Below, one piece after another: positions 1 through 64,000 of a stretch of DNA of 64,000 bases; position 1 is the first letter of the stretch; each line of letters opens with the position of its first letter. The position numbers were made by a program, and so were the translations under genes. Below the pieces are notes generated by a model. It made no database searches. It was not told the DNA's origin and worked only from the letters and a program-made list of their open reading frames with translations. The DNA lies in the sequence record PP496436.1; one strand, 5' to 3'.

Positions 1-267
1 GTTGGACTTTGAACCCACCTGATACAGTTTCTTGTCCACGGTGAGGATGACGGTCTCATACTTGTCGAACTCCGCATCCGTCACGACAGGCACACCAGCG
101 TAGTAGGCGTCTTTCAGCAGTAGGTAGGCGTCGGCTAACTGCTTCTTTGGCACTTCTTTAGCCGCTTCCACCTGCATGGCTTTGCTCAAACTGGAGATGA
201 TACCGAACACGAAGTCTTTCAGTTCTTGGCGACCTTTCTTGGTGCCTATGGTGAACTTGGTCGCCAT
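1..267 (-). CDS. ligA: NAD+-dependent DNA ligase, N-terminal part (runs off the window edge)
   Basis: Manual translation from ATG at 267: MATKFTIG...LLLKDAYYAGVPVVTDAEFDKYETVIL...LYQVGS. This matches the LigA domain Ia pattern AYY-x-G-x-P-xx-D-x-E-F/Y-D. Not in the ORF track. Confidence 0.7.
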   Translation of the reverse strand, partial: MATKFTIGTKKGRQELKDFVFGIISSLSKAMQVEAAKEVPKKQLADAYLLLKDAYYAGVPVVTDAEFDKYETVILTVDKKLYQVGSKSN

Positions 268-278
268 CTGGATCGTCC

Positions 279-863
279 TTATATGGGAATGGTGTCTATG
301 TCAGCGAACCGCTGCATGCACCACTTGACGTAGGGTTTTACCTGCTCTGGCCATCGCTTCGTATACCCACGGGCGTACAACTCTACCATGCCGGGCACAG
401 CTTCATAGTAGTTGCCGAAGGGATACACATCGAAGTTCTTGAGTTTTAAGCCGAGCAGCTGCATCAGTAATTTACCGTTCTGGATAGTCGTAGCATACGC
501 CGGATTATCATAGGTAAACCCCTTACGCCACTCGTTGAACTTCGGGTCTTGCGGGTTCTGGCCGAGCAAGGACAGCAGCAGGTCCCCGCTACGCAGTTGT
601 TGCAGTGTCGTCCCTTCCTTCTCCAGCAGTGCGTGTGTACACTCATGCAGCAAGGTGGCCCACGCTTTCGGCTCGGTGAAGAAGGAGTCCCGGAGTAGGC
701 AGGTGCCGCCGGTGAATGAAGCAGTAGGCTGGCCGTTGCCCGGAATCAACGTGAAGGTGTGAGTCCGTGCATAACCGTAGACGGGCGCCCGCATGTTCTG
801 CGGCATCTTGTCGATGATCTTCAGTAACGCCGAATTGTCAACCTCTGTCCCGCTTCGATCCAC
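279..863 (-). CDS. Putative zincin-like metallopeptidase (HEXXH)
   Basis: ATLLHECTHALL motif with a downstream Glu (YYEAVP). Start codon uncertain (GTG). Confidence 0.5.
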   Translation of the reverse strand: MDRSGTEVDNSALLKIIDKMPQNMRAPVYGYARTHTFTLIPGNGQPTASFTGGTCLLRDSFFTEPKAWATLLHECTHALLEKEGTTLQQLRSGDLLLSLLGQNPQDPKFNEWRKGFTYDNPAYATTIQNGKLLMQLLGLKLKNFDVYPFGNYYEAVPGMVELYARGYTKRWPEQVKPYVKWCMQRFADIDTIPI

Positions 864-868
864 CGTTG

Positions 869-1435
869 TTACTTTGGGACCTCGGCAACCTCCATCAGGT
901 GTGCCACTTCCGCAAAGTTCTCAGCGCTGGACAGGGCCGACATGCGTTCCCGGTACAGCTGAATCTCGATGGGTTCCTCCAGCTCTTTCAGGAACTTTTC
1001 CAGCTTGGTCTTGAACCGCTCAGTATACGGCTTCTGAATGGTGATGTGTGCCTTGTAGTCGGGGAACGTCGGCGCCGCACCGATACCCAGTAGCTGGTTG
1101 TGCAGGTCAGTCAGCTCCTTGCAGTTGACCAGCAGGACCAGAGTGTCATCCTTGGGGCCGAACACGTCAACACCTGTCACCTCCGCGGTGTACTTGTGCG
1201 ACGGGTTGAGAACGCCACGGGCTGCTACGTCGTCGATGGTTGACGAAGAGTACATCACGGTGCAGTGCAGTTCAGACATCGGCATCACGTCTGGCTCACG
1301 GTCGTAGCCGGACTTACTCAGCGTCAGCAACATCTTGGCGAGGGTCAGTTTGGAGTCCGGGTGGATCTTGACATCTACGTAAGAACCTTCCTTGATCAAC
1401 GACCGGGCCGTCTCCATTACCTTAACTGTTTTCAT
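869..1435 (-). CDS. acb1: 2H phosphoesterase, T4 gp57B / anti-CBASS Acb1-like
   Basis: Two HxT motifs (LHCTVMYS, YKAHITI). Colinear with T4 57B/Acb1 as I recall it: YVDVKI, TLVLLVNCKEL, GAAPTFPDYKAHITI, LYRER. Confidence 0.8.
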   Translation of the reverse strand: MKTVKVMETARSLIKEGSYVDVKIHPDSKLTLAKMLLTLSKSGYDREPDVMPMSELHCTVMYSSSTIDDVAARGVLNPSHKYTAEVTGVDVFGPKDDTLVLLVNCKELTDLHNQLLGIGAAPTFPDYKAHITIQKPYTERFKTKLEKFLKELEEPIEIQLYRERMSALSSAENFAEVAHLMEVAEVPK

Positions 1436-1976
1436 TGGTGAACCCCTCGAGTGGGAATAGCGTAGCCGTGGACTTGTCCGGGTTGATCTGAATACTCGCC
1501 GGGTTGACTTTCAGGTACTGCTTCAAGATCTTTTCGATCCGCAGCAAGTCAACGTTCTCTCCTTCCTTTTTCTCTACCCACGGCAGCATCACGTAGGAGT
1601 ACAGAGCGGGATTGATCAGGACTACGTTGAAGAATGCAGTGATGGCGTGGATCAAGGTGTTGCCATCGTGTTTGGTACTGGTCGGGTCTCCTTCCTTACT
1701 CCGGAGGATCACCCGAGGTTGGATAGTGTCGTAGGTGATAATCACCCCGAAACTGTCCGCAAGATTCGCTGGCACATTAACGCCTGCCGGGGCGCCGCGT
1801 GTCCAGAACGTAACGCGTGACTTGGTTCCGTCTGGGCGGTGGATTGTTGCCTTGGTGCAGTATTCCGAGGAAGTCCATAAGACCGGATAGGTCGGGAGGA
1901 TATCCACCTGGGGGATAGACTTTATCATGGTTGCCTCTAAGCCAACGGGGCCTTTCGACCCCGTGCCATTGTTCAC
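1422..1976 (-). CDS. Hypothetical protein
   Basis: 184-aa ORF overlapping its neighbours in an operon-like array. Confidence 0.6.
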   Translation of the reverse strand: MNNGTGSKGPVGLEATMIKSIPQVDILPTYPVLWTSSEYCTKATIHRPDGTKSRVTFWTRGAPAGVNVPANLADSFGVIITYDTIQPRVILRSKEGDPTSTKHDGNTLIHAITAFFNVVLINPALYSYVMLPWVEKKEGENVDLLRIEKILKQYLKVNPASIQINPDKSTATLFPLEGFTNENS

Positions 1977-3136
1977 TGGGGAACCAGAGGACTCAGTTTG
2001 GTCATGGTTTCCGACAGCTCTTTCAGGACGAATGCACGCTTGTCCTCCGGCAACTTCTTCATGCTGGATTGAAGCGAGGCGATCACCGCGATTGCCATCC
2101 CCAGTTCTTCCTGATACCGGCCCGTCCGGCCTTGGCGTGCACCGGACGTTTCGGTCTCGCCGTCGTCCACAATCAGACGTTCACCACAACGCTTACACCA
2201 CCGAGAGTCATCAGCGTTGTTCGCACCGCAGCGTGGACACTCGATTTCGTCGTCTTTAGGCGGGCCATCCAAGTCATCGCCTTCTTCTTCGAGTTCCTCA
2301 TCGGTCATCCGTGCCGGGGCGTCGGGATCCTCTTCGCTTTCCGGTTCCGCCGAATCTTCATCCTCCGTGGTTTCATCTTCGGTGTCGGGATCCTCTTCAG
2401 GATCAACTTCAGCCTCCGGGTCTTCCTCGGTTTCGGTGTCCGCTTCCGGATCATCCTCTTCCATTTCGGCGTCCGGATCCTCTTCTTCGGTGGACGCTTC
2501 ATCCTCGTCCGGTACTTCCGTTTCCTCTTCCTTCGCCTTTTTGTCCTTGGCTTTGGTCAGATTCTTGGAAGCTTCCTGCTCTTCATCCGTCGGGCGGAAC
2601 GTAGGATCTTCCGCGTCGTCGGTGAGGTCAGGAACGTCGGTGTCCATTGCGATTGGACGTTCCACGAAGAACGGGGAGTCCTCAGAGTTGCCGTAGGACC
2701 GCCCGTACCATGGGCTGGCCTCGTCAAGGATGTCCGGGATAAGCGACAGCTCGATCTCGCCCGTGCCTTTCAGGTTACCCCGTGCACGACCGATGATACC
2801 CACGCCAGACTTGGTTGGGCGGAAGCTCTGAACCGAACCCGTGTCATCCAAGACTACAGAGGTCATGTCAGCGGCAACCCGAGTAACCGTGCCGAGGTAG
2901 AACTCGGGGTTGGCCCAAGACTTGCCCATGTTGACCAGCACACGCTCGCCTTTGTTATAGCGAACGTAGTAGCCAACCTCCATGTGACGAATGGATGCCG
3001 CCAGCGTATGCACCTTGGTCCAGAAGCTCTTTCTCTCCTTGACCGGCACCTTGACGGCGGCGGTTACTTTGTATTGCGTCGAGACGCGATCCAGCGCTTG
3101 GCGGAAGGCCGCGTCCGAGGGATTGGCCATGGTCAT
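1973..3136 (-). CDS. Protein with long Asp/Glu-rich tract and a C4 zinc ribbon
   Basis: About 110-aa E/D/P-rich stretch followed by CPRCGANNADDSRWCKRCGERL. Confidence 0.7.
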   Translation of the reverse strand: MTMANPSDAAFRQALDRVSTQYKVTAAVKVPVKERKSFWTKVHTLAASIRHMEVGYYVRYNKGERVLVNMGKSWANPEFYLGTVTRVAADMTSVVLDDTGSVQSFRPTKSGVGIIGRARGNLKGTGEIELSLIPDILDEASPWYGRSYGNSEDSPFFVERPIAMDTDVPDLTDDAEDPTFRPTDEEQEASKNLTKAKDKKAKEEETEVPDEDEASTEEEDPDAEMEEDDPEADTETEEDPEAEVDPEEDPDTEDETTEDEDSAEPESEEDPDAPARMTDEELEEEGDDLDGPPKDDEIECPRCGANNADDSRWCKRCGERLIVDDGETETSGARQGRTGRYQEELGMAIAVIASLQSSMKKLPEDKRAFVLKELSETMTKLSPLVPQ

Positions 3137-3137
3137 C

Positions 3138-3968
3138 TTAAGCCACCGTCTGTTCGCTCAGCTGGTTATCCAGGTCCATGTAGAACTGGGGGTTGGCCTT
3201 GCAGAGTTCGCTGTAGTATTCCACAACGTCGCCCGATTGATCTTCAACCGGCATCGGGATGTTAGCCAGCGAATCTGCACCAGCCAGTTGCACGACGGAG
3301 ATCAGCTGACCCCGGTGCACGGACTCGGTCTGCATGGTGTCAGTCGAGTAGATCGTGTCGGCGGTGACCACGTAGCCGTAGTTAACCGAATCGGTCTCGG
3401 TGGAGAAGAACGAAGCGTATACGGCGTTACGTGGATCAGGCATAACGTCTAGCAGAGGCATAACGTCTGCCACGTGCTTGGCGCCCCGGTCTTCTACCGC
3501 AGCCATGCTGACCAGATCTGCCAGCTGGTGATTGGATGCACGGGACAAGGTGTGGGCACCCGACTCGGCGATGGTCAGGTCCCACAGGGTGTGGTCCACG
3601 TTGTCCATCATCACGTTACCCGCCATCTCGCGATAACGAGCGGTCTCGGCGTTGGTTCCGATCTCATCCTTGTTGATGCCACGAATCTCGCGGTTCAGGG
3701 CGAGGAAGCCGCTGACTTCGATGGCCGAAGAGTGGGCACCGCGACCGATCACGGTGAAAGACTCGGTGACCGGGCTGATGCGATTGTCGAAAGCCTTGGC
3801 GATGGCTACGCGAGCCTCTTCAACGGACTTCGGTGCCTTGCTGAACTTGCCGACGACGCGAGCCGTGGAATCGTTGATCACCAGAGCACTGGTCACACTG
3901 AAAACTGGAGCCATACCAGTCTTCATCTTAACGTGGTCGGTGACTTTATTCATATCAAGACGTGCCAT
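3138..3968 (-). CDS. Hypothetical protein, probably virion-associated
   Basis: 276-aa ORF with RBS (GGAG), in the morphogenesis strand block. Confidence 0.6.
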   Translation of the reverse strand: MARLDMNKVTDHVKMKTGMAPVFSVTSALVINDSTARVVGKFSKAPKSVEEARVAIAKAFDNRISPVTESFTVIGRGAHSSAIEVSGFLALNREIRGINKDEIGTNAETARYREMAGNVMMDNVDHTLWDLTIAESGAHTLSRASNHQLADLVSMAAVEDRGAKHVADVMPLLDVMPDPRNAVYASFFSTETDSVNYGYVVTADTIYSTDTMQTESVHRGQLISVVQLAGADSLANIPMPVEDQSGDVVEYYSELCKANPQFYMDLDNQLSEQTVA

Positions 3969-3987
3969 TTGTGTATCTCCTAGGGAG

Positions 3988-4710
3988 TTATCGAGGGAAG
4001 TTGTTCAGTCGGGAATCCAGAGCGCCCCAGTAGGAACTCAAGGGACCAGCAGATACACCAGTTGCGCCGGGCACATGCTTGCGCCGACCTTTACCGTTGC
4101 CACCCGCCTCACTTCCGTCACCTTTGGTAATCCCTACCCGGTTCAAGAAGGTCTTGATGCTCTCGACGTTCGCTTGAATGTAATCCATTACACTCTGATC
4201 CTGCGACTCGAGGTATTGCGTCATGTCCATGGTCAACTGGACCGCCGCGCCTTGGTAATCGAACTGGGTTCGACCTTCGTCCATGTACATCGTTCTCAGG
4301 GCGACGTGCTCGGCGTATTTGATCCACAGAGCGTAGATAGCGCCTTGAGCATTGATCATCGAGAACCCAGTAGGAATGACCGCACCGTTGAACATGTCCC
4401 TGCCTGCTTTGAGGCAGTTCAGGTAATCCTCATCGGTGAACGCCAAGTCATCCAGACGAAGCTTGCTGTTGATCCGATTGGTGAACTGTCGCAGCTCATC
4501 TATCGCCGTCAACATCGACGGATTGATCATATACAGTCTCTGTGTACTGTAATTAGTGCTGCCTTGCTGCTTGTACACCACCTGATAGGGCTCGAAGTTG
4601 GGCAGCAGGGTATTGGCGGGCAGCACGGCTGACACCTTCCCATTCGCTGCAACGTCGGCCACCAGTGACGACCTCAGCAAGTTGTCGAAATAAACCTCGA
4701 TGTTGATCAT
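3988..4710 (-). CDS. Putative virion structural protein (possible head-tail connector)
   Basis: 240 aa, located in the structural cluster. The function is inferred from position and size only. Confidence 0.4.
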   Translation of the reverse strand: MINIEVYFDNLLRSSLVADVAANGKVSAVLPANTLLPNFEPYQVVYKQQGSTNYSTQRLYMINPSMLTAIDELRQFTNRINSKLRLDDLAFTDEDYLNCLKAGRDMFNGAVIPTGFSMINAQGAIYALWIKYAEHVALRTMYMDEGRTQFDYQGAAVQLTMDMTQYLESQDQSVMDYIQANVESIKTFLNRVGITKGDGSEAGGNGKGRRKHVPGATGVSAGPLSSYWGALDSRLNNFPR

Positions 4711-5861
4711 ACGGGAACCTCCGGAAGTGCCGTGGTCAGTTCGATCACCTTTACCGGAGTGAGTGGTTGCACATCCTGACCGGATAGGGGTGGACTCTCA
4801 ATCGTCAGATAAGCTTCGGCGAAAGGCCCCAGCGGATACGCGGTGAAGTACAGCGGCAGGTTAAACTCCGAGCTGGCCGACCCAATGACCACGGAGAACA
4901 TCTGATCCGTGAAGTCGATACCCGCATGCCCGGAACCACCTGGGGTATTACGCAAGTGCACGCCGAGGGTGTAGGGTTCGATCAGTCCTTGCCCTGCAGA
5001 GTCCAGTACGGTCACCTTGAGCACTTCATCGCCGGGCGACAGCTTGCCAAAAGACACGGACAAGTAGCGCGGAACCTCTTCGTCCTCATGGGGTTGTCGG
5101 GCGATAAGACGGGTGCGTTCGTCCGGGATACCCGTACCCACTGGTGCCTTGAATGTAAGCATCGCATGGTCTACGATGCCGCTGGTGCCAGGCGAACTTA
5201 GGTCAATGCTCTGACTCGGAAGGATCAAGGTGGTAGTGAGTTTGAACGCCGGAATGGTCACACTGCCTTGGATCGACTCGATGTACCCCGGATCTACCGA
5301 TACGTCACCGGCCAACACGGGCGGCAGCTGTCTGGTGGTATAGTTCAGGAAAAGATCCTGCGCATACACCTGGGACAGCGCCAGCGTCAACTGGAACGGT
5401 TGACCTCGAATGACTTCCTGAGACGCGGGAGCAATGACCCGCAGGTTGGTAGTGTTGGCATCTTGGTCACTGGCGAACGCCAGCGTGGTGGACAGCTCCA
5501 CGTCTTGGTTGAACAATGCCACCAGTACGGAAGATCCACCCTGTTCCAGATCGACGGTCACTTGAATATCGGTGGATCCGTCTTCATCGATGCCGACCAG
5601 TTCATCCTTGAGGAAGAAGTCAATCGTCAGCGAGTCATAGCTGGTATCTGGCACCACGATGTTGGCCGTCACCTTGACCCGGTAGCGGTTACCCGACGGT
5701 AACTTCTTGACGGATGTTACCAGTGCGGGTTCTTCCCCGGCCAGCAGTGCACCAACCTCATCGCTCACCGCGTAGTGCACGTGTAGGTTGTCGCTGGGTT
5801 GCTTGTCGATCAGGAAGGTGTAGCTAAGGGGCACGGTGTCCCCAACGGTGTAGGTTGTCAT
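4707..5861 (-). CDS. Putative virion protein with Calx-beta/Ig-like beta-rich segments
   Basis: GSVTIPAFKLTTTLILP and AGIDFTDQMFSVVIGSASSEFNLPL resemble Calx-beta strand patterns. Confidence 0.4.
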   Translation of the reverse strand: MTTYTVGDTVPLSYTFLIDKQPSDNLHVHYAVSDEVGALLAGEEPALVTSVKKLPSGNRYRVKVTANIVVPDTSYDSLTIDFFLKDELVGIDEDGSTDIQVTVDLEQGGSSVLVALFNQDVELSTTLAFASDQDANTTNLRVIAPASQEVIRGQPFQLTLALSQVYAQDLFLNYTTRQLPPVLAGDVSVDPGYIESIQGSVTIPAFKLTTTLILPSQSIDLSSPGTSGIVDHAMLTFKAPVGTGIPDERTRLIARQPHEDEEVPRYLSVSFGKLSPGDEVLKVTVLDSAGQGLIEPYTLGVHLRNTPGGSGHAGIDFTDQMFSVVIGSASSEFNLPLYFTAYPLGPFAEAYLTIESPPLSGQDVQPLTPVKVIELTTALPEVPV

Positions 5862-6295
5862 TGGCCTGACTCCGGTAGGGCGAAGACAATTGGAACCTCA
5901 TGTTCCTCGGACAGGTCATTCAACGAGTAACGCACCAGTTCCTTGAGCCAGCGATAGGTCTTGCCGTTGAAGTACCGGTATCGGCCTTCGATCAGGGTGG
6001 GTGTGTAATCGGAATTCAGGTCAGCGATGATGGTGTCCGCCATGTCGCCGTTGTCTTCCCGCACTTGCCGCACTAGAATGCTGTGCAGAACCCACACGTT
6101 GTTACTGTTCTTGTTGTCCCCCAGTAGGACTAACTCATCTGTGGGTAGTGCCAGCCCCTGCGCCAGATAAGTGGACACTGGGGCATGCGTGGGGGATTTG
6201 GTAAACGTCTGGCCGGGTAACCCGAACGACAAGGTTGTCGTTAAACGCCTCAAGTACTGAGGGCGGGTCAACGGCTGCGGGGCGATCTTGATCAT
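5858..6295 (-). CDS. Hypothetical protein (145 aa)
   Basis: Start re-assigned to ATG 6295 (MIKIAPQP), which forms an ATGA overlap with the upstream stop. The longer track ORF overlaps 6292..7047. Confidence 0.65.
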   Translation of the reverse strand: MIKIAPQPLTRPQYLRRLTTTLSFGLPGQTFTKSPTHAPVSTYLAQGLALPTDELVLLGDNKNSNNVWVLHSILVRQVREDNGDMADTIIADLNSDYTPTLIEGRYRYFNGKTYRWLKELVRYSLNDLSEEHEVPIVFALPESGQ

Positions 6296-7047
6296 ACTAA
6301 ATCGTACCTCGACAGTTGATGAACCACCGACGCACCGATGCTGTTCAGGTTGATACGATCCCCCGGATGGAAGGCACCTGCGTGGGTGTACACGGGCAAC
6401 AGGTTGAGCCATGCGTGGCCCATCTCCGGTACATACGTCAGCACCAGTACTACCTGATTGAACGTGTGCGTGCCAGAGGCTTCTTCGGGGAAGTTGATCT
6501 GATAAAACATGGTGAAGCGCGTGTGGTTGCGATTGTTCAGCAGGTGATCCACGCTGCCGTCCACACTGATCGAGGTGAAGTGCTGGTTCAGATACCCGAG
6601 TACTTCCTCGTTCAATCTGGCCAGCTCCGCGTTTTCCTCGTTCAGCAGATTGGTGTAGCAATCGGCGATGGTGTCGATGATGTGTTTGCGCGTTGCACGC
6701 AATCCCTTCTCGATAGTTTCCACCACCTTCTCATTGTCGAGCCCGGTGTACACGGAGTTCTCGGGAAGGTGCTTGCGAACGTGGTTACGCAGCTGGGTCA
6801 GCAAGGTGAACGCGGATGTCATCGAGGCCAGTTGAATGAACGCGGCATCGGTGTTGTGCGTTGAACCTTCATCCAGCGTAGAGTCAATCACCTGGGTGTT
6901 GTGCCCCGGTTCCTCCACGTACGCCTGCAGCAGCGGATTGATTACGTCTTTGGTGATCGGATACTTCAACAACCCCTCAACCACGCCCAGTGCTTCGGGC
7001 AAGGTACGGATATTGCCGATGCTCTCCATATCTACATGCTTAGTCAT
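6292..7047 (-). CDS. Hypothetical protein
   Basis: 251-aa ORF coupled to both neighbours. Confidence 0.65.
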   Translation of the reverse strand: MTKHVDMESIGNIRTLPEALGVVEGLLKYPITKDVINPLLQAYVEEPGHNTQVIDSTLDEGSTHNTDAAFIQLASMTSAFTLLTQLRNHVRKHLPENSVYTGLDNEKVVETIEKGLRATRKHIIDTIADCYTNLLNEENAELARLNEEVLGYLNQHFTSISVDGSVDHLLNNRNHTRFTMFYQINFPEEASGTHTFNQVVLVLTYVPEMGHAWLNLLPVYTHAGAFHPGDRINLNSIGASVVHQLSRYDLV

Positions 7048-7048
7048 A

Positions 7049-8215
7049 TCACAGGATTCCGTTGAACACTTCCTGAGGTTGGATCAACCGGGCCGTCAGC
7101 TCGATGAAGATCACGGTATCCCCTTTGGAGTTGAGCTGGGGACGAGAGCTGGTTACGTACCACACTCTGTTGTATTTGAAGTCCCGGATCAGCGAGTGCT
7201 TGCCGATGTTCGAGACGTAGGAAGGAACGCTAACCTCGATGTCCGGGCTGTCGTCACCGGTGAGAGATTTGCTGAACGTCGCCACGTCAACCTGCGGGAA
7301 GTCGATACGGACCCGCACGCCTTGGCAGTCGAAGTTGGCTTCGAAGTGCGTGAACTCTTCGTCGCATGTTACCCGGAGGATGTGGGGAAGACCATCTGCC
7401 AAGTCGGCCAGTGATGCCACGGGGGTTGTCACGTCTGTAACCACGGTTGCCAAGGTGAAGCCCTTGATCTCCTCCGTATTGTTCATCAGACGATAGCTGA
7501 ACAGGTTGCCGCCTTTCGGCACGATCATGTTGAAGTCCACGTAACCACCGTCAACGTCTGTCGAAGCCAGCGCGAAAGAGTAAGGGCTGGCAATGGTGTT
7601 GACGCGGAAGTCCGACATGCCTACCTGATCACCCACGGTAAGCAGTAGGTGATACCCGCGATAGATCGAATAACCTTTGATGTAGCCCGTGCTAAGGCAA
7701 ACGCCGCACGTGTTACCACCTGACTCAAGGAAGTCGTCGCCCATGAACTCTTCATCGAACCGGAGTTCATCGTCGTCATCGATGTCAGTCTCGTCTTCAT
7801 CCGTGAGCGGATCATCTACTACCATGGTCTGATCGAAGTCAACATCCCCTGCGCGGAACGACTTGCGCCTTTTCAGGTCGTTAGCGGAGCCCCGGCCAAC
7901 GGGTTCCACTGCTCTGGACTCAAGTTCCTCTTCTTCCTTGTCCAGTTCGTCGGCGTTGTTGAAGAAGTTGTTGAGCTGATCGTTGCTCAGGTTGCCCTTC
8001 TTGTCCAGCAGTGGGGCACCTGATTGGCACGTGCACCGGCGACCGGCACGGATGAACGGATAGAGGATAGCGTCGATGCCAGATGCTTCAATGGCAATGT
8101 CCGTCTCCTTCCGTTTACGCTCTTCATAGTAGGCCACGCCTTGTTCCACGGGTGTCCGTAATCGTTGATTTCGGGCAGTGGAGACTTGCCGGGGCGAGGG
8201 TGTGTATCTAGGCAT
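7049..8215 (-). CDS. Putative virion/neck protein with Cys motifs
   Basis: RRCTCQ...CGVCLSTGYIKGY with an acidic insert between the Cys pairs. First gene of the minus block, with GAGG RBS. Confidence 0.45.
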   Translation of the reverse strand: MPRYTPSPRQVSTARNQRLRTPVEQGVAYYEERKRKETDIAIEASGIDAILYPFIRAGRRCTCQSGAPLLDKKGNLSNDQLNNFFNNADELDKEEEELESRAVEPVGRGSANDLKRRKSFRAGDVDFDQTMVVDDPLTDEDETDIDDDDELRFDEEFMGDDFLESGGNTCGVCLSTGYIKGYSIYRGYHLLLTVGDQVGMSDFRVNTIASPYSFALASTDVDGGYVDFNMIVPKGGNLFSYRLMNNTEEIKGFTLATVVTDVTTPVASLADLADGLPHILRVTCDEEFTHFEANFDCQGVRVRIDFPQVDVATFSKSLTGDDSPDIEVSVPSYVSNIGKHSLIRDFKYNRVWYVTSSRPQLNSKGDTVIFIELTARLIQPQEVFNGIL

Positions 8216-8340
8216 GAAAACCTCACACTAATTACATACATACCGGAAAATCAACGGTAAATGATGGGTATAACGTCATATTCCGAATTAGCATCTTTTG
8301 TCCGGTTTCCTTACTACTCAAAAATCTAGGATCGGTCACT

Positions 8341-9081
8341 ATGCACAGTCAAATAACGGAGGTTTATTCGCTAGGATTTGACCCCGGAAAGAACAACTTT
8401 GCTTGGACCTTCACGCTGACTACCAACGTCGGCGGCAAGCTGGTGCCAGAGATCCTTGAAATGGGATACGTCCTCAGTCCTTTGAAGAACCTGACCGAAG
8501 ACAACCTGATGGAAGGCACCGAGCATTTCTTCTTCGACATGCGTATCCTCCTGCTCATGCTCCTGCAGAAGTATGGCCGCATCGATATCGTCGTAGCGGA
8601 ACGGTTTCAGGCTCGCGGCCAGAAGACCGGCACTACCAGTGAGGTGGTCAGCATGATGATCGGCTTACTGATCCGCTGCATCCGAGAGTGTCACATCAGT
8701 CCAGATGTTCGGTTGGTTATTGCCAGCAGCTGGAAGAACAGTTACAACCGCTGCCTAGATGACAAGGAAGCTTTGCGTACTGCATACAAGCTGTGCCGTG
8801 CTGAAGCGCATGAACTCGACGCCAGCTTGATCTCCCTGTACGGAGCCAACAAGGTAATACAGCGATCCCTTGAATCATCTGGGTCCAAACGAATCGTAGC
8901 GTCTACCGCCCCGAACGTGTTCAAGCATTTCGTCAGTGAGGTAGCCCGCGACTTGTGGCTGTCCATCGTGGAATGCAAGACCGGGGGCCAATTGGTTAAC
9001 CGAAAGGCCAAGCGCAAATATCACGCTGAGGCACCGAATGAGCAAAGCCGAAAGAAGGCCGCAAGCCATAGTCCAGCTTGA
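8341..9081 (+). CDS. ruvC: RuvC-like Holliday junction resolvase
   Basis: RNase H-fold acidic motifs: LGFDPGKNNFAW, VVAERFQ, SSWK, HELDAS. Confidence 0.7.
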   Translation: MHSQITEVYSLGFDPGKNNFAWTFTLTTNVGGKLVPEILEMGYVLSPLKNLTEDNLMEGTEHFFFDMRILLLMLLQKYGRIDIVVAERFQARGQKTGTTSEVVSMMIGLLIRCIRECHISPDVRLVIASSWKNSYNRCLDDKEALRTAYKLCRAEAHELDASLISLYGANKVIQRSLESSGSKRIVASTAPNVFKHFVSEVARDLWLSIVECKTGGQLVNRKAKRKYHAEAPNEQSRKKAASHSPA

Positions 9082-9472
9082 TCAGGAACATGCCGTCCGA
9101 GATAGCATTCCTGAGAAGCTGGCTGTACAACGCCGACTGGAAGGTGAGTTCCGCATCACCCACATCCTGATCCTTGACCGGTACCTGGAGTGGTTGAAGG
9201 ATCGAAACCTTCCAGTGTATTCCGACGAAGATCTACGTCCACTGGATAATCTGTTCCACGAATACCCGTTCAATGGGGGTCACTTCCCTCAGAACTATAG
9301 CTTATTAATTGCAGCGTTCAGTAGAGAGTACTGGCGCTTGTTCGTAGCAGAAACCGACATCGAAGCTGACCTGACTTCGGTGCTGGGGATCCCGCCGAGA
9401 TTGTTTCAGCAACTCAGCACACTCAGGTTACAGCTAGTCCGCAGACACCACACTCCGAATTACCGCAAATGA
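9038..9472 (+). CDS. Hypothetical protein
   Basis: 144-aa ORF overlapping its neighbours. Confidence 0.55.
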   Translation: MSKAERRPQAIVQLDQEHAVRDSIPEKLAVQRRLEGEFRITHILILDRYLEWLKDRNLPVYSDEDLRPLDNLFHEYPFNGGHFPQNYSLLIAAFSREYWRLFVAETDIEADLTSVLGIPPRLFQQLSTLRLQLVRRHHTPNYRK

Positions 9473-10155
9473 GGTTGACCATGAAATTTGTACCTAAAGC
9501 CATTGAACACCGCGACATCGATCCCACCGCACGAGAGTTGTGGGTTCTCAACACCACCAAGAAGCCAGCGTCGGGTGACGTGTTCTTCACCGTGCCACGT
9601 ATCCGAGGCAATGGCATGGATGACGTGCAGGTGATCAAGAGCTGGGCACCGCAGAACCTGTGTGACCAAGCGTCCGCCGGTCAGCTCATGGACTCCACCG
9701 AGTTCCGTAAGATGATGACCTACGGGAACATCATCGTCATCAGCCCGGAAGACGCACAGAAGATCATCAGCAAGCGCCCAAGCGAGTTTCAGGAAGAAGT
9801 CAAGCGCATCCTGAACCGTCGTCAGCGTCAGATCGATGTACAAGACGCAGGTGGCCGTGTAGCTGAACCTGCGTACAGCAGCGGCCACGATCACATCAAC
9901 GAACAAGCGGCCGACGACCTGGACATGAAAGTTCAGAGCCTGATGCAGCCGATGGAAGAAGGGGAAACAATCAGCGCCGAGGAAGAGACGCGACTGATCA
10001 ACACCCTGCGTACCATGGAAGACGATGATGAGCTGGGTCCGGTTGAGACCAAGTTCATTCAGAAAATCGCCAAGAAGGCGGGCAAGAAGAAACTCCTGCG
10101 CTACATCAACGAAGTCATTCGTCAGAGCGTTGACGACGAAGAAGACGATGACTGA
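9469..10155 (+). CDS. Hypothetical protein
   Basis: 228 aa with phage-like codon usage, followed by a terminator. Confidence 0.7.
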   Translation: MRLTMKFVPKAIEHRDIDPTARELWVLNTTKKPASGDVFFTVPRIRGNGMDDVQVIKSWAPQNLCDQASAGQLMDSTEFRKMMTYGNIIVISPEDAQKIISKRPSEFQEEVKRILNRRQRQIDVQDAGGRVAEPAYSSGHDHINEQAADDLDMKVQSLMQPMEEGETISAEEETRLINTLRTMEDDDELGPVETKFIQKIAKKAGKKKLLRYINEVIRQSVDDEEDDD

Positions 10156-10173
10156 TACGCAGCGGCAGTAAAC

Positions 10174-10204
10174 AAAAGCCCCGGCTCTTATGCTGGGGCT
10201 TTTT
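10174..10204. terminator. Bidirectional intrinsic terminator
   Basis: AAAAGCCCCGGC-TCTTAT-GCTGGGGCTTTTT between convergent genes. Confidence 0.85.
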
Positions 10205-10344
10205 CACCTCGGTACTCCGCGATTCCCGGTTAGGACACGACCGCACAGGATCGCGCAGGCGCAACGATGCCCCATGGACCGCCACACTGACCAATGGAAC
10301 CCCGGAAAACCCGGCCTGCAGCGGCTGGCGCGGATTCCGCCCAC

Positions 10345-10380
10345 AAAAAAGCCCCGTCCAATACCGGCACGGGGCTTTTT
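10345..10380. terminator. Bidirectional intrinsic terminator downstream of the tail tube gene
   Basis: AAAAAAGCCCCGT...ACGGGGCTTTTT. Confidence 0.85.
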
Positions 10381-10404
10381 CACCTCACTACGTTACCGGA
10401 TGCC

Positions 10405-10920
10405 TTACAGCGGCGATTCGGTGAACGTGTCGATAGAGAGGGTGAGCGAGGGTCGAACGATGTCAGAGTTCTCACCATCCAGCTGGCCGCCTGCAGGATC
10501 GTAATCCTCCAAGAAGCAACCTTTGATGATGTACACGTACACCGGGATATCCTGACGGTTCTTACGAACCAACTGGAAGATCGCCTTCACGTCAGCGTTA
10601 CGCGCTTGAACACCGTTCTGGATGTTGAAGCACTGTTGACGCCACTGAGCAAGCGCCTGGAGGAAGCGATAATCCGCAGTCTCCGCAGCGATCATGTTCA
10701 GGTTGGGGGTAGCCGCCATGATGCCTGGCTGGCGGATACGAATACCGCGAATCCAGACATCGGTGGTTTGCCCTGCGTCGGTCTTGGGAACGTCGGTAGC
10801 CAGCAGCCGAATGTTCAGGTCGGTAGGCATGTCAACACCTACCGGGGACTTGAGGCAAGTCAAGTCCCATTTGTGCATGGGGGCGAAGTCCCCCAACGCA
10901 TTGATCTGTTCATATTGCAT
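10405..10920 (-). CDS. Tail tube protein
   Basis: 171 aa directly downstream of the sheath. T4 gp19-like pattern (..ETADYRFLQALAQWRQQ..YIIKGCFLEDY..LTLSID). Confidence 0.8.
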   Translation of the reverse strand: MQYEQINALGDFAPMHKWDLTCLKSPVGVDMPTDLNIRLLATDVPKTDAGQTTDVWIRGIRIRQPGIMAATPNLNMIAAETADYRFLQALAQWRQQCFNIQNGVQARNADVKAIFQLVRKNRQDIPVYVYIIKGCFLEDYDPAGGQLDGENSDIVRPSLTLSIDTFTESPL

Positions 10921-10932
10921 GGTCAGCCCTCC

Positions 10933-13776
10933 TTACACACGGCCGAAAGCATCGTCGAAAGACATGCCGTAGCGGGTAACGACAGTCTTGAATCGGATGA
11001 ACTCAGCGTCGAGGGTTGGCTTAACGAACAGCCACACGTTGATCGTCTGATTCTCGATATCGTTGTCGCCGTTGTTGGACGTGTCGCAGACGGTGTAGTA
11101 ATCGTACACACCTTTCCGCGCTTTGATCCCGTCCATGTAATCGTCGATCAGGACCTTGATCTCGTTCCGCACTTCCGGCGTGTTCAGTTCGAACACGTAA
11201 TCTTCGAGTGCTTCCTTGATGGCAGGTTCGATCACGATCAGCAACAGCCGAACGTTCAGACTGCGAGTTGCGGATTGAGTTGGGGACAGAGTCCGTTGAC
11301 CCCAGACCACGATGCCTTTCCCTTTGGCGAACCAAATCGGGTTGACCTCGATGTCGTAGAGGAAGTCCATCTCCCCTTCGGTGAAGCGGATCAGCGTGTC
11401 GAGTACGTTAAGAACGCCACGACGGAAACCGGCTGGGGGATACCAGAGCTCGGAGTTCGCGCCAGTCTTGCTAATCACCGCGCCGACGAAACCATCTGGC
11501 GACACGAAGATGTCGCGGTTGTTGTACTTGTCAGTAACCTTGACGTGCGGTGCATACAGCGCAGCGTACGAAGTGTTCGCGTTCAGAACCGACTGGCGGT
11601 AGTTCGCGATCTGATTCAAGTAGTCCGAGGACGCCTCAGCAGCGTACGGGCAAGACAGGATAGCTACGCAGTCCATGCGCTGTTCTGCCAGTGCGATCAA
11701 TGCCTTGGCATACGCTGCCGTAGCGCGGCCACCATCCAGAAGGAGGGTGATTGGCAGACCTTGCAGTTTGCCCAGTGCCTTGATCATCTCGGAGTCGGTC
11801 ACCGCAGTGCCGTCATCGCCGCCGCCTACGTAGATACCGTAAGGAGCGGAGCCGTCGTCTTTGGTGATCAGGGAAGCATCACCTGCGTCCACGGTGAACG
11901 TGATGGTCACCTTGGCAGCGGCAGCAGTAACGGTGTCTACCGTCGCAACGCTGTCGTACGAAGCAGCACCCAGAAGGGCAGCAACCTCGGCAGCGGTATC
12001 CGCGCTGTACGGAATGGTAACCTTGACGCCAGCCAGCTCGACAACCTCGTCATTGCCGGAAGTGTTACCCGACAGAACGATGAAGGATTGTTGCTCTGCT
12101 ACTGCGTCCACGCCTGCCACGAAGCGGCGGACAATGGAGCAAGACGTGGTGCTGATCGACGAAGGGGCGGTCTTGACCGGCAGGTTCGCGTCGTGGGCAG
12201 TGGTCTTGTAGGTGACCAATACCTTGGCACCATCAGCGGCTACTGAGGCGAAGTCCGCTACAGTGCTGTAGTTGCTGTTCGCGATGGATGCAGCAACGTC
12301 TGCCAAGTTGGTGCTGGCAGCAGTAACCTGAGTGACGACACCGTTCAGAGTGAAGTCTTCGACCGCGCCCGAGTTGTTAGCGGCGTTGACGTTGAACGAC
12401 ACGATCTTGGGTTTCTCAGCCTGCGGTGCCACGTACGGCTGGGTTACAGCAGGTGCGCCGAAAGTGGTGGTATTGCCACCTGGGTTGGTCAGGCTGGTAG
12501 CCGCGTTCTCAGCAGCCACTTTGTACGTCACCTTGACCGTGGTGTTGTTGACCACAGACACGGACTGGATCAGCGTGTCAGCAGCATACGACGCCGAGGC
12601 AATCGCAGCAGCTACCGCAGCAGCAGTGGTCGCGGCCAGAGGCACGGTGACCGTGGTGCTACCCAGAGTGAACTGTTCGTCCGCACCCGAGCTGTTGCCC
12701 GAGTTGACCAAGAAGGTCCACGTCTTACCAACACCTTGAACCGCAGGGGCGTAAGCCTGAACCACGGTGAAGCCGCTGGTACGAACACTCTCTGGCTTGC
12801 CAACGGTGAACGTCGCTACCGAGGCCGCGCTCTCTTTCATGGTCAGGGTGACCACGGCGCCGGAAGCCTCGACACGATCCACTGCCGGAATGTTGTTCCA
12901 CTCTGGCGACGTAGCAATGACCGAAGCCAATGCAGACGTGGTAGTGGCATTCGCCGGGACGTCGATGTTGATGGTCTGGCCAGCGCCGGTGACCTTCAGC
13001 TTGAGCACTTGACCCGTGCTGTTACCAGATTGCACGGTGAACGACTGTTGTTGAACGGTCGCAGACTTGCTGGCAACGAAGTCGCGGGTTTGAGTCAGGT
13101 CGCCGAACGACACCGTGGTAACCTTGGTGTTTTTCGGGAACAGCTTCTCGTCCGCGATTGGGTTGGAGACCCAACGGATGTAAGCCGACGACTGCAGAGC
13201 GGTTTCGACGTACATCGATTGGCCCAAGCCGTTGACCGCGCCTTGCAAGCGGGACACCTCGAACGACTCGACCAGCGCGCCGTAGAAGTACACACGAATG
13301 CGGAACGGGTTGTACGAAGCAGTCTGCTTGGTGATACGGTCAATGATCACCGAGATGTTCGACGACCATACACCTGGGCTCGATGCGTAGATCAAACCAG
13401 CATCATCCGCAGTGAACGGATACGACTCTGGGTCGTCCAGGTCTTGGCTCGGAACGCGAACGTCCTGATCCGAAGTGGAGACCGGGATGATCAAGCCGCC
13501 AGCCAGCGTCTGTGAACCGGCGCGGATTACCCACAGCTTGTTGGAAGCCTGAAGGAATGTCGCGGCGGAATACATGGCCAGGTCGGCACCAATACGGATA
13601 CTGGAGTTCTCCGTATAACTTTGAATCAGATCCTGCTCGGAAGTCGTCAACTTCGCTTCTTCCTGCGACCCTCGCGGGGCACCTGGAAGTACGATTGCGC
13701 CGTAAACGCCCGGCGAACTCGCAACAGAAGTCGCGAGATTGATTTCCGAGAGGGTTACCTTTGCTGCACCACTCAT
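10933..13776 (-). CDS. Contractile tail sheath protein with large repeat insertion
   Basis: Sheath C-terminal signatures: SYAALYAPHVKV, WYPPAGFRRG, VNPI, VWGQRTL, LNVRLLL, FELNTPE. Confidence 0.92.
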   Translation of the reverse strand: MSGAAKVTLSEINLATSVASSPGVYGAIVLPGAPRGSQEEAKLTTSEQDLIQSYTENSSIRIGADLAMYSAATFLQASNKLWVIRAGSQTLAGGLIIPVSTSDQDVRVPSQDLDDPESYPFTADDAGLIYASSPGVWSSNISVIIDRITKQTASYNPFRIRVYFYGALVESFEVSRLQGAVNGLGQSMYVETALQSSAYIRWVSNPIADEKLFPKNTKVTTVSFGDLTQTRDFVASKSATVQQQSFTVQSGNSTGQVLKLKVTGAGQTINIDVPANATTTSALASVIATSPEWNNIPAVDRVEASGAVVTLTMKESAASVATFTVGKPESVRTSGFTVVQAYAPAVQGVGKTWTFLVNSGNSSGADEQFTLGSTTVTVPLAATTAAAVAAAIASASYAADTLIQSVSVVNNTTVKVTYKVAAENAATSLTNPGGNTTTFGAPAVTQPYVAPQAEKPKIVSFNVNAANNSGAVEDFTLNGVVTQVTAASTNLADVAASIANSNYSTVADFASVAADGAKVLVTYKTTAHDANLPVKTAPSSISTTSCSIVRRFVAGVDAVAEQQSFIVLSGNTSGNDEVVELAGVKVTIPYSADTAAEVAALLGAASYDSVATVDTVTAAAAKVTITFTVDAGDASLITKDDGSAPYGIYVGGGDDGTAVTDSEMIKALGKLQGLPITLLLDGGRATAAYAKALIALAEQRMDCVAILSCPYAAEASSDYLNQIANYRQSVLNANTSYAALYAPHVKVTDKYNNRDIFVSPDGFVGAVISKTGANSELWYPPAGFRRGVLNVLDTLIRFTEGEMDFLYDIEVNPIWFAKGKGIVVWGQRTLSPTQSATRSLNVRLLLIVIEPAIKEALEDYVFELNTPEVRNEIKVLIDDYMDGIKARKGVYDYYTVCDTSNNGDNDIENQTINVWLFVKPTLDAEFIRFKTVVTRYGMSFDDAFGRV
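11850..13060 (-). repeat. Four tandem ~95-100 aa modules inside the sheath (approximate bounds)
   Basis: Module starts FTVQSGNS / FLVNSGNS / FNVNAANN / FIVLSGNT, each followed by T-x-T-x-P/V...AAxVAAxIA...V-x-V...V-x-V/I-T. Confidence 0.75.
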
Positions 13777-13797
13777 AGTGATTCCCTCGATGGAGTG

Positions 13798-13986
13798 TTA
13801 AGCCTGAACTTGTTCAGTAACCTTGCCCGGCAACGGGTAGGTCAACTGATCACGATCCAGACGTTTCAGGACGCCGAGCGGCGGCAGGGTAACGGAATCT
13901 TTTCCCTCTGGACCATAGGCCAGCTGGATGGGGTGCTTCGCCGTCGAATACAGATTGACGTAAACTTTTTCTTGATCAGACATCAC
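13798..13986 (-). CDS. Small hypothetical virion-module protein
   Basis: 62 aa with GGAG RBS, between the sheath and the upstream tail gene. Confidence 0.6.
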   Translation of the reverse strand: MMSDQEKVYVNLYSTAKHPIQLAYGPEGKDSVTLPPLGVLKRLDRDQLTYPLPGKVTEQVQA

Positions 13987-14001
13987 ATCGTCTCCTAACC
14001 G

Positions 14002-14688
14002 TTATGGCGTCGGGGTCAGATCTATTTCCTTGCGGAACAGTACCTCGCCCTTACCGTTTTCACCTTCATCAAGCTGGGCAACGAAGATAATCTTCGAGCT
14101 GTTCTTGAGCTTCGTGTCGTACTTGCCCCCATCACTGGAGACATAACCGTGGACAGTGATGTCTACGTTGAACACGAACGCCGATACGTCCTGACCCGCC
14201 TTCGACTTGGGAGGCAATGTCAGGTCACCACCGACTTGAGACTCAATCGTGAACGGGATACCTCGGTACTCCAGCGTGAAATCCAGCAGGCTTAAATGCT
14301 GCATGAACTTCGCGTCACTGATGAACTTTAGCGCCTTCAGGTAATCGTCGGTAGCGAACTCCAGAACCATACCCATTGTAACCGGGATGATACTGATTGC
14401 GTACTCTCGATCCCCCTCGTTGATGGCAAAGCGATTAACAATCCCTCGCGCTGTCACATTGGGGCGGTGTCGATTGGAATCACCTACGGTGCCGTAAGTC
14501 AGATAAGCGAAAGGGAACGTGGGTGCCTTTTCCCTTTTCTGAACGAACACATCGTAAGCTTCTTCCCGCGTTCGAATCATGACGCTGCCTTTAGCTAGGT
14601 CCAGCCCTTCTTCGACACGACGGCATACACCCGCCAAGACGAACACCTCGATGGGCTTGATCCTTGTACTTGCTGAAGACTTAGCCAT
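14002..14688 (-). CDS. Putative tail terminator / tail completion protein
   Basis: 228 aa between capsid and sheath. Contains PTFPFAYLTYG and ends in FNVDITVHGY, which are typical strands of this fold. Confidence 0.45.
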   Translation of the reverse strand: MAKSSASTRIKPIEVFVLAGVCRRVEEGLDLAKGSVMIRTREEAYDVFVQKREKAPTFPFAYLTYGTVGDSNRHRPNVTARGIVNRFAINEGDREYAISIIPVTMGMVLEFATDDYLKALKFISDAKFMQHLSLLDFTLEYRGIPFTIESQVGGDLTLPPKSKAGQDVSAFVFNVDITVHGYVSSDGGKYDTKLKNSSKIIFVAQLDEGENGKGEVLFRKEIDLTPTP

Positions 14689-14700
14689 TTTCTACCTCGA

Positions 14701-14736
14701 AAAAAGGGTGGGTGGGCGGTAACACCCACCCACCCT
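14701..14736 (-). terminator. Intrinsic terminator after the major capsid gene
   Basis: AAAAAGGGTGGGTGGG-CGGTAA-CACCCACCCACCCT, a long perfect stem with an A5 (U tract on the minus strand). Confidence 0.85.
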
Positions 14737-14757
14737 ATATCACCTGACGTGCTGTGG

Positions 14758-15846
14758 TTACTGGCGGATAGCCTTGGTCACAGTGCGAGAGTTGATGATG
14801 GACATCGCGGTCAGCTGGCTCATGGTCCAACCACGACCTGGGAAGCGCTCGGTGGTCTCGTCGATAGGGCGAGCCTCGATGCCATCACGGTCGGAGTACA
14901 CACCATGGTTCTCTGGCGAGGAAACCACGTACATCTCGCCACGGCCCAGCACCTTGTGCTGCGAATGACGGAACTGGTCAGTGATCACTTCCAGGCCGTA
15001 CACGTTGCCGATGTTGCCGGTTTGAATCAGCTCTTCGGCGTACGAGGTGGCGTTGAAAGTGTTGACCCAGCTTTCTTCGCTGATGATGTCGGTCAGGATG
15101 TCCGACGAGATCAACCAGAATGCCGCTGGCAGTCCCCACTGGGTGATGTTACTCACCATGTTGGCCAGAGCGCGGGTGGTCACTTGACCGGCGAGGATGG
15201 TCTGCTCGTTGGCTACGCCGACCGACGCATCGGCCAGACGTTTCCACAGGCGGTCTTCCGCAACCATGAACGCTTCCAGCGTGGAGATGTACGTACGGTC
15301 GAGCAGAGTGGCCGGGCCGCGAGCCAGGTCTTTCTGTTCGATGTACGGACGCGCCTGGAGGTAAAACTCTTGCGGGTAGTACACGTTGTCGCGAACCAGG
15401 TGGGTCGCAACTTGGGCAGGACCAGTCGAGAGGACCGCGACGGACTGCTTCATGTCCACGGTGACTTTCGGCTCTTGGCCTTGTTCCAGTTCCATGCGTT
15501 GCAGCAGACGACGTGCGAAGCCGTCACGGTTGCCGGTCACTTGCATCTCGGCGGCGAACACTTCGCCCAGTGCAACCAGCTCTTCCTTGCTGGCGAATGC
15601 GGCTTCAACCATCTCGCGCTTGCGAGCGGCAGCAGCCGAAGCAGTTTCAACCTGCTTCTCGGTGGTCAGCTGGTGACCACTCTTGGCCGCAGCTGCGAGG
15701 GTCTGGAGCATGCCGAAAAGTTCTTTGTTCGAACTGGCGTTGAACTCGCCGTTCTGGCCAACCAGCTTACCGCCGCCTGCCATGGACAGTTCGGTGATGA
15801 TGCTCGGACGGCTGACGGACAGCCCTTTAAGTTGCAATGCTTTCAT
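14758..15846 (-). CDS. Major capsid protein (HK97-like)
   Basis: 362 aa with strongly biased codons. Order is scaffold-decoration-MCP-terminator. Contains EAFMVAEDRLW and GNIGNVYGLEVITD. Confidence 0.75.
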   Translation of the reverse strand: MKALQLKGLSVSRPSIITELSMAGGGKLVGQNGEFNASSNKELFGMLQTLAAAAKSGHQLTTEKQVETASAAAARKREMVEAAFASKEELVALGEVFAAEMQVTGNRDGFARRLLQRMELEQGQEPKVTVDMKQSVAVLSTGPAQVATHLVRDNVYYPQEFYLQARPYIEQKDLARGPATLLDRTYISTLEAFMVAEDRLWKRLADASVGVANEQTILAGQVTTRALANMVSNITQWGLPAAFWLISSDILTDIISEESWVNTFNATSYAEELIQTGNIGNVYGLEVITDQFRHSQHKVLGRGEMYVVSSPENHGVYSDRDGIEARPIDETTERFPGRGWTMSQLTAMSIINSRTVTKAIRQ

Positions 15847-15909
15847 GAGGTTTTAATCCTGTGCAGGAAAATCAGAAGACCTTGTCTGTATTGATAAGGC
15901 TAACTAGCC

Positions 15910-16617
15910 TTACAGCAGGACCAGTTTCAGGAACGGATAGCCTTCATCCGGGCCTTTCAGAACAGCGACGCCTTGCAGCACGGTGCCGTTGCCACCGCTG
16001 GTGAACAGGCCGTTCGCGCCGAGGGTGACCACGGTCTCAGGGGACCAGTCAACGTTGGTGTCGAATTCGGAAGTCGCCAGCTCGCCTTTGGTGATGGCGG
16101 TGGTAATACCGAGGAAAGCAGCGGCGGTACGACCGGCAGACTGTTCGCCTTGCAGCGAGGCAGCTTCTACGACGGTCGGGGTGTAGCGATAGCCAGCCTG
16201 AATCGCTTGGTCTTTCTGTGCAGCGTTCAGCGTGACGGTCTTGCCGTCCGACCCGAGGCTGAACTTGCCAGCGGTGGCAGCATCACCAGCGGCCAGCGTG
16301 GTCTTCTGACCGTTGGCGGCGGTAGCTACCAGACGCAGCGAACCGGCGTCGGCGACAGCCTTGTCCAGCACCAGAGTAGTGCTGTTACGGTTGGCTTCGA
16401 AACCTTGCAGCTTCGGCAGGAAGTCCGGGAACTGGGTCTGGTTGATGTTGATGCCGAAGAAGCGCTCACCGGCAACACCAGTGGAGGGCTTGACTGCCAA
16501 CTCACCGTCAGCGCCGGTAGTGATAACCAGAGCGCAACCTTCGTTGGTCAATTCGATCCCTTCCGCCACTTGGACAGGTTGGGATTCGCGCAGATGAACG
16601 ACGTCGAAACTGAGCAT
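15910..16617 (-). CDS. Putative head decoration / cement protein
   Basis: 235 aa, Gly/Ala/Thr-rich (VKPSTGVAGERFFGI), immediately upstream of the MCP. Confidence 0.55.
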   Translation of the reverse strand: MLSFDVVHLRESQPVQVAEGIELTNEGCALVITTGADGELAVKPSTGVAGERFFGININQTQFPDFLPKLQGFEANRNSTTLVLDKAVADAGSLRLVATAANGQKTTLAAGDAATAGKFSLGSDGKTVTLNAAQKDQAIQAGYRYTPTVVEAASLQGEQSAGRTAAAFLGITTAITKGELATSEFDTNVDWSPETVVTLGANGLFTSGGNGTVLQGVAVLKGPDEGYPFLKLVLL

Positions 16618-16678
16618 GGTACGTTCCTCAAAGGAAGGATAGATAAAAACGGATGACTGTCTCGGGTTGACTCAACCC

Positions 16679-18208
16679 TTAACTGATGCGGAACAGTCCG
16701 CCTTGAGCGAGTTCACGCACACGCGAGTTGCCCTTCTGAACAGGTTCATTCAGGAAGGATGCGGTGCTTACCTGGCGCAACGGGGTCTCGAGTTGGGTTT
16801 CCAGCTGCGCAGTAGAAGCCTGACGGCCAGTGCTGCGAGTCGAGGAGCCTACCGGAGTAGTGGACGCGATGGTTTCCGCCAGATCATTCAGGCTGCTCGG
16901 ATCACGGGCTGCCAGTGTCTGAGCCAGCGCGAGGACGTTTTGGTTATGCTCGTCTTCGGTTTCGGCCAAAGCGCTCTCAACCATGGCTTGCGCGTTCTGT
17001 ACACCGGCGGTGGTCAGATCGGCAATCAGGCGTTCCTTCACTTTGTGTGGGGTGTTGCGGAAGAACCCACGGGTCATACCAGCTGTCGCCAGCTGAAGGC
17101 CATGCAGCAGTCGTTCGGTCTGATCGCCAACGGTGTCGGCGACTTCGGCGGCAGCGACAGCCTTAGCCTTTTCTTGCACGAATGCCATCGCCATCGCGGC
17201 AGGGGCCTTGAAGCTGTTACGCTGGAAGCCGTAGCTAGCCAGAGTTGCGTCCAAGCCGTCCTTGTTGAACGTCTGGGCGATTGCTTCCATGTAAGCTGGC
17301 TCGCCGAAGATATCGGCGTTGGCGGTTTCTGCGGTTTTGTGCAGGACAGCCACGGTCTGATCGTTGACGTTAGCCAAGATCTTGCCGTTCAGCGGGATGA
17401 ATTCAGCAGTCGCGTTTTCACTCAGGCCAACCGAGGACAGCGCTTCGAGAACGTCGATGTTCATATCTTCGGGCTCGTCACATTGGTCGGGGTTCTGCGT
17501 GGACTGGATGACTTCGGCTTCTTCAACCGGTTCGTCGTCCGACTCCTCTTCTTCCTCGTCGTCAGCTTCGGCGGACGCAACCACCGGCTTCTGCTTCGGC
17601 ATGATGATCATCGGATTGTCCTCGGCGGAAGCTTCTTCCTCCAAGTCCTCGTCAGATTCATTCGATTCGTCGTCTTCCAGTTCTTCGTCGTCGGCGCTGG
17701 TGTCGTCATCGCTTAGATCCGAATCGTCTTCCGACTCTTCTTCATCATCGGCGCTGGCTTCTTCGGCGGGTTGATCGCCGTCCCATGCCCAATCGGCGTT
17801 CGCATCTTCTTCGTCGGTGGCAGTGGTATCATCATCTGCACCAGCGAGAGTTACGTTGGGGTTCAGTACCATCCCCGTACCACATTCAACACAGCAGATC
17901 TCTACGTGGCCTTCTTTGTTCACTGGCATTTGCGCCAGCTCTTCATCGAACATCACGTTAGCCACGGTGCACTGACGGCACTGCGCGCTGGTAAGGCTAT
18001 CTTCTTCCGACTGGTTAAAGACGGAAGCAGTGATTGCCTCAGCACGCTGTTTCATGGCTGGACTGCCGCAGTGACCGCAGAACGGATCGCACCCCGCCAA
18101 CGCTACCGTTTCCTCTTTGCAGTGACCGCACTGGTATGAAGCCAGTACAGCCTGCTTGAGGCTACGCATGGTTGGGGCGTGAGAAGCGATCATGGTGAGC
18201 TTCGGCAT
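16679..18208 (-). CDS. Putative capsid scaffold-like protein with Cys-rich N-terminus and acidic linker
   Basis: Start re-assigned to ATG 18208 (GGAG RBS). Has several CxxC pairs, a D/E tract and a helical C-terminus. Confidence 0.5.
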   Translation of the reverse strand: MPKLTMIASHAPTMRSLKQAVLASYQCGHCKEETVALAGCDPFCGHCGSPAMKQRAEAITASVFNQSEEDSLTSAQCRQCTVANVMFDEELAQMPVNKEGHVEICCVECGTGMVLNPNVTLAGADDDTTATDEEDANADWAWDGDQPAEEASADDEEESEDDSDLSDDDTSADDEELEDDESNESDEDLEEEASAEDNPMIIMPKQKPVVASAEADDEEEEESDDEPVEEAEVIQSTQNPDQCDEPEDMNIDVLEALSSVGLSENATAEFIPLNGKILANVNDQTVAVLHKTAETANADIFGEPAYMEAIAQTFNKDGLDATLASYGFQRNSFKAPAAMAMAFVQEKAKAVAAAEVADTVGDQTERLLHGLQLATAGMTRGFFRNTPHKVKERLIADLTTAGVQNAQAMVESALAETEDEHNQNVLALAQTLAARDPSSLNDLAETIASTTPVGSSTRSTGRQASTAQLETQLETPLRQVSTASFLNEPVQKGNSRVRELAQGGLFRIS

Positions 18209-18535
18209 GCGAAGTGCTCCTCTTGCTGTCAATGGGCTGCTACACACTATAAGCATGAGCAGATCTTCGAGCAGGCCACCTCTACGGCCCCTGCTACGGT
18301 AAACTCGGATTCACCCCTCCACGCGTATATAACGTTTTGGGAACAATTCAAATTACATACGACCAGAGTGCCATGGTGTCCATACCTGCGTCAAAACGCC
18401 CGTTTGCCATCATGTCGGGATATGCCCAGCCATATGGGTGCTAAGTCATTGATTACCTTGACAATTTATTAGGGGGTATGTGGCCCCCTAATTCATGGAA
18501 ATTAAGGTATTTTGGCTATATCTGCGTCAAAGTGC

Positions 18536-18564
18536 TTGACAAACGCTGCCAGGCACCGTATACT
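18536..18564 (+). promoter_or_regulatory. Sigma70-type promoter
   Basis: TTGACA-17 nt-TATACT. Confidence 0.8.
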
Positions 18565-18627
18565 GCACGGGCGGGCTACTATTCCAGCCCGCTACGTCCA
18601 TGCCCACCGGGGCACCAAGGAACCAAC

Positions 18628-19104
18628 ATGAAGAGTATGATTCGCCGCAAAGATGGGTTTTACACGGAGTTGTTAGCCGGTGCAAAAGACCCTGTTGCCC
18701 TGTCCAAGACTGCATTCAACCGTGGACTGACCCGGATCGTTGCATCTATTACGAGCAGTGTTAAGCTGCGGTACGTAGTAGATTCCGAAACCGGTGATGC
18801 GGAATACCGGGTGAGAGTGAAGTTTCAGAAAAGCCAGTTGACCCGCAAGGGTACTCCGGCTATCAAGGTGGGACGGGTACTGGTTCCTGTTGATCTCGAT
18901 AGCATTGCAGTACATTGCACGTGTCAGGACTTTCGATTCACCTGGTACACCTATTTGAAGAACGCTGGGCACGCTGCCGGTTGGTTCAAGCAGGTGGAGT
19001 TGAAAGGTTCTGGCCGTACTCGGGAAGCTGACCACGCAGGTTGCTGCAAGCACATCGCCGGTGTACTGGCAATGGTTGAGCAGAACGTTATCGTCAAGCT
19101 GTGA
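18628..19104 (+). CDS. SWIM zinc-finger protein
   Basis: VHCTCQDF...CCKHIAGVL (CxC..CxH). Start re-assigned to ATG 18628 (AAGGA RBS), downstream of the promoter. Confidence 0.7.
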   Translation: MKSMIRRKDGFYTELLAGAKDPVALSKTAFNRGLTRIVASITSSVKLRYVVDSETGDAEYRVRVKFQKSQLTRKGTPAIKVGRVLVPVDLDSIAVHCTCQDFRFTWYTYLKNAGHAAGWFKQVELKGSGRTREADHAGCCKHIAGVLAMVEQNVIVKL

Positions 19105-19139
19105 CCCAGATGCAGTGAGTAGTACATGATAGAGAAAAT

Positions 19140-19174
19140 AAAACCCCACCGGTTCGCGCCGTGTGGGGTTTTTT
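19140..19174. terminator. Bidirectional intrinsic terminator
   Basis: AAAACCCCAC...GTGGGGTTTTTT between convergent genes. Confidence 0.85.
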
Positions 19175-19191
19175 GTGTCTGCGATTCAATC

Positions 19192-21978
19192 TTAGGCAAA
19201 GTCTTTCTGTGCCAGCACCAGTGGAACGCCGACAGTATCCAGTGCTATCTGGGTGAACTCCTTCAATTCTGATCTGGTCAGCTTCCGGCTCAGCATCACC
19301 CCATCGTGCTCTTGTGCCACCACGATGTCTTTGTGTCGCATGTTGAACTCTATCATCACCGCTTGCTCCATACCGCAGGTGATGAAGTGCAGCAGCTTCG
19401 ACTTCTCCTTTTGTGTCGTCCATCCATTCAGCAGCTTGTCCGTATAGAAGAATGCAACTGACCCTAGAGCATTGCGTACGCTCACTGCGCTGGCCGTCGC
19501 GTTGTCTGGATCAAGTCCAGCATCCTTGATTGATCTGGACAGCGACTTGTACAGGAAGTAGTTCTGCTTGGCGATCAGGTCTCGATTGACCGGCAGCTTG
19601 ACGTGTTCAGTTACCTTGTAGTAAGGGTGCGCAAGGATCATGCTGGGCAATGCCTGCATCGTCCTTATCACAGGAAAGATCAACCGGTTGGTGGTGTAGA
19701 TCAAAGCTATTGCCAGCTCCATCATCTTAATCTTGAGGGCTTGCACGTGGCTCTCGTTCAACTCCAGTTCAATCGGCGCAACAAGACCACGGATCAGTTT
19801 GTCGATGGTGTCGGGCACCACGGAAGATTTCAGGATGGACTCATGCGATGTCTTGAGGCTAGACCCGTACATGACGGACAGGAACATCAGCTTGCAGACT
19901 CCGTCGATAACCTGGATGAACTCCTTCTCCTTGCGCCACGTCTGGCCGGGCGTTTCCCCTGCGCTTTTCCATACCTGATGCAGCGCTAGTCGGTCATTCC
20001 ATCTTGACTCGCTTCCAGACCACTTCGGTGCACCGTATACCCCAGCTCTCCATGGGTTCCGTACCATGACCAGCGCCGACTCCAGCAGGCCTTTGAACCC
20101 GGAGTCCTCCATCTCAGTCAGCACATGATCCGTCCACGTCTTGGATTCGTACATTCCGAAGATGGTCAACGCGCTATCCACATCCCGGTCCGTGAGGAAC
20201 ACCTTGCCGTACTCGTCTATCGTCTCGACCAGTTCCTTGTGATATTTCTTGACCAGTCCGCCGATCAGCATCGGGTGGCAAGACTTGACGTCGTAGTTGA
20301 CGTACCCACTCTTGGTGAGGATCACCTGCTTGAGTTGATTGGGCAGCGAACCGAAACCCACTGGAGAGTTTATCCGGGGCGAGCGCAAGGTGGTGAAGTG
20401 ATGTGCACGGTGCATGACTATCTGGTTGTGGCGGTCGCTGCTCCCTTGCTGGCACCCCAAGTTCTCCGGATTGATCATGCGGGCCAACGTGCGGAAGGCA
20501 CCGGAGGATATGGCGTCACCCGAGGTGTGGTGCATCCAGCTCAGTTCCGCCAGCAGGTCGTTGACGGGTAAGCGTACACTCTTGGTGGACAGCATGCGGA
20601 TGTAGGCCTTTACGTTGACCGGTACAACTGGCCGGGTCGAAAGGTTTATGTTGTCACTGATCTCCTTGTACGTCGGGTTGTTCACCACACAAGACTGAAC
20701 CATTGAGACTCGGCGCATCATCGTGCACGCCTTGATCGGCACCTTCTTGTCGTGGAACATGTATAGCTTGCCCGGCTGGCCGGTGAGGTTGTCGTTCGCC
20801 ACCAGAGACTCGCCGTAGGGCAGCTGAGAACTGAATACCATTACGGCCTGCCCACGCTCGGCGAACGCATAGATCGCATTGGGCAGTACCCGGTTGCTAC
20901 CCTTCAGATTGGTCAGCCAGCGGCCCAACGGTTTCACGTCACGAGGCCGACCCATCAACCGCCCATGTAGGTAGGCGTCAACCTTATCCATGTACGAGTC
21001 AACGAACTGGGTGACCACGGGACCGGGTTCGAACGTGAACGTCTTGTGCTTCCAGTAGTCTGCCTCCGTGGTCACGGCCATCAGCCCCATGATCTCCAGC
21101 ACAGCGCGCACGGTGTCCCAGTGATAAGACGTCTGACCCTTCTTCGATCCTTCGATGTTCCGCCAGTTGATCAGGTTGTTGAACCTCTTTTCACCTTGAT
21201 GCGAGCCGAGCCCGTAGCCTTCCTTGACCTGATCCTTCTTGATCGCGAACTGGGTATCGTGGCTGTGATCCAGATCAACATGCAGGAACCGGGATACAGA
21301 CCGAGCATGGTTCAGTTCCATGGGGAACGCCAGCTTGTTGGTCAGGTCCTTGGGGTTGAACGCAGGGTTCCATTGAAAGCCGTCCTTCGAGGTTCCCTTG
21401 TGCACGGCGGACACCAGATGTCGGGCCATTGAGTCGCGGGAGTCGAAGTGGCCTTTGTCGTTCACCTTATCCAGCAGCATGGGGTACGCCACGACAAGGC
21501 GAGCGATCAGGAAGGCAAAGCAGTAGGCAGCAGACGGGCCGGGCGCACAGTTGCGCTCCGCCATCTTCTGGAGGAATGTCTCGTACTGATCAAGGATGAA
21601 GTAGCCCAGACCGGGCGTGACGGCGACCGGCAGGCCAACGACGCGGCTGTCCAGCCAGCTCTTGCCACTGGGGTACAGGTTGTGCTTGGGATTCAGCGAA
21701 GGTTCAACCACCATCATCCGCACGTAGGGCACATGGGCCTGAACCCATTCAACGTTGGATTGGTCTTTGGCTTCGGGGAAGTCACGGGTAGCTTCACCCA
21801 CCTTGGCGATGAGATCAGTATTGAACCGCCCTACATCCTTGACCTCGGGGGCCAGCGTAGGGTTCAACCGGGCGGTAGCCTTGATGATGGGTACTTGGTC
21901 ATACACTGGATACAAGTCTAGGGGCTTGGACAGTATGCCTGCATATTCCTTTTCCGAGAGTGGGGTGTAATCAGCCAT
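19192..21978 (-). CDS. Large protein with a C-terminal divergent family-A polymerase-like (TV-Pol-like) palm
   Basis: Motif A-like YVNYDVKSCHPML, motif B-like CKLMFLSVMYG, motif C-like MEQAVM...QEHDGVML. Confidence 0.55.
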   Translation of the reverse strand: MADYTPLSEKEYAGILSKPLDLYPVYDQVPIIKATARLNPTLAPEVKDVGRFNTDLIAKVGEATRDFPEAKDQSNVEWVQAHVPYVRMMVVEPSLNPKHNLYPSGKSWLDSRVVGLPVAVTPGLGYFILDQYETFLQKMAERNCAPGPSAAYCFAFLIARLVVAYPMLLDKVNDKGHFDSRDSMARHLVSAVHKGTSKDGFQWNPAFNPKDLTNKLAFPMELNHARSVSRFLHVDLDHSHDTQFAIKKDQVKEGYGLGSHQGEKRFNNLINWRNIEGSKKGQTSYHWDTVRAVLEIMGLMAVTTEADYWKHKTFTFEPGPVVTQFVDSYMDKVDAYLHGRLMGRPRDVKPLGRWLTNLKGSNRVLPNAIYAFAERGQAVMVFSSQLPYGESLVANDNLTGQPGKLYMFHDKKVPIKACTMMRRVSMVQSCVVNNPTYKEISDNINLSTRPVVPVNVKAYIRMLSTKSVRLPVNDLLAELSWMHHTSGDAISSGAFRTLARMINPENLGCQQGSSDRHNQIVMHRAHHFTTLRSPRINSPVGFGSLPNQLKQVILTKSGYVNYDVKSCHPMLIGGLVKKYHKELVETIDEYGKVFLTDRDVDSALTIFGMYESKTWTDHVLTEMEDSGFKGLLESALVMVRNPWRAGVYGAPKWSGSESRWNDRLALHQVWKSAGETPGQTWRKEKEFIQVIDGVCKLMFLSVMYGSSLKTSHESILKSSVVPDTIDKLIRGLVAPIELELNESHVQALKIKMMELAIALIYTTNRLIFPVIRTMQALPSMILAHPYYKVTEHVKLPVNRDLIAKQNYFLYKSLSRSIKDAGLDPDNATASAVSVRNALGSVAFFYTDKLLNGWTTQKEKSKLLHFITCGMEQAVMIEFNMRHKDIVVAQEHDGVMLSRKLTRSELKEFTQIALDTVGVPLVLAQKDFA

Positions 21979-22760
21979 TGGATAGCTCGCGTATTACCGG
22001 AGTGAATGGAATTGGACGTTATCAGCCCATTTACCAGACTATATACAGAGTATCTTATGGGGGTTAAAAAGGACCATCTTGCAATTATTTGGGTCATTAA
22101 TTCCCTTTCATACCCTAAACCTCTATCTGTGAATACGGGGGTAGTTAGCCCTAGATACATCCCTATTACCTGTGTATATTGCCCATGTAGACTCTATTCC
22201 CCTATCGGGAAGTATAACCTCGAAAAAGGTTCCTAGCTTGCATGGGCTGGCCCACCCACCCCCGTGGCCCACCCGACCGCCCGGTTAAGGCCATACCTAG
22301 GGATTCCTTTCTCCCAGAGGGACCCCCAGCCGCCCATCCTTCCCCTGCTCCTCCCTTTCCTTCATCATCTACACCCACCCAGCTATTGACTTACCATCTA
22401 GTGATCCTCCTTCCTCCAGCTTCTACATAGGCAGTTAGTTTCCCCATGCCTCTAAGTCCCTACGCTTCATCATGCACTTATGCTCTGTAGTACTGATTCC
22501 CCCACATGCCCGTGACTTATGCTCTGGTGTCAGTATTCCCAGCCTCCCAGGTGAAAAGGGTGACCCGGCTTCCTGCTATGGGTATGGGGTTGTCCGGGGA
22601 ATAGCGCCCGTGAATAGGGCTTCCAGGCGTGCGATATGGGGAGTTTTTCGGGGATGGATGAGTCAGTATGGCGGGGAATGGGGAATGTAGCGCCTGCGAG
22701 CTTGTAGGAGCCCGTGGTTATTGACTGGATATGCGGGACTGGGGCGGGGGTTTCCTGCGG
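21979..22760. other. Long non-coding region with an AT-rich part and a C-rich to G-rich strand switch
   Basis: No credible ORF. AT-rich about 22030-22230, C/T-rich about 22240-22540, G-rich about 22560-22760. Direct repeat ACTTATGCTCTG at 22476 and 22515. Confidence 0.6.
22029..22034 (-). promoter_or_regulatory. GTAAAT motif upstream of the polymerase-like gene
   Basis: GGTAAATG on the minus strand, about 50 nt before the start at 21978. Confidence 0.45.
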
Positions 22761-22798
22761 AGGTGAAAAAGCCCGCACGGCTTGGGACCGATACGGGC
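22761..22798 (-). terminator. Intrinsic terminator
   Basis: AGGTGAAAAAGCCCG...CGGGC, directly after the stop of 22806..23096. Confidence 0.7.
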
Positions 22799-22805
22799 TC
22801 TGGTA

Positions 22806-23096
22806 TTACTTGACGTACTCGGGATGTCTCACTTGCGGGTGACACACGAAGTCAATGGACTGCACGGGTAAGATGAGTGGCACCGTACCCTTATACTTGC
22901 GGATCAGCTGGGCGTATATCTCACCGTCCCACTTGCCCAGCTCATTCGCTTGACTAACTCTCTCATCTAGGGAGAGCCGGGTTGCCGCTGACCAGCAGTC
23001 TGACTTGGCTGTGGGTCCGTCGAACGTCTGGATCGGCGTGTAGCCGTTGTGCAACGCGGTGAAGACCGCGAGCATCAGGAAGTAACCCGTGTTCAT
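22806..23096 (-). CDS. Hypothetical protein with hydrophobic N-terminus
   Basis: 96 aa, starting MNTGYFLMLAVFTAL. Confidence 0.65.
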   Translation of the reverse strand: MNTGYFLMLAVFTALHNGYTPIQTFDGPTAKSDCWSAATRLSLDERVSQANELGKWDGEIYAQLIRKYKGTVPLILPVQSIDFVCHPQVRHPEYVK

Positions 23097-23932
23097 TTTA
23101 GTATCTCGATAGGTGGCTTCTTGGCGTTGGGGTTCGGACGGGGTTTACTGTCAGGGTTCAGGGTCGCCGGTTCCCTCCATTCGTACCTCGCCGGTCTTTC
23201 CTCTGTGCCCACGGTGTCGTCACCCGGCAATTCATCTATCAGCTTGTAGTAGCCAGTGGCCTGATCAATCGTGGGTTCCACATAGATCTTGGTGTGGATG
23301 GCCCCTTGCCTACTGACACATAACCTGCGAATGACCGGGTGTTCCTTAGTGCCGAACCTCGGCCCTCCAACCAGACTGGCTGTGTAATACGTCGGCCCCT
23401 CCGGTGGAATCTCTACGTATGTGCCGGGTACGTTCCCGTGATATAGCGGGGGATTAGTCTGCGTGCTGCCCGGCGTCACCGCATCTGGTCCGTCCGGCGT
23501 GCCTTTCATCTTCATGCGATACACGCGGATCATCTCATGCAGTTCGCCGCCCGGCTTTAACGCGTCTGGGTCATCCGCGTGAATGAAGGCCAGCATGTCG
23601 ATAGCGTCTACTTCAAAGCCTATCGCCTCAAACGGGATCAGCTGGAACTCCTGATACACGCCGGGGATCGGATCTTGCGGTCGGTACAACGCGACCACTC
23701 TTCCTTTGCCCGGCTCGACGCCGAGTACGCTTTCGTCTCGACCCACCCACATCTCACGTGATCCCGGCACACTAGCTGGCACGTGTTCGATAGTACCTTT
23801 CGGGTAGTGCGCGTTGAACGTGGCAGTGAAGCACCGCAGGTTGCCCTTGTAGCAGCGGAACGGTTTGGTCTCTCTGGCGTGGCGGGTCAGTGGGTTGCTC
23901 AATGGTGTAGATTGTTTGACGATCAGGCTCAT
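23093..23932 (-). CDS. Hypothetical protein
   Basis: 279 aa with AGAGGA RBS. Confidence 0.7.
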   Translation of the reverse strand: MSLIVKQSTPLSNPLTRHARETKPFRCYKGNLRCFTATFNAHYPKGTIEHVPASVPGSREMWVGRDESVLGVEPGKGRVVALYRPQDPIPGVYQEFQLIPFEAIGFEVDAIDMLAFIHADDPDALKPGGELHEMIRVYRMKMKGTPDGPDAVTPGSTQTNPPLYHGNVPGTYVEIPPEGPTYYTASLVGGPRFGTKEHPVIRRLCVSRQGAIHTKIYVEPTIDQATGYYKLIDELPGDDTVGTEERPARYEWREPATLNPDSKPRPNPNAKKPPIEILK

Positions 23933-23968
23933 GGTGTATGTTCCTCTTCGGGGTAGTGGGTGCTGCGG

Positions 23969-24289
23969 TTAGTCGTTGAACTCTGCTGGATCGAAGCCGA
24001 AACGTTCGCACCAGTCCCGGCGGCGCTCTACAATTTCACGTGCCTGCTCTTTGGAGTAGATGGCACAGCGGATCAGATCACGGATATCCCCCATGCGCTT
24101 CCACATGTGGAACCCTTGATAGAAATCATCAAGTGCCTGCGTGTGTTCCTTGATCAGCGACGTGATGTGGAAAGACGGTTGGGTCAGCTTCATCAGCTCG
24201 GCGTGGTCTTTCGCGAACTGGGCCAGCTTGTTGCTCACCCAGATGTCGGCTTTGACTTGCAGCAGGGCGTAGTTGGTGTCAGTGTTCAT
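23969..24289 (-). CDS. Hypothetical protein
   Basis: Start re-assigned to MNTDTN (GAGG RBS). Confidence 0.65.
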   Translation of the reverse strand: MNTDTNYALLQVKADIWVSNKLAQFAKDHAELMKLTQPSFHITSLIKEHTQALDDFYQGFHMWKRMGDIRDLIRCAIYSKEQAREIVERRRDWCERFGFDPAEFND

Positions 24290-24313
24290 GGTGTACCTCA
24301 TTGGGGTAGTGGA

Positions 24314-24847
24314 TTATTTCTTCATGCCTTGGCGCACGAACGTGAGTGGTTCGAAGGGTGGTCTCTCAAACCACGATACGGGGTTTGCTCTCTCCAATCC
24401 GGCACGCCACCCCAGATAAAAACTGGCGGTGACGATGGACTGACGACGGTTAGTTATCTCGATCCTTCCAGTTGCCATCAGCGTCTTGATGTCCACGAAA
24501 CCCGTACGCTCGACCTCGATGTCAACTTTGCTCCAGTGCTCCTTCGTCTTAGCGAAGTCGGATACAGCTTTCGGTTTGAACAATTTCTTGTCGGTGAAAT
24601 ACACGACGGGGTTGGTGATCTTACCCAGTGCACGGTCTGAGCGGCTGGTGTGATACCAAGCCTCATGAACTACGCTGGCAATGTCTCCCACCCCGATACG
24701 CGCAGCCAGGCATTGCCATACGGTCGGGGCAAAGCACACACGCAGCGTCTCAGCGCATTCGTCGCGGTTCCTGCCGATTGGCACCTTGGCCTTCAGGATG
24801 ACGTGCTTGCCTAGATCTTTCACGGACACGTGATAAAAGCGGGGCAT
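24314..24847 (-). CDS. Hypothetical protein, possibly ADP-ribosyltransferase-like fold
   Basis: N-terminal RFYHVS and RVCFAPT strands. The fold call is weak. Confidence 0.4.
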   Translation of the reverse strand: MPRFYHVSVKDLGKHVILKAKVPIGRNRDECAETLRVCFAPTVWQCLAARIGVGDIASVVHEAWYHTSRSDRALGKITNPVVYFTDKKLFKPKAVSDFAKTKEHWSKVDIEVERTGFVDIKTLMATGRIEITNRRQSIVTASFYLGWRAGLERANPVSWFERPPFEPLTFVRQGMKK

Positions 24848-24894
24848 GGTGTGGCTTCCTATTGGACAGTGGGGCGGCAGTGTGCCGCACGTGC

Positions 24895-24924
24895 ATGATA
24901 TCAGATGGGAACCATGGGTGTCAA
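24895..24924 (-). promoter_or_regulatory. Sigma70-type promoter
   Basis: Minus strand TTGACA-18 nt (ending TGA)-TATCAT. Confidence 0.7.
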
Positions 24925-24938
24925 CACCCGACCGACGC

Positions 24939-24976
24939 AGGTGAAAAAGCCCACGCAGCGGCTAGGCAGGTGGGCT
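24939..24976 (-). terminator. Intrinsic terminator
   Basis: AGGTGAAAAAGCCCAC...GTGGGCT. Confidence 0.75.
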
Positions 24977-24981
24977 TGAGG

Positions 24982-25272
24982 TCAAACGAGCTTCAATACT
25001 GGCCTTGGTTTTTCACCTACGTCAACGGACGCATGTAGTTCCAGATCAAGTGCGAGCCGTATTAAGTCCGAGTAGGGCTCTCGTGAGTGTGCCCAAACGT
25101 CTGGCAGTGTCGTGCGGTAGACGTGGACAACCGTGTGCAGCTCTTCCTTGGCGTAAACACCTGCCCGCATCAACTGAGTAACCCGTGCACGCACCTTGGG
25201 TGTGATCCACGTGATCAGATCCTCATACGTTCCGGTCCAGATCATCACCTGATGATTAACGCGCTTCGCCAC
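24982..25272 (-). CDS. Hypothetical protein (paralogue of 27052..27384)
   Basis: 96 aa with GAGG RBS. Motif similarity is described in the findings. Confidence 0.65.
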   Translation of the reverse strand: MAKRVNHQVMIWTGTYEDLITWITPKVRARVTQLMRAGVYAKEELHTVVHVYRTTLPDVWAHSREPYSDLIRLALDLELHASVDVGEKPRPVLKLV

Positions 25273-25597
25273 TGGACACCTCTTTGTTGGTCAGTATCCA
25301 GCCGATGCTCAGGACCAGACGTGGCCCATGGCACATAACCCTGTGTCGGTTGATGTCAGGACGGAACAGGTTGAAGCGACCCTTGATCTTGGCGTCCGGG
25401 CACTGGAACGCTGTAGTCGAACCTCGAAGCACGATGTTCAATCGCCAGTGTCTCTTGCCGGGAACTGGATCGGTATGCCATGAGATTCCTTGTTTGTCCA
25501 TGAACCGGATCAGGTACAGGTCACCATACCGGCACTGGAACAGCAGCATCTTGAGGTACTCCCCGCCACGACCTTGAACCCACGTGAACCATTTCAC
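25256..25597 (-). CDS. Small 2OG-Fe(II) oxygenase / cupin-like protein
   Basis: DLYLIRF...WHTDPV (HxD)...RLNIVL...RHRV (distal His). Confidence 0.55.
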   Translation of the reverse strand: MKWFTWVQGRGGEYLKMLLFQCRYGDLYLIRFMDKQGISWHTDPVPGKRHWRLNIVLRGSTTAFQCPDAKIKGRFNLFRPDINRHRVMCHGPRLVLSIGWILTNKEVSSGEAR

Positions 25598-25893
25598 GCT
25601 TCACGCTCGAACGACTGGGCCGGGCGAGTCTTAGGCAAGGATGTCCGCTTGCCCTTGGACACACGGTTGATGAAGGTGGAGTAACGCACAGTACCCCTTG
25701 GGTCCCACCCCGCGTCCTTGGCCTTCTTGGTCACGGCACGGAACTCTTCCATTTCCTTTTCCGTAACCTCGACGTAGCCGTCGCGCTTGGCGTCACGAAT
25801 GTTCTTCATATGGTCCTCACCGTCTTCAGGGCCGGACAACATTTGAACCATGCGGGTCTTGTGGTTGACGAAGTAACGTATCTTGGCGGGCAT
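25594..25893 (-). CDS. Hypothetical protein
   Basis: Start re-assigned to MPAKIRY, coupled to the upstream TAA. Confidence 0.65.
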   Translation of the reverse strand: MPAKIRYFVNHKTRMVQMLSGPEDGEDHMKNIRDAKRDGYVEVTEKEMEEFRAVTKKAKDAGWDPRGTVRYSTFINRVSKGKRTSLPKTRPAQSFEREA

Positions 25894-26222
25894 TATTTGG
25901 TTTCTCCTGCTACTGACTCGATGGCAATGATCTCTGCACCGATGAGCAGGCTCTTCAGCCATTCTTCACCACGTTCCTCTTCGTCCTCGATTCGGACGTC
26001 TCCCATCATAATGAATGGGCAGTCATTGTGCGTCTCGAGCTTGTCAAAGACTGTGTTTACGGCGGCGTCGATAACATCCCAGCCGGTGCAGTTGCCCCCG
26101 ATCTTTACTTGCATCTCGGCGCGAAGCAATCCCGATGCGAAGGTCAATATAACGGTTTGGGTAACCTTGCCGCCGAACATTGCGAGAAAAGATCCGAGCT
26201 GTTCGTGATCATAGTTCAACAT
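25893..26222 (-). CDS. Hypothetical protein
   Basis: 109 aa, translationally coupled to its neighbours. Confidence 0.65.
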   Translation of the reverse strand: MLNYDHEQLGSFLAMFGGKVTQTVILTFASGLLRAEMQVKIGGNCTGWDVIDAAVNTVFDKLETHNDCPFIMMGDVRIEDEEERGEEWLKSLLIGAEIIAIESVAGETK

Positions 26223-27046
26223 TAGTCTGTCCTCTTGATATTACCGGGTAGGGTGTAGGACCACGGCTTGACATAATCTGCCGGGCGGGTGTAGCCTATC
26301 AGGTCTTCACCTTCGTAAGGGCCATACTTCCATGGGTCAGTAATCTCTGCGCGTTCAAACCCGATGGACTCGTATAGCTTGATCGCACCTTCGTTGTCCG
26401 GGTCCACGTTGAGATGATGGGGCAAACCTTGGGTAAGTTCCCAAGACAGCAGGAATTCCAGCATGCCTGTGGCAACACCGCGACGGCGGTAATCAGGGTC
26501 AACGCTGATCTCCTTGACAAAGCACGCGTCCACCTTCTCGCTGTCCTCGTCTTCTTTGAACATCACAACGTCCATCAGCCCAACGACCTTGTTGTGCGCG
26601 GTCACGGTCACCCGTATCTCTTCCTGATCCGGAATATCCCCGCTCCAGCCATTCCATCTGGCCATGGTCACGGTGTACAGATTGTGTTGCCCGTCGTGCT
26701 TGGGACTGTGCACCTGATGCAGTGCCCGTGCATTCTTCAACTCCATCTTGGCGCTGGGCTTGATGACCGGTAATTCCAGATGTTTGATTTCCTTTTCAAG
26801 CATGATACCAATCTCGGAGTCTTTCGCTTTCTTGTCTTTGATGGTGGCTCGGTACACTGTGTCTGTGTCCGTGTTGTAAACACCCACCTTATCCGTCATC
26901 ACCGTAATAGACGGCACAGCGGACCAGATGTACTCTTTGCAATGAGCTTTATCCGGGAATGCGAAGCCAACGGACTTGCCGTCTACAATGACCAGCCACG
27001 GGCAATGGCCGGGATGCGGAAACCGAAGGATCTTTTGTGTGGGCAT
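26222..27046 (-). CDS. GNAT-family acetyltransferase (C-terminal domain) with N-terminal extension
   Basis: ISVDPDYRRRGVATGML and VDPDNEGAIKLYESIGF. Confidence 0.85.
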   Translation of the reverse strand: MPTQKILRFPHPGHCPWLVIVDGKSVGFAFPDKAHCKEYIWSAVPSITVMTDKVGVYNTDTDTVYRATIKDKKAKDSEIGIMLEKEIKHLELPVIKPSAKMELKNARALHQVHSPKHDGQHNLYTVTMARWNGWSGDIPDQEEIRVTVTAHNKVVGLMDVVMFKEDEDSEKVDACFVKEISVDPDYRRRGVATGMLEFLLSWELTQGLPHHLNVDPDNEGAIKLYESIGFERAEITDPWKYGPYEGEDLIGYTRPADYVKPWSYTLPGNIKRTD

Positions 27047-27051
27047 GACAC

Positions 27052-27384
27052 TTACCTCGAAGGGGCAGGGGATTTGATTGGTGTCACCAGCTTAAGACCG
27101 GTCGAACTGGCATTAAGACGTGGGACCGGGTTGATGGTCATCTTGGTCAACGGTGTCAATCCCAGCACACGGACTACTTCTTCCGGCAGCTCGGCACGCG
27201 TCCACACAACTACGTCTGGAGACACAGTGGACATCACGTAGATGGGCAAGTCATTGATCGCCCGTGCTTCCACTCGGTGCACGGTCTTCAGCCGGTCCAG
27301 TGCTTCTTTGGTCAGAAAGGTGGTGAGTGACTCGACGCTACCCATCCAGGTCATGATGGGGATGTTGCGACTAGTAGAATTCAT
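27052..27384 (-). CDS. Hypothetical protein (paralogue of 24982..25272)
   Basis: 110-aa ORF in the operon. Confidence 0.65.
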   Translation of the reverse strand: MNSTSRNIPIMTWMGSVESLTTFLTKEALDRLKTVHRVEARAINDLPIYVMSTVSPDVVVWTRAELPEEVVRVLGLTPLTKMTINPVPRLNASSTGLKLVTPIKSPAPSR

Positions 27385-27590
27385 TGTTCAATCCCTTGAT
27401 CGAGTGGAGTTTCAAGTCTGGCGATAACCGAGTTCAACCAGATGATGCGGTTGTTGTAGCGCTGTTTCAGACGGCCTACCGGTGGATTATTCCCTTGCAG
27501 CACCCCGCACATTCTTTGCAGCTCAAGGCGAAGGGAAGCAATAGCCTGCTCGACGTGATTGCGGTCAGGATTAGAGTTCTCAGTGCTCAT
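27381..27590 (-). CDS. Hypothetical protein
   Basis: 69 aa with AAGGA RBS. Confidence 0.6.
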   Translation of the reverse strand: MSTENSNPDRNHVEQAIASLRLELQRMCGVLQGNNPPVGRLKQRYNNRIIWLNSVIARLETPLDQGIEQ

Positions 27591-27604
27591 GTATCTTTCC
27601 TTTA

Positions 27605-27946
27605 TTACGGTTGGGTCAATGCAGATTCAAGTTTCTTGTAGCATGCTGCGACGATGCCTCTGGACATGCGGTCAGCCGCCCAAGAGTTTTGTAGCAGCAA
27701 GTGACTGTAGTGGAACAGATCACCTTGGAGCAACAAGTCGGACAGCTCCATCCGGTTGGCCAGATGAATAGAATAGTCCTCGTCTGCCAGATCCGCCACC
27801 TTCGGACCCCACGTGGCAATCACAGCATCGAGATTGGTTGGAACGACGGCCAGTGTCAGCACCGTCTCTCCCTTCACAACACGCAGTCCCGCCAGCGTCT
27901 TGCTCACATACCGTTCAATGGTGATGCTCATATCAGATGTCCGCAA
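27605..27946 (-). CDS. Hypothetical protein
   Basis: 113 aa. Start uncertain. Confidence 0.6.
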   Translation of the reverse strand: MRTSDMSITIERYVSKTLAGLRVVKGETVLTLAVVPTNLDAVIATWGPKVADLADEDYSIHLANRMELSDLLLQGDLFHYSHLLLQNSWAADRMSRGIVAACYKKLESALTQP

Positions 27947-28562
27947 TGATCTTCAGGATGAACGAACGTGCTGCTTCGTTCAGTGTCTCGATACCCTCCA
28001 GTGCTTTCTTCTTGGCTGGCTTATACGGTGACAGACGTTGCTCGTCTACGTGTTCTATTGCACCGTCATAGTCGAAGTCGATGAACTCTGCTGACAGCAA
28101 CCAATAGGCACACGCACGAGACGCAGCGAAGTGGAACTCCAAGAGTCCAGCAGGGTATTCTCTCATAACACCCTGACCCTCATCATCGTGAAGAAAGTAC
28201 AGAGTATTGTAATCTTTGGGGCCGCCGGTGGTGAACTGGAAGGTGCGTTCCCCGATGTCCATCTTTTCGAACTCGGCAAAATCTGCTTCGTTGAACGGCC
28301 AGTCAACGGCCTCGATGGATTGAACGACGCCACCTATAGTCCAAGTATAGGTTATTATTGGCGAGTCACCCATCTTATTTATGCTGCCCTTGGAAACGGT
28401 CAGGACAGATACGTCTGGGTGCTGCATGGTCAGGAACAGGTTGCCGGTTTGCACATGAGACGGAACAAGTCCTATCTGCATGGCACGCTGATATTCGTGG
28501 CGGCAGTCCAACCTGATGTGCAGTTTCGGTTTGGGTTTGCGTACCGGGGCCTTAGGTGGCAT
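27933..28562 (-). CDS. Hypothetical protein
   Basis: 209 aa with GAGGA RBS, behind a promoter. Confidence 0.7.
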   Translation of the reverse strand: MPPKAPVRKPKPKLHIRLDCRHEYQRAMQIGLVPSHVQTGNLFLTMQHPDVSVLTVSKGSINKMGDSPIITYTWTIGGVVQSIEAVDWPFNEADFAEFEKMDIGERTFQFTTGGPKDYNTLYFLHDDEGQGVMREYPAGLLEFHFAASRACAYWLLSAEFIDFDYDGAIEHVDEQRLSPYKPAKKKALEGIETLNEAARSFILKIIADI

Positions 28563-28614
28563 GGTGTCTTCCTCGTTGGGTCAGTGGGCGGCGGCTTAGT
28601 GGCGCCGTGCTACC

Positions 28615-28643
28615 AGTATGGACTCATTTACCCAGTCTGTCAA
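28615..28643 (-). promoter_or_regulatory. Sigma70-type promoter with a GTAAAT motif in the spacer
   Basis: Minus strand TTGACA-GACTGGGTAAATGAGTC (17 nt)-CATACT. Confidence 0.7.
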
Positions 28644-28650
28644 GTCCAAC

Positions 28651-28683
28651 AAAAAGCCCACCGCCGGTTAGGGTCAGTGGGCT
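28651..28683 (-). terminator. Intrinsic terminator after RNase H
   Basis: AAAAAGCCCAC...GTGGGCT. Confidence 0.75.
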
Positions 28684-28687
28684 CAGG

Positions 28688-29350
28688 TCAAAACAAACTG
28701 TTCTTCGGTACACGTTGCGTCAATGCCTGCAATTCATCAAACGTAAATTGGAACCACTCATGATCTCCGGATACCAGACTATCCGTGGGCTTGGCCTTCT
28801 TAGCCTGCTTCAAGATCAGCTTTCGCTGTTCCCCGGCCAGCACATCTGCCCGTTCATTCCCTACGTTGCCTTTGTGACCACGCACCCATGACACCTTGGC
28901 ATTGGTCTTCTCTTTCAACGCTTTGGCACATAACCATAGGTCGAAGTTGGCGACTGCCTCTCCATTAGCTTTGAGCCCACCTCGACGCATCCAGCCATCC
29001 AGATGATCAGTGAATCCCTTCTGCACGTATTGGCTGTCGGTTATCACCTGAACGGGTCGTGGCACTTGCCCGAAGATCTGTCGGTGCAGCATGTTGTAGC
29101 GGAAGGCGTCAGCCATAGCTGCAATAACACCTGACAGTTCCATGCGTGAGATCGTGGTGTCGTTGTATCCGGCGGCACGGTGACTGACCTCCAATACGTT
29201 AGTCAGGTCATTGAACTGTGCACGCAGTGGAGATAACACGGGGGCATTCAGGTCCACCATGCGGACAGCAGCCCAACCGCCAATACGGTCTTTCGATCCA
29301 CAAGACCCATCGGTGTAGTACGTCAACGGTATGTTCTTCTTGCCACGCAT
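28688..29350 (-). CDS. rnhA: Ribonuclease HI
   Basis: YTDGSC, GGWAAV, RMELSGVI, ITDSQYV, WVRGHKGNVGNERADVLA. Confidence 0.93.
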   Translation of the reverse strand: MRGKKNIPLTYYTDGSCGSKDRIGGWAAVRMVDLNAPVLSPLRAQFNDLTNVLEVSHRAAGYNDTTISRMELSGVIAAMADAFRYNMLHRQIFGQVPRPVQVITDSQYVQKGFTDHLDGWMRRGGLKANGEAVANFDLWLCAKALKEKTNAKVSWVRGHKGNVGNERADVLAGEQRKLILKQAKKAKPTDSLVSGDHEWFQFTFDELQALTQRVPKNSLF

Positions 29351-29359
29351 GGTAGGACC

Positions 29360-30094
29360 TTACTTGGTGATTATCTTGTAGGTGAACAGTGCATCGGACA
29401 AGATGCGATGAACCCCGTCGGCTTTGTTTACGAACAGGTCAGCGATAGCTTCCGCATTGAGTGCCGGGTCGATCTGCCGAACGGCGCCATCACCCATCAC
29501 GTAGCCTTGATCCTGATCGCGGGTGCGTTCCTTGTCTTTCAGGATAGACAGGTGGATCACGCTACCGTAACGGAACATGATCTGTGCACGTCCGTGCGCG
29601 GTGCTCTGGATACGATCAACGCTGTCCACTACCACCTGACCGTACGTCTGTGCGGCTTCCATAACGTGAGCAATCATCGGAGACGCATAACCGGGAGTGC
29701 ACGCGTAACTAGAGCACTTCTGACCCAAGGTATGTTTCAGTGGATTGAACAACTGGAAGGCGGGCAAAGTCTTACCCATCGAATGTAGGCCGTTGTGAAC
29801 ATCAGTCTTGTCCGCCATCACGTGCCAGTTGCGCAGGAAGATCTGGCTACTGGAATGGACAAGATACGGGAGTCGCATCAGATCCTCCATCCGGTCCACG
29901 AACAAGTGAACGTCGATGATGAACTTGTTCTCCACCTTAGTCCACCGACCGGGATTGGTACGCTCGATCTCGAGGAACCCGGTTAGGGTCAGGGCCTCTA
30001 GAATTACACCCTTGGCAAGCAGTGCGTCCCGGTCGGTCAGGTTGAACAGGGATTCGGAATGATCCCGGTCGGTGATTAAGGTAATGTAATTCAT
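29360..30094 (-). CDS. Hypothetical protein
   Basis: 244-aa ORF in the operon. Confidence 0.7.
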   Translation of the reverse strand: MNYITLITDRDHSESLFNLTDRDALLAKGVILEALTLTGFLEIERTNPGRWTKVENKFIIDVHLFVDRMEDLMRLPYLVHSSSQIFLRNWHVMADKTDVHNGLHSMGKTLPAFQLFNPLKHTLGQKCSSYACTPGYASPMIAHVMEAAQTYGQVVVDSVDRIQSTAHGRAQIMFRYGSVIHLSILKDKERTRDQDQGYVMGDGAVRQIDPALNAEAIADLFVNKADGVHRILSDALFTYKIITK

Positions 30095-30112
30095 GGTAGG
30101 GTACCTGGGTGC

Positions 30113-30421
30113 TTACAACTTCTGAGGACTGACGGTGACAACGCGGATGTCGGCGACGCCCGCACTGATCTGTAGTTCGACTTTGATGAACAGGCTCTTG
30201 TCCTCGTTGGTGTAGTAATACACCGCGTTGGTACGCTTGAGGAAGAACTTTCCTTTGTTCTCACTGCGGTACACAGTGAAGTCTTCCATGTTGTCTTTCT
30301 TGAACGTGGTGAAGATCAGTTCACTGGTGATCTTGGCGACGGCTTTGGTGCCGAGGTCATCCAAGTCCCACTTTATCCCTACACCGGTGGACTGTTGCAC
30401 GAAGCTCGCGAGGGTAGTCAT
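30113..30421 (-). CDS. Hypothetical protein
   Basis: 102 aa, coupled to its neighbour. Confidence 0.65.
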   Translation of the reverse strand: MTTLASFVQQSTGVGIKWDLDDLGTKAVAKITSELIFTTFKKDNMEDFTVYRSENKGKFFLKRTNAVYYYTNEDKSLFIKVELQISAGVADIRVVTVSPQKL

Positions 30422-30909
30422 TTGGTCTCCAACACCCGAATGAAGTCGAGTGGATCTTTAATGATGGGGAAGAAGCAGTGTATTACCTTTTCTAATCCGG
30501 TCTGTGACGGGTGAGGATCATGGATAATCTTGCCGTCGTACATCACGACCATGTGCTGGCATCCACGCTTCGACGGCCCACCGGCTAGGTACAACGTAGG
30601 GAGTGCCAGATGAGTATCCCGCTGGGACAGGTGCATGCCACGGGATTCAAATGCCTCCTCCAAGTTGCACCAGAACGAATAGGAGCGTTCATCCTCGGCC
30701 ACCGTTGTATCATCTACACTCGGGTAGAACTTACCTATCTGTTCCAGTGACAGACCGAACAAAGTAGCCACACAGGCCTCTGTGCAGTTACCCGAACCGG
30801 GACTACTGGAATCGAAGAGGGTAGTCTGATTGACCCGGCGGGCCATGGGCAGCAAAGCCACCGCGTCTTCCTTGCAATAGAAATCTACGCTCATCGCACC
30901 AACATCCAT
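30418..30909 (-). CDS. Putative papain/C39-like peptidase-fold protein
   Basis: GNCTEACVATL (Cys) ... QHMVV (His) ... IHDP (Asp). Confidence 0.45.
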   Translation of the reverse strand: MDVGAMSVDFYCKEDAVALLPMARRVNQTTLFDSSSPGSGNCTEACVATLFGLSLEQIGKFYPSVDDTTVAEDERSYSFWCNLEEAFESRGMHLSQRDTHLALPTLYLAGGPSKRGCQHMVVMYDGKIIHDPHPSQTGLEKVIHCFFPIIKDPLDFIRVLETK

Positions 30910-31035
30910 AGGCAGGTTGAAAAGCTGAATGTATCCCGGCAGTCAGACCACGTGAAGTATTCCCAGGTGAAAGCTGCAATGATGATTGCGGCGATTGCGA
31001 GTAACCCCAGATTAGTAGTTAGCGCTGTATCCTTC

Positions 31036-31230
31036 TTACTCATGGTTGCCTCCCGCGTTGGCCGCGTCCAGAATGCGGCGGGCGAAACCTTTGCGCTCTG
31101 CCATGCGCTTCATAGCTTTGCCGATGGCACGACCGAACAGGGTTAATCCAATACGGCTACGCATCTCTGCCCGTAGCCGGGGTGTGGCACGCTGTGGAAT
31201 CTTCAAACCCCACCGATCTACCTTAGTCAT
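31036..31230 (-). CDS. Small basic hypothetical protein
   Basis: 64 aa with GGAGA RBS. Confidence 0.55.
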   Translation of the reverse strand: MTKVDRWGLKIPQRATPRLRAEMRSRIGLTLFGRAIGKAMKRMAERKGFARRILDAANAGGNHE

Positions 31231-31445
31231 GACTTATCTCCAGTCAGGGGTGTGACTCCCAGGTAATTGCCGATGCGCGGAATGAACAATGGGCAGGCAG
31301 TTACACAGACCCAAGCAACGGACATGGGGAACACTACCCCTTGCAACATCGACCAGCCACATGCAAACAGGATGATCAGACTAAGTACTGCGTAGTACGC
31401 GGACCAGATGATCAACCACCAAGCCTTACGGGACACGTTCTTCAT
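31227..31445 (-). CDS. Small membrane protein
   Basis: Start re-assigned to MKNVSRK (ATGA overlap with the helicase stop). Two hydrophobic segments. Confidence 0.6.
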   Translation of the reverse strand: MKNVSRKAWWLIIWSAYYAVLSLIILFACGWSMLQGVVFPMSVAWVCVTACPLFIPRIGNYLGVTPLTGDKS

Positions 31446-33049
31446 TTGTTCCACTCCTTGCGAGCCTTTAGCTGGGCTTCGGTAGGGGCCACCCGGAATC
31501 GTGTGTTCTGGGGCGACAAGTTCTTGAGCAGTGTGGTGGTCACACATTCGTGCGGCGTGATATGCAGCAGCAGGTCACTGGCTCGGGTATACGACACGTA
31601 TTGAACGTGGGGCAGCTGGCCGTCTTCACAGTCGAACCAGTCGTCGATCACCGCGACTCGTTCACTCTCCATCCCCTTCGCACCCCATGAGGTGTTAAGT
31701 TCCACACCTTTGCCGTGGTCATTGGCAATGATCTTGGTGATGAACGTCTTCACTTCGGCAGCGCTACCAAGGTCCCAGTTGGTGACGATGTACAACGCAG
31801 CGTCTGCGGCATCCTTGATCAGTGGTTCCTTTGCCTCCTTACGCAAATCATCCAACGCCTTAACGAAGTCAAGAGTGGACTTGCGACCACAACGCATGGC
31901 GACACCAATCACCTGCTCAAGCACTTTGGCTTTCTTGAAGGTAACCTCCAGTCCGCGATCCATGTACTCCAGCGCGATGCGGATCAGATGCTTGTTGCGG
32001 GCGCTGACCACACGCTGCACGTCGAACTTGATCATGCTCTTGATGCGGTACGGGTCCTTCTTGGTGTGCGCCGTCAGCATCTTGACTTGCCCACCCTCGG
32101 CGAAGGCTTCAAGCGGCACATCGGGGAATCGACCCTTGACGAACTCGACGATCTTCGATTTGGACCGGTACGTGGTGGTAGACGGCAATCTCTTAGCGTT
32201 GAACTCCTTGAACATGTCAGCCATGCCCGCGCTCAACCCACCTCGGAACGCATAGATGGCCTGCCATGGATCACCGACGAAGACGAACAACATGCCCGGC
32301 TTCAACCGGCGGAACAGGCGCAGTGTGTCATGCTGCACAAGGTTGAAGTCTTGGAACTCATCGACGAACAACACGTCCGGCAGGATCTTCGCCAGCGTGG
32401 CGTACTGCGTGCGGATAAAGCTGTTGGCCAGAACCATGCGGCTCATGTCGTTGAAGTCTACCGACGACGTGGTCTCATCACTGGCTTCCAGCGCCTCACA
32501 TATTTCAGGAAGCAGTGGCACCACCTTCTCATGGGGAATCAAGAAGCGGTACTTGCCGGTGATCAGTTCCTTGATCTGCTTGGGGTCGCTGTAGGGAATG
32601 CCCAATTCACGGATACGCTCTCCGTGCCAGCGGATGTCCTTGTTCACACGAGGCCCGTCTTGGGGGAACAGTGCGTCCACCACCTGGAACCACTTGTCGA
32701 ACATGATCGGTACGGCCTTGGCACCCGTCAACGTCTTGAACAACTCCAGCCCGTAGCTGTGCATGGTGGAACTGGAGACCGCCCGATCCTTAATACGCTG
32801 ATCGAACACCTTGGCGTTGTCCGTGTTGAACACGATGGCGCGCATGGTCAGCTTCGGGCACTCTTTACGAATGCGGCGGATAGTCTCGATGATCAGGGTG
32901 GTCTTACCCGATCCGGCACCGGCGTCGATGCCCACTGCGTCTTGTGGCTTGCCGGTGTACAAGTCTTTAGGCATCGACTTGGCTTTCTTCAAGATCTCGT
33001 TGAAGATGTCATTCTGTTGCTTGGACCAAACTCTTTCAGTAGTGGACAT
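31442..33049 (-). CDS. uvrD: SF1 UvrD/Rep-like helicase
   Basis: AGAGSGKTT, VDEFQD, VGDPWQAIYAFRG, TYRS, KGME, YVSYTRA. Confidence 0.92.
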   Translation of the reverse strand: MSTTERVWSKQQNDIFNEILKKAKSMPKDLYTGKPQDAVGIDAGAGSGKTTLIIETIRRIRKECPKLTMRAIVFNTDNAKVFDQRIKDRAVSSSTMHSYGLELFKTLTGAKAVPIMFDKWFQVVDALFPQDGPRVNKDIRWHGERIRELGIPYSDPKQIKELITGKYRFLIPHEKVVPLLPEICEALEASDETTSSVDFNDMSRMVLANSFIRTQYATLAKILPDVLFVDEFQDFNLVQHDTLRLFRRLKPGMLFVFVGDPWQAIYAFRGGLSAGMADMFKEFNAKRLPSTTTYRSKSKIVEFVKGRFPDVPLEAFAEGGQVKMLTAHTKKDPYRIKSMIKFDVQRVVSARNKHLIRIALEYMDRGLEVTFKKAKVLEQVIGVAMRCGRKSTLDFVKALDDLRKEAKEPLIKDAADAALYIVTNWDLGSAAEVKTFITKIIANDHGKGVELNTSWGAKGMESERVAVIDDWFDCEDGQLPHVQYVSYTRASDLLLHITPHECVTTTLLKNLSPQNTRFRVAPTEAQLKARKEWNK

Positions 33050-33081
33050 GGGTTTACCTTAACGCTTCACGGTTTCCATCC

Positions 33082-33113
33082 ATTTACACGAGGCCTATGC
33101 GCGTGGGGTAAAT
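33082..33113. promoter_or_regulatory. Divergent pair of GTAAATG motifs
   Basis: ATTTAC at 33082-33087 faces the helicase. GTAAAT at 33108-33113 faces the modification operon. Confidence 0.5.
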
Positions 33114-33176
33114 GAGCGTATAGCAATCGAATACGTGGAATTAGCCCTTAACGGCGTCCCCACTAGCGGAGAACAC

Positions 33177-34655
33177 ATGAAATCTGTAGCCGTTGACTAC
33201 CAAAAGATAGCCAAGGAATGCCAGTGTACCGAGCTGCCTTCTAAGGTAAGAGTTACGCGTGCACGGGTCTATCCAAACTTGAGGACGTGCCTACTCTTCC
33301 TCAAGTACGATGCCAAAGGCGATCTGGTGCAAGCCGAGATCACTGCGCCGTACGACACTTCCACCGAGCCAAAGGTGCGTGTGCTCAAGCACCCGGACAA
33401 GAAGTCCGACTTCCTTTCATTATATAGAGCGCTGATCCGCCATCAGATCATACCCGAGTCTATTCCGAAGAAAGGTAACGGGATTGCACCGACGCTGGAG
33501 GTAATCGGCACACTGGTGAGCCTGCTGCCGGAACGGGATGTCGAAACCTTCCGAACCCTGACCCCGGCCATCCAGACTGGCAGCGTCATGTACGTCCCTC
33601 TGGTTACGTCCCGGCCAATGCCCATGGTGCAACACTGGATACCCGTTGACCAGCATTCAGAGCTGGGCATGATCGAGCTGGTCGATACGGATAGCAAGCC
33701 TTTCCTTAATCAGTGGGTCAACAGGTTGAGCAACACCGCCACCGGTTATGTGATCTACACCCCGGAAGGCTCACACGGTCAGGAACTCGCCTGCTTCCGT
33801 GTGCCCAATGTGCAAGGAGAGGAACTGTGCGTGGTCAAGAAGGTGGACTTCACCCTTACCGTTGCTCGCACCCTCAAGCCGGTACTGACCGTCTCCACCA
33901 AGAGTACGCGTGCCGTATCCCGCATTCCCCTACCCCACTATCTGATGCTGCGCAATCACCACATCAAGGTTGGCACGGTTATTTCCCTGCGGCGTAACGA
34001 CCGAGGTGGGTTGGTGTACCATGAGACGGTGGCAGAGGAAGGGATGACACCTCTGCCACTGTGCCCACATTGCCATAGTGGATCTGTGCTGCGAAGTAGT
34101 AGCAATGACGTGTACTGCAATAACGATTCATGCCGAGGCCTAGCCATCGTGCGACTTCGCTACATCTTGAACAACAAGCTGGACGTCAAGTACCTGAGTC
34201 AGAACAAGGTGACGGCGTTGGTCAACGACAAGCAGGACCTGTTCAGCTTGCTCAAGACACCGACTCACCTATTGCGGCACAGAGCGGGCTTCGGTGCACG
34301 TACGGTGGATGCGCTGGAAGAGAAGCTGAACACTATCGCCGGTCTTCCACTGCACACGCTGGCCGAGATGTCCTGCGCTTTCTACAACGTGGGTGTGCCC
34401 CCGCTGGATGAGATGGTGTTCAAGAAGATCTTTTCCGTGATGTCGCTTGACCACCTGAAAGCACTGCCCTCCACCGGTAAGATGTACAGCCAGTTGCTCG
34501 ACATCGAAGGTATCCGCAACAACCGCGCAGTGGCTTTCCTCGCTGGTTGGCCTGCATTTCAACAGTGGATGATAGATCTTAACGCTGCCCTACAGTCTCG
34601 TAGCGCAATCTCCTCCACGGTAAATAACCCGAAACAAATTCGAGGTGTTAAATGA
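33177..34655 (+). CDS. Degenerate NAD-dependent DNA ligase-like protein lacking the KxDG adenylation motif
   Basis: OB-like VDFTLTVARTLKPVL..IKVGTVISLRR, C4 finger CPHC..VYCNNDSC, HhH-like GFGARTVDAL and IEGIRNNRA. Start re-assigned to ATG 33177 (GGAG RBS). Confidence 0.7.
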   Translation: MKSVAVDYQKIAKECQCTELPSKVRVTRARVYPNLRTCLLFLKYDAKGDLVQAEITAPYDTSTEPKVRVLKHPDKKSDFLSLYRALIRHQIIPESIPKKGNGIAPTLEVIGTLVSLLPERDVETFRTLTPAIQTGSVMYVPLVTSRPMPMVQHWIPVDQHSELGMIELVDTDSKPFLNQWVNRLSNTATGYVIYTPEGSHGQELACFRVPNVQGEELCVVKKVDFTLTVARTLKPVLTVSTKSTRAVSRIPLPHYLMLRNHHIKVGTVISLRRNDRGGLVYHETVAEEGMTPLPLCPHCHSGSVLRSSSNDVYCNNDSCRGLAIVRLRYILNNKLDVKYLSQNKVTALVNDKQDLFSLLKTPTHLLRHRAGFGARTVDALEEKLNTIAGLPLHTLAEMSCAFYNVGVPPLDEMVFKKIFSVMSLDHLKALPSTGKMYSQLLDIEGIRNNRAVAFLAGWPAFQQWMIDLNAALQSRSAISSTVNNPKQIRGVK

Positions 34656-35416
34656 ACAATCAAAACAGAACTCGTATCGCTGTGCTTGTCGGCGGCGGTC
34701 TGGACTCACATGCGTACATGGTATTGAAAGCCGACCAGCCTCAGACAGACTTCATTCATGTGGACTACGGCCAGCGGGTTGCAGTAGCCGAGAGAAACGC
34801 CGTGTTGCAAATGGCTGAGAAGCTGGGCATTGCCCGCAGCCGGGTGTACACGCTGATCTGCAACAAGAAGAATCACATGCGCAAGGTCAATGACGGTGTG
34901 GGTGTGTTGTTTGGCACCGGCCCGGTCGAGATGGACAATGCGTTTGTTAAGGGGCGTAACCTGTTCCTGATTCAGAAGGCCATCGAGCTGGGCTACGGTC
35001 ACGTGCACCTGACGCTGACCCAAGAGCGTGGCCGGATGTTCCCCGATGCCGATCTGGCATTCGTCCAGCTGGTGGACAACCTGATGCACCGCAGTTATGA
35101 CGTGAGGGTGTCCGCACCCTACATCATGGAAGACAAACACCGGGTGATGTTCAAGGCGTATCGGCACTGTCCCGAGTTCATCGATATGTCTTTCACGTGC
35201 TGGGTAGGTCCTTATGTGGAATGCGGAACGTGCCCGCACTGCTACAAGAAGGAAAAGATTCGAGCCGAGATGATCGTTGAGAAGATTGAATACGATCTCA
35301 GCAAGGATGAACGTGAGGCGCAGTGGGAGCAAGTCAAGGCAGGCTACGGCGACGCGTTGAAGCCCGCTGAGACCATCAACATGAACATTCAGGTTGTTGA
35401 CGGGGAAATGAAATGA
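34652..35416 (+). CDS. queC: QueC-like PP-loop ATPase (paralogue 1)
   Basis: GGGLDS, VDYGQR, FVKGRN, FPD, SFTCW..ECGTCPHC. Confidence 0.8.
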   Translation: MNNQNRTRIAVLVGGGLDSHAYMVLKADQPQTDFIHVDYGQRVAVAERNAVLQMAEKLGIARSRVYTLICNKKNHMRKVNDGVGVLFGTGPVEMDNAFVKGRNLFLIQKAIELGYGHVHLTLTQERGRMFPDADLAFVQLVDNLMHRSYDVRVSAPYIMEDKHRVMFKAYRHCPEFIDMSFTCWVGPYVECGTCPHCYKKEKIRAEMIVEKIEYDLSKDEREAQWEQVKAGYGDALKPAETINMNIQVVDGEMK

Positions 35417-36174
35417 ACAAGTTCTTAGGTTGGTTCAAGCGTCTGCTGGGTAAGGAGCAAAAGGCGGTAACGATGACAATGACCGACGCCAGTGGCAAGT
35501 TGGTCACCATTCATATACCTAAAGGTGCTGGGGTTGAGTACACCTTGTCGAAGTCGGGTGCCCACTTGAACGTCTCGGTCAAGGACGACATCTTCGTATT
35601 GAGCACGAACGGTGCTGGAGGCGGTGGGGGTGGCCGCGGTAGATCCAAACCTGGTGGCCCCGTCCATCCGCCCGTGCATCCGCGCCAAACCGTCCCAGTG
35701 GGTCCAGGCGCCCCGAACATGGGTTGCGCTGGGGACGCACCGAGTGGAGCAGGTGTAACGTCGCCAGTGGGCGCTCAAGCTTCGTTCCCTATCGGTGCCC
35801 GAGCCACTGTTTCTGGTGGTGGCCGCGTTGGTGGTCTGGCGGGTGACGGACGGGAACACAGAGAACTCGGAGGTGCACCCGGTCCCGGCGGAGATAGCTT
35901 CGTGCCCTCTCCAATCCGTAGTAGTGACCGAGCCTATCGCATCCGCGGTCTGTACTACGTCATTACGACTCGAAAGCTTACAGGTGAGGAGTACCCGACC
36001 CACGAACTTCTGCACTGGGGCCTTCGAGACATAGAACTCATGGGCAAGTTCTCAACGGTCCGTGAAGCTATCGACGAACTCAAGAGTAAGCTGGGTATCG
36101 TGTTAGACGATATTACGGACTATCAGGTTGACTCCATTCCCAAACGAATGTGCAAACCACCGCACAAATCTTGA
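35413..36174 (+). CDS. Gly/Pro-rich hypothetical protein
   Basis: Amphipathic N-terminus MNKFLGWFKRLLG and GAGGGGGGRGRSKPGG. Overlaps the queC stop. Confidence 0.6.
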   Translation: MNKFLGWFKRLLGKEQKAVTMTMTDASGKLVTIHIPKGAGVEYTLSKSGAHLNVSVKDDIFVLSTNGAGGGGGGRGRSKPGGPVHPPVHPRQTVPVGPGAPNMGCAGDAPSGAGVTSPVGAQASFPIGARATVSGGGRVGGLAGDGREHRELGGAPGPGGDSFVPSPIRSSDRAYRIRGLYYVITTRKLTGEEYPTHELLHWGLRDIELMGKFSTVREAIDELKSKLGIVLDDITDYQVDSIPKRMCKPPHKS

Positions 36175-36212
36175 GCGGGTAAATGGCTCGCAACTAATCC
36201 GGAGACACTAGA

Positions 36213-37031
36213 ATGACCACTACACCCCCGAAGATTCTTGTCGCATTCAGCGCTGGCACAGATTCAACCACTGCGGCCTACTACTATCGCAAGCTCGGCT
36301 ATCAGGTAACGCTGGCCGTGTTCGATGACGGCGCATGCAACGATCCGCTTGACCCTCTGTACGATCCGAACAAGCCGAAGGACTTGACCAACTTCTCGGA
36401 TGAGTTCTACGATTACGTACGGATTCACCAAGAGCATACGGAAGGTCATCTGCAGTTCGACTTCGTGGAGATTCGTTATCCGCAACTCGCATTGCTGGAA
36501 GCCAATAAGACGGCCAAGCCCGGTCGGGACAATGCGGCAGCAGCAGAGGCTGACGGCTTGGGCTTCTGGGTCGGCTTCAAGGGCCTGATGGCAATGTTGC
36601 TGATGAGCCACGGCGCCGCCAATGGTTACGAGGCAGTAGTCTTCGGCCACATGCCGTACAACAACCATTACGAAGATGAGCTGCCCCAGAACTTCGAGCT
36701 GCTGCGTCAGTACATGGTTACGGCCTATGGCAGCCGAGTGGAAATTCCTCAGATCTACCACCCGTTCTATCGACCTAATTTCGATACCAAGGAAAAGGTT
36801 ATTGAGCTGGCGCAGGCAATCGGCGTGCCCTTGCGAGATACCTATTCGTGCCGCCGAGGTGAAGTAGAAACCCGAGGCATCCTCCTGCCACTTCTGCGTG
36901 GCGGTAAATCCAACTACGTGAGCCCCACCTACCGCTGGAAGCATTGCGGTACGTGTGAGAACTGTGTCGAACGCAAGCGAGCCTTCGCGGCGCTGGGCAT
37001 GAAAGATCCTGCCCCTTATATGGAACATTGA
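36213..37031 (+). CDS. queC: QueC-like PP-loop ATPase (paralogue 2)
   Basis: FSAGTDST, HPF...TKEKVI, TYSCRRG, HCGTCENCVERKRAF..GMKDPAPY. Confidence 0.8.
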   Translation: MTTTPPKILVAFSAGTDSTTAAYYYRKLGYQVTLAVFDDGACNDPLDPLYDPNKPKDLTNFSDEFYDYVRIHQEHTEGHLQFDFVEIRYPQLALLEANKTAKPGRDNAAAAEADGLGFWVGFKGLMAMLLMSHGAANGYEAVVFGHMPYNNHYEDELPQNFELLRQYMVTAYGSRVEIPQIYHPFYRPNFDTKEKVIELAQAIGVPLRDTYSCRRGEVETRGILLPLLRGGKSNYVSPTYRWKHCGTCENCVERKRAFAALGMKDPAPYMEH

Positions 37032-37032
37032 T

Positions 37033-38022
37033 ATGGCCCTTTCAACCTGGCCGCTGACCGAAGGTGAACTCGGTCAGGGCCTCGTCAACGAACTGAATCG
37101 TACCAGCAAGGCGCTGGTGAACCGGAGTATGTGGTCTTTGCCATTGCTCCGGCGTTTGTTTTATCGGCGCACCGAGATTGGTGTCCCGGAGCTACTCCAC
37201 GTCTGTACCAGCATTCATCGGGGCAAGACTTACTTCTGCCTGTTGGTGAACTTCCGAGACGTGGTGATGGGCAATCCCGACCAGTATGGCTGGGATCTGG
37301 CGGGCCGCTGGTTGTTCTACGACGTTGACCTGCTGGACACCCCGCCGTTCAAAGCGGTGAAGAAGTCCATTGAGTCCCGTGCCACCAAGACCGAAGTGTC
37401 GTACGGTCAGGCTTTCCTCCCTTACGAGAAGAGTGATGAGGAATACGTCAAGTCCCTCAAGGGCAACTACAAGCCCCACATCTTCGGCGAGAAGTCCAAG
37501 CAGTATCGCGTCTTATCGTACTTCGGGCTGGCAGCGGTAGCCCCCTTCGCTCAAGCTCTGATGTGCTTCGGCATTCAGCGCGCCGAAAGGTTTATGGCCG
37601 AAGGGCAGAACGATGTCCTCCCCGAGTTGTACGACCTGCCACTGCAACTGGCGGGGCTCGGCAATGTCTCGAACACCCGCATCGGCTGCGTGACCATTGA
37701 AGTCGAAGGTACGATGGTAGGTGCTATCAGCATGTATGCTCAAGGTGCACTGGGCGACGCGGACATGCTGTATCTGCACGAGATCCTCATCGACCCGGAC
37801 CCCAAGTGGAAGAGCTTGTCGCTGGCTACTCTGCTGCACATTCATGCCGTCCTGTACTATCGCCGATCCCTCCAGAAAGACATAGTGTTCAACCTGGGCT
37901 ATAACTTCGCCGATGGGTATCAAGGTTACAAGGATGTCTTCCGTCCCAACGCCAACGCCTTCAACGTGTACACCGAGATGGACACCGAGCCCGGCGTACC
38001 ACTGTCCTGTTTCAAGGGGTAA
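37033..38022 (+). CDS. FemAB-like / dupli-GNAT acyltransferase paralogue 1
   Basis: SDEEYVKSLKGNYK, VGAISMY, SLSLATLLHIHAV, FNLGYNFADGYQGYKDVF. Confidence 0.55.
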   Translation: MALSTWPLTEGELGQGLVNELNRTSKALVNRSMWSLPLLRRLFYRRTEIGVPELLHVCTSIHRGKTYFCLLVNFRDVVMGNPDQYGWDLAGRWLFYDVDLLDTPPFKAVKKSIESRATKTEVSYGQAFLPYEKSDEEYVKSLKGNYKPHIFGEKSKQYRVLSYFGLAAVAPFAQALMCFGIQRAERFMAEGQNDVLPELYDLPLQLAGLGNVSNTRIGCVTIEVEGTMVGAISMYAQGALGDADMLYLHEILIDPDPKWKSLSLATLLHIHAVLYYRRSLQKDIVFNLGYNFADGYQGYKDVFRPNANAFNVYTEMDTEPGVPLSCFKG

Positions 38023-38025
38023 GAC

Positions 38026-39027
38026 ATGTACACTCCGTATTCCCAAAACAGCCTTATGCAGTCGATCCCTCTGGATGACCAAGGTACATTCGCCCATCCA
38101 CCGTACACGATGGAAGGAGAGTTCACCGACGTGTGGACGAATCCCAGCCTGTACGGGTTTGTTAGCTTGTTGAACGGTCAGAGCAATAGCCGGGCATATC
38201 GAGACTGGATGACCACCCACAATCTTCCAGCCCTGTTCCTCGGTCCGCACCATGAAGACAACTTCTGGTTTGAATTCAGCACTGGTCTCGATTCCAACTG
38301 CACGCTGGATTACAACGAGATCAACGTCCAAGGCAACCTGCAGGACTTCCTTGGGAGATTGACGTCATCTCGCCGTCGCTCCGTGCTCAAGGCAAAGGAA
38401 ACGGATACAATGATCCACAAGGCAGGCTCGGTAGCCAACTTCAACCTGTATCATCCGGTAGAGGGTAGGCTGTATAGTCTGACCGTGATTCACGAACGCC
38501 GGGTGATGAAAGATATTTCCGAGTTTATCGAATCGAAACTCTGGAGTATGAAGCATACGCCTACTGACCTCACGTACGGTGCATTCACCACTCTGATGGA
38601 CTACATCCGGTTGAAGCAGCGAGATGACACGCCGCTGGGCCACCGGTTGCGCAACGTACAGCTCTTGGTTATCCGAGATGAACGCTCCGGGTTTATCGTG
38701 TCGGTACACCTGGTGGCGATCACCACGTTGAAAGATGAGTCCATGAACCCCATCAAGACGTACATGCACTCCTTCGCACGCATCACTGTTCTCCCTGCAC
38801 GCATCGCCTTACTTGCGTTGATCAAGGCGGTTCAAGAGTTAAACGTCACCAGTCAGTATGCGTCCCGTGCACTGGCGAAGATCGACTATCTTGATGTGAG
38901 CAACGTGGTGCTGTCCGAGCGAGAGCAGTACAAGTCGGACTTCTTCACCGGCAAATGCCAAGTGCGTGCGTGGGCATCCCCGGCGCTGCTGGAACGGCAG
39001 TTACCTTTCGTCACGCCGATCCCGTAA
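38026..39027 (+). CDS. FemAB-like / dupli-GNAT acyltransferase paralogue 2
   Basis: NLQDFLGRLTSSRRRSVLKA ... EQYKSDFF. Confidence 0.45.
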   Translation: MYTPYSQNSLMQSIPLDDQGTFAHPPYTMEGEFTDVWTNPSLYGFVSLLNGQSNSRAYRDWMTTHNLPALFLGPHHEDNFWFEFSTGLDSNCTLDYNEINVQGNLQDFLGRLTSSRRRSVLKAKETDTMIHKAGSVANFNLYHPVEGRLYSLTVIHERRVMKDISEFIESKLWSMKHTPTDLTYGAFTTLMDYIRLKQRDDTPLGHRLRNVQLLVIRDERSGFIVSVHLVAITTLKDESMNPIKTYMHSFARITVLPARIALLALIKAVQELNVTSQYASRALAKIDYLDVSNVVLSEREQYKSDFFTGKCQVRAWASPALLERQLPFVTPIP

Positions 39028-39081
39028 CTCTGTAAATGATGGGAACAGCCCCACCATCACTTCATCTCTAGGGTAGTTCCC

Positions 39082-40134
39082 ATGCAAGACTTCGATAAGA
39101 TAATGATCGATAGTAGTTTGACATCCAATCTGGTGTACGCAGGGTTGGGTAACTTGATCACGCCCCGCGCACTTGACCTGCTGATCGAACATCAGGCTGC
39201 ACTGGAAAACGTATACGCCAATCTGGAAACGGCCTATCAGATTACCCCACCCTTCCCCTGTGAAGCTGCATTCAATTCCCCTGACAAAGATCCTGTGCTG
39301 GTCGCCGACTATCTGAATGCTACTCCCGCCATCCGTTGCGGAGAGCTGGCTGGATTCGAGGCAAAGCCCGGCAGTTACTACCATGCGCCCGCCGCTGGTA
39401 TCTCCCCGGAACATCGCATTGACGTACGTGGTATGTCTTTGCGTGAGTTCGACCACTATCTGGTTGAGCGTAAGGAAGTATCCCGTATCACTACCAATCT
39501 GGTGGCCGACAAGTTCCGCTGTGAGACGCATGTGTACAAAGTGGATGAAGATCATATCCTGATCCATGACGCCGAACGAGTTGGGATCAGCCAGACGGAC
39601 TTCCGCCGCATGTGGGCGCAGACCCGCCGCCGGGAAATCGCTGAAAACTATCTGCAGTACATGCCCATCGAAGATTCCGCCAAGGATGATCAGGTGGTGC
39701 GACTGATCAACGAAGACGTAGCACGGGTGTTCGCCCAGAACGTCGACTACGACCGCATGATTCCGCCCGAGCTGATCTTCGATGGTCAGGGCAAGCCGGT
39801 GCTGACCGTGCTGAAAGATTGCAACGCCAAGGTATTGGGCATTGGTGTGTACGTCATCTACAAGTCAGCTGACCCAGAGCATGACAGCGAACTGCACTGG
39901 CGTGGCGCTTTCTACGATCACGAAGATCCTCGCGTAGCATCCATGGGCATTGAACACGCTCTGGTTGCCAGCGCACTGCACACAGCGTACGCCTGCAACG
40001 CGGTCCTCTATCTGACCAAGGCACCTAAGTCCGTGTGCGACGCATGGAAGACGGAAGTGCACCAAGGTTACGGTCTGGTCCGTAATGCGATGCCGGAACT
40101 GTCTGACACCCCTTACATTCTGGCTATCCAGTAA
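39082..40134 (+). CDS. FemAB/ATE-like dupli-GNAT acyltransferase paralogue 3
   Basis: EFDHYLVE; KVLGIGVY..WRGAFYDHEDPRVASMGIEHAL..VLYL, which resembles the aminoacyl-transferase C-terminal GNAT. Confidence 0.45.
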   Translation: MQDFDKIMIDSSLTSNLVYAGLGNLITPRALDLLIEHQAALENVYANLETAYQITPPFPCEAAFNSPDKDPVLVADYLNATPAIRCGELAGFEAKPGSYYHAPAAGISPEHRIDVRGMSLREFDHYLVERKEVSRITTNLVADKFRCETHVYKVDEDHILIHDAERVGISQTDFRRMWAQTRRREIAENYLQYMPIEDSAKDDQVVRLINEDVARVFAQNVDYDRMIPPELIFDGQGKPVLTVLKDCNAKVLGIGVYVIYKSADPEHDSELHWRGAFYDHEDPRVASMGIEHALVASALHTAYACNAVLYLTKAPKSVCDAWKTEVHQGYGLVRNAMPELSDTPYILAIQ

Positions 40135-40167
40135 ATAGCCGGTAACTCCATCCATTGAGGTACTTCC

Positions 40168-42252
40168 ATGAAATCCGTGAACCCCATCTTCAAACACGTT
40201 CCCCAGTTCGACTGGCCTGTCATTCCCCGTGCGCAGTGGGAAGAGATCATCAAGGGAAAAGAGCATGTGATGTTCGACTCCTTCTCGCAGCTCGCTCAGG
40301 TGCTGGCTATCCCGGTGAGCAGTTACCAGTTCTACTTCGAAGATGGGTCCACGTTGTTCGCCGGTCCCGAAGCAACCTTCACCGCCGCCCCCTATCCGTT
40401 GTATCAGGATCTGGAATTCGTCCTGACCCCGGATGAGACGTTGGTGCCGGGTCTTGCACTGGATACCAAACCGTGGGGCCTGTACACCGACGAATGGGTG
40501 GACAACTACGAAGGTGCGGACAAGGAAGACATCGGCAACAAGACCGGGTTCGAATTCATTCCGCTGTCGGACGCTTTGAAACTGGTGGTCCTCAACACGG
40601 AGACCATGCAGCTCCAGTACACTGCAATCGAGAGCTTCACGTACGACGGCGTGACTTACGTATACCTGCTGGCCGATGGCGTGTGCTGGGTACTGGCGGG
40701 CAAGTCCGGTGGTCTGGTTGCCAGCGAGCATGACAAAGGCGCGGCGTTCATCATGGTGTCCCATCCCGAGTTCGCCGGGTGCAGCGTAGACAACATGTAC
40801 CCAAGTGAGTTCGGTGAAGCGGAAGCGACGTTCTACGTTCAAGACGAGGAACACAATTACCTGGACGCGGCTAACCGCATCTTCGAGGAAGCCAAGGACG
40901 TAGGCGCTGGCACGTTCCTGACCATTGAGACCGGTGATGGATTGCCGACCGCGCTGGCGTACAACCTGCGGTACAGTGATGTGGCCCACGTTAATCTGCC
41001 GATGCACAACATCCACCAGTTCACTTCTCTTCACGTACGACTGGGTGAGACGCCTAACTTCTCCGAGGCCCCGGAAGCGTGCCGCATGAAAGAGGTGATG
41101 GAGTATCTGGCGGACCCTGAGTCCCCGGTAGATCATTACTGGTCGGCCATCATGGTACTGGAGAAGAACTTCCCCGGTTTCGCCGACGCCCTGAAAGACT
41201 CCAGTGTCCCGACCCGTGACATCGTGCACTCCAAACAGGCGTTCAGCTTGGAGATCGATCGCCAGTTCGGCAAGGAAGTGGCAAGCAAGATCGGGCTGAA
41301 CACTGGCGTATTCGCTCAAGTGAAAGACCGTGATGAATGGCTGGTACGCAAACACGAGTTCCCTACCGATAAGGTGGCCGTCAAGTACAACACCAAACAC
41401 TTCATCGGCATCTTCGACAAGGACGAGGTATCGAAGTCCATCAACATGTGGCTGGCTGGTCAACCCGGAGAGTCGCTGATGATCGAAGAGTACTTCGGTG
41501 AGGGCAATCAGGAATTCAACCTGTGCTACGTGATCAACGAAGATTTCGTGCAGCCGACGCTGTTCCTGTGCGAAGTCAACAAGATCCTCGGCAATGACAC
41601 CGGCGGCAAAGGTGGCAACACGCTGGCCTGCCATGATGCTCGTATTAACAAGTACCCTGAGTTCTTCGAGCCGGTCAATAATGCGCTTGCTAACCTGCAT
41701 GAGCACGTGGAAGGTGTGAAGGGCTGGGTTGACCTGAGCTTCATGGTTCGCGACGGTATCCCATACTTCACAGAGTGGTGCATTCGCATCGGCTGCTCCA
41801 ACAACGCCACCATCGTGCGCCAGATGGAGACCCCGCTCGACGTCCTGTTGACTAACGTGGTCAACAAGGTGCATACCGAGCTGTCTTGGAAACACTCCAT
41901 GTCTGTCAGCGTGGACATCTACAGCATGCCGCTATCCGCAGGCAACGACGCCAACATGCAGTTCACCGACTCGCTGACCACTCCGGTAGAGATGGTGTCC
42001 CCGCTCAATCTGGAACTGGCGGCGGAGAGTTTCTTCGACCCGATTGATTCGGCCTGGAACGCGGTGTACGACGGCTACATCGTCGAGGCGTATAATCGCT
42101 ATGGCACCGTCTCGGGGTACTCCACCAACTGGAACTTCGCCTGCAATGCGGCGTATAATCACTTGAAAGATCAGTCGGTGTTGTACGGAGCGTACCGCGA
42201 AGCGCCTGCCCACCATGACCCACTGACTCTGTTCCCTTTCCTCAAGGCGTAA
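40168..42252 (+). CDS. ATP-grasp amide ligase, PurD-like C-terminal half with a long N-terminal region
   Basis: LMIEEYF..QEF..EVNKILGNDTGGKGGNT..GWVDLSFMV..PYFTEWCIRIG aligns with PurD IEEFL..QDHKR..DTGPNTGGMG..VIEFNCRFG. Confidence 0.7.
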   Translation: MKSVNPIFKHVPQFDWPVIPRAQWEEIIKGKEHVMFDSFSQLAQVLAIPVSSYQFYFEDGSTLFAGPEATFTAAPYPLYQDLEFVLTPDETLVPGLALDTKPWGLYTDEWVDNYEGADKEDIGNKTGFEFIPLSDALKLVVLNTETMQLQYTAIESFTYDGVTYVYLLADGVCWVLAGKSGGLVASEHDKGAAFIMVSHPEFAGCSVDNMYPSEFGEAEATFYVQDEEHNYLDAANRIFEEAKDVGAGTFLTIETGDGLPTALAYNLRYSDVAHVNLPMHNIHQFTSLHVRLGETPNFSEAPEACRMKEVMEYLADPESPVDHYWSAIMVLEKNFPGFADALKDSSVPTRDIVHSKQAFSLEIDRQFGKEVASKIGLNTGVFAQVKDRDEWLVRKHEFPTDKVAVKYNTKHFIGIFDKDEVSKSINMWLAGQPGESLMIEEYFGEGNQEFNLCYVINEDFVQPTLFLCEVNKILGNDTGGKGGNTLACHDARINKYPEFFEPVNNALANLHEHVEGVKGWVDLSFMVRDGIPYFTEWCIRIGCSNNATIVRQMETPLDVLLTNVVNKVHTELSWKHSMSVSVDIYSMPLSAGNDANMQFTDSLTTPVEMVSPLNLELAAESFFDPIDSAWNAVYDGYIVEAYNRYGTVSGYSTNWNFACNAAYNHLKDQSVLYGAYREAPAHHDPLTLFPFLKA

Positions 42253-42255
42253 TCC

Positions 42256-43416
42256 ATGAGCACTCCATTCCAAGAGTTCACCCTAGAGGGGTGGATTCAA
42301 CATATGAATCAGGATCAAATCTGGAAGCGGTACGCCAACGATCATCCTAACAGGGTTGAGTTCAGCCCTGTTTGGCGTGACGAGATGTATCGGTTGATGG
42401 TACAGTTCAAAGAGCTGCTGCCGATGTCGTTCTCCAATCCGGTGTACGGCTTCACCGAAGGCTATCTGGAAGGGTTCGGACTCCAGCCCTTCTACGGCGA
42501 TGATCCTTTCAATCCGATGGTTCAGCCTCTTAGCCATCCTCTGGTTCACGTGGGCTTCCCACTCACACTGGACGAGATCGTAGCGAGCGTGCGGGACTGG
42601 CAGTCCCTGAGCGATCACCTGGGGCGTCCGCAACTGGTCGATACATTCGAGCCGGTTTCACTGCTAGCGCGCAACCTGTACGAGCCTAACGCGCTGCTGG
42701 CCGTACGGAACAAGGAAGAGATCGTGATGAACGGGGGCACGCCCGCGAACTACTTCCTCTGGCTGAATAGCCCGGTCACCGAACTCAAAGACGACTTCGA
42801 CGTTTATCTGGCCAGCCTGACCAAGAAGCGCCGCTACAAAGTGAAGCAGGCGTTGGCGACGGTAGGCACCGAAGAGAATCCCCGGATCAGCGTCAGCACC
42901 GGGTCTCGTTTCGGCGAAGGGCTGTTGTCCGATCAGGTGGACAGCATCCTTGCGACGTTCGAAGATCCAGTGGACATCGAGTGCATGCTTCTTCAGTTGC
43001 TATTCGGGGTTGCAACCTGCAATACCCATCCGCATCTTGTCGATCTGGTGTGTGCAGACCAGCAGTTGGGGATCTTCATCAAGCGTAACGGCCACACGAT
43101 GAACTTCCTCTACAACCGCGACCCGGACAACCGCGCTGATTCAGGCATAAACCTGCTTACCCAGTACGTGCGCCATCTGCACATGAACCGACCGGAAGGC
43201 GTTATGTACGTGGACCCGACATGCCGATATCGGCCTGACGAGGACAGTATGAACACCTACAAGCGGGTGATCACCAACGAGAACCGGTATCACCCAATGC
43301 CGTTCGTCTCGGCTGACCCTGCGCACATCGAAGGTGTGCTTACCCCGGCGTTCATTGCAGGCCATTGGCAGATGTCGGCGTCCAACGGACCGGCCAACCC
43401 CGAGATGATGGAGTAA
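42256..43416 (+). CDS. FemAB-like / dupli-GNAT acyltransferase paralogue 4
   Basis: DFDVYLASLTKKRRYKVKQAL ... MNTYKRVI. Confidence 0.6.
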   Translation: MSTPFQEFTLEGWIQHMNQDQIWKRYANDHPNRVEFSPVWRDEMYRLMVQFKELLPMSFSNPVYGFTEGYLEGFGLQPFYGDDPFNPMVQPLSHPLVHVGFPLTLDEIVASVRDWQSLSDHLGRPQLVDTFEPVSLLARNLYEPNALLAVRNKEEIVMNGGTPANYFLWLNSPVTELKDDFDVYLASLTKKRRYKVKQALATVGTEENPRISVSTGSRFGEGLLSDQVDSILATFEDPVDIECMLLQLLFGVATCNTHPHLVDLVCADQQLGIFIKRNGHTMNFLYNRDPDNRADSGINLLTQYVRHLHMNRPEGVMYVDPTCRYRPDEDSMNTYKRVITNENRYHPMPFVSADPAHIEGVLTPAFIAGHWQMSASNGPANPEMME

Positions 43417-43418
43417 CC

Positions 43419-44366
43419 ATGGCAAAGTCCAAAATGAGACGGTTGGCGATCAACCACATCTATGACTTCTACCCGTTGTATCAGGTGATGTACGGGCGTG
43501 GCATGGAGACCAAAGCGTTCGAGGTATCCAAGTTCGCCAAGATGGTTATGGACTTCGAAGCCTCGACCAGTACTCGCCGGAAGTGGGACGTGCTGGAGCC
43601 CTTCAGCGGTATCAGTGAACACGAACACTTCTTCGCTGCGACCGGCCTGAACATCGAGCACTACACCGGCATGGACATTGTGGTTCCAGATGGGGCCACG
43701 AACGTCATTCAAGGGGACATCATCACCGACACCCTTCCGTTTCACGTCAACGCAGTGTTCGCCTTCTACTACAGCTTGCAGAATGTACGGGACGCGGCGA
43801 CCGGCATGCACACGCGGGCCAAGCTGGTGGAGTTCTTCGACAACATCATTGGTCATCTGCAAGTAAATGCGAACAAGAGCCGTATGCCCGCAGTGTTCGC
43901 GTTCCACCTTGACCAGCCTGAAGATCCTAATTACTATCTGACGTCCCGTGCCGACGTTGGAGGTGAACAGTCATGGACTGCACCCGCGTGTGGTCTGCTC
44001 GGGCAGTGGGTCAAGTGCAAGCCGACTGACACTCTGGAAGTCAAGTGCAATCTGGATACCTGGTACAACCGCGTGCAGTGCACAGCGTATGATCAGGCAG
44101 AGGACATTCAGATTCTGGTAAATGGGAAAGTAACCGCTGTCGTAGACATCGAGCAGCCGTTCACCCATCGGGTCTGGACCGAGCATGAGGTCATCGATAT
44201 CCTGCGGGGTCTGGACTACAATCTGCACTTCCACATGTACAACGGCACCCTCTCCAATTACGACTTCTTGATGACCCGGCTGGACGACAAGCCCGTTCCC
44301 GGCGATGAAGAGTCTAATACTAATCAGATGACAACTGATATGTTGGTTGTCGTTAATCCGAGGTAA
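43419..44366 (+). CDS. Class I SAM-dependent methyltransferase-like paralogue 1
   Basis: VLEPFSG, YTGMDI, IQGDI, VFAFYYSL. Start re-assigned to MAKSK. Confidence 0.6.
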   Translation: MAKSKMRRLAINHIYDFYPLYQVMYGRGMETKAFEVSKFAKMVMDFEASTSTRRKWDVLEPFSGISEHEHFFAATGLNIEHYTGMDIVVPDGATNVIQGDIITDTLPFHVNAVFAFYYSLQNVRDAATGMHTRAKLVEFFDNIIGHLQVNANKSRMPAVFAFHLDQPEDPNYYLTSRADVGGEQSWTAPACGLLGQWVKCKPTDTLEVKCNLDTWYNRVQCTAYDQAEDIQILVNGKVTAVVDIEQPFTHRVWTEHEVIDILRGLDYNLHFHMYNGTLSNYDFLMTRLDDKPVPGDEESNTNQMTTDMLVVVNPR

Positions 44367-44368
44367 GC

Positions 44369-45286
44369 ATGGCTAAGCCCAAGGTTCCAACCAAGACGAT
44401 CCCCACGTTGTACCAAGACTGGGGATTGTACAGCGCCATCTGCGAACTGCCGCAGGAGACGATGCTGATGATGTCGCGCTTCGTGGCAGACCGAACCATT
44501 GAGCACGCTGAGCGTATCGATCAGGTAATGGTCGAGATCATGGAACCCTTCAGCGGCCCAATCCCGTATTACGAGCCAGACATCCGCAGCTTCCTGACCC
44601 GCGCTAAGCTTGATCTGTACACGTACGATCACGTCGAATACCTGGATCACGGCAAACTGTCGGAAGACAACGGCATCATCATCGGTGACATTACCACCAT
44701 CGATCTGAAGCAGAAGTACGACGTCATCTACGGCAGTTACGGCAGCTTGGCCTGCCTGCTGCTGGATCAGACGCACAACAAAGCGTACGAGAAGTCGCAC
44801 GCGGCGCTGGTCAACATCCGCAACCACCTGAAACCCAACGGCATCTTCATCCTGAACGCCAACGGGTCCAGTGAGAGCCTACTGAACAACCTGCTGAACT
44901 CCGATGAGCCGGATCAGGAGATTCGCGTTCGTCCGGGATCGCAGCTTGGCAAGAAGTTCGGCATCAAGCCGGACAGCAACGCGCTGCTTCGCTTCACCTA
45001 TCACGTGGAGTACGACCGACGCACCACCTGCACCATGTGCCACTACAGCGATATGGTGCTGTCTGTAAATGGGGTTGACATCCAGCGCTGGGAGGTGGAA
45101 TCCCCGACGTATCTTGCTCCGCTGGACGAACCCGAACTAATTCGAATGGCAGGTATGGCGGGTTTCAATCTGGACAACACTGAGTTCTACGGATTGGACA
45201 CCACCGGTTATCCTGCCTTCTTCAAAATGGATACGGTCTGCGACGGGTCATGGTCACCCGCCGAGTTCGTAGTCTTTCGCACCTAA
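44369..45286 (+). CDS. Class I SAM-dependent methyltransferase paralogue 2
   Basis: IMEPFSG, IGDITTIDLKQKYDVIYGSYGSL, NIRNHLKPNGIFIL, ELIRMAGMAGF..FYG. Confidence 0.75.
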   Translation: MAKPKVPTKTIPTLYQDWGLYSAICELPQETMLMMSRFVADRTIEHAERIDQVMVEIMEPFSGPIPYYEPDIRSFLTRAKLDLYTYDHVEYLDHGKLSEDNGIIIGDITTIDLKQKYDVIYGSYGSLACLLLDQTHNKAYEKSHAALVNIRNHLKPNGIFILNANGSSESLLNNLLNSDEPDQEIRVRPGSQLGKKFGIKPDSNALLRFTYHVEYDRRTTCTMCHYSDMVLSVNGVDIQRWEVESPTYLAPLDEPELIRMAGMAGFNLDNTEFYGLDTTGYPAFFKMDTVCDGSWSPAEFVVFRT

Positions 45287-45296
45287 CGAGGTTCCT

Positions 45297-46532
45297 ATGA
45301 GCGTTATCATCCCCACCGTAGCGATGGAGAGTGGTCAGCCAGACATGATCATTCAAGGCTGTTCCACTGGTCGCGTCTCTATGGCCGAGCCTAACGAGAG
45401 CGCCAAACCCAAGTCTTCCAAGAAGCTGTACGAACGTGAAGACCTGATGGCGTACGACAGCGAGTCGGAGCACTGGCAGAAGCAGTTGGCCCGCCGCTAC
45501 GCTCACCATGGTGAGATGGTCGGTGTGTTGAACAACGTCGAGGTGGTGCCGGAAGCCACCTACCAGAACTTCGACATGAAGATCACTCCGTACACCGCGC
45601 AGTTGATGGATCAGAACGACCCCAACTGCCCGATTCGTCTGCAGTACATGCCGACCAACAAAGAGCTGGAGTCGATTCAGCGTGAAGAGACCATGCACAA
45701 CGAGCTGGGCGAGGAAGAGGACACCGTCCCCGGTACCTCGGTCGTGCACCGCTACCCGCGCCGCGTCTTGTTCCTGACCACCACCCAGTGCGCTAGCTTC
45801 TGCCGTTACTGCACCCGTGCACGCATCGTCTCTCACGGCGGTGAAGCGGCTATCACCAAGAAGCACCTGGACGCCAGCATCGACTACATCGCCTCGAACA
45901 AGGACATAGAAGACGTGTTGCTGTCCGGCGGTGACCCGTTCATCCTGCCAGACAACAAGCTCGACGAGATCCTCGGTCGTATCCGCGCCGAAGCACCTCA
46001 CGTTCGCTTCCTGCGTATTGGTAGCCGACTGCCGGTACAGATGCCGACTCGTATCACTCCAGAGCTGTGCGAGATTCTGGAACGCCACAACGTCAACATG
46101 GTCAACATCCATGTGAACCACCCGAAAGAGGTCACCCCACTGCTGGCCTCCCGGATGAAGATGTTGCGCAAAGCTGGCGTGATGATCGGTAATCAGGCGG
46201 TCCTCCTGAAAGGCGTGAACGACTCCATCGAGGTGATGACCGAGCTGTGCTTGCGCATGGTCGAGATGGGTGTGCGTCCGTACTACGTCTACTCCAACGA
46301 TCCGGTTGCGCAGGCCGCACACTTCACCGTCTCGCTCCGTGATATGCTGGACATCAACGAAGGCATGCGTGGCTTCCTGTCCGGCCCGGCAATGCCCACC
46401 TTCGTGGTGGACGGCGTGGGTGGCTTGGGCAAGATGCCCGTGCAGAAAGAGTATGTGACAGTACTGGGGAGTGGTAAGATCTGGGCCACCAACTTCGAAG
46501 GAATGACCACTCGCATGCCCCATCTGGAGTAA
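45297..46532 (+). CDS. kamA: Lysine 2,3-aminomutase (radical SAM, PLP)
   Basis: HRYPRRVLFL, CASFCRYCTR (CxxxCxxC), LLSGGDP, RIGSR, HVNHPKE, NQAVLLKGVND, PYYVYSND, PTFVVDGVGGLGKMP. Confidence 0.93.
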   Translation: MSVIIPTVAMESGQPDMIIQGCSTGRVSMAEPNESAKPKSSKKLYEREDLMAYDSESEHWQKQLARRYAHHGEMVGVLNNVEVVPEATYQNFDMKITPYTAQLMDQNDPNCPIRLQYMPTNKELESIQREETMHNELGEEEDTVPGTSVVHRYPRRVLFLTTTQCASFCRYCTRARIVSHGGEAAITKKHLDASIDYIASNKDIEDVLLSGGDPFILPDNKLDEILGRIRAEAPHVRFLRIGSRLPVQMPTRITPELCEILERHNVNMVNIHVNHPKEVTPLLASRMKMLRKAGVMIGNQAVLLKGVNDSIEVMTELCLRMVEMGVRPYYVYSNDPVAQAAHFTVSLRDMLDINEGMRGFLSGPAMPTFVVDGVGGLGKMPVQKEYVTVLGSGKIWATNFEGMTTRMPHLE

Positions 46533-46595
46533 GCGGCACAGACACTCCCTAGTTCCAGTGTACAAGCTTCAAACGCCCCATTTGCGCTAGGTCCT

Positions 46596-46601
46596 GTAAA
46601 T
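46596..46601 (+). promoter_or_regulatory. GTAAAT motif
   Basis: CTGTAAATGGGGTTG in the intergenic gap before 46683. The same 15-mer occurs at 45063. Confidence 0.45.
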
Positions 46602-46682
46602 GGGGTTGCTTATCAGCGTTGCAATGTGTTACGCTGGATTGGACCCATATTATTCCGATAACCGAACCACCGAGGTATCACC

Positions 46683-47117
46683 ATGAGCTTCTCCGTAACC
46701 GTAGCTGCACAGACCATCGCTGCCCCCGAGTCGCTGGGTAGCCCGAAAGGCATCAGCGTCCTCGAAGCCAACGAAGGCTTTGCTGTCATTGAATTCCAAC
46801 GTCCTCGCGCCTCGAAGCGTGACCAGATCGCCGTCCCCCGCGTCCAGATCCTTTCCCTGAGCCACGGCAGCGCCGACGGCGACAGCGGTTACCTGATCGC
46901 TCAAGGCATGGCCGGCGTGGCTGACGAATTCGAAGCCGCAAGCTTCACCATCGAAGGCAACGTTGCCACGTTCGTGACCGCTGAAGGCGCCACCATCGAA
47001 ACCGACGCACGTCTGACCCGCATCCTCGCTTACGGCGTGGAAGAAGGCGAAGGCAGCCTGCTGGGCGCGCCGAAGAAGAAAGCTGGCAAAGAAAAAGCAA
47101 GTACCAAGAAGAAGTAA
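46683..47117 (+). CDS. Hypothetical protein with Lys-rich C-terminal tail, probably highly expressed
   Basis: Ends PKKKAGKEKASTKKK. Strong codon bias, GAGG RBS and its own terminator. Confidence 0.75.
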   Translation: MSFSVTVAAQTIAAPESLGSPKGISVLEANEGFAVIEFQRPRASKRDQIAVPRVQILSLSHGSADGDSGYLIAQGMAGVADEFEAASFTIEGNVATFVTAEGATIETDARLTRILAYGVEEGEGSLLGAPKKKAGKEKASTKKK

Positions 47118-47146
47118 TCAACACGGCCCGCGCCGGTTGAACTAAG

Positions 47147-47178
47147 AAAAAGCCCCTTCCGTTTGGTTGGGGCTTTTT
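47147..47178 (+). terminator. Intrinsic terminator
   Basis: AAAAAGCCCC...GGGGCTTTTT. Confidence 0.85.
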
Positions 47179-47197
47179 CGTTATACCGAGGTGTCCC

Positions 47198-47518
47198 ATG
47201 GCTAAAGACAGATTCCTGATCTACTCCAACAAATGCTTAGGGTGTAAACACCTCGTTGATGGAGCCAAGAAGACCTACACTGCTTGTCACTACAGTGTAG
47301 GCAACGAACGCTGCCCCGCGCAGTACGTCCAGATTATTACGGGTGTGGATATCCATGCCTTGGCTACTGAGTTGGCAAACGCCATCAGGGCCAACGATTC
47401 CAAGAAGTACGATCGGGTGAACGCCAAGATCGGTAAATTGGACACTGTGATTGCCAGCAGCGTGAAGCTGGCCGCAGATAACCTAATAGCAGGGGCCGGT
47501 GATGGCGAAGGTAAATAG
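47198..47518 (+). CDS. Hypothetical protein with Cys motifs
   Basis: CLGCKH..CHY..RCP, with GAGG RBS. Confidence 0.65.
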   Translation: MAKDRFLIYSNKCLGCKHLVDGAKKTYTACHYSVGNERCPAQYVQIITGVDIHALATELANAIRANDSKKYDRVNAKIGKLDTVIASSVKLAADNLIAGAGDGEGK

Positions 47519-49472
47519 TAAGCAGGAAGGTTACAGCGCCGACAGCGTTCGGGCACTGACCGGTTTGGAAGTAATCCGCAACAACATCTCGATGTACATC
47601 GGGTCTACCGACTCTGACGCACTGTTCACTCTGGCCCGCGAACCGTTGGACAACGCGGTGGACGAGGCTCTGGCTGGTCGTAACGACGAAGTGTTCTTCC
47701 GTGCACATGGCACGTGGAAAGGTTCATCGTTCACCCCGACCGTTATGTTGATCGCAGACAACGGTACCGGTATCCCGATTGAGAAGCCAAAGGGTGAGAC
47801 GCGTTCCGCACTGGAGATCGTGACCAGTCACGTGCACGGCGGCGGCAAGTTCAAAGACGCTGGCGCCTACGCTGCATCGATTGGTACGCACGGCGTGGGT
47901 ATCAAGGCGACCAACGCCCTGTCCTCCTCGTTCTCAGCGTACACGTTCCGCAACAAGAAGTGGCACGTGATCCACTACAAAGACTCCAAGCTGGTCAAGC
48001 CGCCAGCGGAAGCCAGTGCGTTAGAAATGAAGTCGCTGTGGGGTGAACTGGGTGAGACCCGGAAGCGCGGCACTGTCATCCGCTTCTCCCCGGACTACAG
48101 CTTCCTCGATAAAGGTTCGGCACTGTCTATCGCAGACCTGACCCACTGGTTCGAACTGCGCGCCTACTTCAACTCAGGCATCAAGTTCCGCATGGAGTAC
48201 GCCCAAGCCAAGAAGGAAGACTTCAAGGCGCTGGAGTTCTACCACGACGATGGTCTGAACGACTACATGAAGATGCGCTTGAAAGAACTCAAGTGCGAGT
48301 TGATGACCGACAGCCACTTCTCGATCCACACGCCGCATCTTGATGTGATCCTCGCCTTCAGTGATACCGACGGCTGCAAGGTGGACAGCTACACCAACAC
48401 CATGTACAACTCTGTTGGCGGCAACCATCAGCGTTCCACGTTCACCATGATTTCCGAAGCGCTGGCCCCCTATGCAGGCAAGCTCGAATTCCACAAGGAT
48501 GACATTCGGGAAGGTGTGGTCGGCCTGATCAACTTCAAGATCGATACGCCGAAGTTCGCCAGTCAGACCAAGGAACGCTTGGCTGACCCCCGCTTCGAGA
48601 TCCTGTGCACTGAGGAACTGGAAGAGGCGCTCACCAAGTTCTTCAAGAAGAACAAGGATCTGGCAAAGCAACTCTGCGAGCGGGCAGCTCGACTGCGTGA
48701 CCTCAAGGACAAGTTCAGCCTAACTAAGAAGGCGGCTACCGCCCTCAAGAAGTTGCGGTCAGGTGGATCTCTGCTGCCGGGCAAGCTGACTGAGGTTAAG
48801 GACTGCTCCGTAGAGGAGCGTGAGCTGTTCACAGTGGAAGGTGACTCGGCGGGCGGTACTGCCAAAGGCGCTCGTATGCAGGAACCATATCGCTATCAGG
48901 AAACACTGGCCCTCAAGGGTAAGATCCTGAACGTGATCAAGGAAGTGGAGAAGGGCAAGGGCGACGCTATCTGGGACTCCCACGAAGTGCAGTGCATCTT
49001 GACGTCCCTCGGCTACAAGCCCGAAGCCAAAGATCCGCTCAAGGAGCTGCGCGTAGGCAAGATGATCCTCATGGCCGACGCCGACGATGACGGTGCTCAT
49101 ATCGCCATGCTGCAGATCGCGTTGATCGCCAAGTTCCTCCCAGGTATGTTCGACATGGGTATGGTGTATATAGCTGATCTGCCCAAGCGCATGTGCACGG
49201 TTAAGGAGAAGGGCCGGAACAAGATGTACTTCGGCAACACGGTCGATGAGATCAAAGCCCAGATCCCACACGTCAAGGAACCGCCGATTGTTTATCTGAA
49301 AGGGCTGGGTGAGATGAACGCTGACGCATTGCGTTATACTGCCTTCGACCCGGAAACCCGCAAGCTGATCAAGATCATGCCGCCGTCCGCAGCTGACCTA
49401 CTGGACATCGACCGGCTTATGGGTGTGTCCACGGCGGAGCGTAAGCGCTTGCTGGGCATCGAGACCGAGTAA
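47502..49472 (+). CDS. gyrB: Type IIA topoisomerase subunit B (GyrB/ParE-like)
   Basis: EPLDNAVDE, DNGTGIP, HGGGKF, GTHGVGIKATNALS, VEGDSAGG, LKGKILN, DADDDG, YLKGLGEMN. Confidence 0.93.
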   Translation: MAKVNSKQEGYSADSVRALTGLEVIRNNISMYIGSTDSDALFTLAREPLDNAVDEALAGRNDEVFFRAHGTWKGSSFTPTVMLIADNGTGIPIEKPKGETRSALEIVTSHVHGGGKFKDAGAYAASIGTHGVGIKATNALSSSFSAYTFRNKKWHVIHYKDSKLVKPPAEASALEMKSLWGELGETRKRGTVIRFSPDYSFLDKGSALSIADLTHWFELRAYFNSGIKFRMEYAQAKKEDFKALEFYHDDGLNDYMKMRLKELKCELMTDSHFSIHTPHLDVILAFSDTDGCKVDSYTNTMYNSVGGNHQRSTFTMISEALAPYAGKLEFHKDDIREGVVGLINFKIDTPKFASQTKERLADPRFEILCTEELEEALTKFFKKNKDLAKQLCERAARLRDLKDKFSLTKKAATALKKLRSGGSLLPGKLTEVKDCSVEERELFTVEGDSAGGTAKGARMQEPYRYQETLALKGKILNVIKEVEKGKGDAIWDSHEVQCILTSLGYKPEAKDPLKELRVGKMILMADADDDGAHIAMLQIALIAKFLPGMFDMGMVYIADLPKRMCTVKEKGRNKMYFGNTVDEIKAQIPHVKEPPIVYLKGLGEMNADALRYTAFDPETRKLIKIMPPSAADLLDIDRLMGVSTAERKRLLGIETE

Positions 49473-49557
49473 TTCGCCCCATTGCATACCCCGATCCGTT
49501 GCGCCCCGCCTGGAGCGTTATACGCGGTCGGGTAAATGCTGGGTAGTGAGGTGATTC

Positions 49558-49773
49558 ATGCGCAACACAATGATGAAGGCGGTCAAGTGCAAGACCTGCA
49601 ATGGTGAAGGGTTCACGGTTGATACGTCTCGGTCCAAAGGATCGATGGACGAACAGATAGACCGATGCCACACGTGCAAGGGCCAAAAGGTGGTGATCGT
49701 TAAGATCGTTGACCCGTCCCCGGAAGACCAAGCCAATCAGTACGCTGCCCTATACGAACAGGATAAGAAGTAA
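49558..49773 (+). CDS. Small CxxCxGxG zinc-finger protein
   Basis: CKTCNGEG...CHTCKGQK, with GAGG RBS. Confidence 0.65.
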   Translation: MRNTMMKAVKCKTCNGEGFTVDTSRSKGSMDEQIDRCHTCKGQKVVIVKIVDPSPEDQANQYAALYEQDKK

Positions 49774-51281
49774 TGGCGAAGCCAACGAGCAAGACCCGAG
49801 CTGCCAAAGTTAAAGCGGGAATCGCAGCAGACGTAAACATCCGGGAAGTTCCCATTCTGGAATGGTCTATCGAGGCGTACATCGATACATACGCCAAGAT
49901 GACTCTGGAAGACCGAGCCATCCCCGACGTGATCGACGGCCTGATGCCATCGGAGCGTCGCACCATCTGGGCAGCTCATGTCCTGAATGCCCACCACGAA
50001 GGCAAGTTCTACAAAGCCGCCCGTATCGTCGGCGACGTGATCGGCAAGTTCCACCCTCATGGTGACACGTCGGCGTACGGTACGCTAGTTAAGAGCGTGA
50101 TGCATCTGTGCCACCCGTATTTCCTCGGGCAAGGTAACTGGGGTACGGTCGAGGAACCCAAGAAGTTCGCGGCCATGCGATACACCGAGACGAAGCTGTC
50201 CAAGTACAGCGGACTGGTCTTGCTGGACAAAGACTACTTGGCTGTGACCGAGATGGTGCCTACGTACGACGGCTCATTGCGAGAACCGTTCGTGCTTCCG
50301 GCGCTGCTCCCCAACCTGCTGATTAACGGCACGTACGGCGTGGCGACAGGTGCGACCACGTATTGTCCGTCGTTCAAGATCGAAGGGGTTATCGCACTGG
50401 TTCAGAAGGCCCTGAAAGGTTCGAAGCTTCGTGCACGTGACTGCCACAACCTGCTGGAGTTCAACACCCCGTACGGCGGCTACGCTGTCGTAGACGAGGA
50501 CGATGAAGAAGAGGTGGCGGAACTCACCAGCATCTTCGAGACGGGGGTGGGTCGAGTCTACTATGCCTGCGACTACGAACTACTGGAAGACAAGCATGCG
50601 GCACTGGTGACCGGGTTCGTACCTTATCAGTCGGTCACCGCAGCCGTCCTCAAGATCGGTGAGGACGAACGCGTTGCCGAAGTTAAAGACGTATCGGGTA
50701 TCAACGAGGCGGGTGATGTTGAGATCGCCTACCAGATCACGTTCAAGCGCAGCGTCAGCAAGATGATGTTGCAGGAAGTGGCCGACGAAGTACTGTCTGC
50801 ATTCGACCGGGTTCAAAACTTCAAGATGAACGTCAACCAGCGGCGCTGGAACGAGATGGACGGTAAAGCTAACTCGACGTTTGGCAGTACCGGCGTGCTC
50901 GGTGTAGTAGAGACGTGGGTGGCATGGCGGCTGGCGCTGGAGCAACGGTACCTGGAGTACAAGAACTCGAAGCTGGAGCAACGCAACTGGGCCATCAATA
51001 CCCTGCTGCTCGCGGCCAATGCGCTGGATGTTATCATGGCAGGCTTGAAGCGGGACGATACCGAGGCCTACATCAAGTCCAAGCTCAAGATCACTGATGA
51101 GCAGGTCGAGTATATCCTTGACCGTCAAGTGCGGTCCCTGAAGAAGCTTAATCAGGATCGACTCAAGTCTGAGCTGAAAGAAAACCTGGCGACCATCAAA
51201 CACCACAAGGAAATGATCAAGACTCCAGAGGTTCCTGTGGCGGCACAACTAAAAGACTTCGCCAAGACACTGGCTGAGTAA
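49773..51281 (+). CDS. gyrA: Type IIA topoisomerase subunit A (GyrA/ParC-like, no C-terminal pinwheel)
   Basis: RAIPDVIDGL, GKFHPHGD, GQGNWG, AAMRYTE (catalytic Tyr), LLINGTYGVATG. Only 502 aa. Confidence 0.93.
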   Translation: MAKPTSKTRAAKVKAGIAADVNIREVPILEWSIEAYIDTYAKMTLEDRAIPDVIDGLMPSERRTIWAAHVLNAHHEGKFYKAARIVGDVIGKFHPHGDTSAYGTLVKSVMHLCHPYFLGQGNWGTVEEPKKFAAMRYTETKLSKYSGLVLLDKDYLAVTEMVPTYDGSLREPFVLPALLPNLLINGTYGVATGATTYCPSFKIEGVIALVQKALKGSKLRARDCHNLLEFNTPYGGYAVVDEDDEEEVAELTSIFETGVGRVYYACDYELLEDKHAALVTGFVPYQSVTAAVLKIGEDERVAEVKDVSGINEAGDVEIAYQITFKRSVSKMMLQEVADEVLSAFDRVQNFKMNVNQRRWNEMDGKANSTFGSTGVLGVVETWVAWRLALEQRYLEYKNSKLEQRNWAINTLLLAANALDVIMAGLKRDDTEAYIKSKLKITDEQVEYILDRQVRSLKKLNQDRLKSELKENLATIKHHKEMIKTPEVPVAAQLKDFAKTLAE

Positions 51282-51308
51282 CCCAATCCGAAACATGAGG
51301 CACATCCC

Positions 51309-52001
51309 ATGGCGAGCACGCTGGGCATTAAAGAAGCACAAGACATACTGGGGCTGGAACCGGGCGCTGACCTTGCCGACGTCAAAAAGGCGGTGCGCAA
51401 GCTGTGCCAAAGGTTCCACCCGGACAAGGAAGGCGGTGACCCTGAGATGTTCCGACGTGTACGGGAAGCTGGGGAGTTGCTGGAGGAGATTCTGGCGGAT
51501 CACGACATCATCCCGAATGAGGAATACCTGGACGCGCTCAACTACGTCATCACCATGCTCGGCCAGAAGTACGTGGCGGCTGAGATGGACGGGATGAATG
51601 CCAGGCGTCGTGTCGCGATCAAGATGACCAACGACGTTTTCAGCTTCCACAACCTGCAGCAAGCGGCCTTCGCAGCGGCAGCCCCGCCCAGTGCAGAGTC
51701 CTACGTGTTGAACGAACTCGAACAGGAGATCAAAGTCAACATCGATGAGTTCAATTCATCTATCGAACGGCACTCTGTTCAGGGTAAAGGGCTGCGCATG
51801 TTGATGCAAAACATGAAAGCGCCGAAGATGGCCTACTCCGTGTGGCAAGACGCTCGGGATTCCTTGGCGCAGGCTATTCGCCAGCAACGCAACAACATCC
51901 GCATGGCGAAGATCCGGCTGCAAGCACTGGAAGAGTTCGAAGCCATCCAGCACAAGCGCAAGCAGGAAGCCATTCGTCTGGCCCATGGGGTGCGCTCATG
52001 A
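51309..52001 (+). CDS. J-domain (DnaJ-like) protein
   Basis: ILGLEPGADLADVKKAVRKLCQRFHPDKEGGDPEMF, with intact HPD. Confidence 0.85.
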   Translation: MASTLGIKEAQDILGLEPGADLADVKKAVRKLCQRFHPDKEGGDPEMFRRVREAGELLEEILADHDIIPNEEYLDALNYVITMLGQKYVAAEMDGMNARRRVAIKMTNDVFSFHNLQQAAFAAAAPPSAESYVLNELEQEIKVNIDEFNSSIERHSVQGKGLRMLMQNMKAPKMAYSVWQDARDSLAQAIRQQRNNIRMAKIRLQALEEFEAIQHKRKQEAIRLAHGVRS

Positions 52002-52609
52002 TCTCGGAGCAAATGGTGCACTGGTTGAAGACCGCAGCTCCGTGGAAGCCCGTGCTGATCGTGGATATCGACGGTGTGATCTTGAACAACGAACATCGCC
52101 TGCATCACATCGTGCACACGGTGGACGGCGTTCAGGTGAACCGTACGGATGCGGACTGGGAGGCCTTCCATGCCAAAGGCTCCATGGATACGCCGGGCGC
52201 GGCGGCAGCGTTCATTGAGGCAGCTTACAACACGTTCACTCCGATCTTCGTTACGGCCCGTGTGGCCTTTGGTGAGCAGCGCAAGCACGTGCACCAGATG
52301 CTTGAGAAGACGTTGCCCAAGATCAAGGACATCAACTGGCGTACAGGTTGCCCGTCCAAGGATGAGATATTTCCATTGTTCATGCGGGCGCCCAACGAGA
52401 ACTGGGACACACAGAAGGTGGGCGGTGGGGACGCCATCGTGCACCACTCTGATTACAAGCGAGTGGCGATCCAGTGGCTTCGGGCTCAAGGTATAAATCC
52501 CATGGCTGGTCTGGATGACTCCCTTACCATTTGCAAGATGTTCGCGGAGGAAGGCCTCCTGAGCTTGCGAGTGCACAACCACGTAGCAGATGCGGCGCTG
52601 ATGCGCTGA
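51998..52609 (+). CDS. HAD-family phosphatase (PNKP 3'-phosphatase-like)
   Basis: IVDIDG, FVTAR, LFMR, DYKR, GLDDS. Start re-assigned to the ATGA overlap at 51998. Confidence 0.8.
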   Translation: MISEQMVHWLKTAAPWKPVLIVDIDGVILNNEHRLHHIVHTVDGVQVNRTDADWEAFHAKGSMDTPGAAAAFIEAAYNTFTPIFVTARVAFGEQRKHVHQMLEKTLPKIKDINWRTGCPSKDEIFPLFMRAPNENWDTQKVGGGDAIVHHSDYKRVAIQWLRAQGINPMAGLDDSLTICKMFAEEGLLSLRVHNHVADAALMR

Positions 52610-52619
52610 GGATAAGAAC

Positions 52620-53003
52620 ATGAAGACTGAACAAGAAATGCAGCGCGCCAAGATTTCCCAATCGATGGCCGCGCTTCTTAACGATGCCGTCGGCGGATCG
52701 ATTGGTTCTTCGTTGCGTGACCTGGGAAACGCGACCATGGGTAAACCTGAAGCAGCTCACGAAGGTGGTATGTCCGCCGCCATGCGACAGGAGAAAGAGT
52801 CGCTGGAAAAGTTCGGTGACAACTACCTTACCATGATGAGCAGACCGAAACACAAGCGCAAGGTGATGAACCGAGCGATCACGCGGGTCAACGCCATCGT
52901 CTCCAAACATGGCGTGTGCCCAAAGGTGCTGGCGCCGGTCCGCTTCGTGTCGTCTAAGACGGACGTGTTCAAACTGGCTAAGATAAAACTGATCAAAGCG
53001 TAA
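52620..53003 (+). CDS. Hypothetical protein
   Basis: 127 aa with GAGG RBS. Confidence 0.65.
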   Translation: MKTEQEMQRAKISQSMAALLNDAVGGSIGSSLRDLGNATMGKPEAAHEGGMSAAMRQEKESLEKFGDNYLTMMSRPKHKRKVMNRAITRVNAIVSKHGVCPKVLAPVRFVSSKTDVFKLAKIKLIKA

Positions 53004-53015
53004 GGTGAGTAAACC

Positions 53016-53041
53016 AATGCCCGGCCTAACCGTCGGGCATT
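53016..53041 (+). terminator. Hairpin, possible terminator
   Basis: AATGCCCGGC-CTAACC-GTCGGGCATT, with a weak U tract. Confidence 0.4.
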
Positions 53042-53049
53042 GTCGCCTG

Positions 53050-53079
53050 TTGACAGCCCGCTTCGACGTGTGGCATACT
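53050..53079 (+). promoter_or_regulatory. Sigma70-type promoter
   Basis: TTGACA-18 nt (ending TGG)-CATACT. Confidence 0.65.
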
Positions 53080-53148
53080 GGCACCATGGGGCTACCATGG
53101 CCCCGGAAATGCTGGATCGACCAGCCACTGTCCTAAGAGGAAAGCACC

Positions 53149-53571
53149 ATGTCCAAGCCCGTACCCACCCTGTTCCTTAAGGCCCCGTTCGAAATCGTCT
53201 GGGGTAAACCGGAAGATGGCAACGAACTGCCGGGATCTCCGTTTGACGGCATCAACGTCAAAGGCAATGACTACGCTGCCAGCGCACAAGATCTTATGCT
53301 GCTGCACACGATGGTCGATGACTGGGCCTTCGTTCGCTTCACCGTGTTCGGCTTCGAGTTGACTCTGGATCAGATGCTGATGCTTTGCTGGTGGGAAGAC
53401 AAACGCCCGGCGCACTGGTCAATGGCAGAGCATGTGGACAATCCCCAAGTGAATACTGCCAGCCCTAACGAGGCAACTCTCGCCCAGCGCTGTGCCCAGA
53501 TTATTTCAGTCGCATTGGGCAGCGCCGGGAATTGCATTCTTGATACCGAGTCGAATCCCAGCAACATCTGA
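53149..53571 (+). CDS. Hypothetical protein
   Basis: 140 aa with GAGGA RBS. Confidence 0.65.
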   Translation: MSKPVPTLFLKAPFEIVWGKPEDGNELPGSPFDGINVKGNDYAASAQDLMLLHTMVDDWAFVRFTVFGFELTLDQMLMLCWWEDKRPAHWSMAEHVDNPQVNTASPNEATLAQRCAQIISVALGSAGNCILDTESNPSNI

Positions 53572-53627
53572 TTAACACACGGACCTTTCGGGGTCCGTTT
53601 CCACTATGTCCCAAAGAGGAATGCAAC

Positions 53628-53981
53628 ATGAGCCGTGCACCCGTTCGCAACAGGGTATACACCCTAGGTGAAATCATCGACGATCTGTTCCTACGTGACA
53701 CACCGTGTCTGCTGGTGTACGTCGGTGATGGTGGTAGCCCGATCAAGAGCTACTACCCTGTCAACTATGAAGGCACCTACGAAGAGATGCGTAAGCTGCC
53801 GGGCTGGGAAGACAGCCGCTGGACGTTCACTCGCGAGACCAGTGAATGGATTCCAGTCTTCCACTGGGACAACGATCAGGGTAGTCCATCGCAACTGGTG
53901 CAGGTGACCCGCAGCGAGTACTTCGATCTGGAGCACACGTCCATGGATCGTCTCATCGTAACCCCGAAAGAGGTGGCTTGA
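53628..53981 (+). CDS. Hypothetical protein
   Basis: 117 aa with GAGGA RBS. Confidence 0.65.
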   Translation: MSRAPVRNRVYTLGEIIDDLFLRDTPCLLVYVGDGGSPIKSYYPVNYEGTYEEMRKLPGWEDSRWTFTRETSEWIPVFHWDNDQGSPSQLVQVTRSEYFDLEHTSMDRLIVTPKEVA

Positions 53982-53982
53982 C

Positions 53983-54447
53983 ATGATCCAGATGGCACGT
54001 GACATTGACTTTTCCCTTCCGCACTCCAGCTCCAACTCGGTCAATTTCATCTTGCATGTAGGAAAGATCAAGAACGGTGAGCGTGTAGATTCCTTCGCGT
54101 CAGACGAGTTGAAGCTTACAATCGAATCCACCAATCTGGACGGGGTGCTTATCAGCCTGCTGGCTAAAGCGTCCAACCTAGAACTACCTACCGTTGCACG
54201 GGCCGGACTTGATTATCTGATCGAGCGTGTCCAGCGGCAGTACGATTATGCTGTGATCGAGAACAGCTTCTACCGAACCATTCAAGGCTCTGATAATAAG
54301 GGTATGGGTATCCGCCGCAATAAGCAGGTGACTGGCAACCGGGAGTACACATTGAAAGAGTGGGCTGCGTGCTTCCTCCGGGGCCAAGGTGCCTATCCCG
54401 AGTACGAACGGGAGTTCTTATCGAGCCCCTGCCCTCCCCGCTTCTGA
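53983..54447 (+). CDS. Hypothetical protein
   Basis: 154 aa with GAGG RBS. Confidence 0.65.
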   Translation: MIQMARDIDFSLPHSSSNSVNFILHVGKIKNGERVDSFASDELKLTIESTNLDGVLISLLAKASNLELPTVARAGLDYLIERVQRQYDYAVIENSFYRTIQGSDNKGMGIRRNKQVTGNREYTLKEWAACFLRGQGAYPEYEREFLSSPCPPRF

Positions 54448-54456
54448 GTAATCGAT

Positions 54457-54951
54457 ATGAAGAACTATCGAGTAGAAAAGACCACGGTGACTGATCTGAT
54501 GCTTTGTGCGTTGGATCAGGGATTCTTAGTCAATGCCTACCACGACAATAAGAAGAGACCCGTGGTAATGGTGGTGCGTATCCATGAGGACAAGATGAAG
54601 CTGGTCAGTCATACGACGGGCAAGAGCTACGTCCACATGCTGGTTCAGTCTCTCGCTGATTCTCACGCACTGTTCCCCAGCGTTCGTGACGTAGATGCAC
54701 CCGTGGCTAAGAAAGACCTTACCCCACTGCTGGTGCAGGCAATGGAACGCGGATTCCGTGTTCACGGTGGCGGGCCAAGGGATAAAGGTGACACCACCTA
54801 TTCAGTGATGATCTCACGGGACACTGACACCGAGATCCTTGTCCTCGCAGCGGCCACTGAGGAAGATCACTGTGACGCACTGGAAAAGGCATTGACACTG
54901 GCGCTGGAACGCTTCGGCCAGGTTGTCCCGATCAGGAAAAATAAAGTTTGA
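54457..54951 (+). CDS. Hypothetical protein
   Basis: 164-aa ORF. Confidence 0.6.
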   Translation: MKNYRVEKTTVTDLMLCALDQGFLVNAYHDNKKRPVVMVVRIHEDKMKLVSHTTGKSYVHMLVQSLADSHALFPSVRDVDAPVAKKDLTPLLVQAMERGFRVHGGGPRDKGDTTYSVMISRDTDTEILVLAAATEEDHCDALEKALTLALERFGQVVPIRKNKV

Positions 54952-54976
54952 CAGCCAAAACTGGCTCTGGTACAAT
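54948..54976 (+). promoter_or_regulatory. Sigma70-type promoter
   Basis: TTGACA-17 nt-TACAAT. Confidence 0.8.
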
Positions 54977-55026
54977 GTATGTGCCGCGCCGTAAAGCGGC
55001 ACACTACCCGAAGTGAAGGAACCGAG

Positions 55027-55929
55027 ATGACCAAAACATTAGCGCTGGCTCCTATGGAGAAAGCAAATCTGATACAGGACGCTGAGTTCGCCGCGACCGC
55101 CATCAAAGAGTTGCTTACCCTGCTGATCGAAACCACTACCGAGTTGAAGAAAGAGCACGAAGACCCAATGTCTGCGGCCAAAGCTCGGTGTGATGAGTTG
55201 CATAAGACGGTGACCAAGATCGTGTCGTCGCACAACGCCAAGAACCCTGAATTCATGTTGGCTATCGAGTCTTCGACCCGAGTGACCAACCATACCGTCT
55301 CAATCATGGACTTGACCAAACGTCGAGGGTTGAGAGTCGGTAAACCCTATCTCCTAAGCTACAAGAAAGAGCTGGCTGACAAGCTGGTTCAACTCGTAGA
55401 CTTTCATCAGTTCTCAAAAGGACTGCCCGTAAAAGGGACGAAAGACGCCTTGTCTGATACCGTGGTAGCACTCGCCGCCGATGCCGACAGCATCGATGCA
55501 AAGGTGAAGGCTAGCTCGGACAACTCCAAGAACCCTGTGTTCATGATGGAGATGAATATCGTCCCGCCGTTCAACTACTTCTACGTACAACCCCGCAAGT
55601 TTCTGCTCCACAAGCTCGCCTTCGACCGCATCGGCAAAGGTGACAACAGCGACTTCATCGTGCTGAAGAAGCAAAAGGTTCTGGTGGTGGACAACGTTGC
55701 CGCCGAGAACTACAAGATGGAACCGCTGGAGCTGGCCGCTACGCTGATCGAAGCCATCAATCTGAAACGCCCCGCTGGCACATCAGAGCTGGCGATGGTG
55801 ATGGAAGAGCATGCGTCACTCAAAGGCAGTTCAGGCTACACGTTCTACTGGGTGGTTCCTCTGCCCACGCTTCACGTGCTGCAACCCATCATCGGCCAAG
55901 GTACCCTCGCTTGGGGCTTGGCAGTCTAA
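55027..55929 (+). CDS. Hypothetical protein
   Basis: Start re-assigned to MTKTLA (AAGGA RBS), downstream of the promoter. Confidence 0.7.
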   Translation: MTKTLALAPMEKANLIQDAEFAATAIKELLTLLIETTTELKKEHEDPMSAAKARCDELHKTVTKIVSSHNAKNPEFMLAIESSTRVTNHTVSIMDLTKRRGLRVGKPYLLSYKKELADKLVQLVDFHQFSKGLPVKGTKDALSDTVVALAADADSIDAKVKASSDNSKNPVFMMEMNIVPPFNYFYVQPRKFLLHKLAFDRIGKGDNSDFIVLKKQKVLVVDNVAAENYKMEPLELAATLIEAINLKRPAGTSELAMVMEEHASLKGSSGYTFYWVVPLPTLHVLQPIIGQGTLAWGLAV

Positions 55930-55959
55930 TCCGTTCACCCACCATAAAGAGTAATTGAA

Positions 55960-56385
55960 ATGGCAAAAGGTAAAACCCCGCTGTATCTGAGCTACATTGA
56001 CACCATCAATGGTCTGCTCAACTCCATCAAGTTCTCCGCAGAACTGCCGGTGCACAAGAAGTCCATCGACCGCTCGGGCCGTAACGTCGAGTGGTTGCGC
56101 AAGGGGATCAAGCGGGGTAAGCTGACCATCCCCGGCACCGACTATGGCAACGAGTTCTGGAAGTTGGCCCAATTGCTGGAGGTGGAAGCACCAAGCGTTG
56201 AATTGTCTAGTAAGGTAGATATGATTAATGTCAAGCCCGGCGAGACGGTTACCCTAAACGTTCAAGGTAGTACTCCTGCTCATAAGCGTCAGATCAGCAA
56301 GAACCGTCACTTCGCCGAGAACTACGGCACCAACGCAGACGTGACGGCCAGCACCAAGACCCTCGACAAGTATGAAACCCGCTAA
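55960..56385 (+). CDS. Hypothetical protein
   Basis: 141-aa basic ORF. Confidence 0.65.
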   Translation: MAKGKTPLYLSYIDTINGLLNSIKFSAELPVHKKSIDRSGRNVEWLRKGIKRGKLTIPGTDYGNEFWKLAQLLEVEAPSVELSSKVDMINVKPGETVTLNVQGSTPAHKRQISKNRHFAENYGTNADVTASTKTLDKYETR

Positions 56386-56863
56386 TCTCAAAGCTCTAGG
56401 GATCGACACCAGACCCGGAGCGATGAACATTCCTGATGGAAGGTGCTGGGTGTGCCCGGCGGTAGCTGGGCTGGAAGACCATCACATCATTCCGCGACAC
56501 TGTGGGGGTGAAGGTGGGCCACAAGTCAGACTGTGCGGCGTGTGCCATACGTCGATCCACAATCTGGCCAACAACAAGAAAGTGCTGGCGCAAGAGATTG
56601 AACCGCTGGAGATCCATGAGTACAACAAGGCTTGGTCCGACGCACTGATGCTGCGCAAAGGTCATGCACTGGCGTATGTCATCGCGAAGTCCAACAAGGT
56701 GACGAAGGGGGACGCCAACAGGAAGGTTAAGTTCGCCACCACGTTTGACGGACTCACCAGCAGGCAGTTGAAGCAACTCAAGAAGAGCATGGGCTGCACA
56801 AGCCTTGACCAAACAATAGTGACGTTGATAAAACAGGCCCACGGGCGACTGTTTAGGGGATAG
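56372..56863 (+). CDS. HNH endonuclease-like protein with a possible C-terminal ribbon-helix-helix
   Basis: CWVC..EDHHIIPRHCGG..VRLCGVCHTSIH; C-terminal VKFATTFD..QLKQLKKSMG..SLDQTIVTLI. Confidence 0.75.
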   Translation: MKPANLKALGIDTRPGAMNIPDGRCWVCPAVAGLEDHHIIPRHCGGEGGPQVRLCGVCHTSIHNLANNKKVLAQEIEPLEIHEYNKAWSDALMLRKGHALAYVIAKSNKVTKGDANRKVKFATTFDGLTSRQLKQLKKSMGCTSLDQTIVTLIKQAHGRLFRG

Positions 56864-56865
56864 AG

Positions 56866-57789
56866 ATGACCAAAAGTACTTCAGCTAACCAGAAGCAATT
56901 GAAAGACGTAGTTAGCTCACCGAAGCCATTCAATACAAAGCTAGAGCTGTATGTAGAAGATCATTTGTATTTCGATACGAAGAAGCCGTCGATCAAGGCG
57001 TCTTTCTCCGAGCTGGGGTTACAGCCGTTCGCCAAGGCACCGTCCAAAGGGTTCATCCCTAATCTGTCCAAGCTGGCCCGCTCCACCAACGGACCCGAAC
57101 TGTTCCAGCATCTGGGCTCCCTCACCCAGAACCTAGATGCCAGCCAACTACGGCTGCTGTCCGTGGTGTTCAACAACATGGCGAAGATGGAAGCCCATGG
57201 CTTGAATTTCGGCCAGAAGGTTTACGTCAACGTCTCAAGCCCGCGCATCGAGTTCGTCGAGTGCTACGTCGAGGCCATCGTGATCGGCGTCGAGTCGGAA
57301 CATCCAGAGTCCCCGGTGTTCCTGAGCGTAGCCTTCGAGAAGATGGCGGCAGATGCTCCGATGTGTTGGTCAATGCCCACCAGCTCTTTCCTGACCGAAC
57401 GCCAGTTCCGGCTGCTGCGTAAGAGGCTGCGTGCGGAAGGCAAGACCAGTGTACCGGACAAGATTCGCAAGGAACACTTGTGCTGGGAACGCGAGAACTT
57501 CGGTAAGCCGTCGAACCGGTTGTCCGTTGACGAGACTGTTCAAACCATCGACACCGTCTCGGAGGACTGGCTCAACAGCAACGTCCTCTCCCTGCTTGAT
57601 CCGTATGTGGATCCGACAGCACTGGAAGAGACCGAAGTGGCCGATGTCGAAGTGGTTGAAGAGAAGAAGACGCGAACCCGTGGTCCACGGAATCGTCGTG
57701 CAGAAGATAAGCAGACGCTTAGCCAAACTAAGGTCAAGTCGTCTGGTTCAGTGAAGATGAGCAACAACAGCATCTCCATCGTTCACTGA
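56866..57789 (+). CDS. Hypothetical protein
   Basis: 307-aa ORF. Confidence 0.7.
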   Translation: MTKSTSANQKQLKDVVSSPKPFNTKLELYVEDHLYFDTKKPSIKASFSELGLQPFAKAPSKGFIPNLSKLARSTNGPELFQHLGSLTQNLDASQLRLLSVVFNNMAKMEAHGLNFGQKVYVNVSSPRIEFVECYVEAIVIGVESEHPESPVFLSVAFEKMAADAPMCWSMPTSSFLTERQFRLLRKRLRAEGKTSVPDKIRKEHLCWERENFGKPSNRLSVDETVQTIDTVSEDWLNSNVLSLLDPYVDPTALEETEVADVEVVEEKKTRTRGPRNRRAEDKQTLSQTKVKSSGSVKMSNNSISIVH

Positions 57790-57853
57790 TACCGATCCGC
57801 TGTATACCTTAAGTTGCTTATACCTTCAATACAACGAACCGAGATTCTGATAC

Positions 57854-58933
57854 ATGAAGATTACAAATGTGCATTCCACCCTACTCAATCTTGGAGTTAA
57901 CCGATCACTGCTGGAGCAAGCAGTTCAGGTTACATTGAGTGCGTTGATGCGACTGATCTCAGTTGACGCATACTGTAAGAAGATGAAGAAAGACTTCGGC
58001 ATCGTGATGAACACTCAAGTGTTCAACGACACCTTCGACAACGGCTACTATCTGAAACATGTCAAGCTTTATCTGGCGTGGTGTGTCGGCAAGAAGCTGA
58101 CGGACAGCATCGACATCCGCCGGGCAGGTCGCCAGTTCGAACTAGATGCCAAAGATCGTCAGCTGGTCAACCTGATGAAACCCGCCGACCGCAAGATGGT
58201 ACTGAGCAAGATCAATCCGGAAGTCGAACTGTACGCGTCACCCAAGGTGATGGACATCAAGATTGGTGCCGCCATCGACTCGCTGACAGACCACATCGGC
58301 AAGTTCACCAACAAGAAGTTGACCTTCACCACGAAGGGCACTGGCCGGGACAAGGATGACGTGCACAGTGATCTTCGTATCGCCGCGTTGCGTGCCGCCT
58401 ACAAGACCTACCCGTTCCAGCTGTGTGACTTGCATCTCATCAACTCGATGAAGTCTGCCATCCACAACGTCGGCATCAACCTGATCCAGTCCGCCACGAC
58501 CAAGAGTCGTCAAGTGATGGTCAAGGAAGATGATGAGTTCATCATGCTGCGCGAGAACTTCGACTTCTACGGCAGCCATAACGACGTGGCGTCGGTCGTG
58601 AGCAGTTGCGGGCTGGACGGGGGCGCCGCTATGGGCTCAGGCGGGTGTTCCACCACTGACAGCATTACGTATCAGCAGTTGGTGTCCCAAGTCAAAGGCC
58701 GGGCAGCACAGTTCCTCGTAATGCTGGCCGGTCACTACTCGGAAAGGTTCTCCGCGTACTTGCGACAGATCGGCATCAACAAAGACAATGATGAATGGTC
58801 CCAAGCAGTTCTCACCGGTCGGCGCACGTCCATCCAGCGCTACTGTGAGATCATCGCAGACTATTGCAAAGTCCCCCACGAGATTGCCAACAAACTGCTA
58901 GCAGGTTATCGCCAGCAGATGGCTGTAATGTAA
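57854..58933 (+). CDS. Possible sigma-factor-like transcription protein
   Basis: DKDDVHSDLRIAALRAAYKTY..MKSAIHNVGINLIQ resembles sigma region 2, and the C-terminus is helical and HTH-like. The similarity is weak. Confidence 0.35.
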   Translation: MKITNVHSTLLNLGVNRSLLEQAVQVTLSALMRLISVDAYCKKMKKDFGIVMNTQVFNDTFDNGYYLKHVKLYLAWCVGKKLTDSIDIRRAGRQFELDAKDRQLVNLMKPADRKMVLSKINPEVELYASPKVMDIKIGAAIDSLTDHIGKFTNKKLTFTTKGTGRDKDDVHSDLRIAALRAAYKTYPFQLCDLHLINSMKSAIHNVGINLIQSATTKSRQVMVKEDDEFIMLRENFDFYGSHNDVASVVSSCGLDGGAAMGSGGCSTTDSITYQQLVSQVKGRAAQFLVMLAGHYSERFSAYLRQIGINKDNDEWSQAVLTGRRTSIQRYCEIIADYCKVPHEIANKLLAGYRQQMAVM

Positions 58934-58944
58934 GGAGAGCTGTC

Positions 58945-59160
58945 ATGCCCCGTATCGTATTGCACCCCTCTGCAAGTAGTTGGTTCAACGGTCTGAAGTT
59001 CGCTGAGCGTCTGTATATCAGCGATGGACATACGCTCGATCAGATCGAGCACCACCTTGCCACAGAGAGAAATATCATCCTGCGGGATGCAGAGTACCTA
59101 CGGGGCGTTGATGACTATCTGGGATACGCCCGTGAAAATCTCCGGGCTGTCCATCACTAA
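58945..59160 (+). CDS. Hypothetical protein
   Basis: Start re-assigned to MPRIVL (AAGGAG RBS). Confidence 0.6.
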   Translation: MPRIVLHPSASSWFNGLKFAERLYISDGHTLDQIEHHLATERNIILRDAEYLRGVDDYLGYARENLRAVHH

Positions 59161-59177
59161 TCAAAGAGGAAACGACC

Positions 59178-59315
59178 ATGCGTCGAGCCCAACGTACATC
59201 TCAAGGCTTCAAGAACGGTTCCCACAATCGCAAGATGAAGGACCACCGCAAACAACTCAACCAACCTCAAACCGAAGTACCGAAGGTTTGGGAAGCACTG
59301 GCGGAACTGGCATGA
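59178..59315 (+). CDS. Small basic protein (45 aa), not in the ORF track
   Basis: MRRAQRTSQGFKNGSHNRKMKDHRKQ...EALAELA*, with GAGGA RBS and an ATGA overlap with the next gene. Confidence 0.6.
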   Translation: MRRAQRTSQGFKNGSHNRKMKDHRKQLNQPQTEVPKVWEALAELA

Positions 59316-60001
59316 AAGACTACACACTGATCGTAATCTCCGGCACGCATCGCACCGGCAAGACCACCATGATGCAGGAGTTCGTCAAACAGAACCCTGA
59401 GTTCCAGATACTGCCGTTCACTGTGACCAAAGTCTGGCACGACGTGTTTGGCGACCGCCCGTACACCATGGATCTTCACCCAGCAGACCGAGTGTTGTTC
59501 CAGTACGGGGTGCTCAATGCGTGGCATAAGTGTGTAGCAGAACATGTCTTACGCAATGGCAAGTGGGTTGTTGACCGAGGCCCCCTCGACTTCGCCACGT
59601 ATATGCGCCTTGGACTGATCGACTGCATGGATCACGAAGTAAACCTGCAAGCAGAGCATTTCGTGCTCAACTGCATCCAGGCCACGGCGGGGCTTGTCAG
59701 TTACGAAATCTTGGTCAGTCCTGTGCTGCACCGGATCAACGGGGATATGGTAGAGGATGACGTCACGAAGCTCACCGGCAAGGTGGGGTTGATGAACCAG
59801 ACGGTGTTCCATTCCATCCTGCGCGACGTGGCCCAAGACACCATCCGGTCCAGCATCTGCAGCGGGTACTCGGTCGGGCAACTGATCAATCTGCAGGAGT
59901 TGCCTACCGAGATCATTCATCTTGGGGATCGTGTCAATTGGCTGCGGGAGGTGATCGATGCCAAACAAAAAGGAAAGGCCCGCCTACAGCCAACCCGCTA
60001 A
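59312..60001 (+). CDS. P-loop (d)NMP kinase-like protein
   Basis: IVISGTHRTGKTT, VVDRGPLDFATY. Start re-assigned to MKDYTL. Confidence 0.75.
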   Translation: MKDYTLIVISGTHRTGKTTMMQEFVKQNPEFQILPFTVTKVWHDVFGDRPYTMDLHPADRVLFQYGVLNAWHKCVAEHVLRNGKWVVDRGPLDFATYMRLGLIDCMDHEVNLQAEHFVLNCIQATAGLVSYEILVSPVLHRINGDMVEDDVTKLTGKVGLMNQTVFHSILRDVAQDTIRSSICSGYSVGQLINLQELPTEIIHLGDRVNWLREVIDAKQKGKARLQPTR

Positions 60002-61490
60002 GGCGTTCTCCGTCGGCGTACGGTTACTGGGGCGCCTGTGGTGGGAGCCTGCCAGCGGCAAGCATCGGCGGTTCGCCACAGTCAATCTGCCCCACGCCGC
60101 GCTCACGCTGTACATGGCAGATAGTGCGGGTGGTACGCAACTGAGTGTGACCACTCGTCTGAGCCGCCGCACATCCAAGAAAGATAAGAAGCCCAAGTCC
60201 GCATACATAAATCTTGGCCATTATCTAGACTACCAACATGCCAGCAAGGCAGCGCTCGGGAAGCTCAAAGAGTTTCTCGACAATAATCCGGAGCACTGTG
60301 TCATGCCTGAAGTCAACACCGCAACAAAGCTGGACATCACGCTGGATCAGATGAAGTCGTTACTCGACGCTGCCGGGGTTAAAGAACATACTGCTGACAC
60401 CCTGTGCCGCGTGTTCATGCCGGTCCCAATCAAAGGTGATCCTACCGATGGTCAGTCCAAACTCTCCATTGCGCTGGCAAAGCTGACCGACGACATCGAC
60501 GCGATCTCCGGGATGTTCGACGCGGCAGAAGGTTTTACCGCCATGGACTTCTGTCAGGCGGACGTGGCCTTCCAGAAGTTAATGCGACTGATCAACATCA
60601 AACCCCATGACCTGGACTCGGGTGGCGAAGAGATCAGCAAGTCGATCAATCGTTTGGTCACCAGCATGTGGCGGTTCAAGATTGATCCGGCACCCTATCT
60701 GCTGGAACTGGGTTTGGACCCAGATCAGTCCACTGTGCTTGCCATGGAGAAGAAGCTGGTGGAAGTGTACGATGTTGAACCTGAGTTCATGCAGATGATG
60801 GAGTCCCAGTTGTCTAAGGCAGACATAGTTCGGGCTAACCAGCTTCGGTGGGGTTCAACAGACCTGAAACGTTACTTGCGAGACAACGGGTTACATATCC
60901 GTATGATCTTTAGCGACCCCGACAAAACCCCCTACGTAAAACGGTCCGTGTTCGTGTGCGATCTTGATGTCGTCAGCGTGGACGCGTTGGTAGATTCAGG
61001 TATTCTTTCGGCTAGTACCACTGAGCCTGATCTCATGTACCGAGCTTTCAACAGTCAGACGTGGAACCGTAAGCAAGCTCGTTACCTAGTAATCCAGAAA
61101 GAGACGTGGGATTTCCTTGATGCCAAAGGGTTAGAGTCCTTGGAAATTGAGGTAGCAGGATTACAACCGCATGTACTGGAAGGGTATGTTACACCGGAAA
61201 ATGGAGAGTGGCCGGAAGATGTTGCCAACTATTTGGTAGACCTGGGATTCCGGAAACACGGGCATGCAGGTAGTGAATGTTACGTCATGCGACAACCATC
61301 TGGGATTAGCAAGAACGATTTCATTCGTAATCTGATCGACGCCCGTATACTTCGGGTCGACGGTACAGGGCACTATGCCAAAGTACGAGCCTTCACCGAC
61401 GGTTTCAAGTCGAAGATTTACAAGTCCGACATCGATGAGTATCTGATCCTCCACGTTGACAACTGGCAGACGTCGTCCACGGCGCGCTGA
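59958..61490 (+). CDS. Hypothetical protein
   Basis: 510-aa ORF followed by a terminator. Confidence 0.7.
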   Translation: MPNKKERPAYSQPAKAFSVGVRLLGRLWWEPASGKHRRFATVNLPHAALTLYMADSAGGTQLSVTTRLSRRTSKKDKKPKSAYINLGHYLDYQHASKAALGKLKEFLDNNPEHCVMPEVNTATKLDITLDQMKSLLDAAGVKEHTADTLCRVFMPVPIKGDPTDGQSKLSIALAKLTDDIDAISGMFDAAEGFTAMDFCQADVAFQKLMRLINIKPHDLDSGGEEISKSINRLVTSMWRFKIDPAPYLLELGLDPDQSTVLAMEKKLVEVYDVEPEFMQMMESQLSKADIVRANQLRWGSTDLKRYLRDNGLHIRMIFSDPDKTPYVKRSVFVCDLDVVSVDALVDSGILSASTTEPDLMYRAFNSQTWNRKQARYLVIQKETWDFLDAKGLESLEIEVAGLQPHVLEGYVTPENGEWPEDVANYLVDLGFRKHGHAGSECYVMRQPSGISKNDFIRNLIDARILRVDGTGHYAKVRAFTDGFKSKIYKSDIDEYLILHVDNWQTSSTAR

Positions 61491-61503
61491 CCGAGTGACC
61501 AAG

Positions 61504-61534
61504 AGCCCTGTGCCAGTACGGACGGGGCTTTTTT
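61504..61534 (+). terminator. Intrinsic terminator
   Basis: AGCCCTGT...ACGGGGCTTTTTT. Confidence 0.8.
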
Positions 61535-61551
61535 GCATCTGAAAATAAATG

Positions 61552-61581
61552 TTGCACGCCGTAATGCCCATGTGCTATACT
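61552..61581 (+). promoter_or_regulatory. Sigma70-type promoter (extended -10)
   Basis: TTGCAC-18 nt-TATACT, with TG at the extended -10 position. Confidence 0.6.
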
Positions 61582-61626
61582 GGAATCACGGGAACTCCCC
61601 GCCACTATCCCACTGAGGAAAACGCC

Positions 61627-61890
61627 ATGACTACTACCCAGATGAAAGCCCCAGCCCGCCCGGTCCAGTATCAGGTCGCTGTCGCCATTTTCATTACGTG
61701 CACCGCAATCTCCGTCGTGATCGGTTTGCACCACTTGTTCTGGATGATGGTGTTCGGCTTCACCCCGGCAGGTGTGGTTGACTTTTCTTCACCGATCATC
61801 TTCGGCCATGCCAACGTCACCGCCCCACTCCTGATCGTCACGGCTCTGGTTGCCGTGTTCACTTGGCAGCTCGTTGACGTGGAGGCTTGA
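61627..61890 (+). CDS. Small membrane protein
   Basis: Start at MTTTQMK (GAGGA RBS). Two hydrophobic segments. Confidence 0.65.
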   Translation: MTTTQMKAPARPVQYQVAVAIFITCTAISVVIGLHHLFWMMVFGFTPAGVVDFSSPIIFGHANVTAPLLIVTALVAVFTWQLVDVEA

Positions 61891-61892
61891 TC

Positions 61893-62234
61893 ATGGGCCA
61901 TCGTAGCAAGTTCCCATCGCTGGACAAGCAGGCACGTGAACTGGAAGCCATGCGCAAGTATCTGGGCTTGGGTACATCGGTCGTCACCCCGCTGGTAGAA
62001 CAGAATCTGGTTCCGGTCACCACCGTCAAGCGGGCAGGTTGGAACGTGAGCATGTGGATCATGCCGAAAGATGGATACGTCCCAGAGTTTCTTGAGGTGT
62101 TCATTACCCTCATGGACAGACAGCTCGCTTGGGACTCGGCGATTCAGTCGATCCCTAAGACCCACAAGCTGCACTTCGTCGTTGACTGCATCTACGTTTA
62201 CGAAGTCAGAGAATGGCACCCGGAGAACAACTGA
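61893..62234 (+). CDS. Hypothetical protein
   Basis: GGAGG RBS, start MGHRSK. Confidence 0.65.
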   Translation: MGHRSKFPSLDKQARELEAMRKYLGLGTSVVTPLVEQNLVPVTTVKRAGWNVSMWIMPKDGYVPEFLEVFITLMDRQLAWDSAIQSIPKTHKLHFVVDCIYVYEVREWHPENN

Positions 62235-62491
62235 TGAATGCCCAAGAAAGAGCTGCACCTAAGTTCGTGATCAAGAAAGACGGCAAGTATCACGCCGGTT
62301 CTTCTTACGCCACGGGGTACGGGTATCGCAACAGCTGGAGCAAGACGATCGAGGGTGCACGAATCTTCGTCCCGGCGAACTCCCGTGTTAACAGTGACGC
62401 AGGTGCGCTTGAGAACATCGCCGCCCGGCTGAAAGGCAAGATCATTCAAGTTACCCTCAATGCAGCTAACCGATACGTAGAGGTCCTCTAA
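62234..62491 (+). CDS. Hypothetical protein
   Basis: TGATG coupling, start MNAQER. Confidence 0.6.
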   Translation: MNAQERAAPKFVIKKDGKYHAGSSYATGYGYRNSWSKTIEGARIFVPANSRVNSDAGALENIAARLKGKIIQVTLNAANRYVEVL

Positions 62492-62492
62492 C

Positions 62493-62921
62493 ATGCAACT
62501 GACCAATCAGCAACTGACTGCCCGTGAAAAAGATTACTGTGTGAACCGCTTGAAAGGTTACCGTAACGAGATCAAGACGCTGCGCAACTGGGAGCATCGG
62601 GATAAGGTGAAGCGGCCGCATCGTGTCCCTAGTCTTCGTGCACAGCGCGTCAATGACATCCGCCGGGCGGTGTTCTACCGAGGCATCCTGCGCGGCACCG
62701 TTGAACTGCCGCTTGCCAATCTGGGCCACAACCGATTCATCACGCCCGCCGTGCCACTCGGCTACACCATCACCCAGACCAGAGACGGAGTGTGGGGTTG
62801 GGAGTCAGCCACCTCCCCCGAGTCGCATCGCAAGTCAGGCTTCGACATGTATCTAGTGGCGCTGATGGATTGCGTCCGGGCACAAGGCCCGACGTACGCT
62901 GCTGCCGCTGTATCGTACTAA
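62493..62921 (+). CDS. Hypothetical protein
   Basis: 142 aa followed by a terminator. Confidence 0.65.
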   Translation: MQLTNQQLTAREKDYCVNRLKGYRNEIKTLRNWEHRDKVKRPHRVPSLRAQRVNDIRRAVFYRGILRGTVELPLANLGHNRFITPAVPLGYTITQTRDGVWGWESATSPESHRKSGFDMYLVALMDCVRAQGPTYAAAAVSY

Positions 62922-62926
62922 CAGAC

Positions 62927-62957
62927 AGCCCATGTGGTTTCGGCCCATGGGCTTTTT
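62927..62957 (+). terminator. Intrinsic terminator
   Basis: AGCCCATG...CATGGGCTTTTT. Confidence 0.8.
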
Positions 62958-62999
62958 CCTCTTTGTAAATAGTCCGCACAACTCAACGAGGTACCTGCT

Positions 63000-63491
63000 A
63001 TGAAATTTCCAACGACTAACGATGTAGTCGAGATGATGACCAACTCTGAATGGTATGTGATGACTATCGGATGGGTACTCGTATTCTGGATGTGTTGGAT
63101 GGTCTCGTGGATCCTCTGGAACGTTATGCTCCGTTTCATCAAGTGTTATGCCAGAGGGTTCAGCTTTGGACTGATGACTACCTACGTGGCCCTACGCTCT
63201 GGGGCACCCGTCCAGTACGTCCTGTTCTACCTCTTAGTTGAGACGATCTTCCTTTCACCCTTCCATTTTATCCGAGAGGAAATGTTCGCCAGCACCCATT
63301 ACTCCAGTATGACTCTGGCCAACGGCGGCACATGGTCCGGTACCTTCCAGTGGTACATCCGTAAGGGGATCACCCGCAACAGCTGGAATGAGTGGGAAGC
63401 AGAGCGGCTGGTTAAGAAAGCCAAGCAAGCAGAAATAGATCGCCGCAACCGCGAAGACTATCTGCGTGACCCTGACAACTTCGACGTGTGA
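63000..63491 (+). CDS. Membrane protein
   Basis: Hydrophobic Trp-rich N-terminal segments. GAGG RBS, with GTAAAT at 62965. Confidence 0.65.
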   Translation: MKFPTTNDVVEMMTNSEWYVMTIGWVLVFWMCWMVSWILWNVMLRFIKCYARGFSFGLMTTYVALRSGAPVQYVLFYLLVETIFLSPFHFIREEMFASTHYSSMTLANGGTWSGTFQWYIRKGITRNSWNEWEAERLVKKAKQAEIDRRNREDYLRDPDNFDV

Positions 63492-63500
63492 GACTGATCC

Positions 63501-63851
63501 ATGGATATCTCTTACCGCACTATCAGCTTCTCCACCCGCTTCCCCGACAGCGGCGGACCGATCAAGTTCTACTTCCTTGTGGTCGGCAAGGTGACCCGTG
63601 CCGACTTCACCGTGAGGTTCACGTACGAGTGCAAGCGTAATCGTGTGCGCCCAACTCTGAAGTTCCATGACAGCGTGTTCCTCGACATTCAAGGGCAAGG
63701 ATTCCCTACGGGAGTCGGACTAGACGATACTGAGGAACGGCGACTCCAGAACATGTTCACGGAGCTGGCGCGTGAGATCAAGCTGCAAGTCACCCAGCGA
63801 CTCAAGCAAGAGCTGCTGGAACACGTCAACGCTATCGAGATCCCTATGTGA
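63501..63851 (+). CDS. Hypothetical protein
   Basis: 116-aa ORF. Confidence 0.6.
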   Translation: MDISYRTISFSTRFPDSGGPIKFYFLVVGKVTRADFTVRFTYECKRNRVRPTLKFHDSVFLDIQGQGFPTGVGLDDTEERRLQNMFTELAREIKLQVTQRLKQELLEHVNAIEIPM

Positions 63852-64000
63852 ATATATTCTTCGTCCACGCTGATCCTGTTATTGCCGCAAGCATGCTCTG
63901 CGACCAGCATGTGACCAAGATGATCACCGAGTCAATCCAGATGCTGTGTACGGCGCACCGATGGTTCGGTAACGAAGATATGCCGTATGCCTCGATGAAC
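63848..64000 (+). CDS. Pyrimidine-dimer DNA glycosylase / endonuclease V-like, N-terminal part (runs off the window)
   Basis: Manual translation from GTG 63848: MNIFFVHADPVIAASMLCDQHVTKMITESIQMLCTAH, the hallmark N-terminus of this family. Confidence 0.8.
   Translation, partial: MNIFFVHADPVIAASMLCDQHVTKMITESIQMLCTAHRWFGNEDMPYASMN

Follow-up and report, generated by a model that had tools for sequence, protein, structure and literature searches.

What does a phage operon that combines a lysine aminomutase with several candidate amide-forming enzymes make, and where does the product go? The operon lies in a window of 64,000 nucleotides from Pseudomonas phage vB_PpuM-Illi-2 (PP496436.1, record positions 124001-188000), a jumbo phage of Pseudomonas putida. 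A first-pass annotation, made from the sequence alone, had read this locus of about 13 kb as an assembly line for a methylated, beta-lysine-containing acyl or peptidyl group, and had left its target open between DNA, protein, tRNA and a small molecule. Our analysis narrows this list, with the evidence converging on a 7-deazaguanine base as the scaffold. The literature searched contains no published description of such a pathway, in agreement with the earlier statement that none was known from phages.

Layout of the operon and its lead gene

The locus (33177-46532) contains 12 plus-strand genes, g1 to g12 (Table 1), which match the GenBank coding sequences of PP496436.1. The earlier description of co-oriented genes with overlaps or short gaps is accurate: the successive junctions from g1 to g12 are -4, -4, +38, +1, +3, +54, +33, +3, +2, +2 and +10 nt, with a largest intergenic gap of 54 nt. 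Across nine P. putida jumbo phages (sister phages) the block shows 88-100% identity, and its neighbours are replication genes (helicase, topoisomerase II). The pathway is also syntenic in distant relatives, so the objection that its genes might prove to be scattered in related phages, which would have undermined the operon reading, fails.

Table 1 Genes and promoter-like motifs of the Illi-2 operon (window positions)
Feature	Position	Strand	Assignment	Basis
g1	33177..34655	+	LigA-like: OB fold, Cys4 zinc finger, helix-hairpin-helix; degenerate nucleotidyltransferase half	
g2	34652..35416	+	Non-canonical QueC-family PP-loop ATPase	Pfam QueC 5.6e-19
g3	35413..36174	+	Gly/Pro-rich protein	Translation; CDS annotated in Illi-2 and phage Peetri
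g4	36213..37031	+	Remodelled QueC-family PP-loop enzyme	Pfam QueC 4e-12, C-terminal half
g5	37033..38022	+		Homology to fusion half in L014
g6	38026..39027	+	Weak FemAB-like GNAT candidate	hhalign to g9 family
g7	39082..40134	+	ATP-grasp-adjacent conserved gene	L010 ortholog
g8	40168..42252	+	PurD-like ATP-grasp amide ligase (C-terminal ~350 aa) with N-terminal extension (~340 aa)	
g9	42256..43416	+	Dupli-GNAT	HMMER relatives, AlphaFold2, Foldseek
g10	43419..44366	+	Putative methyltransferase-like paralog of g11	hhalign, invariant positions
g11	44369..45286	+	Probable methyltransferase-like paralog of g10	Weak Pfam/NCBIfam matches
g12	45297..46532	+	KamA-family radical-SAM, PLP-dependent lysine 2,3-aminomutase	Pfam, PDB, NCBIfam
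GTAAATG promoter-like motif (example)	33108..33113	+		Position and sequence context
Further GTAAATG-type copies	34620, 36179, 39032, 40131, 46596	+		Position and context
Further GTAAATG-type copy	33082	-		Position and context

The description of g1 as a dead LigA-like protein holds, in that the OB, zinc-finger and helix-hairpin-helix modules are kept and no motif-I lysine is conserved. Residues 295-395 match TIGR00575 LigA (1.3e-6), residues 226-351 align with the PDB ligase 8AK4, and a Vibrio ortholog matches Pfam DNA_ligase_OB (6.5e-8) and HHH_5. The candidate motif-I lysine (KYDA) is replaced by Val in both of the two Vibrio orthologs, and a true NAD-dependent ligase is encoded at another Illi-2 locus. 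These features suggest that g1 is probably a DNA-binding, non-ligating component. The same gene had also been called DNA-clamp-like and used as an argument for a DNA target; being LigA-like instead, it makes that particular argument weak.

A GTAAAT motif shared with replication genes had been cited for the same purpose. Copies do lie 30-90 nt 5' of g1, g2, g4, g7, g8, g13 and the divergent helicase, where they take the extended form GTAAATG. There is no enrichment across the whole window, however (21 copies against 14.2 +/- 4 expected, a count reached in 8 of 100 shuffles). The upstream pattern fits a phage promoter and the motif looks like a general promoter element, making it a weak argument for a DNA target.

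Candidate enzymes of amide formation, beta-lysine synthesis and methyl transfer

Pfam places both g2 and g4 in the QueC family (Table 1), as had been proposed. The best PDB match of g2 is the CBASS protein Cap9 (9NTO, 1.1e-8), followed by Bacillus subtilis QueC (3BL5, 3.7e-5), and the PADLOC Cap9-type QueC model covers g2 at full model length (4.3e-18). Comparison with the QueC-family signatures defined in PMC13329287 identifies GGGLDS, YGQ(x)5E, GRN, FPDA and a Cys4 zinc site in g2. Like Cap9, g2 retains the residues that bind 7-carboxy-7-deazaguanine (CDG; signature YxQ..E, RN, [FY]PD) without the canonical His, making it a candidate CDG-carboxylate:amine ligase or ADG/preQ0 synthase. In g4 the SAGTDS motif and CGTCxxC zinc site are kept and YxQxHxxE, VPxRN and YPDC are lost, a remodelling of the active site also seen in QatC. 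Cap9 and QatC are QueC-family enzymes that make amides of CDG with an amine other than ammonia (10.1101/2025.04.06.647259; PMC13329287). No canonical QueC was found in Illi-2. Orthologs of g4 adjoin g2-like genes in the related contigs L013 and L023, and in L014 a g4-like protein of 492 aa carries a C-terminal half homologous to g5 (hhalign 72%), a fusion that ties the function of g5 to that of g4. g5 has no family match in Pfam, PHROG or NCBIfam, and is also homologous to a gene 5' of the ATP-grasp gene in L009. Between the two QueC-family genes, g3 is Gly-rich as labelled in the first reading; it has no match in Pfam, PHROG, NCBIfam or PADLOC, is confined to the Pseudomonas lineage and is missing from all other lineages that keep the core genes.

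The ATP-grasp and GNAT folds on which the assembly-line reading depended are confirmed for g8 and g9, respectively. g8 matches the PurD family (TIGR00877, 2.4e-7), and its family profile finds PurD structures in the PDB (2XCL, 1.9e-4; 2YW2, 5.5e-3). KVAVK, the Glu of the IEEY segment and ExN (E469, N471) are invariant in four lineages. Shorter, GARS_A-type homologs of g8 are paired with g9-like genes in L013, L015, L022 and L023. An exhaustive HMMER search identified 84 relatives of g9; Pfam Acetyltransf_6 was matched by 7 of 73 (best 3.8e-8) and FemAB_like by 2 of 73. The AlphaFold2 model of g9 (pLDDT 87.9, pTM 0.89) has as its top Foldseek PDB match the aminoacyl-tRNA-dependent peptide synthases Sbb17/Sba18 (7.3e-7, probability 1.00), with A-PGS, L-PGS, MprF and FemX also matched at probability 1.00. 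This confident model predicts the fold of aminoacyl-tRNA-dependent aminoacyl transferases.

FemAB/dupli-GNAT assignments had also been made for g5, g6 and g7, and these were not confirmed. Profile comparison with the g9 family gave no match for g5 or g7, and g7 likewise has none in Pfam or NCBIfam. g6 alone aligns weakly with the 73-sequence g9 family (hhalign 44%, E 2.4e-4, 164 co-linear columns including a shared basic RRxxxKA motif). In L010 an ortholog of g6 (37% identity) lies 5' of g7-like and g8-like genes, the g7 ortholog (29% identity) being directly 5' of the latter. The proposed total of up to seven amide-bond genes therefore reduces to g2, g4, g8 and g9, with g6 a tentative fifth and g5 and g7 without support.

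The KamA assignment of g12 is secure. g12 matches Pfam Radical_SAM and LAM_C, PDB 2A5H (4.7e-80) and NCBIfam lys_2_3_AblA (1.4e-95), and passes the KamA subfamily cut-off. CxxxCxxC, R134, D293, D330 and the PLP lysine K337 are all kept, so the lysine- and PLP-binding sites are complete and no residue known to be required for conversion of L-lysine to beta-lysine is missing; by sequence, g12 is the beta-lysine source. Orthologs occupy equivalent clusters in Vibrio phages (51% identity) and L025 (2.5e-161).

The two methyltransferase calls fared less well. g10 and g11 are paralogs (hhalign 97.3%, E 2e-11), and family matches are limited to residues ~102-175 of g11 and are weak (Pfam Methyltransf_31, 0.034; NCBIfam daptide methyltransferase, 0.025); a PDB profile search was empty. 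On our reading, the invariant positions of g10 (E60..G64, D86, G99-D100) follow the order of motifs I, II and III in SAM methyltransferases, suggesting that g10 is probably a class I methyltransferase-like protein; g11 is probably methyltransferase-like, on weak evidence. Orthologs of g10 occur in L009, L013, L014, L022 and L023, again as partners of g8 and g9, and L009 contains a g11 ortholog fragment.

Related clusters and the proposed supply of 7-deazaguanine

Outside the window, at record positions 192957-196637, Illi-2 encodes FolE (PF01227, 3.8e-39) and a QueE-like radical-SAM enzyme (phrog_2076, 1.6e-42; 9g QueE, 7.6e-9), and Vibrio phage GR11A has FolE and QueE in the same arrangement. 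No QueD was found in Illi-2. The equivalent cluster of Vibrio phages GR11A and GR7B runs LigA-like, ArcS-like, canonical QueC, second QueC, unassigned gene, g9 ortholog, g8 ortholog, KamA, GNAT. It includes a canonical QueC (4.7e-59) and an ArcS-like gene (DUF5591, 3.3e-7; ArcS alpha, 9.3e-11), whereas neither was found in Illi-2. ArcS is a lysine transferase whose acceptor is preQ0, with the nucleoside and 5'-monophosphate of preQ0 among its substrates (PMC11298593).

At least four further phage-like contigs carry the ATP-grasp and g9 pair next to QueC-family genes, and one more has it next to KamA (L025: two g9-like genes, g8-like, KamA). L013 has the order QueE-like, g2-like, g4-like, g9-like, GARS_A ATP-grasp, g10-like; L015 has Gat-QueC followed by g9-like and ATP-grasp genes; L023 has three QueC genes, ATP-grasp, g9-like and g10-like; and L014 has the g4-g5 fusion, g8-like, g10-like and g9-like. 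L013, L015 and L023 have no KamA where synteny would place it, which makes beta-lysine an accessory to the core module. In a bacterial MAG (L024) the g9-like and ATP-grasp pair lies among polyamine genes; the g8/g9 pair thus serves amine acylation in general and is not specific to deazaguanine.

Proposed product and its destination

Taken together, a lysine 2,3-aminomutase, an ATP-grasp enzyme, PP-loop enzymes and at least one aminoacyl-tRNA-type dupli-GNAT support a ribosome-independent amide-forming pathway. This much of the assembly-line reading stands; its methylation step is only tentatively suggested. The scaffold is most likely a 7-deazaguanine (CDG or preQ0) to which amino acids are attached, because Illi-2 has FolE and QueE and the Vibrio phages have canonical QueC and an ArcS-like gene; the two QueC-family genes of the operon and the g2 signature count in the same direction. 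DNA is the likeliest destination of the base, as hinted by the replication-gene setting, the shared promoter-like motif and the LigA DNA-binding modules of g1, although searches for DpdA, which would insert it, were negative. With roughly even confidence, we propose that the operon builds a beta-lysine-containing, possibly methylated amino-acid side chain on 7-deazaguanine, and that this base most probably replaces guanine in phage DNA. It would be a new modified base, much bulkier than other base modifications that shield phage DNA. Besides the negative DpdA searches, several results weigh against this proposal: QueD, a canonical QueC and an ArcS-like gene were not found in Illi-2, no fold could be assigned to g5, g6 or g7, the methyltransferase matches are weak, KamA is accessory, and the g8/g9 pair is not deazaguanine-specific.

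In such a pathway phage FolE and QueE, with host QueD, would supply CDG. g2 would adenylate the CDG carboxylate and couple it to an amine or ammonia, with g4 providing a second PP-loop activation. Beta-lysine would come from g12; g8, an ATP-grasp enzyme by fold, would link an amino-acid carboxylate to an amine of the growing side chain, and g9, and perhaps g6, would transfer an aminoacyl group from host aminoacyl-tRNA. g10 and g11 might methylate the product, and g1 could tether these reactions to DNA. In the Vibrio phages canonical QueC would make preQ0, to whose nitrile the ArcS-like enzyme may add a lysine-type amine, by analogy with archaeal ArcS.

Peptidyl-nucleoside natural products typically involve beta-lysine together with ATP-grasp ligases and methyltransferases; the top structural hit of g9 belongs to streptothricin-type antibiotic biosynthesis, and the bacterial homolog in L024 has a small-molecule polyamine context. 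The product might accordingly be a 7-deazaguanine base or nucleoside with a peptidyl or beta-lysyl group that stays free, inhibits a host process or defence and is never polymer-bound. We consider this unlikely: g1 retains its DNA-binding modules, several large phage genomes carry the operon within their replication module, and known phage 7-deazaguanines are DNA modifications, with phage FolE/QueE/QueC sets tied to that use in the literature consulted (PMC6884629, PMC10516641). It would nonetheless explain why no base-inserting enzyme was found among the Illi-2 ORFs. DpdA is the signature of 7-deazaguanine DNA modification (PMC10516641), and the PP496436.1 record annotates no DpdA/TGT-family transglycosylase, nor did phmmer (phiST DpdA3, 9g DpdA) or a four-sequence DpdA3 HMM detect DpdA in any Illi-2 ORF. 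This also suits protein deazaguanylation, in which the QueC-family enzymes would place CDG on a phage or host protein, at its N terminus or at a lysine, and the ligases would make or lengthen a peptide handle, for example to activate a phage protein or jam host defence. The kinship of g2 with Cap9, the QatC-like remodelling of g4 and the Gly-rich g3 between them agree with it. We judge it quite unlikely, as Pfam, PHROG and PADLOC reveal no Cap10/TGT-like, CD-NTase, QatA, QatB or QatD partner, g3 is not shared by the other core-gene lineages, the Vibrio genes indicate nucleobase or nucleoside chemistry, and the nearest structural matches of g9 use small-molecule or lipid amines, not proteins.

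The locus could instead combine two pathways, the QueC genes making an ordinary dADG/dPreQ0-type modification and the KamA, ATP-grasp, GNAT and methyltransferase-like genes, neighbours only by descent, modifying a different amine, for instance a polyamine, cell-wall precursor or protein. The polyamine setting in L024 is compatible with this, and some of the synteny between Illi-2 and the Vibrio phages is inherited, given their overall relatedness. Such a division is improbable given that the g8/g9/g10 module has QueC-family genes as direct neighbours in at least five separate contigs or lineages, which differ in QueC type and gene order, that the g4-g5 fusion of L014 is immediately 5' of a g8-like gene, and that operon genes overlap or lie 1-3 nt apart. 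A tRNA target would need no phage DpdA: Pseudomonas hosts have the full Q pathway and TGT, which might insert a new queuosine-like base, or Q might be aminoacylated in tRNA as in glutamyl-Q, which bears an amino acid, and translation would be retuned. Bacterial TGT is selective for preQ1, however, Illi-2 encodes no tRNAs and the operon neighbourhood is that of DNA replication. An investment of 12 genes plus FolE and QueE better suits bulk DNA modification, and we regard the tRNA reading as very improbable, even though 7-deazaguanines and ArcS belong natively to tRNA chemistry (PMC11298593). Poor DNA kit yield has been reported anecdotally for P. putida jumbo phages (PMC7616413).

Enzymes encoded by the operon

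The window is identical in sequence to vB_PpuM-Illi-2 (PP496436.1; window position equals record position minus 124000), a 201-kb P. putida myovirus of the CEPEST collection (PMC7616413). The twelve operon genes g1 to g12 (deposited as Illi2_00183 to Illi2_00194, with 'hypothetical protein' as the only label for 10 of the 12) all lie on the + strand with junctions of -4 to +54 nt, and the block is 88-100% identical across nine sister phages. The operon most likely encodes a phage 7-deazaguanine modification with unprecedented tailoring enzymes.

Features of the operon, its surroundings and related loci (window positions unless a record or contig is named)
Feature	Position	Strand	Description
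g1	33177-34655	+	LigA OB fold, Cys4 zinc finger, HhH region
g2	34652-35416	+	QueC family, Pfam 5.6e-19
g4	36213-37031	+	QueC family, Pfam 4e-12
g8	40168-42252	+	PurD-like ATP-grasp C-terminal half; N-terminal extension of ~340 aa
g9	42256-43416	+	dupli-GNAT; no direct family match
g12	45297-46532	+	KamA; 2A5H (C. subterminale lysine 2,3-aminomutase) 4.7e-80
g13	46683-47117	+	small protein between KamA and topoisomerase II
g14	47198-47518	+	small protein between KamA and topoisomerase II
GTAAATG(g/a) copies	33082(-), 33108, 34620, 36179, 39032, 40131, 46596, 47433, 47511, 49532, 62965		
Further GTAAATG(g/a) copies	8257, 22029(-), 28626(-)		
Illi2_00170	26222-27046	-	274-aa GNAT acetyltransferase, RimI-like 3e-7
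Stop-free frame opposite g8	39865-41895	-	588 codons; 695 in phage Peetri
Stop-free frame opposite g12	45222-46565	-	412 codons
QueE-like gene and FolE	record 192957-196637		outside window
phrog_17451 protein	L006 13648-14229; record 196647-197228		193 aa; outside window, after FolE
Nucleotide-metabolism genes	L003 25956-27110, 41864-42427, 47195-48307		Illi-2, outside window
~350-aa protein and oxidoreductase pair	L015 6335-8283; L022 1-1910; L025 1-1938		metagenomic phage-like contigs
Polyamine-associated locus (L024)	GCA_016124835.1 contig WGMY01000024.1 4682-11030		bacterial MAG

The first-pass annotation had read g12 as KamA, g8 as a PurD-like ATP-grasp enzyme and g9 as a dupli-GNAT, and all three assignments hold. 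Aligned to 2A5H, g12 has its cluster, PLP and lysine-binding residues intact (CxxxCxxC, Arg134, Asp293, Asp330 and PLP Lys337, C. subterminale numbering); we take Asp293 and Asp330 to be the lysine-specificity residues of lysine 2,3-aminomutase. The protein passes the NCBIfam KamA subfamily cut-off (274.9 versus 199.2 bits) and falls below that of the AblA equivalog (320 versus 525 bits), and the lysine model is its top NCBIfam match, with the glutamate and arginine aminomutase models close behind. An uncultured megaphage of 462 kb also has a KamA-like gene, but this one stands apart from any cluster partner and is uninformative.

The g8 protein matches TIGR00877 (2.4e-7) and a PurD structure (PDB 2XCL, 1.9e-4, with the alignment spanning the B and C domains). 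It has the PurD-type core of ATP-binding Lys, EEY hinge and ExN Mg site, and its ATP and Mg residues (K402/K406, E440 and E469-x-N471) do not vary among four lineages. Its score is far under the PurD equivalog cut-off (29.9 versus 288 bits), so it is not a PurD equivalog. Scans of IMG/VR, JGI metagenomes and GTDB genomes returned no relatives of g8, and a word-indexed protein search widened the g8 set by only two clusters and the g9 set by none.

Four relatives of g9 were found by word-indexed search versus 84 by exhaustive HMMER search; 7 of 73 match Acetyltransf_6 (PF13480) and 2 of 73 FemAB_like (PF04339). An AlphaFold2 model from a five-sequence alignment (pLDDT 44.7) was discarded with its meaningless Foldseek matches, and the model built on the alignment from the exhaustive search is confident (pLDDT 87.9, pTM 0.89) and has a tandem-GNAT fold. 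Sbb17/Sba18, aminoacyl-PG synthases, MprF and FemX account for all of its best 20 Foldseek matches, each at probability 1.00 but with a modest TM-score (0.34-0.49). These nearest structural neighbours point to an aminoacyl-tRNA as the putative acyl donor; acyl-CoA may serve instead, as tandem-GNAT CoA enzymes occur lower in the Foldseek list. In a bacterial MAG (L024), a g9-like dupli-GNAT is flanked by an Orn/Arg decarboxylase, a GNAT, a RimK-type ATP-grasp enzyme, a deoxyhypusine-synthase-like enzyme and agmatinase, in what looks like an uncharacterised aminoacyl-polyamine pathway; the pairing of g9-like and RimK-type ATP-grasp proteins among polyamine enzymes suggests that the two form a general amine-acylating module.

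Canonical QueC, the preQ0 synthase, is marked by the motifs SGGxDS, YxQxHxxE, VPxRN and YPDC and a Cys4 zinc site (PMC13329287), a set that neither g2 nor g4 carries in full. The g2 protein has GGGLDS, YGQRVAVAE, VKGRN, FPDA and the zinc site, and so retains the QueC substrate-side signature (YxQ..E, RN, [FY]PD and zinc); the canonical His is missing, and the one-residue-longer spacing is as described for Cap9, which g2 also matches directly (9NTO 1.1e-8; PADLOC 4.3e-18). In g4, only the P-loop and the zinc site are left of the canonical motifs. QueCa of the related Vibrio phages has all five.

The lead gene g1 encodes LigA DNA-binding modules and gives no match to a nucleotidyltransferase domain. 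It lacks the catalytic KxDG adenylation lysine, the only candidate, KYDA, being VYDN or VYEA in the Vibrio orthologs, and Illi-2 also encodes a genuine NAD-dependent ligase. The g3 product is a Gly/Pro-rich protein confined to the Pseudomonas lineage of the operon.

Four dupli-GNATs had been proposed, of which we retain g9. Nothing in Pfam, NCBIfam or PHROG matches g5, g6 or g7, and BLAST and shallow hhalign gave no paralogy among these, g9 and a 351-aa Vibrio protein, for which reason the larger set is not accepted. Against the g9-family profile, hhalign gives a weak co-linear match for g6 (44%, E 2.4e-4) and probabilities of <=0.2% for g5 and g7. The two proposed methyltransferases, g10 and g11, are paralogous (hhalign 97%) and their conserved-motif order, judged by eye, is compatible with such a function; methyltransferase matches are confined to g11 and are weak (0.034 and 0.025, both in the same region), and the family profile found nothing in the PDB.

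Copies of GTAAATG(g/a) lie 30-90 nt upstream of many genes here, including both sides of the divergent helicase/g1 junction, and look like a phage-specific promoter class. Illi-2 carries its own sigma factor gene. GTAAAT had been taken as a pointer to a DNA target, a use that we abandon because the hexamer is not enriched across the window (21 copies versus 14.2 expected) and looks like a general promoter element. Long stop-free frames run antisense to g8 and g12, but they are not kept in relatives outside the GC-rich Pseudomonas lineage; given their absence from lower-GC relatives, they are most likely a codon-bias by-product rather than genes. Downstream of KamA, the Vibrio phages have counterparts of g13 and g14 in the corresponding place (35-39% identity); the two genes may be part either of the operon or of the replication module.

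Precursor genes and related clusters

A QueE-like radical-SAM gene (phrog_2076, 1.6e-42) and FolE (3.8e-39) flank the sliding clamp gene of Illi-2, beside its DNA polymerase gene, a layout that resembles phage 9g, the prototype dG+ phage. FolE, QueE and QueC-family genes together define 7-deazaguanine synthesis. QueD was not found in Illi-2 at the sequence level and could be supplied by the host. DpdA, a DNA transglycosylase of the TGT family, has been called the signature protein of 7-deazaguanine DNA modification systems (PMC10516641). Nothing of the kind is annotated in the Illi-2 record, and neither phmmer with phiST DpdA3 and 9g DpdA (DpdA1) nor a four-sequence DpdA3 HMM gave a match at E < 0.1 among all Illi-2 ORFs, a sequence-level result that a very divergent DpdA could escape. 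The 408-aa gene between QueE and FolE, considered as DpdA, is actually the sliding clamp; the 129-aa and 114-aa neighbours were rejected as QueD because they lack an HGH motif and the 114-aa product resembles a membrane protein.

The metagenomic contig L025 encodes, three genes downstream of KamA, a homolog (1.9e-12) of the phrog_17451 protein that follows FolE in Illi-2; the protein may be a further pathway component. Elsewhere in Illi-2 (L003), a 384-aa homolog of thymidylate synthase contains large insertions, and other genes encode an HD-domain 5'-deoxynucleotidase and a dUTPase_2/MazG-like pyrophosphohydrolase of 370 aa. Thymidylate synthase, deoxynucleotidase and dUTPase sets are common in phages that replace a canonical base.

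The Vibrio coralliilyticus phages GR11A and GR7B (~200 kb) have the helicase-to-topoisomerase neighbourhood in common with Illi-2 and repeat its QueE, clamp and FolE arrangement. Their cluster runs LigA-like, ArcS-core protein (DUF5591 3.3e-7, ArcS alpha 9.3e-11), canonical QueC (4.7e-59), second QueC, a protein of unknown function, g9 ortholog, g8 ortholog, KamA (51% identity to g12) and small GNAT. In this cluster KamA is immediately followed by the small GNAT, an arrangement known from the AblA/AblB pair, which makes N-acetyl-beta-lysine. In Illi-2, the GNAT Illi2_00170 lies ~6 kb upstream of the operon on the opposite strand.

Other contigs repeat the association in differing gene orders. 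A 167-kb phage-like contig (L013) has QueE-like, g2-like, g4-like, unknown, g9-like, GARS_A ATP-grasp and g10-like genes; L015 (182 kb) has a Gat-QueC and, further on, g9-like and ATP-grasp genes; and L023 has three QueC genes followed by unknown, ATP-grasp, g9-like and g10-like genes. The order is g4-g5 fusion, g8-like, g10-like, g9-like in L014, g5-like, g8, g9, g10, g11 in L009 and g6, g7, g8, g9 in L010, and L025 combines two g9-like genes with g8-like and KamA (2.5e-161 to g12). What recurs is thus one or more QueC-family genes, an ATP-grasp, a dupli-GNAT and a g10-like gene; KamA, ArcS-like, g3 and g5-g7 are lineage-specific additions to this core. In L015, L022 and L025, all metagenomic and phage-like, the g9-like and ATP-grasp genes are accompanied by a conserved gene pair for a ~350-aa protein and a GFO/IDH/MocA-type oxidoreductase, a pair absent from Illi-2.

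Proposed pathway and destination of the product

The sequences show to which families the enzymes belong, which catalytic residues they conserve and that their genes cluster repeatedly; from this we infer a pathway in which a QueC-family or ArcS-like enzyme would put an amine on 7-carboxy-7-deazaguanine (CDG) or, in the Vibrio phages, preQ0. KamA would supply beta-lysine, and the ATP-grasp enzyme and tRNA-type dupli-GNAT would lengthen the side chain through amide bonds, with possible methylation by g10 and g11. We consider a deazaguanine scaffold probable, and rate it above the DNA-directed version of the model, which we hold at even odds because DpdA, the signature of such systems, was not detected and QueD is missing. 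DNA is the favoured destination since the phage 7-deazaguanine systems described in the literature searched modify DNA, since the operon is embedded among replication genes with which it has the GTAAATG promoter-like element in common, and since g1 retains LigA DNA-binding modules. Only tentatively do we suggest the full reading, in which guanine would be replaced or decorated to give a cationic beta-lysyl or short-peptidyl 7-deazaguanine, made partly from host aminoacyl-tRNAs and installed without DpdA. Installation might then proceed by nucleotide incorporation or through a new DNA-directed enzyme, for example the dead ligase g1.

A rival to DNA is protein, modified by Cap9-like deazaguanylation. 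Cap9 (type IV CBASS) and QatC (QatABCD) are ATP-dependent and of the QueC fold, and link the CDG carboxylate to a non-ammonia amine through an amide bond (PMC13329287), and g2 is like Cap9, with the core conserved and the His lost, as g4 is like QatC, with a remodelled active site. However, Cap9 and QatC are bacterial defence components that act on the N terminus of a partner protein, and PADLOC, Pfam and PHROG scans of the operon found no such partner (Cap10, CD-NTase or QatA/B/D); the amine in Illi-2 is instead predicted to be an amino acid.

ArcS joins lysine to the preQ0 nitrile, and the free nucleoside and 5'-monophosphate serve as its substrates too (PMC11298593). The proposed pathway resembles archaeal ArcS/RaSEA (PMC11298593) in that a lysine amine would be joined to the 7-substituent of a 7-deazaguanine, and the Vibrio-phage cluster has an ArcS-core (DUF5591) protein beside a radical-SAM enzyme. 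The phage enzyme, unlike RaSEA, is a KamA, unlikely to be a RaSEA substitute because its PLP and lysine-binding residues are intact; the phage lysyl adduct would stay and be extended rather than cleaved to archaeosine, and Illi-2 has no ArcS-like gene. The best structural matches of g9, the aminoacyl-tRNA-dependent peptide synthases Sbb17 and Sba18, belong to streptothricin/BD-12 biosynthesis, which shares the logic of acylating a heterocycle-core amine with beta-lysine or a tRNA-delivered amino acid. It differs in having a streptothrisamine core rather than a 7-deazaguanine and in residing in actinomycete rather than phage clusters, and g9 shares only 13-14% sequence identity with these matches. 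Further rivals to the DNA-directed model are tRNA modification, a free peptidyl-deazapurine metabolite, and the reading that the operon holds two modules with nothing but location in common. This last reading is made less likely by the g4-g5 fusion and by QueC adjacency, which is seen in at least five separate contigs.

Relation to known base modifications

Known phage 7-deazaguanines are dPreQ0, dADG, dG+, dPreQ1, mdPreQ1, fdPreQ1, dCDG and dDG (Hutinet 2019 PMC6884629; Cui 2023 PMC10516641), and their eight 7-substituents are H, COOH, amide, nitrile, amidine and aminomethyl or its N-methyl and N-formyl forms. Like these systems, Illi-2 has phage-borne FolE, QueE and QueC-family genes near polymerase and clamp, with an ArcS-like gene in the Vibrio version and Gat-QueC in L015, and tailoring of the 7-substituent has precedents in DpdM (a proposed methylase) and DpdN (a proposed formylase). 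Unlike them, Illi-2 has no detected DpdA of any tested subfamily, no canonical QueC and no QueD, and adds KamA, a PurD-like ATP-grasp, dupli-GNAT chemistry of aminoacyl-tRNA type and two methyltransferase-like proteins, none of which is mentioned in the 7-deazaguanine literature searched. The predicted side chain, an amino acid or peptide, would be far larger than any known 7-deazaguanine derivative. A combination of 7-deazaguanine with aminomutase, ATP-grasp or beta-lysine is not described in that literature, and the pathway does not appear in the main phage 7-deazaguanine papers (PMC6884629, PMC10516641), a 2026 QueC-family survey or a jumbo-phage genomic overview, whose only remark is that a subset of the deazaguanine enzymes occurs in some jumbo phages.

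Closest to g8 among characterised enzymes is its ATP-grasp subfamily member PurD (glycinamide ribonucleotide synthetase), which forms an amide bond between the carboxylate of an amino acid and an amine attached to a nucleotide; the ATP and Mg residues are conserved, whereas the ~340-aa N-terminal extension of g8 is not a PurD feature. Phage thymidine hypermodification appends amino acids or polyamines to 5-hmdU, adding positive groups after replication. There the base is T rather than G and the chemistry is kinase action and pyrophosphate displacement, in contrast to the PP-loop, ATP-grasp and predicted aminoacyl-tRNA ligase chemistry of Illi-2.

If the model is correct, DNA bases that carry an aminoacyl or beta-lysyl chain would form a chemical class of their own, new to DNA, and QueC-type ligases, PurD-like ATP-grasp enzymes and tRNA-dependent Fem-type transferases would be newly connected to DNA modification. 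Should the more tentative reading also hold, a purine bearing an amino acid would be known from DNA for the first time, as would the use of aminoacyl-tRNA to modify a DNA base. The operon also touches on the question whether all 7-deazaguanine DNA depends on DpdA. A base of the predicted kind should block both restriction enzymes and CRISPR nucleases, and might itself be a target of modification-dependent defences. Illi-2-type phages are culturable on a safe laboratory host, derivatives of P. putida KT2440/PaW85, which makes the prediction directly testable. Prophages of wild-type P. putida restrict the G3 jumbo phages, Illi-2 among them, >1000-fold, and G3 DNA binds poorly to one purification kit (PMC7616413); both observations are worth revisiting if the DNA is hypermodified.

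Follow-up and report, generated by a model that had tools for sequence, protein, structure and literature searches.

In the NAD-dependent DNA ligase LigA, the OB-fold, zinc-finger and helix-hairpin-helix (HhH) domains wrap duplex DNA. The short NAD+ ligases of the E. coli LigB type and of the entomopoxvirus type are LigA relatives with trimmed accessory domains; these remain active ligases, with both domain Ia and the lysine of KxDG in place. Pseudoenzymes of DNA-ligase descent are, to our knowledge, essentially undescribed. Another rearrangement of the LigA domain set is the split heterodimeric NAD+ ligase of T5-like phages (PR1, PDB IDs 9HU3 and 9I5I), in which an intact catalytic subunit and its partner together give a full ligase. 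Phages are also described that combine FolE, QueD, QueE and QueC with DpdA (Hutinet et al., PMC10516641); the word "ligase" is absent from the main text of that study.

The window analyzed here is a stretch of 64,000 nucleotides, bases 124001-188000 of the record of Pseudomonas phage vB_PpuM-Illi-2 (PP496436.1), a jumbo phage that is lytic on P. putida KT2440, a benign and tractable system. Illi2_00183 (33177..34655, plus strand, stop included), listed as hypothetical in the record, encodes a LigA-derived protein of 492 amino acids devoid of the ligase catalytic motifs. The ORF is a confirmed gene. A GGAG ribosome-binding site (33168..33171, plus strand) is read directly in the sequence 5 nt upstream of the ATG at 33177, and orthologues displaying 91-100% identity occur in all nine related P. 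putida phages. Between Illi-2 and Peetri, pN/pS is 0.105 for the whole gene, and purifying selection is seen on every domain over the full length. Literature searches returned no paper on Illi2_00183 or on a ligase-like component of a deazaguanine system, and no chemical data on the DNA of these phages. We propose, with a probability of roughly 0.45, that this protein is a descendant of NAD-dependent DNA ligases that has turned into a non-catalytic DNA-binding protein and serves the co-expressed enzymes, QueC-like and tailoring, as their DNA-binding or targeting subunit.

The LigA-like C-terminal half and its family

Illi2_00183 has no Pfam or PHROG family match, and its scores against NCBIfam TIGR00575 (27.1 bits, cut-off 444) and NF005932 (20.1 bits, cut-off 369) are low. 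Its residues ~214-480 are clearly a LigA OB fold, a C4 zinc finger and an HhH domain, in the LigA order, as an earlier note on this DNA had read from the letters alone. A phmmer search of 1.84 billion representative proteins yielded 17 matches; those outside the family are proteins of 560-780 amino acids that align as LigA, down to an E-value of 4e-7, carry KxDG and TRGDG (in A2) and are all confined to residues ~205-470 of Illi2_00183. The family profile searched against the PDB retrieves the LigAs of Thermus, Deinococcus and E. coli over the OB-zinc-HhH region (E-values of 7e-16 to 6e-11), together with weak matches to both subunits of the split phage ligase; the fold matches include short viral NAD-ligases of about 500 amino acids. 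The AlphaFold model is confident over residues 214-480, and the best seven Foldseek matches of this model in the PDB are all LigA (E-values of 9e-15 to 2e-11). The top TM-scores are reached with E. coli LigA, at 0.50 for the nicked-DNA-adenylate complex (2owo_A) and 0.49 for 4glx_A, as compared to 0.32-0.35 for NAD-bound or DNA-free LigA (5tt5, 1dgs, 1v9p, 8ak4).

From the N-terminal to the C-terminal side, the OB-fold domain (residues 214-290, 33816..34046, plus strand) is modeled with five strands at a pLDDT of about 87-90 (65 in the block 241-250), matches the LigA OB profile and displays a pN/pS of 0.012; relatives of Illi2_00183 match the Pfam OB domain PF03120. The C4 zinc finger (residues 291-320, 34047..34136, plus strand) is formed by C296, C299, C314 and C319, which do not vary among the five family members compared (5/5) and align to C408, C411, C426 and C432 of E. 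coli LigA. The HhH domain (residues 321-480, 34137..34616, plus strand), identified by AlphaFold, by alignment and by the TIGR00575 match that spans residues 295-395, is helical with a pLDDT of about 77-94. Its canonical glycines are found only in the G-F-G hairpin 371-373, those of the later hairpins being substituted. In the alignment, R333/T334 of E. coli LigA become V/A in Illi-2, and the hairpin residues G521 and G553 become D and R. We take these to be DNA-contact positions of the OB and HhH domains; since several of them are substituted, DNA binding could be altered. The protein stops 12 residues past the HhH domain and has no BRCT domain.

Among the 1.84 billion representatives, the family comprises the nine P. 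putida phages, two Vibrio phages and one metagenomic lineage, arranged in four lineages that share 20-27% identity. Scans of IMG/VR that started from the family alignment, from the Vibrio protein and from Illi2_00183 itself identified no relatives, and k-mer protein searches, with a single sequence or a profile, returned only the own cluster of Illi2_00183; two other short family members surfaced only in an exhaustive HMMER scan. A separate, intact LigA occurs in both groups of GenBank phages that possess the family, those of P. putida and those of Vibrio. In Illi-2 it is the canonical Illi2_00140, with its first 89 codons at 1..267 of the window. The earlier note had rightly seen a LigA N-terminus there, though on the minus strand. 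These codons hold the domain Ia motif Y-Y...D-A-E-F-D, and KLDG lies at residue 128 of the protein. The term paralogue that the earlier note used for Illi2_00183 is misleading: Illi2_00140 matches it with an E-value of 0.003 over the HhH region only, the C4 zinc finger kept by Illi2_00183 is missing from the resident LigAs of Illi-2 and of Vibrio phage GR11A, and the LigA-like family is a clade of its own, older than the split between the Pseudomonas and Vibrio phages. A recent duplication of the resident LigA was rejected on these grounds.

Gene neighborhood and the 7-deazaguanine genes

In Illi-2, Illi2_00183 is the first of twelve tightly spaced genes that run in one direction from 33177 to 46532, and in this phage it does head the array that had been called a modification operon. 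Its TGA (34653-34655) shares the letters ATGA with the start codon of the following gene, at 34652, an overlap already noticed from the sequence that couples the LigA-like gene translationally to QueC-like protein 1. This first PP-loop protein (34652..35416, plus strand) matches Pfam QueC with an E-value of 5.6e-19 and NCBIfam QueC with 62 bits (cut-off 150). The second (36213..37031, plus strand; Pfam QueC, 4e-12) shares 45% identity with the second QueC of the metagenomic lineage L011. Both are above the Pfam cut-off and far below the NCBIfam equivalog cut-offs. The rest of the co-directional array (37033..46532, plus strand) is supported by its annotation and by orthologues in GR11A; it includes an ATP-grasp protein (40168-42252, plus strand) and a lysine-2,3-aminomutase-like radical SAM protein (45297-46532, plus strand). 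Of 50,697 phage records, 11 contain the ATP-grasp gene, h694, and the records with the LigA-like gene are precisely these 11. When the 329- and 694-residue neighbors were searched as single sequences against the PDB, the result was just a weak match to the ATP-grasp protein PurD. The GNAT proteins that had been placed in this operon are not recovered: three proteins of 329-350 amino acids have no Pfam, PHROG or NCBIfam match.

The remaining 7-deazaguanine genes are found elsewhere in the phage. The Illi-2 genome encodes FolE (Pfam, 3.8e-39), a PTPS (QueD-like) match (2.8e-8) and a protein annotated as "QueE-like radical SAM domain" whose sole Pfam match is Fer4_12. Outside the window, Illi2_00101 (80825-82195 of the record) is a TGT-like candidate DNA transglycosylase: it scores 32.9 bits against PF01702 (cut-off 26.3), over the C-terminal part of the model only, and displays a CxCxxC...H zinc motif. 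Judged by these matches, Illi-2 appears to possess the preQ0-pathway gene set (FolE, QueD, QueE, QueC) and a TGT-family protein. The Vibrio relatives harbor a canonical QueC and an ArcS2 (DUF5591) protein beside the LigA-like gene. The LigA-like protein was also considered as a stand-in for a missing DNA transglycosylase, a role made unnecessary by the presence of Illi2_00101.

The linkage is conserved across lineages. In 4/4 of them the LigA-like gene lies at most one gene upstream of the QueC-like pair, and the order helicase, LigA-like gene, two QueC-like genes is kept; the tailoring genes downstream vary by lineage. The helicase is UvrD/Rep-like (31442..33049, minus strand, divergently transcribed; Pfam and PHROG matches, synteny). 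It adjoins the LigA-like gene in Illi-2 and lies two to four genes off in the three other lineages, with a DHFR gene and small ORFs in between. Topoisomerase II genes follow the array in Illi-2, GR11A and L011.

This environment would also suit an accessory protein of replication or repair that binds nicks or duplex DNA. Such a factor would work with the helicase or the topoisomerase II, in nick marking, nick protection or helicase loading, and would have no role in base modification. The constant position of the helicase on the upstream side, the topoisomerase genes behind the array and the origin of the LigA OB and HhH domains as nick-recognition modules all speak in its favor. However, the LigA-like gene is coupled to and co-directional with a QueC-like gene, and divergent from the helicase. 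Furthermore, phages that share the canonical LigA (Rhizobium RHEph12-type, Motura, phiRSL1 and PaBG) have no match to the LigA-like protein, which thus falls outside the core replication genes of the lineage. The accessory role is rather unlikely on this evidence. The adjacency of these genes may, for its part, partly reflect the shared ancestry of the two phage groups, as the helicase and topoisomerase genes are also syntenic.

The N-terminal half and the missing ligase motifs

Residues 1-213 (33177..33815, plus strand) are probably a degenerate nucleotidyltransferase (adenylation) domain, as suggested by hhalign and by pN/pS. The match to the LigA nucleotidyltransferase profile is weak and collinear (score 26.4, P 0.003), with an identical register in both subfamilies; this score is reached by one of 100 block shuffles, and P is about 0.003-0.01. 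In the full-length AlphaFold run, this region displays a pLDDT below 50, and a rerun of residues 1-220 with LigA adenylation domains added to the alignment reached a mean pLDDT of 44.7. Foldseek found nothing significant with the latter model, jacalin-type lectins ranking first and LigA adenylation domains appearing with an E-value of about 1. The N-terminal profile had no match among PDB sequences up to an E-value of 10. The earlier note had proposed a degenerate adenylation region, to be checked by structure prediction against LigA: the loss of the catalytic residues is borne out, and the LigA fold is recovered for residues 214-480, the two models of this half being of low confidence.

The start of Illi2_00183 corresponds to M79 of E. 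coli LigA, at the PMLSL motif; ~75-80 N-terminal residues of LigA are without counterpart, and domain Ia is therefore absent. A regular-expression search for K-x-D-G found the motif nowhere in Illi2_00183 and its four relatives (five family members). In three independent MAFFT alignments and in hhalign, N34-L-R-T37 (33276..33287, plus strand) takes the position of motif I, K-L-D-G in LigA, and the catalytic lysine is absent; the relatives display G-L-L-G, G-L-S-G and N-F-G-G there. At the LigA catalytic positions, Illi-2 has N for K115, R for D117, T for R136 and T for D285. Across the family, K115 is replaced by N or G, D117 by R, L, S or G, R136 by T or A, D285 by T, K or Y, and K290 by Y, V, A or F. 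The aligned E173 is substituted too, and so are the TRGDG and motif IV residues. The absence of KxDG, domain Ia and BRCT noticed from the letters is thus confirmed, and the view of a catalytically dead LigA-derived protein holds well, its OB, zinc and HhH domains being certain. As the DNA-gripping parts are kept and the catalytic lysine is lost, Illi2_00183 most likely binds DNA instead of sealing it.

It might still be an enzyme, if the N-terminal domain had been remodeled to a new active site, binding for example a 7-deazapurine or a nucleotide or acting on DNA-linked intermediates, or if ligation relied on a partner subunit or on some lysine outside the canonical motif. Purifying selection acts on the N-terminal half no less strongly than on the rest of the protein (pN/pS 0.09); D60, P93, P105, G111 and K174 are invariant across very divergent members, and the motif V lysine is retained in the three Vibrio-type lineages. 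Split phage NAD-ligases do exist, and in the Vibrio-type lineages an ORF of 147-161 amino acids overlaps the start of the LigA-like gene. This small ORF was rejected as a missing ligase piece, as it displays no ligase similarity and has no counterpart in Illi-2; the 153-residue "DNA ligase" Illi2_00046, examined as such a counterpart, is unrelated to it by BLAST and matches only a short PHROG. Moreover, the aligned nucleotidyl-transfer residues are all replaced, save for glycines, and differently so in each lineage, a pattern typical of relaxed catalytic constraint, and Illi-2 and both Vibrio phages have a complete LigA at another locus. A surviving or new catalytic activity is distinctly improbable.

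Possible function and comparison with known systems

The earlier note had envisaged a decoy against ligase-targeting defences. Such an anti-defence decoy or sponge would blunt a host defence by imitating the LigA of the host or by covering nicked DNA. Apart from the fact that phages are known to make mimic proteins, nothing supports this very improbable role: we know of no defence that targets LigA, literature searches found none, and the gene sits inside a biosynthetic array and not among early anti-defence genes. It is equally hard to believe that the protein is a transcriptional regulator of its own operon, despite its first place in the Illi-2 array and its DNA-binding domains, because DNA binding by the LigA HhH and OB domains lacks sequence specificity, 492 amino acids is large for a regulator, and the gene is not first in the arrays of the Vibrio-type lineages.

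According to the proposal of a DNA-targeting subunit, residues 1-213 would be a decayed adenylation domain incapable of forming ligase-AMP, and the protein would clamp or dock on phage DNA via its HhH, zinc and OB domains. Bound in this way, it would target the co-expressed QueC-like and tailoring enzymes, which may convert or decorate a 7-deazaguanine base already present in the DNA, a putative modification. It is possibly a DNA-encircling scaffold that recruits the modification enzymes, as the genomic context suggests. A bolder and tentative version holds that the pseudo-ligase has been domesticated to clamp DNA, as a non-catalytic subunit, within a new machinery of 7-deazaguanine hypermodification, which would make an undescribed amino-acid-bearing deazaguanine in DNA. 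Perhaps at nicks or immediately behind the fork, the clamp would then offer duplex DNA to the QueC-like amidoligases and to lineage-specific tailoring enzymes, namely the ATP-grasp and lysine-aminomutase-like radical SAM proteins in Illi-2 and the Vibrio phages.

If this bolder version is true, Illi2_00183 would be the first pseudo-ligase acting in DNA base modification. As a DNA-handling subunit, it would illustrate how enzymes of free-base biosynthesis reach duplex DNA, and the array, with its two divergent QueC-like proteins, ATP-grasp ligase and radical SAM protein, would be likely to give rise to a new DNA base, which could matter for the evasion of restriction and as a tool in nucleic-acid chemistry. 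Should it instead be a partner of the helicase, it would represent a replication accessory of a new type, one that binds nicks or duplex DNA.

Compared with LigA (E. coli 2OWO; Thermus filiformis 1DGS and 1V9P), Illi2_00183 has the same OB-zinc-HhH order with detectable homology, and its N-terminal region, which begins at the PMLSL motif, follows the adenylation domain in weak collinearity. Unlike LigA, it has no KxDG lysine, domain Ia or BRCT, and the residues of motif I, TRGDG and motif IV are replaced. The LigB and entomopoxvirus types have likewise been trimmed, but in a different manner: Illi2_00183 has kept the zinc finger and lost the catalytic core. In contrast to the split ligase of T5-like phages, it has no adenylation partner, and a full LigA is encoded elsewhere in the genome. 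With regard to the phage 7-deazaguanine systems, the ATP-grasp and lysine-aminomutase-like enzymes of the Illi-2 array are not mentioned in the available part of Hutinet et al. (PMC10516641). Alongside them, the Illi-2 genome shows members of the described set: FolE, QueE-like and TGT-like proteins, a PTPS match and the QueC-like pair.

A LigA-derived protein without the ligase catalytic motif

The window aligns at 100% identity with Pseudomonas phage vB_PpuM-Illi-2 (PP496436.1), its base 1 being record base 124001. Illi-2, a 201-kb lytic myovirus infecting P. putida KT2440, comes from an Estonian phage collection, where it is placed in jumbo-phage cluster G3 (PMC7616413). The collection paper is silent on Illi2_00183, on ligases and on QueC, and treats restriction-modification as general background only. 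Illi2_00183 (33177-34655, + strand) is an annotated CDS for a 492 amino-acid "hypothetical protein", with a ribosome-binding site, GGAG, read 5 nt ahead of its ATG. The protein is derived from LigA, with the DNA-gripping domains intact and without the ligase catalytic motif.

Neither Pfam nor PHROGs returns a match for this protein. An exhaustive phmmer search of 1.84 billion representative proteins yielded 17 matches: leaving aside its own cluster and two proteins of 437 and 440 amino acids, all are 560-780 residues long, align as LigA and carry KxDG and TRGDG, and the similarity is confined to residues ~205-470 of Illi2_00183 (E down to 4e-7 for that database). A five-member family profile matches LigA sequences taken from crystal structures of the Thermus, Deinococcus and E. 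coli enzymes (7e-16 to 6e-11), beginning where the OB domain begins and reaching into the HhH domain, and the NCBIfam LigA model covers residues 295-395 (1.3e-6, 27 bits vs a cut-off of 444). AlphaFold2 predicts residues 214-480 confidently (pLDDT mostly 76-94): an OB barrel of five strands is followed by a small zinc knuckle and then by a domain made up entirely of helices. The top seven Foldseek matches in the PDB are LigA throughout (E 9e-15 to 2e-11), the highest TM-scores being those of E. coli LigA 2owo_A, a nicked-DNA-adenylate complex (0.50), and 4glx_A (0.49). In a viral structure library, the top match is a 440-residue protein, of the size of the short members, followed by viral NAD-ligases. 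The zinc cysteines C296, C299, C314 and C319 correspond to E. coli C408, C411, C426 and C432 and do not vary among the five members compared. The LigA-like OB, C4 zinc finger and HhH elements recognized in the earlier note are thus borne out by profile, fold and structure prediction alike. The E. coli residues R333/T334 and the hairpin residues G521 and G553, DNA contacts according to the E. coli mutational literature, are V/A, D and R in Illi2_00183; these changes in the OB and HhH domains suggest that its way of binding DNA may differ from that of LigA.

The catalytic lysine motif, domain Ia and BRCT are missing, as the earlier note had stated. A regular expression for K-x-D-G finds none in Illi2_00183 or in four relatives. 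The Illi2_00183 sequence begins at the counterpart of E. coli M79, in the PMLSL motif at the head of the adenylation domain, and therefore lacks the entire NMN-binding domain Ia; it ends 12 residues past the HhH domain, so the BRCT domain is absent as well. On the defining catalytic features it falls outside LigA, yet its sequence points clearly to descent from LigA.

The first 213 residues are probably a decayed adenylation domain. Three separate MAFFT alignments give the same collinear register, in which the LigA motifs P-M-L-S-L, K-L-D-G, Y-x-x-G-x-L...T-R-G-D-G, N-x-x-T-I-x-x-I-P, D-G-V-V-I-K and A-F-K-F-P face, respectively, M-K-S-V, N34-L-R-T37, Y-D-A-K-G-D-L-V-Q-A-E-I-T-A-P-Y-D, I-R-H-Q-I-I-P, T189-G-Y-V-I-Y and C-F-R-V-P. 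Aligned by hhalign with a profile of LigA adenylation domains, the family N-termini score 26.4 (P 0.003), a value attained by 1 of 100 block-shuffled controls (mean 14.6, maximum 27.9); a reversed control scored 15.2 on an earlier profile for which the real alignment gave 23.7. Vibrio-type N-termini alone score 29.7 (P 0.0007), Pseudomonas-type alone just 15.7. Both alignments independently place x-L-x-G on K-L-D-G; T-G-Y-V falls on D-G-V-V in the Pseudomonas-type one, the Vibrio-type one ending before motif IV. The motif III assignment moved between alignments. On the collinear alignment the nucleotidyl-transfer residues are all replaced, and differently from lineage to lineage: across the four lineages, K115 by N, G, G, N; D117 by R, L, S, G; R136 by T, A, A, A; D285 by T, K, K, Y; and K290 by Y, V, A, F. 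At the motif V lysine, the Pseudomonas phages have R and the other lineages K. By contrast with the collinear register, a search of the PDB with an HMM built from the family N-termini gave no match up to E 10, and AlphaFold gives a pLDDT <50 for this half in both a full-length and a dedicated run, the latter model having no significant fold match. The structural comparison with LigA invited by the earlier note thus yields LigA matches for residues 214-480, the N-terminal half being modelled at low confidence in both runs.

Selection, distribution and relation to the resident ligase

Orthologues of Illi2_00183 in eight further cluster phages share 91-100% protein identity. Against the most distant one, from Peetri, overall pN/pS is 0.105 (0.090 in the first 213 codons, 0.012 in the OB domain, 0.175 in the HhH domain); the whole protein, its motif-less part included, is therefore kept by selection.

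The protein coexists with a real ligase. The separate LigA N-terminus reported at window positions 1-267 is confirmed as the first 89 codons, on the minus strand, of Illi2_00140 (PP496436.1 122288-124267), a 658-residue canonical LigA with Pfam adenylation and OB matches and KLDG at residue 128. Both Vibrio phages, GR11A and GR7B, likewise encode an intact separate LigA. Illi2_00140 and Illi2_00183 resemble each other in the HhH region only (E 0.003). A small tree built on the OB-Zn-HhH region groups the five LigA-like proteins in one clade (support 0.97) and the two canonical phage ligases in another (0.99), indicating that the LigA-like protein is an old, separate lineage, older than the split of these phage groups. 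The "catalytically dead NAD-ligase paralogue" of the earlier note thus stands as regards LigA descent and loss of the catalytic motif; as a recent copy of the resident ligase it is ruled out.

Illi2_00140 has one cysteine and the GR11A canonical ligase (637 amino acids, L013 175-2088) two, hence neither has a C4 zinc finger: the canonical enzymes carry KxDG without the finger, whereas their LigA-like relative retains all four cysteines. Elsewhere in the genome, outside the window, a 153-residue "DNA ligase" (PP496436.1 40513-40974, L007) adjoins dihydrofolate reductase. Its annotation appears doubtful, since the 67-position phrog_13916 is its sole match and Pfam gives none.

Of 50,697 phage records, only 11 encode the LigA-like protein: those of the nine P. 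putida phages and those of Vibrio coralliilyticus phages GR11A and GR7B, whose versions (437 and 440 amino acids, about 25% identity) bear the annotation "ligA". One further lineage, P0016, lies on a 66-kb metagenome contig; IMG/VR scans added no relatives. The order is the same in all four lineages, a divergent UvrD/Rep-like helicase, the LigA-like gene and two QueC-like PP-loop genes, which upholds the proposed linkage; an ArcS2/DUF5591 gene is interposed before the QueC-like genes in the Vibrio phages only. In Illi-2, the coupling is translational, the TGA of Illi2_00183 and the following ATG sharing ATGA, as previously noted. Beyond the QueC-like pair the genes vary: Illi-2 and GR11A share an ATP-grasp protein (36% identity), a 386-residue protein and a lysine-2,3-aminomutase-like radical SAM protein (51% identity), and Illi-2 and P0016 share 329-, 333- and 315-residue proteins and closer QueC-likes. 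Thus, what stays constant is the helicase to one side of the LigA-like gene and the QueC-like pair to its other side. The phage genomes with the ATP-grasp gene are precisely the 11 that carry the LigA-like gene, and neither gene occurs in the phages whose canonical ligases are closest (Rhizobium RHEph12-type, Motura, phiRSL1 and PaBG). In the three Vibrio-type lineages, an ORF of 147-161 amino acids overlaps the LigA-like start (L002 5382-5825; L003 5022-5477; L011 2813-3298), and this ORF matches no family and has no homologue encoded by Illi-2, genome-wide.

Deazaguanine genes and the proposed role

About 35 kb downstream, beyond the window, Illi-2 encodes FolE and a radical SAM protein resembling QueE. 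Scanning 39 of its hypothetical proteins against Pfam as a pool gave one PTPS/QueD-type match (2.8e-8), in a protein of at least 193 amino acids, and one TGT match, Illi2_00101 (PP496436.1 80825-82195, - strand, outside the window; L005 5829-7196; PF01702, 32.9 bits vs a cut-off of 26.3). With its zinc motif CNCPVC...H, the latter is a candidate DpdA DNA transglycosylase, left unannotated in the record. From these matches, Illi-2 appears to hold the full toolkit for putting 7-deazaguanine into DNA.

The QueC-like proteins (34652-35416 and 36213-37031, both +) pass Pfam QueC and score far below the NCBIfam equivalog cut-off (62 and 23 bits vs 150), which suggests an altered chemistry. The second has faint matches to thiouridine synthases and QatC. 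Between them, a 253-residue ORF (35413-36174, +) with a Gly/Pro-rich, low-complexity middle matches no family, and neither the Vibrio nor the metagenomic lineages have an equivalent. Three consecutive proteins (329, 333 and 350 amino acids; 37033-40134, +) match no family, the "GNAT" label given to them being unsupported, and show no detectable mutual similarity; the sole Pfam GNAT among the window genes scanned is an unrelated gene (26222-27046, -). Further downstream, the PurD-like ATP-grasp (40168-42252, +; NCBIfam 2.4e-7) and aminomutase-like (45297-46532, +) genes hint at an amino-acid-bearing deazaguanine derivative.

Our preferred reading, to which a probability of 0.45 is given, is that Illi2_00183, presumably unable to adenylylate, would hold duplex or nicked DNA through its HhH, Zn and OB elements in the fashion of LigA, and would provide the DNA-binding subunit to enzymes completing or decorating a deazaguanine that is already in DNA. 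A replication or repair accessory to the adjacent helicase is rather unlikely: although that gene is a constant neighbour, it is divergently oriented, and translational coupling is to the QueC-like gene. Remodelling of the N-terminal domain for a new catalytic or ligand-binding role seems improbable. A decoy or an operon regulator is very improbable.

A literature search found no phage modification system described as including a pseudoenzyme derived from a ligase. In PMC10516641, where 7-deazaguanine toolkits comparable to that of Illi-2 are described for other phages, the word "ligase" is absent from the main text and the DUF5591 protein is named ArcS2.

Follow-up and report, generated by a model that had tools for sequence, protein, structure and literature searches.

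We identified gene Illi2_00194 of Pseudomonas phage vB_PpuM-Illi-2, a jumbo phage of P. putida (positions 45297-46532, + strand), which its record annotates only as "hypothetical", as a KamA-clade L-lysine 2,3-aminomutase. Positions refer to the window, the whole 64,000-nucleotide stretch of record PP496436.1 that was analyzed. The assignment is well supported by Pfam and NCBIfam matches, alignment to Clostridium subterminale KamA (2A5H), and bacterial orthology, and it is the only well-supported assignment in the larger proposal made here; conversion of L-lysine to beta-lysine is inferred. We propose that beta-lysine made by the phage KamA goes into a 7-deazaguanine with an amino-acid substituent, which would probably be a DNA hypermodification. 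There is no chemistry behind this proposal, and we give it an even chance of being correct.

The open reading frame is intact (411 amino acids), starting at an ATG that lies 10 nt from the preceding stop codon and has a GAGG Shine-Dalgarno sequence 9 nt upstream. The original prediction, made from the letters alone, was of an intact lysine 2,3-aminomutase in a phage, with equivalents of the clostridial KamA residues that bind the lysine carboxylate, its epsilon-amine, and PLP. The enzyme itself was borne out: the protein matches both Pfam Radical_SAM and LAM_C, scores 274.9 bits against the NCBIfam KamA subfamily model TIGR00238 (cutoff 199.2), and aligns to 2A5H (E 4.7e-80, 43.5% identity) with its motifs CASFCRYCTR (C165/C169/C172, R174), YSND (D335), and FVVDGVGGLGK (D372, K379) matching C125/C129/C132, R134, D293, D330, and K337 of the C. 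subterminale enzyme column by column. The SAM-binding motif SGGD is retained at residues 210-213, completing the features that we took to define the KamA family (CxxxCxxC, SGGD, the PLP-binding lysine, and an HMM score above cutoff). At the level of sequence the family match is confirmed and lies far beyond chance. The catalytic and lysine-binding set is complete, with one correction elsewhere in the protein: the Zn ligand Cys268 is replaced by Ser310, and the C-terminal ~50 residues of KamA are missing, the phage protein stopping ~5 residues beyond the counterpart of residue 364, in a KamA chain of 416 residues. The phage enzyme accordingly has neither the oligomerization domain at the C-terminus of the clostridial protein nor its structural Zn site, formed by Cys268 and a C-terminal Cys cluster. 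Ser310 and the short C-terminus are common to the operon-validated bacterial kamA clade as well.

Lysine rather than glutamate specificity, also part of the original prediction, is supported, without activity data. In the 2A5H literature, Arg134 binds the lysine carboxylate and Asp293 and Asp330 the epsilon-amine; the aligned R174, D335, and D372 make this set complete in the phage protein, which supports specificity for lysine. Stronger support comes from the closest relatives, which are bacterial kamA genes at 57-68% identity (80 nearest homologues): kdd adjoins kamA in 69 of the 80, and the full set of kdd, kamD, kamE, thioesterase, and kce is present in 45 of 51 long bacterial loci, identifying these as kamA-kdd-kamD-kamE-kce lysine-degradation operons. 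Both the proteobacterial catabolic enzymes and C. subterminale KamA share with the phage protein the CxxxCxxC and SGGD motifs, the PLP-binding lysine, the carboxylate-binding Arg, and the two epsilon-amine Asp residues. The phage copy differs from catabolic KamA in its setting, a lytic phage of an aerobe, where it lacks the downstream catabolic genes and stands at the end of an operon of ligase-type enzymes. Among equivalog models the best score was for AblA (TIGR03820, 320.5 bits, under the 525.4 cutoff); this model is of the AblA/clostridial type, and the proteobacterial catabolic clade would probably be expected to fall under its cutoff as well. Glutamate and arginine 2,3-aminomutase identities were rejected, since the scores are under the cutoffs (302.6 against 650 and 292.6 against 600) and both Asp residues are still present; in glutamate 2,3-aminomutase the two are reportedly replaced by Lys/Asn, as described by Ruzicka and Frey in 2007.

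KamA closes a tight operon of 12 genes, all co-directional; intergenic gaps range from -4 to 54 nt, and promoter- or terminator-like sequences are not in excess within it. The operon opens with Illi2_00183 (33177-34655, + strand, as for all the genes that follow), 25% identical to a Vibrio phage gene annotated as the DNA ligase ligA; by our reading it contains a LigA-type Zn finger and HhH region, and no adenylation domain was recognized. Illi2_00184 (34652-35416; g184 hereafter, other genes being shortened likewise) appears to be a Cap9-type PP-loop ATPase of the QueC family. It matches Pfam QueC (5.6e-19), scores 62 bits against NCBIfam QueC, under the 150 cutoff, and among PDB entries matches Cap9 best (9NTO, 1.1e-8, compared with 3.7e-5 for QueC 3BL5). 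Its motifs are GGGLDS, with the first Ser changed to Gly, YGQRVAVAE, which has the form Y/FxQ(x)5E and no His, KGRN, and the Zn-Cys cluster CGTCPHC, which together satisfy the sequence criteria for the Cap9 type (QueC core, Y/FxQ(x)5E, RN motif, PP-loop, and Zn cluster). Illi2_00185 (35413-36174) is a Gly/Pro-rich low-complexity ORF not found in the Vibrio phages described below. Illi2_00186 (36213-37031) is a degenerate QueC-like protein that retains the PP-loop (SAGTDS) and Zn cluster, has lost YxQxHxxE, VPxRN, and YPDC, and aligns with a canonical QueC from Vibrio phage GR11A (hhalign, 92%).

The central part of the operon is less well understood. The three conserved genes Illi2_00187, 00188, and 00189 (37033-40134) had no family match in Pfam, NCBIfam, and PHROGs searches. 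Illi2_00190 (40168-42252, 694 amino acids) is a putative PurD-like ATP-grasp ligase; the similarity is confined to its C-terminal half (NCBIfam purD 2.4e-7, PDB profile PurD 2.3e-5), and the N-terminal half has no assignment. Illi2_00191 (42256-43416), conserved in the Vibrio phages and in contigs L012 and L013, is considered a FemAB/Acetyltransf_6-like GNAT-fold protein only transitively, via distant homologues; g188 and g189 also have homologues in L013. Illi2_00192 (43419-44366) and Illi2_00193 (44369-45286) are putative enzymes that are paralogues of each other (hhalign, 97%). A PDB profile search and searches of Pfam, NCBIfam, and PHROGs returned nothing for either, and only motifs recognized by eye suggest that they might be class I methyltransferases. 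Our impression that g187, g188, g189, g191, and the further proteins v51 and L12a are all Fem-like remains unproven because hhalign did not establish paralogy among them; the best comparison in this set, g188 with g191, reached 58% probability over a 29-residue motif, and these two proteins have the motif YL.SL..RR in common. AlphaFold2 models were unusable, with mean pLDDT of 33.5 for g191 (4-sequence alignment) and 34.7 for g190 (3 sequences).

The aminomutase had been described as unusual phage cargo, and its distribution agrees: only 19 of 50,697 phage records match KamA, three of which are bacterial contigs and 11 of which carry a cluster of the Illi-2 type. Homologues of g190 occur in exactly the 11 of 50,697 records with Illi-2-type KamA and in two metagenomic contigs. 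QueC, QueC-like gene, g191 and g190 homologues, and KamA lie between a helicase and topoisomerase II in each of the nine P. putida phages of this genus as well as in Vibrio phages GR11A and GR7B. The GR11A cluster is headed by an ArcS-core protein (DUF5591, PC-x3-KPY) and its canonical QueC scores 186 bits against the 150 cutoff; in GR11A and GR7B a small GNAT follows KamA, and no such gene is beside KamA in the Pseudomonas phages. A third lineage is represented by a jumbo phage contig from IMG/VR (IMGVR_UViG_3300028898_000109, here L020), found solely with the KamA alignment as query. Within 12 kb it carries a PurD-like ATP-grasp (purD 2.9e-22), two unassigned genes, a SET-domain protein, KamA, and QueE, with 6 kb between QueE and KamA; an hhalign comparison of g192/g193 with its 275-aa protein was negative. 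No further loci were recovered with g190 alignments (IMG/VR and JGI metagenomes) or with a single KamA protein (IMG/VR), and the KamA-like gene of huge phage LR756500, set among unrelated genes for a GATase/peptidase C26, a second radical SAM protein, an LRR protein, and a GT2, was uninformative for the operon.

A PurD-like ATP-grasp thus accompanies KamA in three phage lineages, and QueE is encoded in all three. The earlier suggestion that the adjacent ligases consume beta-lysine is still an inference, one that gains weight from this recurrent pairing. The three phage KamAs differ in the bacterial sequences with which they group (Lysobacter, 68%; Shewanella, 59%; a Clostridium/Chloroflexi group, 49%), and this branching suggests separate captures of one activity, with KamA acquired independently in each lineage. 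In the literature we found no paper on phage KamA or on Vibrio phages GR11A/GR7B; the P. putida phage paper does not mention DNA modification, and we found no report of unusual DNA in these phages.

The likely purpose of KamA changed on recognizing that operon and genome carry 7-deazaguanine enzymes, which the original prediction had overlooked. Beyond the window, the Illi-2 genome encodes FolE (3.8e-39) and a QueE-like gene (phrog_2076, 1.6e-42), and GR11A likewise encodes FolE and QueE. The presence of FolE, QueE, and QueC-family genes among DNA-metabolism genes is a feature shared with phage 7-deazaguanine DNA modification pathways, some of which also have ArcS2, like the Vibrio phages. The described pathways include no aminomutase, ATP-grasp ligase, or Fem-like transferase, whereas Illi-2 has KamA and putative versions of the others; conversely, Illi-2 lacks a recognized DpdA and a canonical QueC, having only the non-canonical paralogues g184 and Illi2_00186. 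No QueD was recognized in Illi-2 either, and two small ORFs beside FolE (Illi2_00227 and Illi2_00229) were rejected as QueD/QueF for want of such motifs. No DpdA/TGT-like transglycosylase is annotated in Illi-2, no cluster gene gave such a match in Pfam or PHROGs, and E. coli Tgt matched nothing among all Illi-2 ORFs by tblastn and phmmer, searches that are blind to the DpdA3/DpdA4 type. Every deazaguanine-modified virus has a transglycosylase, and the DpdA3 and DpdA4 types required profile-profile comparison by HHpred (Hutinet et al., 2023). A 408-aa gene next to QueE was considered as DpdA and proved clamp-like instead. The lack of a detectable transglycosylase, QueD, and canonical QueC in Illi-2 counts against a deazaguanine reading, whose weak points are the transitive Fem-like assignment and the absence of an assigned fold for g187-g189 and g192-g193. 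Nor is adjacency proof of shared chemistry, because the operon lies in a block of DNA-replication genes.

The proposed chemistry draws on Cap9, which couples 7-carboxy-7-deazaguanine (CDG) to an amine other than ammonia (10.1101/2025.04.06.647259). The Y/FxQ(x)5E variant, Zn cluster, and GRN motif of g184 are found also in Cap9, a QueC-like deazaguanylation enzyme of type IV CBASS. Cap9 belongs to a bacterial defense operon, where its target is the CD-NTase N-terminus and its partner the TGT-like Cap10, whereas the proposed acceptor for g184 is an amino acid; neither Cap10 nor a CD-NTase is found in the Illi-2 operon or genome. By analogy, g184 may work like Cap9 and yet be no part of a CBASS system.

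Under our preferred hypothesis, the phage would have taken kamA from proteobacterial lysine degradation and put it to use, for neither catabolism nor EF-P, to supply a biosynthetic operon specific to the phage. A 5'-deoxyadenosyl radical derived from SAM at the [4Fe-4S] cluster would shift the alpha-amino group of lysine, bound to PLP, to C3; the resulting beta-lysine would become amide-linked to a 7-deazaguanine scaffold. CDG would come from phage FolE and QueE together with QueD of the host; the Cap9-like QueC paralogue would adenylate the CDG carboxylate for attack by a non-ammonia amine, as with Cap9; and the PurD-like ATP-grasp would activate an amino-acid carboxylate, that of beta-lysine being the simplest candidate, towards a second amine. 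The side chain could then be tailored by the Fem/GNAT-like transferase and the paralogous g192/g193 enzymes, and the product would probably be a hypermodified, restriction-blocking replacement for guanine in phage DNA. Each coupling step, the reaction order, and DNA as the final target are merely inferred. In its most specific form, which we offer only tentatively and think may well be wrong, guanine in the DNA of Illi-2-like and GR11A-like phages is replaced or decorated by a 7-amido-7-deazaguanine whose amide N bears beta-lysine, possibly extended or methylated, made by Cap9-like chemistry on a small-molecule amine with an aminomutase gene captured separately in three lineages.

Beta-lysine could instead serve a product unrelated to 7-deazaguanine, with the ATP-grasp and Fem-like proteins building a beta-lysine peptide or a polyamine-like or peptidyl small molecule (used, for example, as an inhibitor or to neutralize DNA charge in the capsid) and the QueC-like genes being mere neighbors in the replication region. 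The most constant feature of these loci is indeed the pair of KamA and PurD-like ATP-grasp, the missing transglycosylase of Illi-2 would need no explanation, and QueE does not adjoin KamA in L020 but lies 6 kb off. We consider this unlikely, though the most serious of the alternatives, as the QueC-family genes of two phage groups are part of this compact operon, QueE is present in all three lineages, and g184, with its Cap9-type variant of the active site, is consistent with an amine-accepting CDG ligase. A further alternative is that KamA acts on lysine already attached to preQ0, an ArcS-type adduct that it would isomerize or resolve in RaSEA-like fashion to the known archaeosine (dG+). ArcS/RaSEA brings lysine, preQ0, and a radical SAM enzyme into one pathway, archaeal ArcS transferring lysine to preQ0 in complex with the radical SAM enzyme (PMC11298593), and the Vibrio phage cluster also opens with the ArcS core domain; the product of ArcS2 from phage nt-1 is dG+. 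That ArcS2, however, made dG+ in E. coli without a radical SAM partner, and in the archaeal pathway lysine is a transient nitrogen carrier rather than a retained building block. ArcS is missing from the Pseudomonas phages, the whole Illi-2 genome containing neither an ArcS-like gene nor a PC-x3-KPY motif, and Illi-2 has no canonical QueC for preQ0 synthesis. With the full free-lysine binding set kept and 57-68% identity to free-lysine enzymes, action on such an adduct seems improbable.

Roles known from bacteria fit less well still. As an auxiliary metabolic gene, KamA might make the compatible solute N-epsilon-acetyl-beta-lysine (AblA/AblB-like) or aid host lysine catabolism; the donor genes are catabolic, AblA is the top equivalog HMM, and a small GNAT follows KamA in GR11A/GR7B. 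This we regard as very improbable. The AblA score of 320 is well under the 525 cutoff; the Vibrio phage GNAT, rejected as AblB-like, matches only generic acetyltransferases and no AblB model, and is missing beside the Pseudomonas phage KamA; no kdd, kamDE, or kce homologue adjoins phage KamA; none of the bacterial kamA loci contains homologues of the phage operon; and neither role accounts for the conserved ATP-grasp/QueC-like operon. Close to refuted is the reading that KamA, like EpmB, provides (R)-beta-lysine to lysylate EF-P, which would boost translation of polyproline proteins during infection. The short architecture without a C-terminal Zn domain does resemble EpmB, but the protein is just 30% identical to E. 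coli EpmB, the EpmB HMM score is 223.5 bits against a 369.3 cutoff, and the phylogeny places the phage KamA with bacterial kamA and EpmB as outgroup. The absence of EpmA, first noted for the window, extends to the complete 201-kb Illi-2 genome, which encodes no EF-P either, and host P. putida EF-P carries Arg32, rhamnosylated via EarP (PMC5615199); an EpmB system would require EpmA and an EF-P with Lys34.

If beta-lysine is indeed joined to a deazaguanine, it would constitute a new chemical class of DNA base and the first amino-acid-conjugated 7-deazapurine in DNA. To our knowledge, amino-acid hypermodification has so far mainly been known for thymidine: Lee et al., in work of 2018 and 2022, are said to have found that phages M6, ViI, and SP10 append amino acids to 5-hmdU, which radical SAM isomerases and PLP enzymes then reshape. 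The logic is similar to that proposed here, free amino acids being put on a modified base and then tailored, although the base is different and so are the installation enzymes (kinase and aGPT-Pplase), and no relative of those radical SAM isomerases was among the phage KamA matches. None of the eight known phage DNA 7-deazaguanines (dPreQ0, dADG, dG+, dPreQ1, mdPreQ1, fdPreQ1, dDG, and dCDG; Hutinet et al., 2019, 2023) bears an amino acid. Such a pathway would, in addition, be a case of a Cap9-type QueC enzyme using a small-molecule amine, and it would place in anabolism an enzyme whose known settings are catabolism, osmolyte synthesis, antibiotics, and EF-P modification. The prediction is directly testable, the phages being cultured on P. 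putida KT2440, a laboratory strain that is harmless, and such bases could find practical use in DNA resistant to restriction and CRISPR. Should the DNA link fail, there would still be a rare, conserved phage-encoded beta-lysine pathway, its product unidentified.

GC content is flat at ~0.56 over the operon and the remaining window and therefore gives no compositional sign of recent acquisition. All operon genes have dN/dS values of 0.07-0.25, and that of KamA is 0.12 between phages Illi-2 and Peetri, indicating purifying selection.

The gene Illi2_00194 is deposited as a "hypothetical protein" in the 201,178-bp genome of Pseudomonas phage vB_PpuM-Illi-2 (Illi-2), a lytic myovirus from Estonia that infects P. 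putida KT2440/PaW85 (PP496436.1, identical to the window sequence; record position minus 124,000 gives window position), and the paper on the phage collection mentions neither this gene nor DNA modification. Sequence and orthology identify its product (KamA) as a lysine 2,3-aminomutase, with activity on lysine itself inferred. The 411-aa reading frame (45297-46532, + strand) is intact, carries a ribosome-binding site (GAGG) and starts 10 nt past the preceding stop codon. Its product matches the Pfam domains Radical_SAM and LAM_C and clears the NCBIfam cutoff for the KamA subfamily (274.9 against 199.2 bits). Residues 89-406 align with the Clostridium subterminale lysine 2,3-aminomutase 2A5H (E 4.7e-80). 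Residue by residue, the cluster cysteines are C165, C169 and C172, R174 corresponds to Arg134 of the clostridial enzyme, D335 and D372 to Asp293 and Asp330, and K379 to the PLP lysine Lys337; the S210-G-G-D213 motif is also present. Since the cluster, arginine, aspartate and PLP-lysine equivalents all align, the three motifs quoted in the original prediction are real and were read correctly. Unlike the clostridial enzyme, the phage protein has Ser310 in place of the zinc ligand Cys268 and lacks the C-terminal ~50 residues, both features common to its closest bacterial relatives. The gene is under purifying selection (dN/dS 0.12 between Illi-2 and its most divergent sister phage, Peetri). A 447-aa antisense ORF (45222-46565, - strand) completely covers it, but because strong homology and purifying selection both favor the + strand, this ORF seems to be an incidental result of 56% GC content rather than a gene.

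The phage protein passed none of the curated equivalog models (score/cutoff: AblA 320/525, glutamate 303/650, arginine 293/600, EpmB 223/369). A search of 5.8 billion proteins returned thousands of homologues, the best non-phage matches (59-67% identity, ~393 aa) coming from Lysobacter and many Burkholderiales. Undibacterium and Rhodoferax have an operon headed by kamA (AsnC / kamA-kdd-(357 aa)-kamD-kamE-thioesterase-kce); the kamA-kdd-kamD-kamE-kce set is the classical beta-lysine degradation route. With one genome surveyed per species, kdd adjoins kamA in 69 of the 80 best bacterial loci, and kdd, kamD, kamE, the thioesterase and kce are all present in 45/51 loci of at least 15 kb. Because most loci have these neighbors, the bacterial clade is predicted to make the beta-lysine consumed by KamDE, and the phage KamA is a close member. 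This orthology and the aligned active-site residues support the original reading of a lysine 2,3-aminomutase. The bacterial genes closest to the Pseudomonas-phage copy (Lysobacter niastensis) and to the Vibrio-phage copy (Shewanella carassii) lack kdd-kamDE-kce neighbors.

We excluded a role in beta-lysylation of the elongation factor EF-P. Queries with E. coli EpmA and EF-P gave only noise in tblastn against the complete Illi-2 genome, extending the absence of EpmA claimed for the window to the entire phage and to EF-P, and P. putida EF-P is activated through EarP rhamnosylation of Arg32, not lysylation (PMC5615199). One outcome that was to refute the prediction, clustering with EpmB plus an epmA/efp pair elsewhere in the genome, is therefore not met; E. 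coli EpmB is 30% identical to the phage protein and an outgroup in the tree.

KamA belongs to a conserved operon that also encodes a QueC paralogue of the Cap9 type, a Fem/GNAT-like protein and a PurD-like ATP-grasp ligase; FolE and QueE are encoded elsewhere in the phage. The aminomutase gene closes a run of twelve co-directional genes (g183-g194, 33177-46532) spaced by -4 to 54 nt, across which promoter- or terminator-like sites show no excess; all twelve are under purifying selection. The first, g183 (33177-34655, +), shares 25% identity with a gene of Vibrio phage GR11A annotated "ligA DNA ligase" (L002:6719-8032). No Pfam domain, the adenylation domain included, was recognized in g183; by our reading of the sequence it seems to retain a LigA-type zinc finger and helix-hairpin-helix region. 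Both phages encode a separate full-length NAD-dependent ligase elsewhere, and g183 could be a DNA-binding partner of modification enzymes. The QueC-family PP-loop ATPase g184 (Pfam 5.6e-19) and a second QueC-like protein, g186, flank g185 (35413-36174, +), a Gly/Pro-rich low-complexity ORF with 4-nt overlaps that is kept in Pseudomonas phages (dN/dS 0.22) and absent from the Vibrio phages. The 694-aa g190 has a PurD-like ATP-grasp ligase as its C-terminal half (NCBIfam 2.4e-7; three PurD structures in a PDB profile search, best 2.3e-5). No direct family match was found for g191, for which profile searching across 1.84 billion representatives gave 75 distant relatives; among 73 scanned, seven matched Pfam Acetyltransf_6 and two FemAB_like. 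No fold was assigned to g187-g189, and the mutual paralogues g192 and g193 (hhalign 97%) have no assignable family. Five operon genes lack a fold assignment, and both attempted structure predictions were unusable, with too few homologues. Nearby lie a 274-aa GNAT acetyltransferase (26222-27046, -), weakly matching aminoglycoside, streptothricin and spermidine N-acetyltransferase models, and a DnaJ-domain protein (51309-52001, +).

The whole operon is kept in 9/9 Pseudomonas phages of the genus. Vibrio phages GR11A and GR7B, whose proteins are only 36-51% identical to those of Illi-2, are arranged alike in the interval between helicase and topoisomerase II, which holds, in order, a LigA-like gene, an ArcS-core protein with a PC-x3-KPY motif (Pfam DUF5591 30.7 bits vs 26; NCBIfam ArcS 9e-11), a canonical QueC (186 bits, cutoff 150), a QueC-like paralogue, one unknown gene, homologues of g191 and g190, KamA and a small GNAT. 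Two metagenomic contigs preserve the order of homologues, one for g188-g189-g190-g191 and the other for g190-g191-g192-g193. Across 50,697 phage records, the eleven that carry this KamA are precisely the eleven with a g190 homologue. In a third lineage, a 231-kb IMG/VR jumbo phage contig (L020), a PurD-like ATP-grasp gene (2.9e-22; 26% identical to the g190 homologue of metagenomic contig L013 over the C-terminal half of the latter) adjoins gyrase genes. After it come two genes of unknown function, a SET-domain protein and a KamA in which every catalytic residue is kept, with QueE 6 kb beyond. The SET-domain protein (lysine methyltransferase fold; L020:9415-9843), directly upstream of KamA, has a homologue (E 4e-6) in GR11A ~5 kb upstream of the cluster (L002:2862-3272, -) and might methylate a lysine-derived side chain. 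The gyrase B fragment (L020:118-972) has a weak intein splicing domain match whose 30.5 bits fall short of the 35.8 cutoff.

In a neighbor-joining tree, built without bootstrap, the KamAs of the three phage lineages fall beside different bacteria: that of Illi-2 next to Lysobacter (68%), that of GR11A next to Shewanella (59%) and that of the IMG/VR phage next to a Clostridium/Chloroflexi group (49%). This placement suggests that the same activity may have been acquired three separate times into the same gene company, in our view the strongest argument that the pathway needs beta-lysine itself. Since a KamA-like gene in the huge phage LR756500 has a different context, phage KamA genes do not necessarily all serve one purpose.

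Outside the window, the Illi-2 DNA polymerase is adjoined by a QueE-like radical SAM enzyme (phrog_2076, 1.6e-42) and GTP cyclohydrolase I (FolE, 3.8e-39); FolE and QueE adjoin the polymerase in GR11A and GR7B too. Canonical QueC carries SGGxDS, YxQxHxxE, VPxRN and YPDC motifs and a Zn cluster, and the described Cap9 variant has YxQ(x)5E without the histidine (PMC13329287). The three substrate motifs of canonical QueC are lost in g186. The motifs of g184 are GGGLDS, YGQRVAVAE, KGRN and FPDA, the second fitting the Cap9 form, and its best PDB match is Cap9 (9NTO, 1.1e-8; B. subtilis QueC 3.7e-5). There are two precedents for linking a 7-deazaguanine to a non-ammonia amine: Cap9 adenylates 7-carboxy-7-deazaguanine (CDG), which a protein N-terminal amine attacks in place of ammonia to give an N-substituted 7-amido-7-deazaguanine (10.1101/2025.04.06.647259), and ArcS adds lysine to preQ0, even as the free 5'-monophosphate (PMC11298593).

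Beta-lysine in this phage can now be assigned a probable purpose through the deazaguanine/ligase operon. Phage FolE and QueE with host QueD would yield CDG, g184 would adenylate it, and the adenylated CDG would be captured by an amino group, either from beta-lysine or from an intermediate that contains it. The ATP-grasp enzyme g190 would activate an amino-acid carboxylate for a further amine, much as PurD activates that of glycine; other operon enzymes would tailor the side chain, and the finished base would be placed in phage DNA. CDG supply, coupling, tailoring and the DNA destination are all inferred. The enzyme is a new member of a known family; that a phage deazaguanine/ligase operon has taken it up varies a type of system already described and gives a specific prediction that is cheap to test. 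Published phage deazaguanine pathways include no aminomutase, ATP-grasp or Fem-like component (Hutinet et al., 2019, 2023), and we found no paper linking them to such components.

As annotated, the Illi-2 deazaguanine gene set looks incomplete. No QueD is recognizable in Illi-2. All deazaguanine-modified viruses are held to encode a DpdA-type transglycosylase (Hutinet et al., 2023); we found none in Illi-2 with searches blind to the DpdA3 and DpdA4 types. The FolE/QueE block (PP496436.1 192957-197228; L010:4957-9228) also holds a sliding-clamp-like 408-aa gene and ORFs of 114, 129 and 193 aa, none with a QueD, QueF or DpdA signature; the 129-aa ORF occupies the same position in GR11A. Also outside the window, the 384-aa thymidylate synthase of Illi-2 (PP496436.1 25956-27110) matches its 266-position Pfam model over residues 33-377 and thus contains ~100 residues of insertions.
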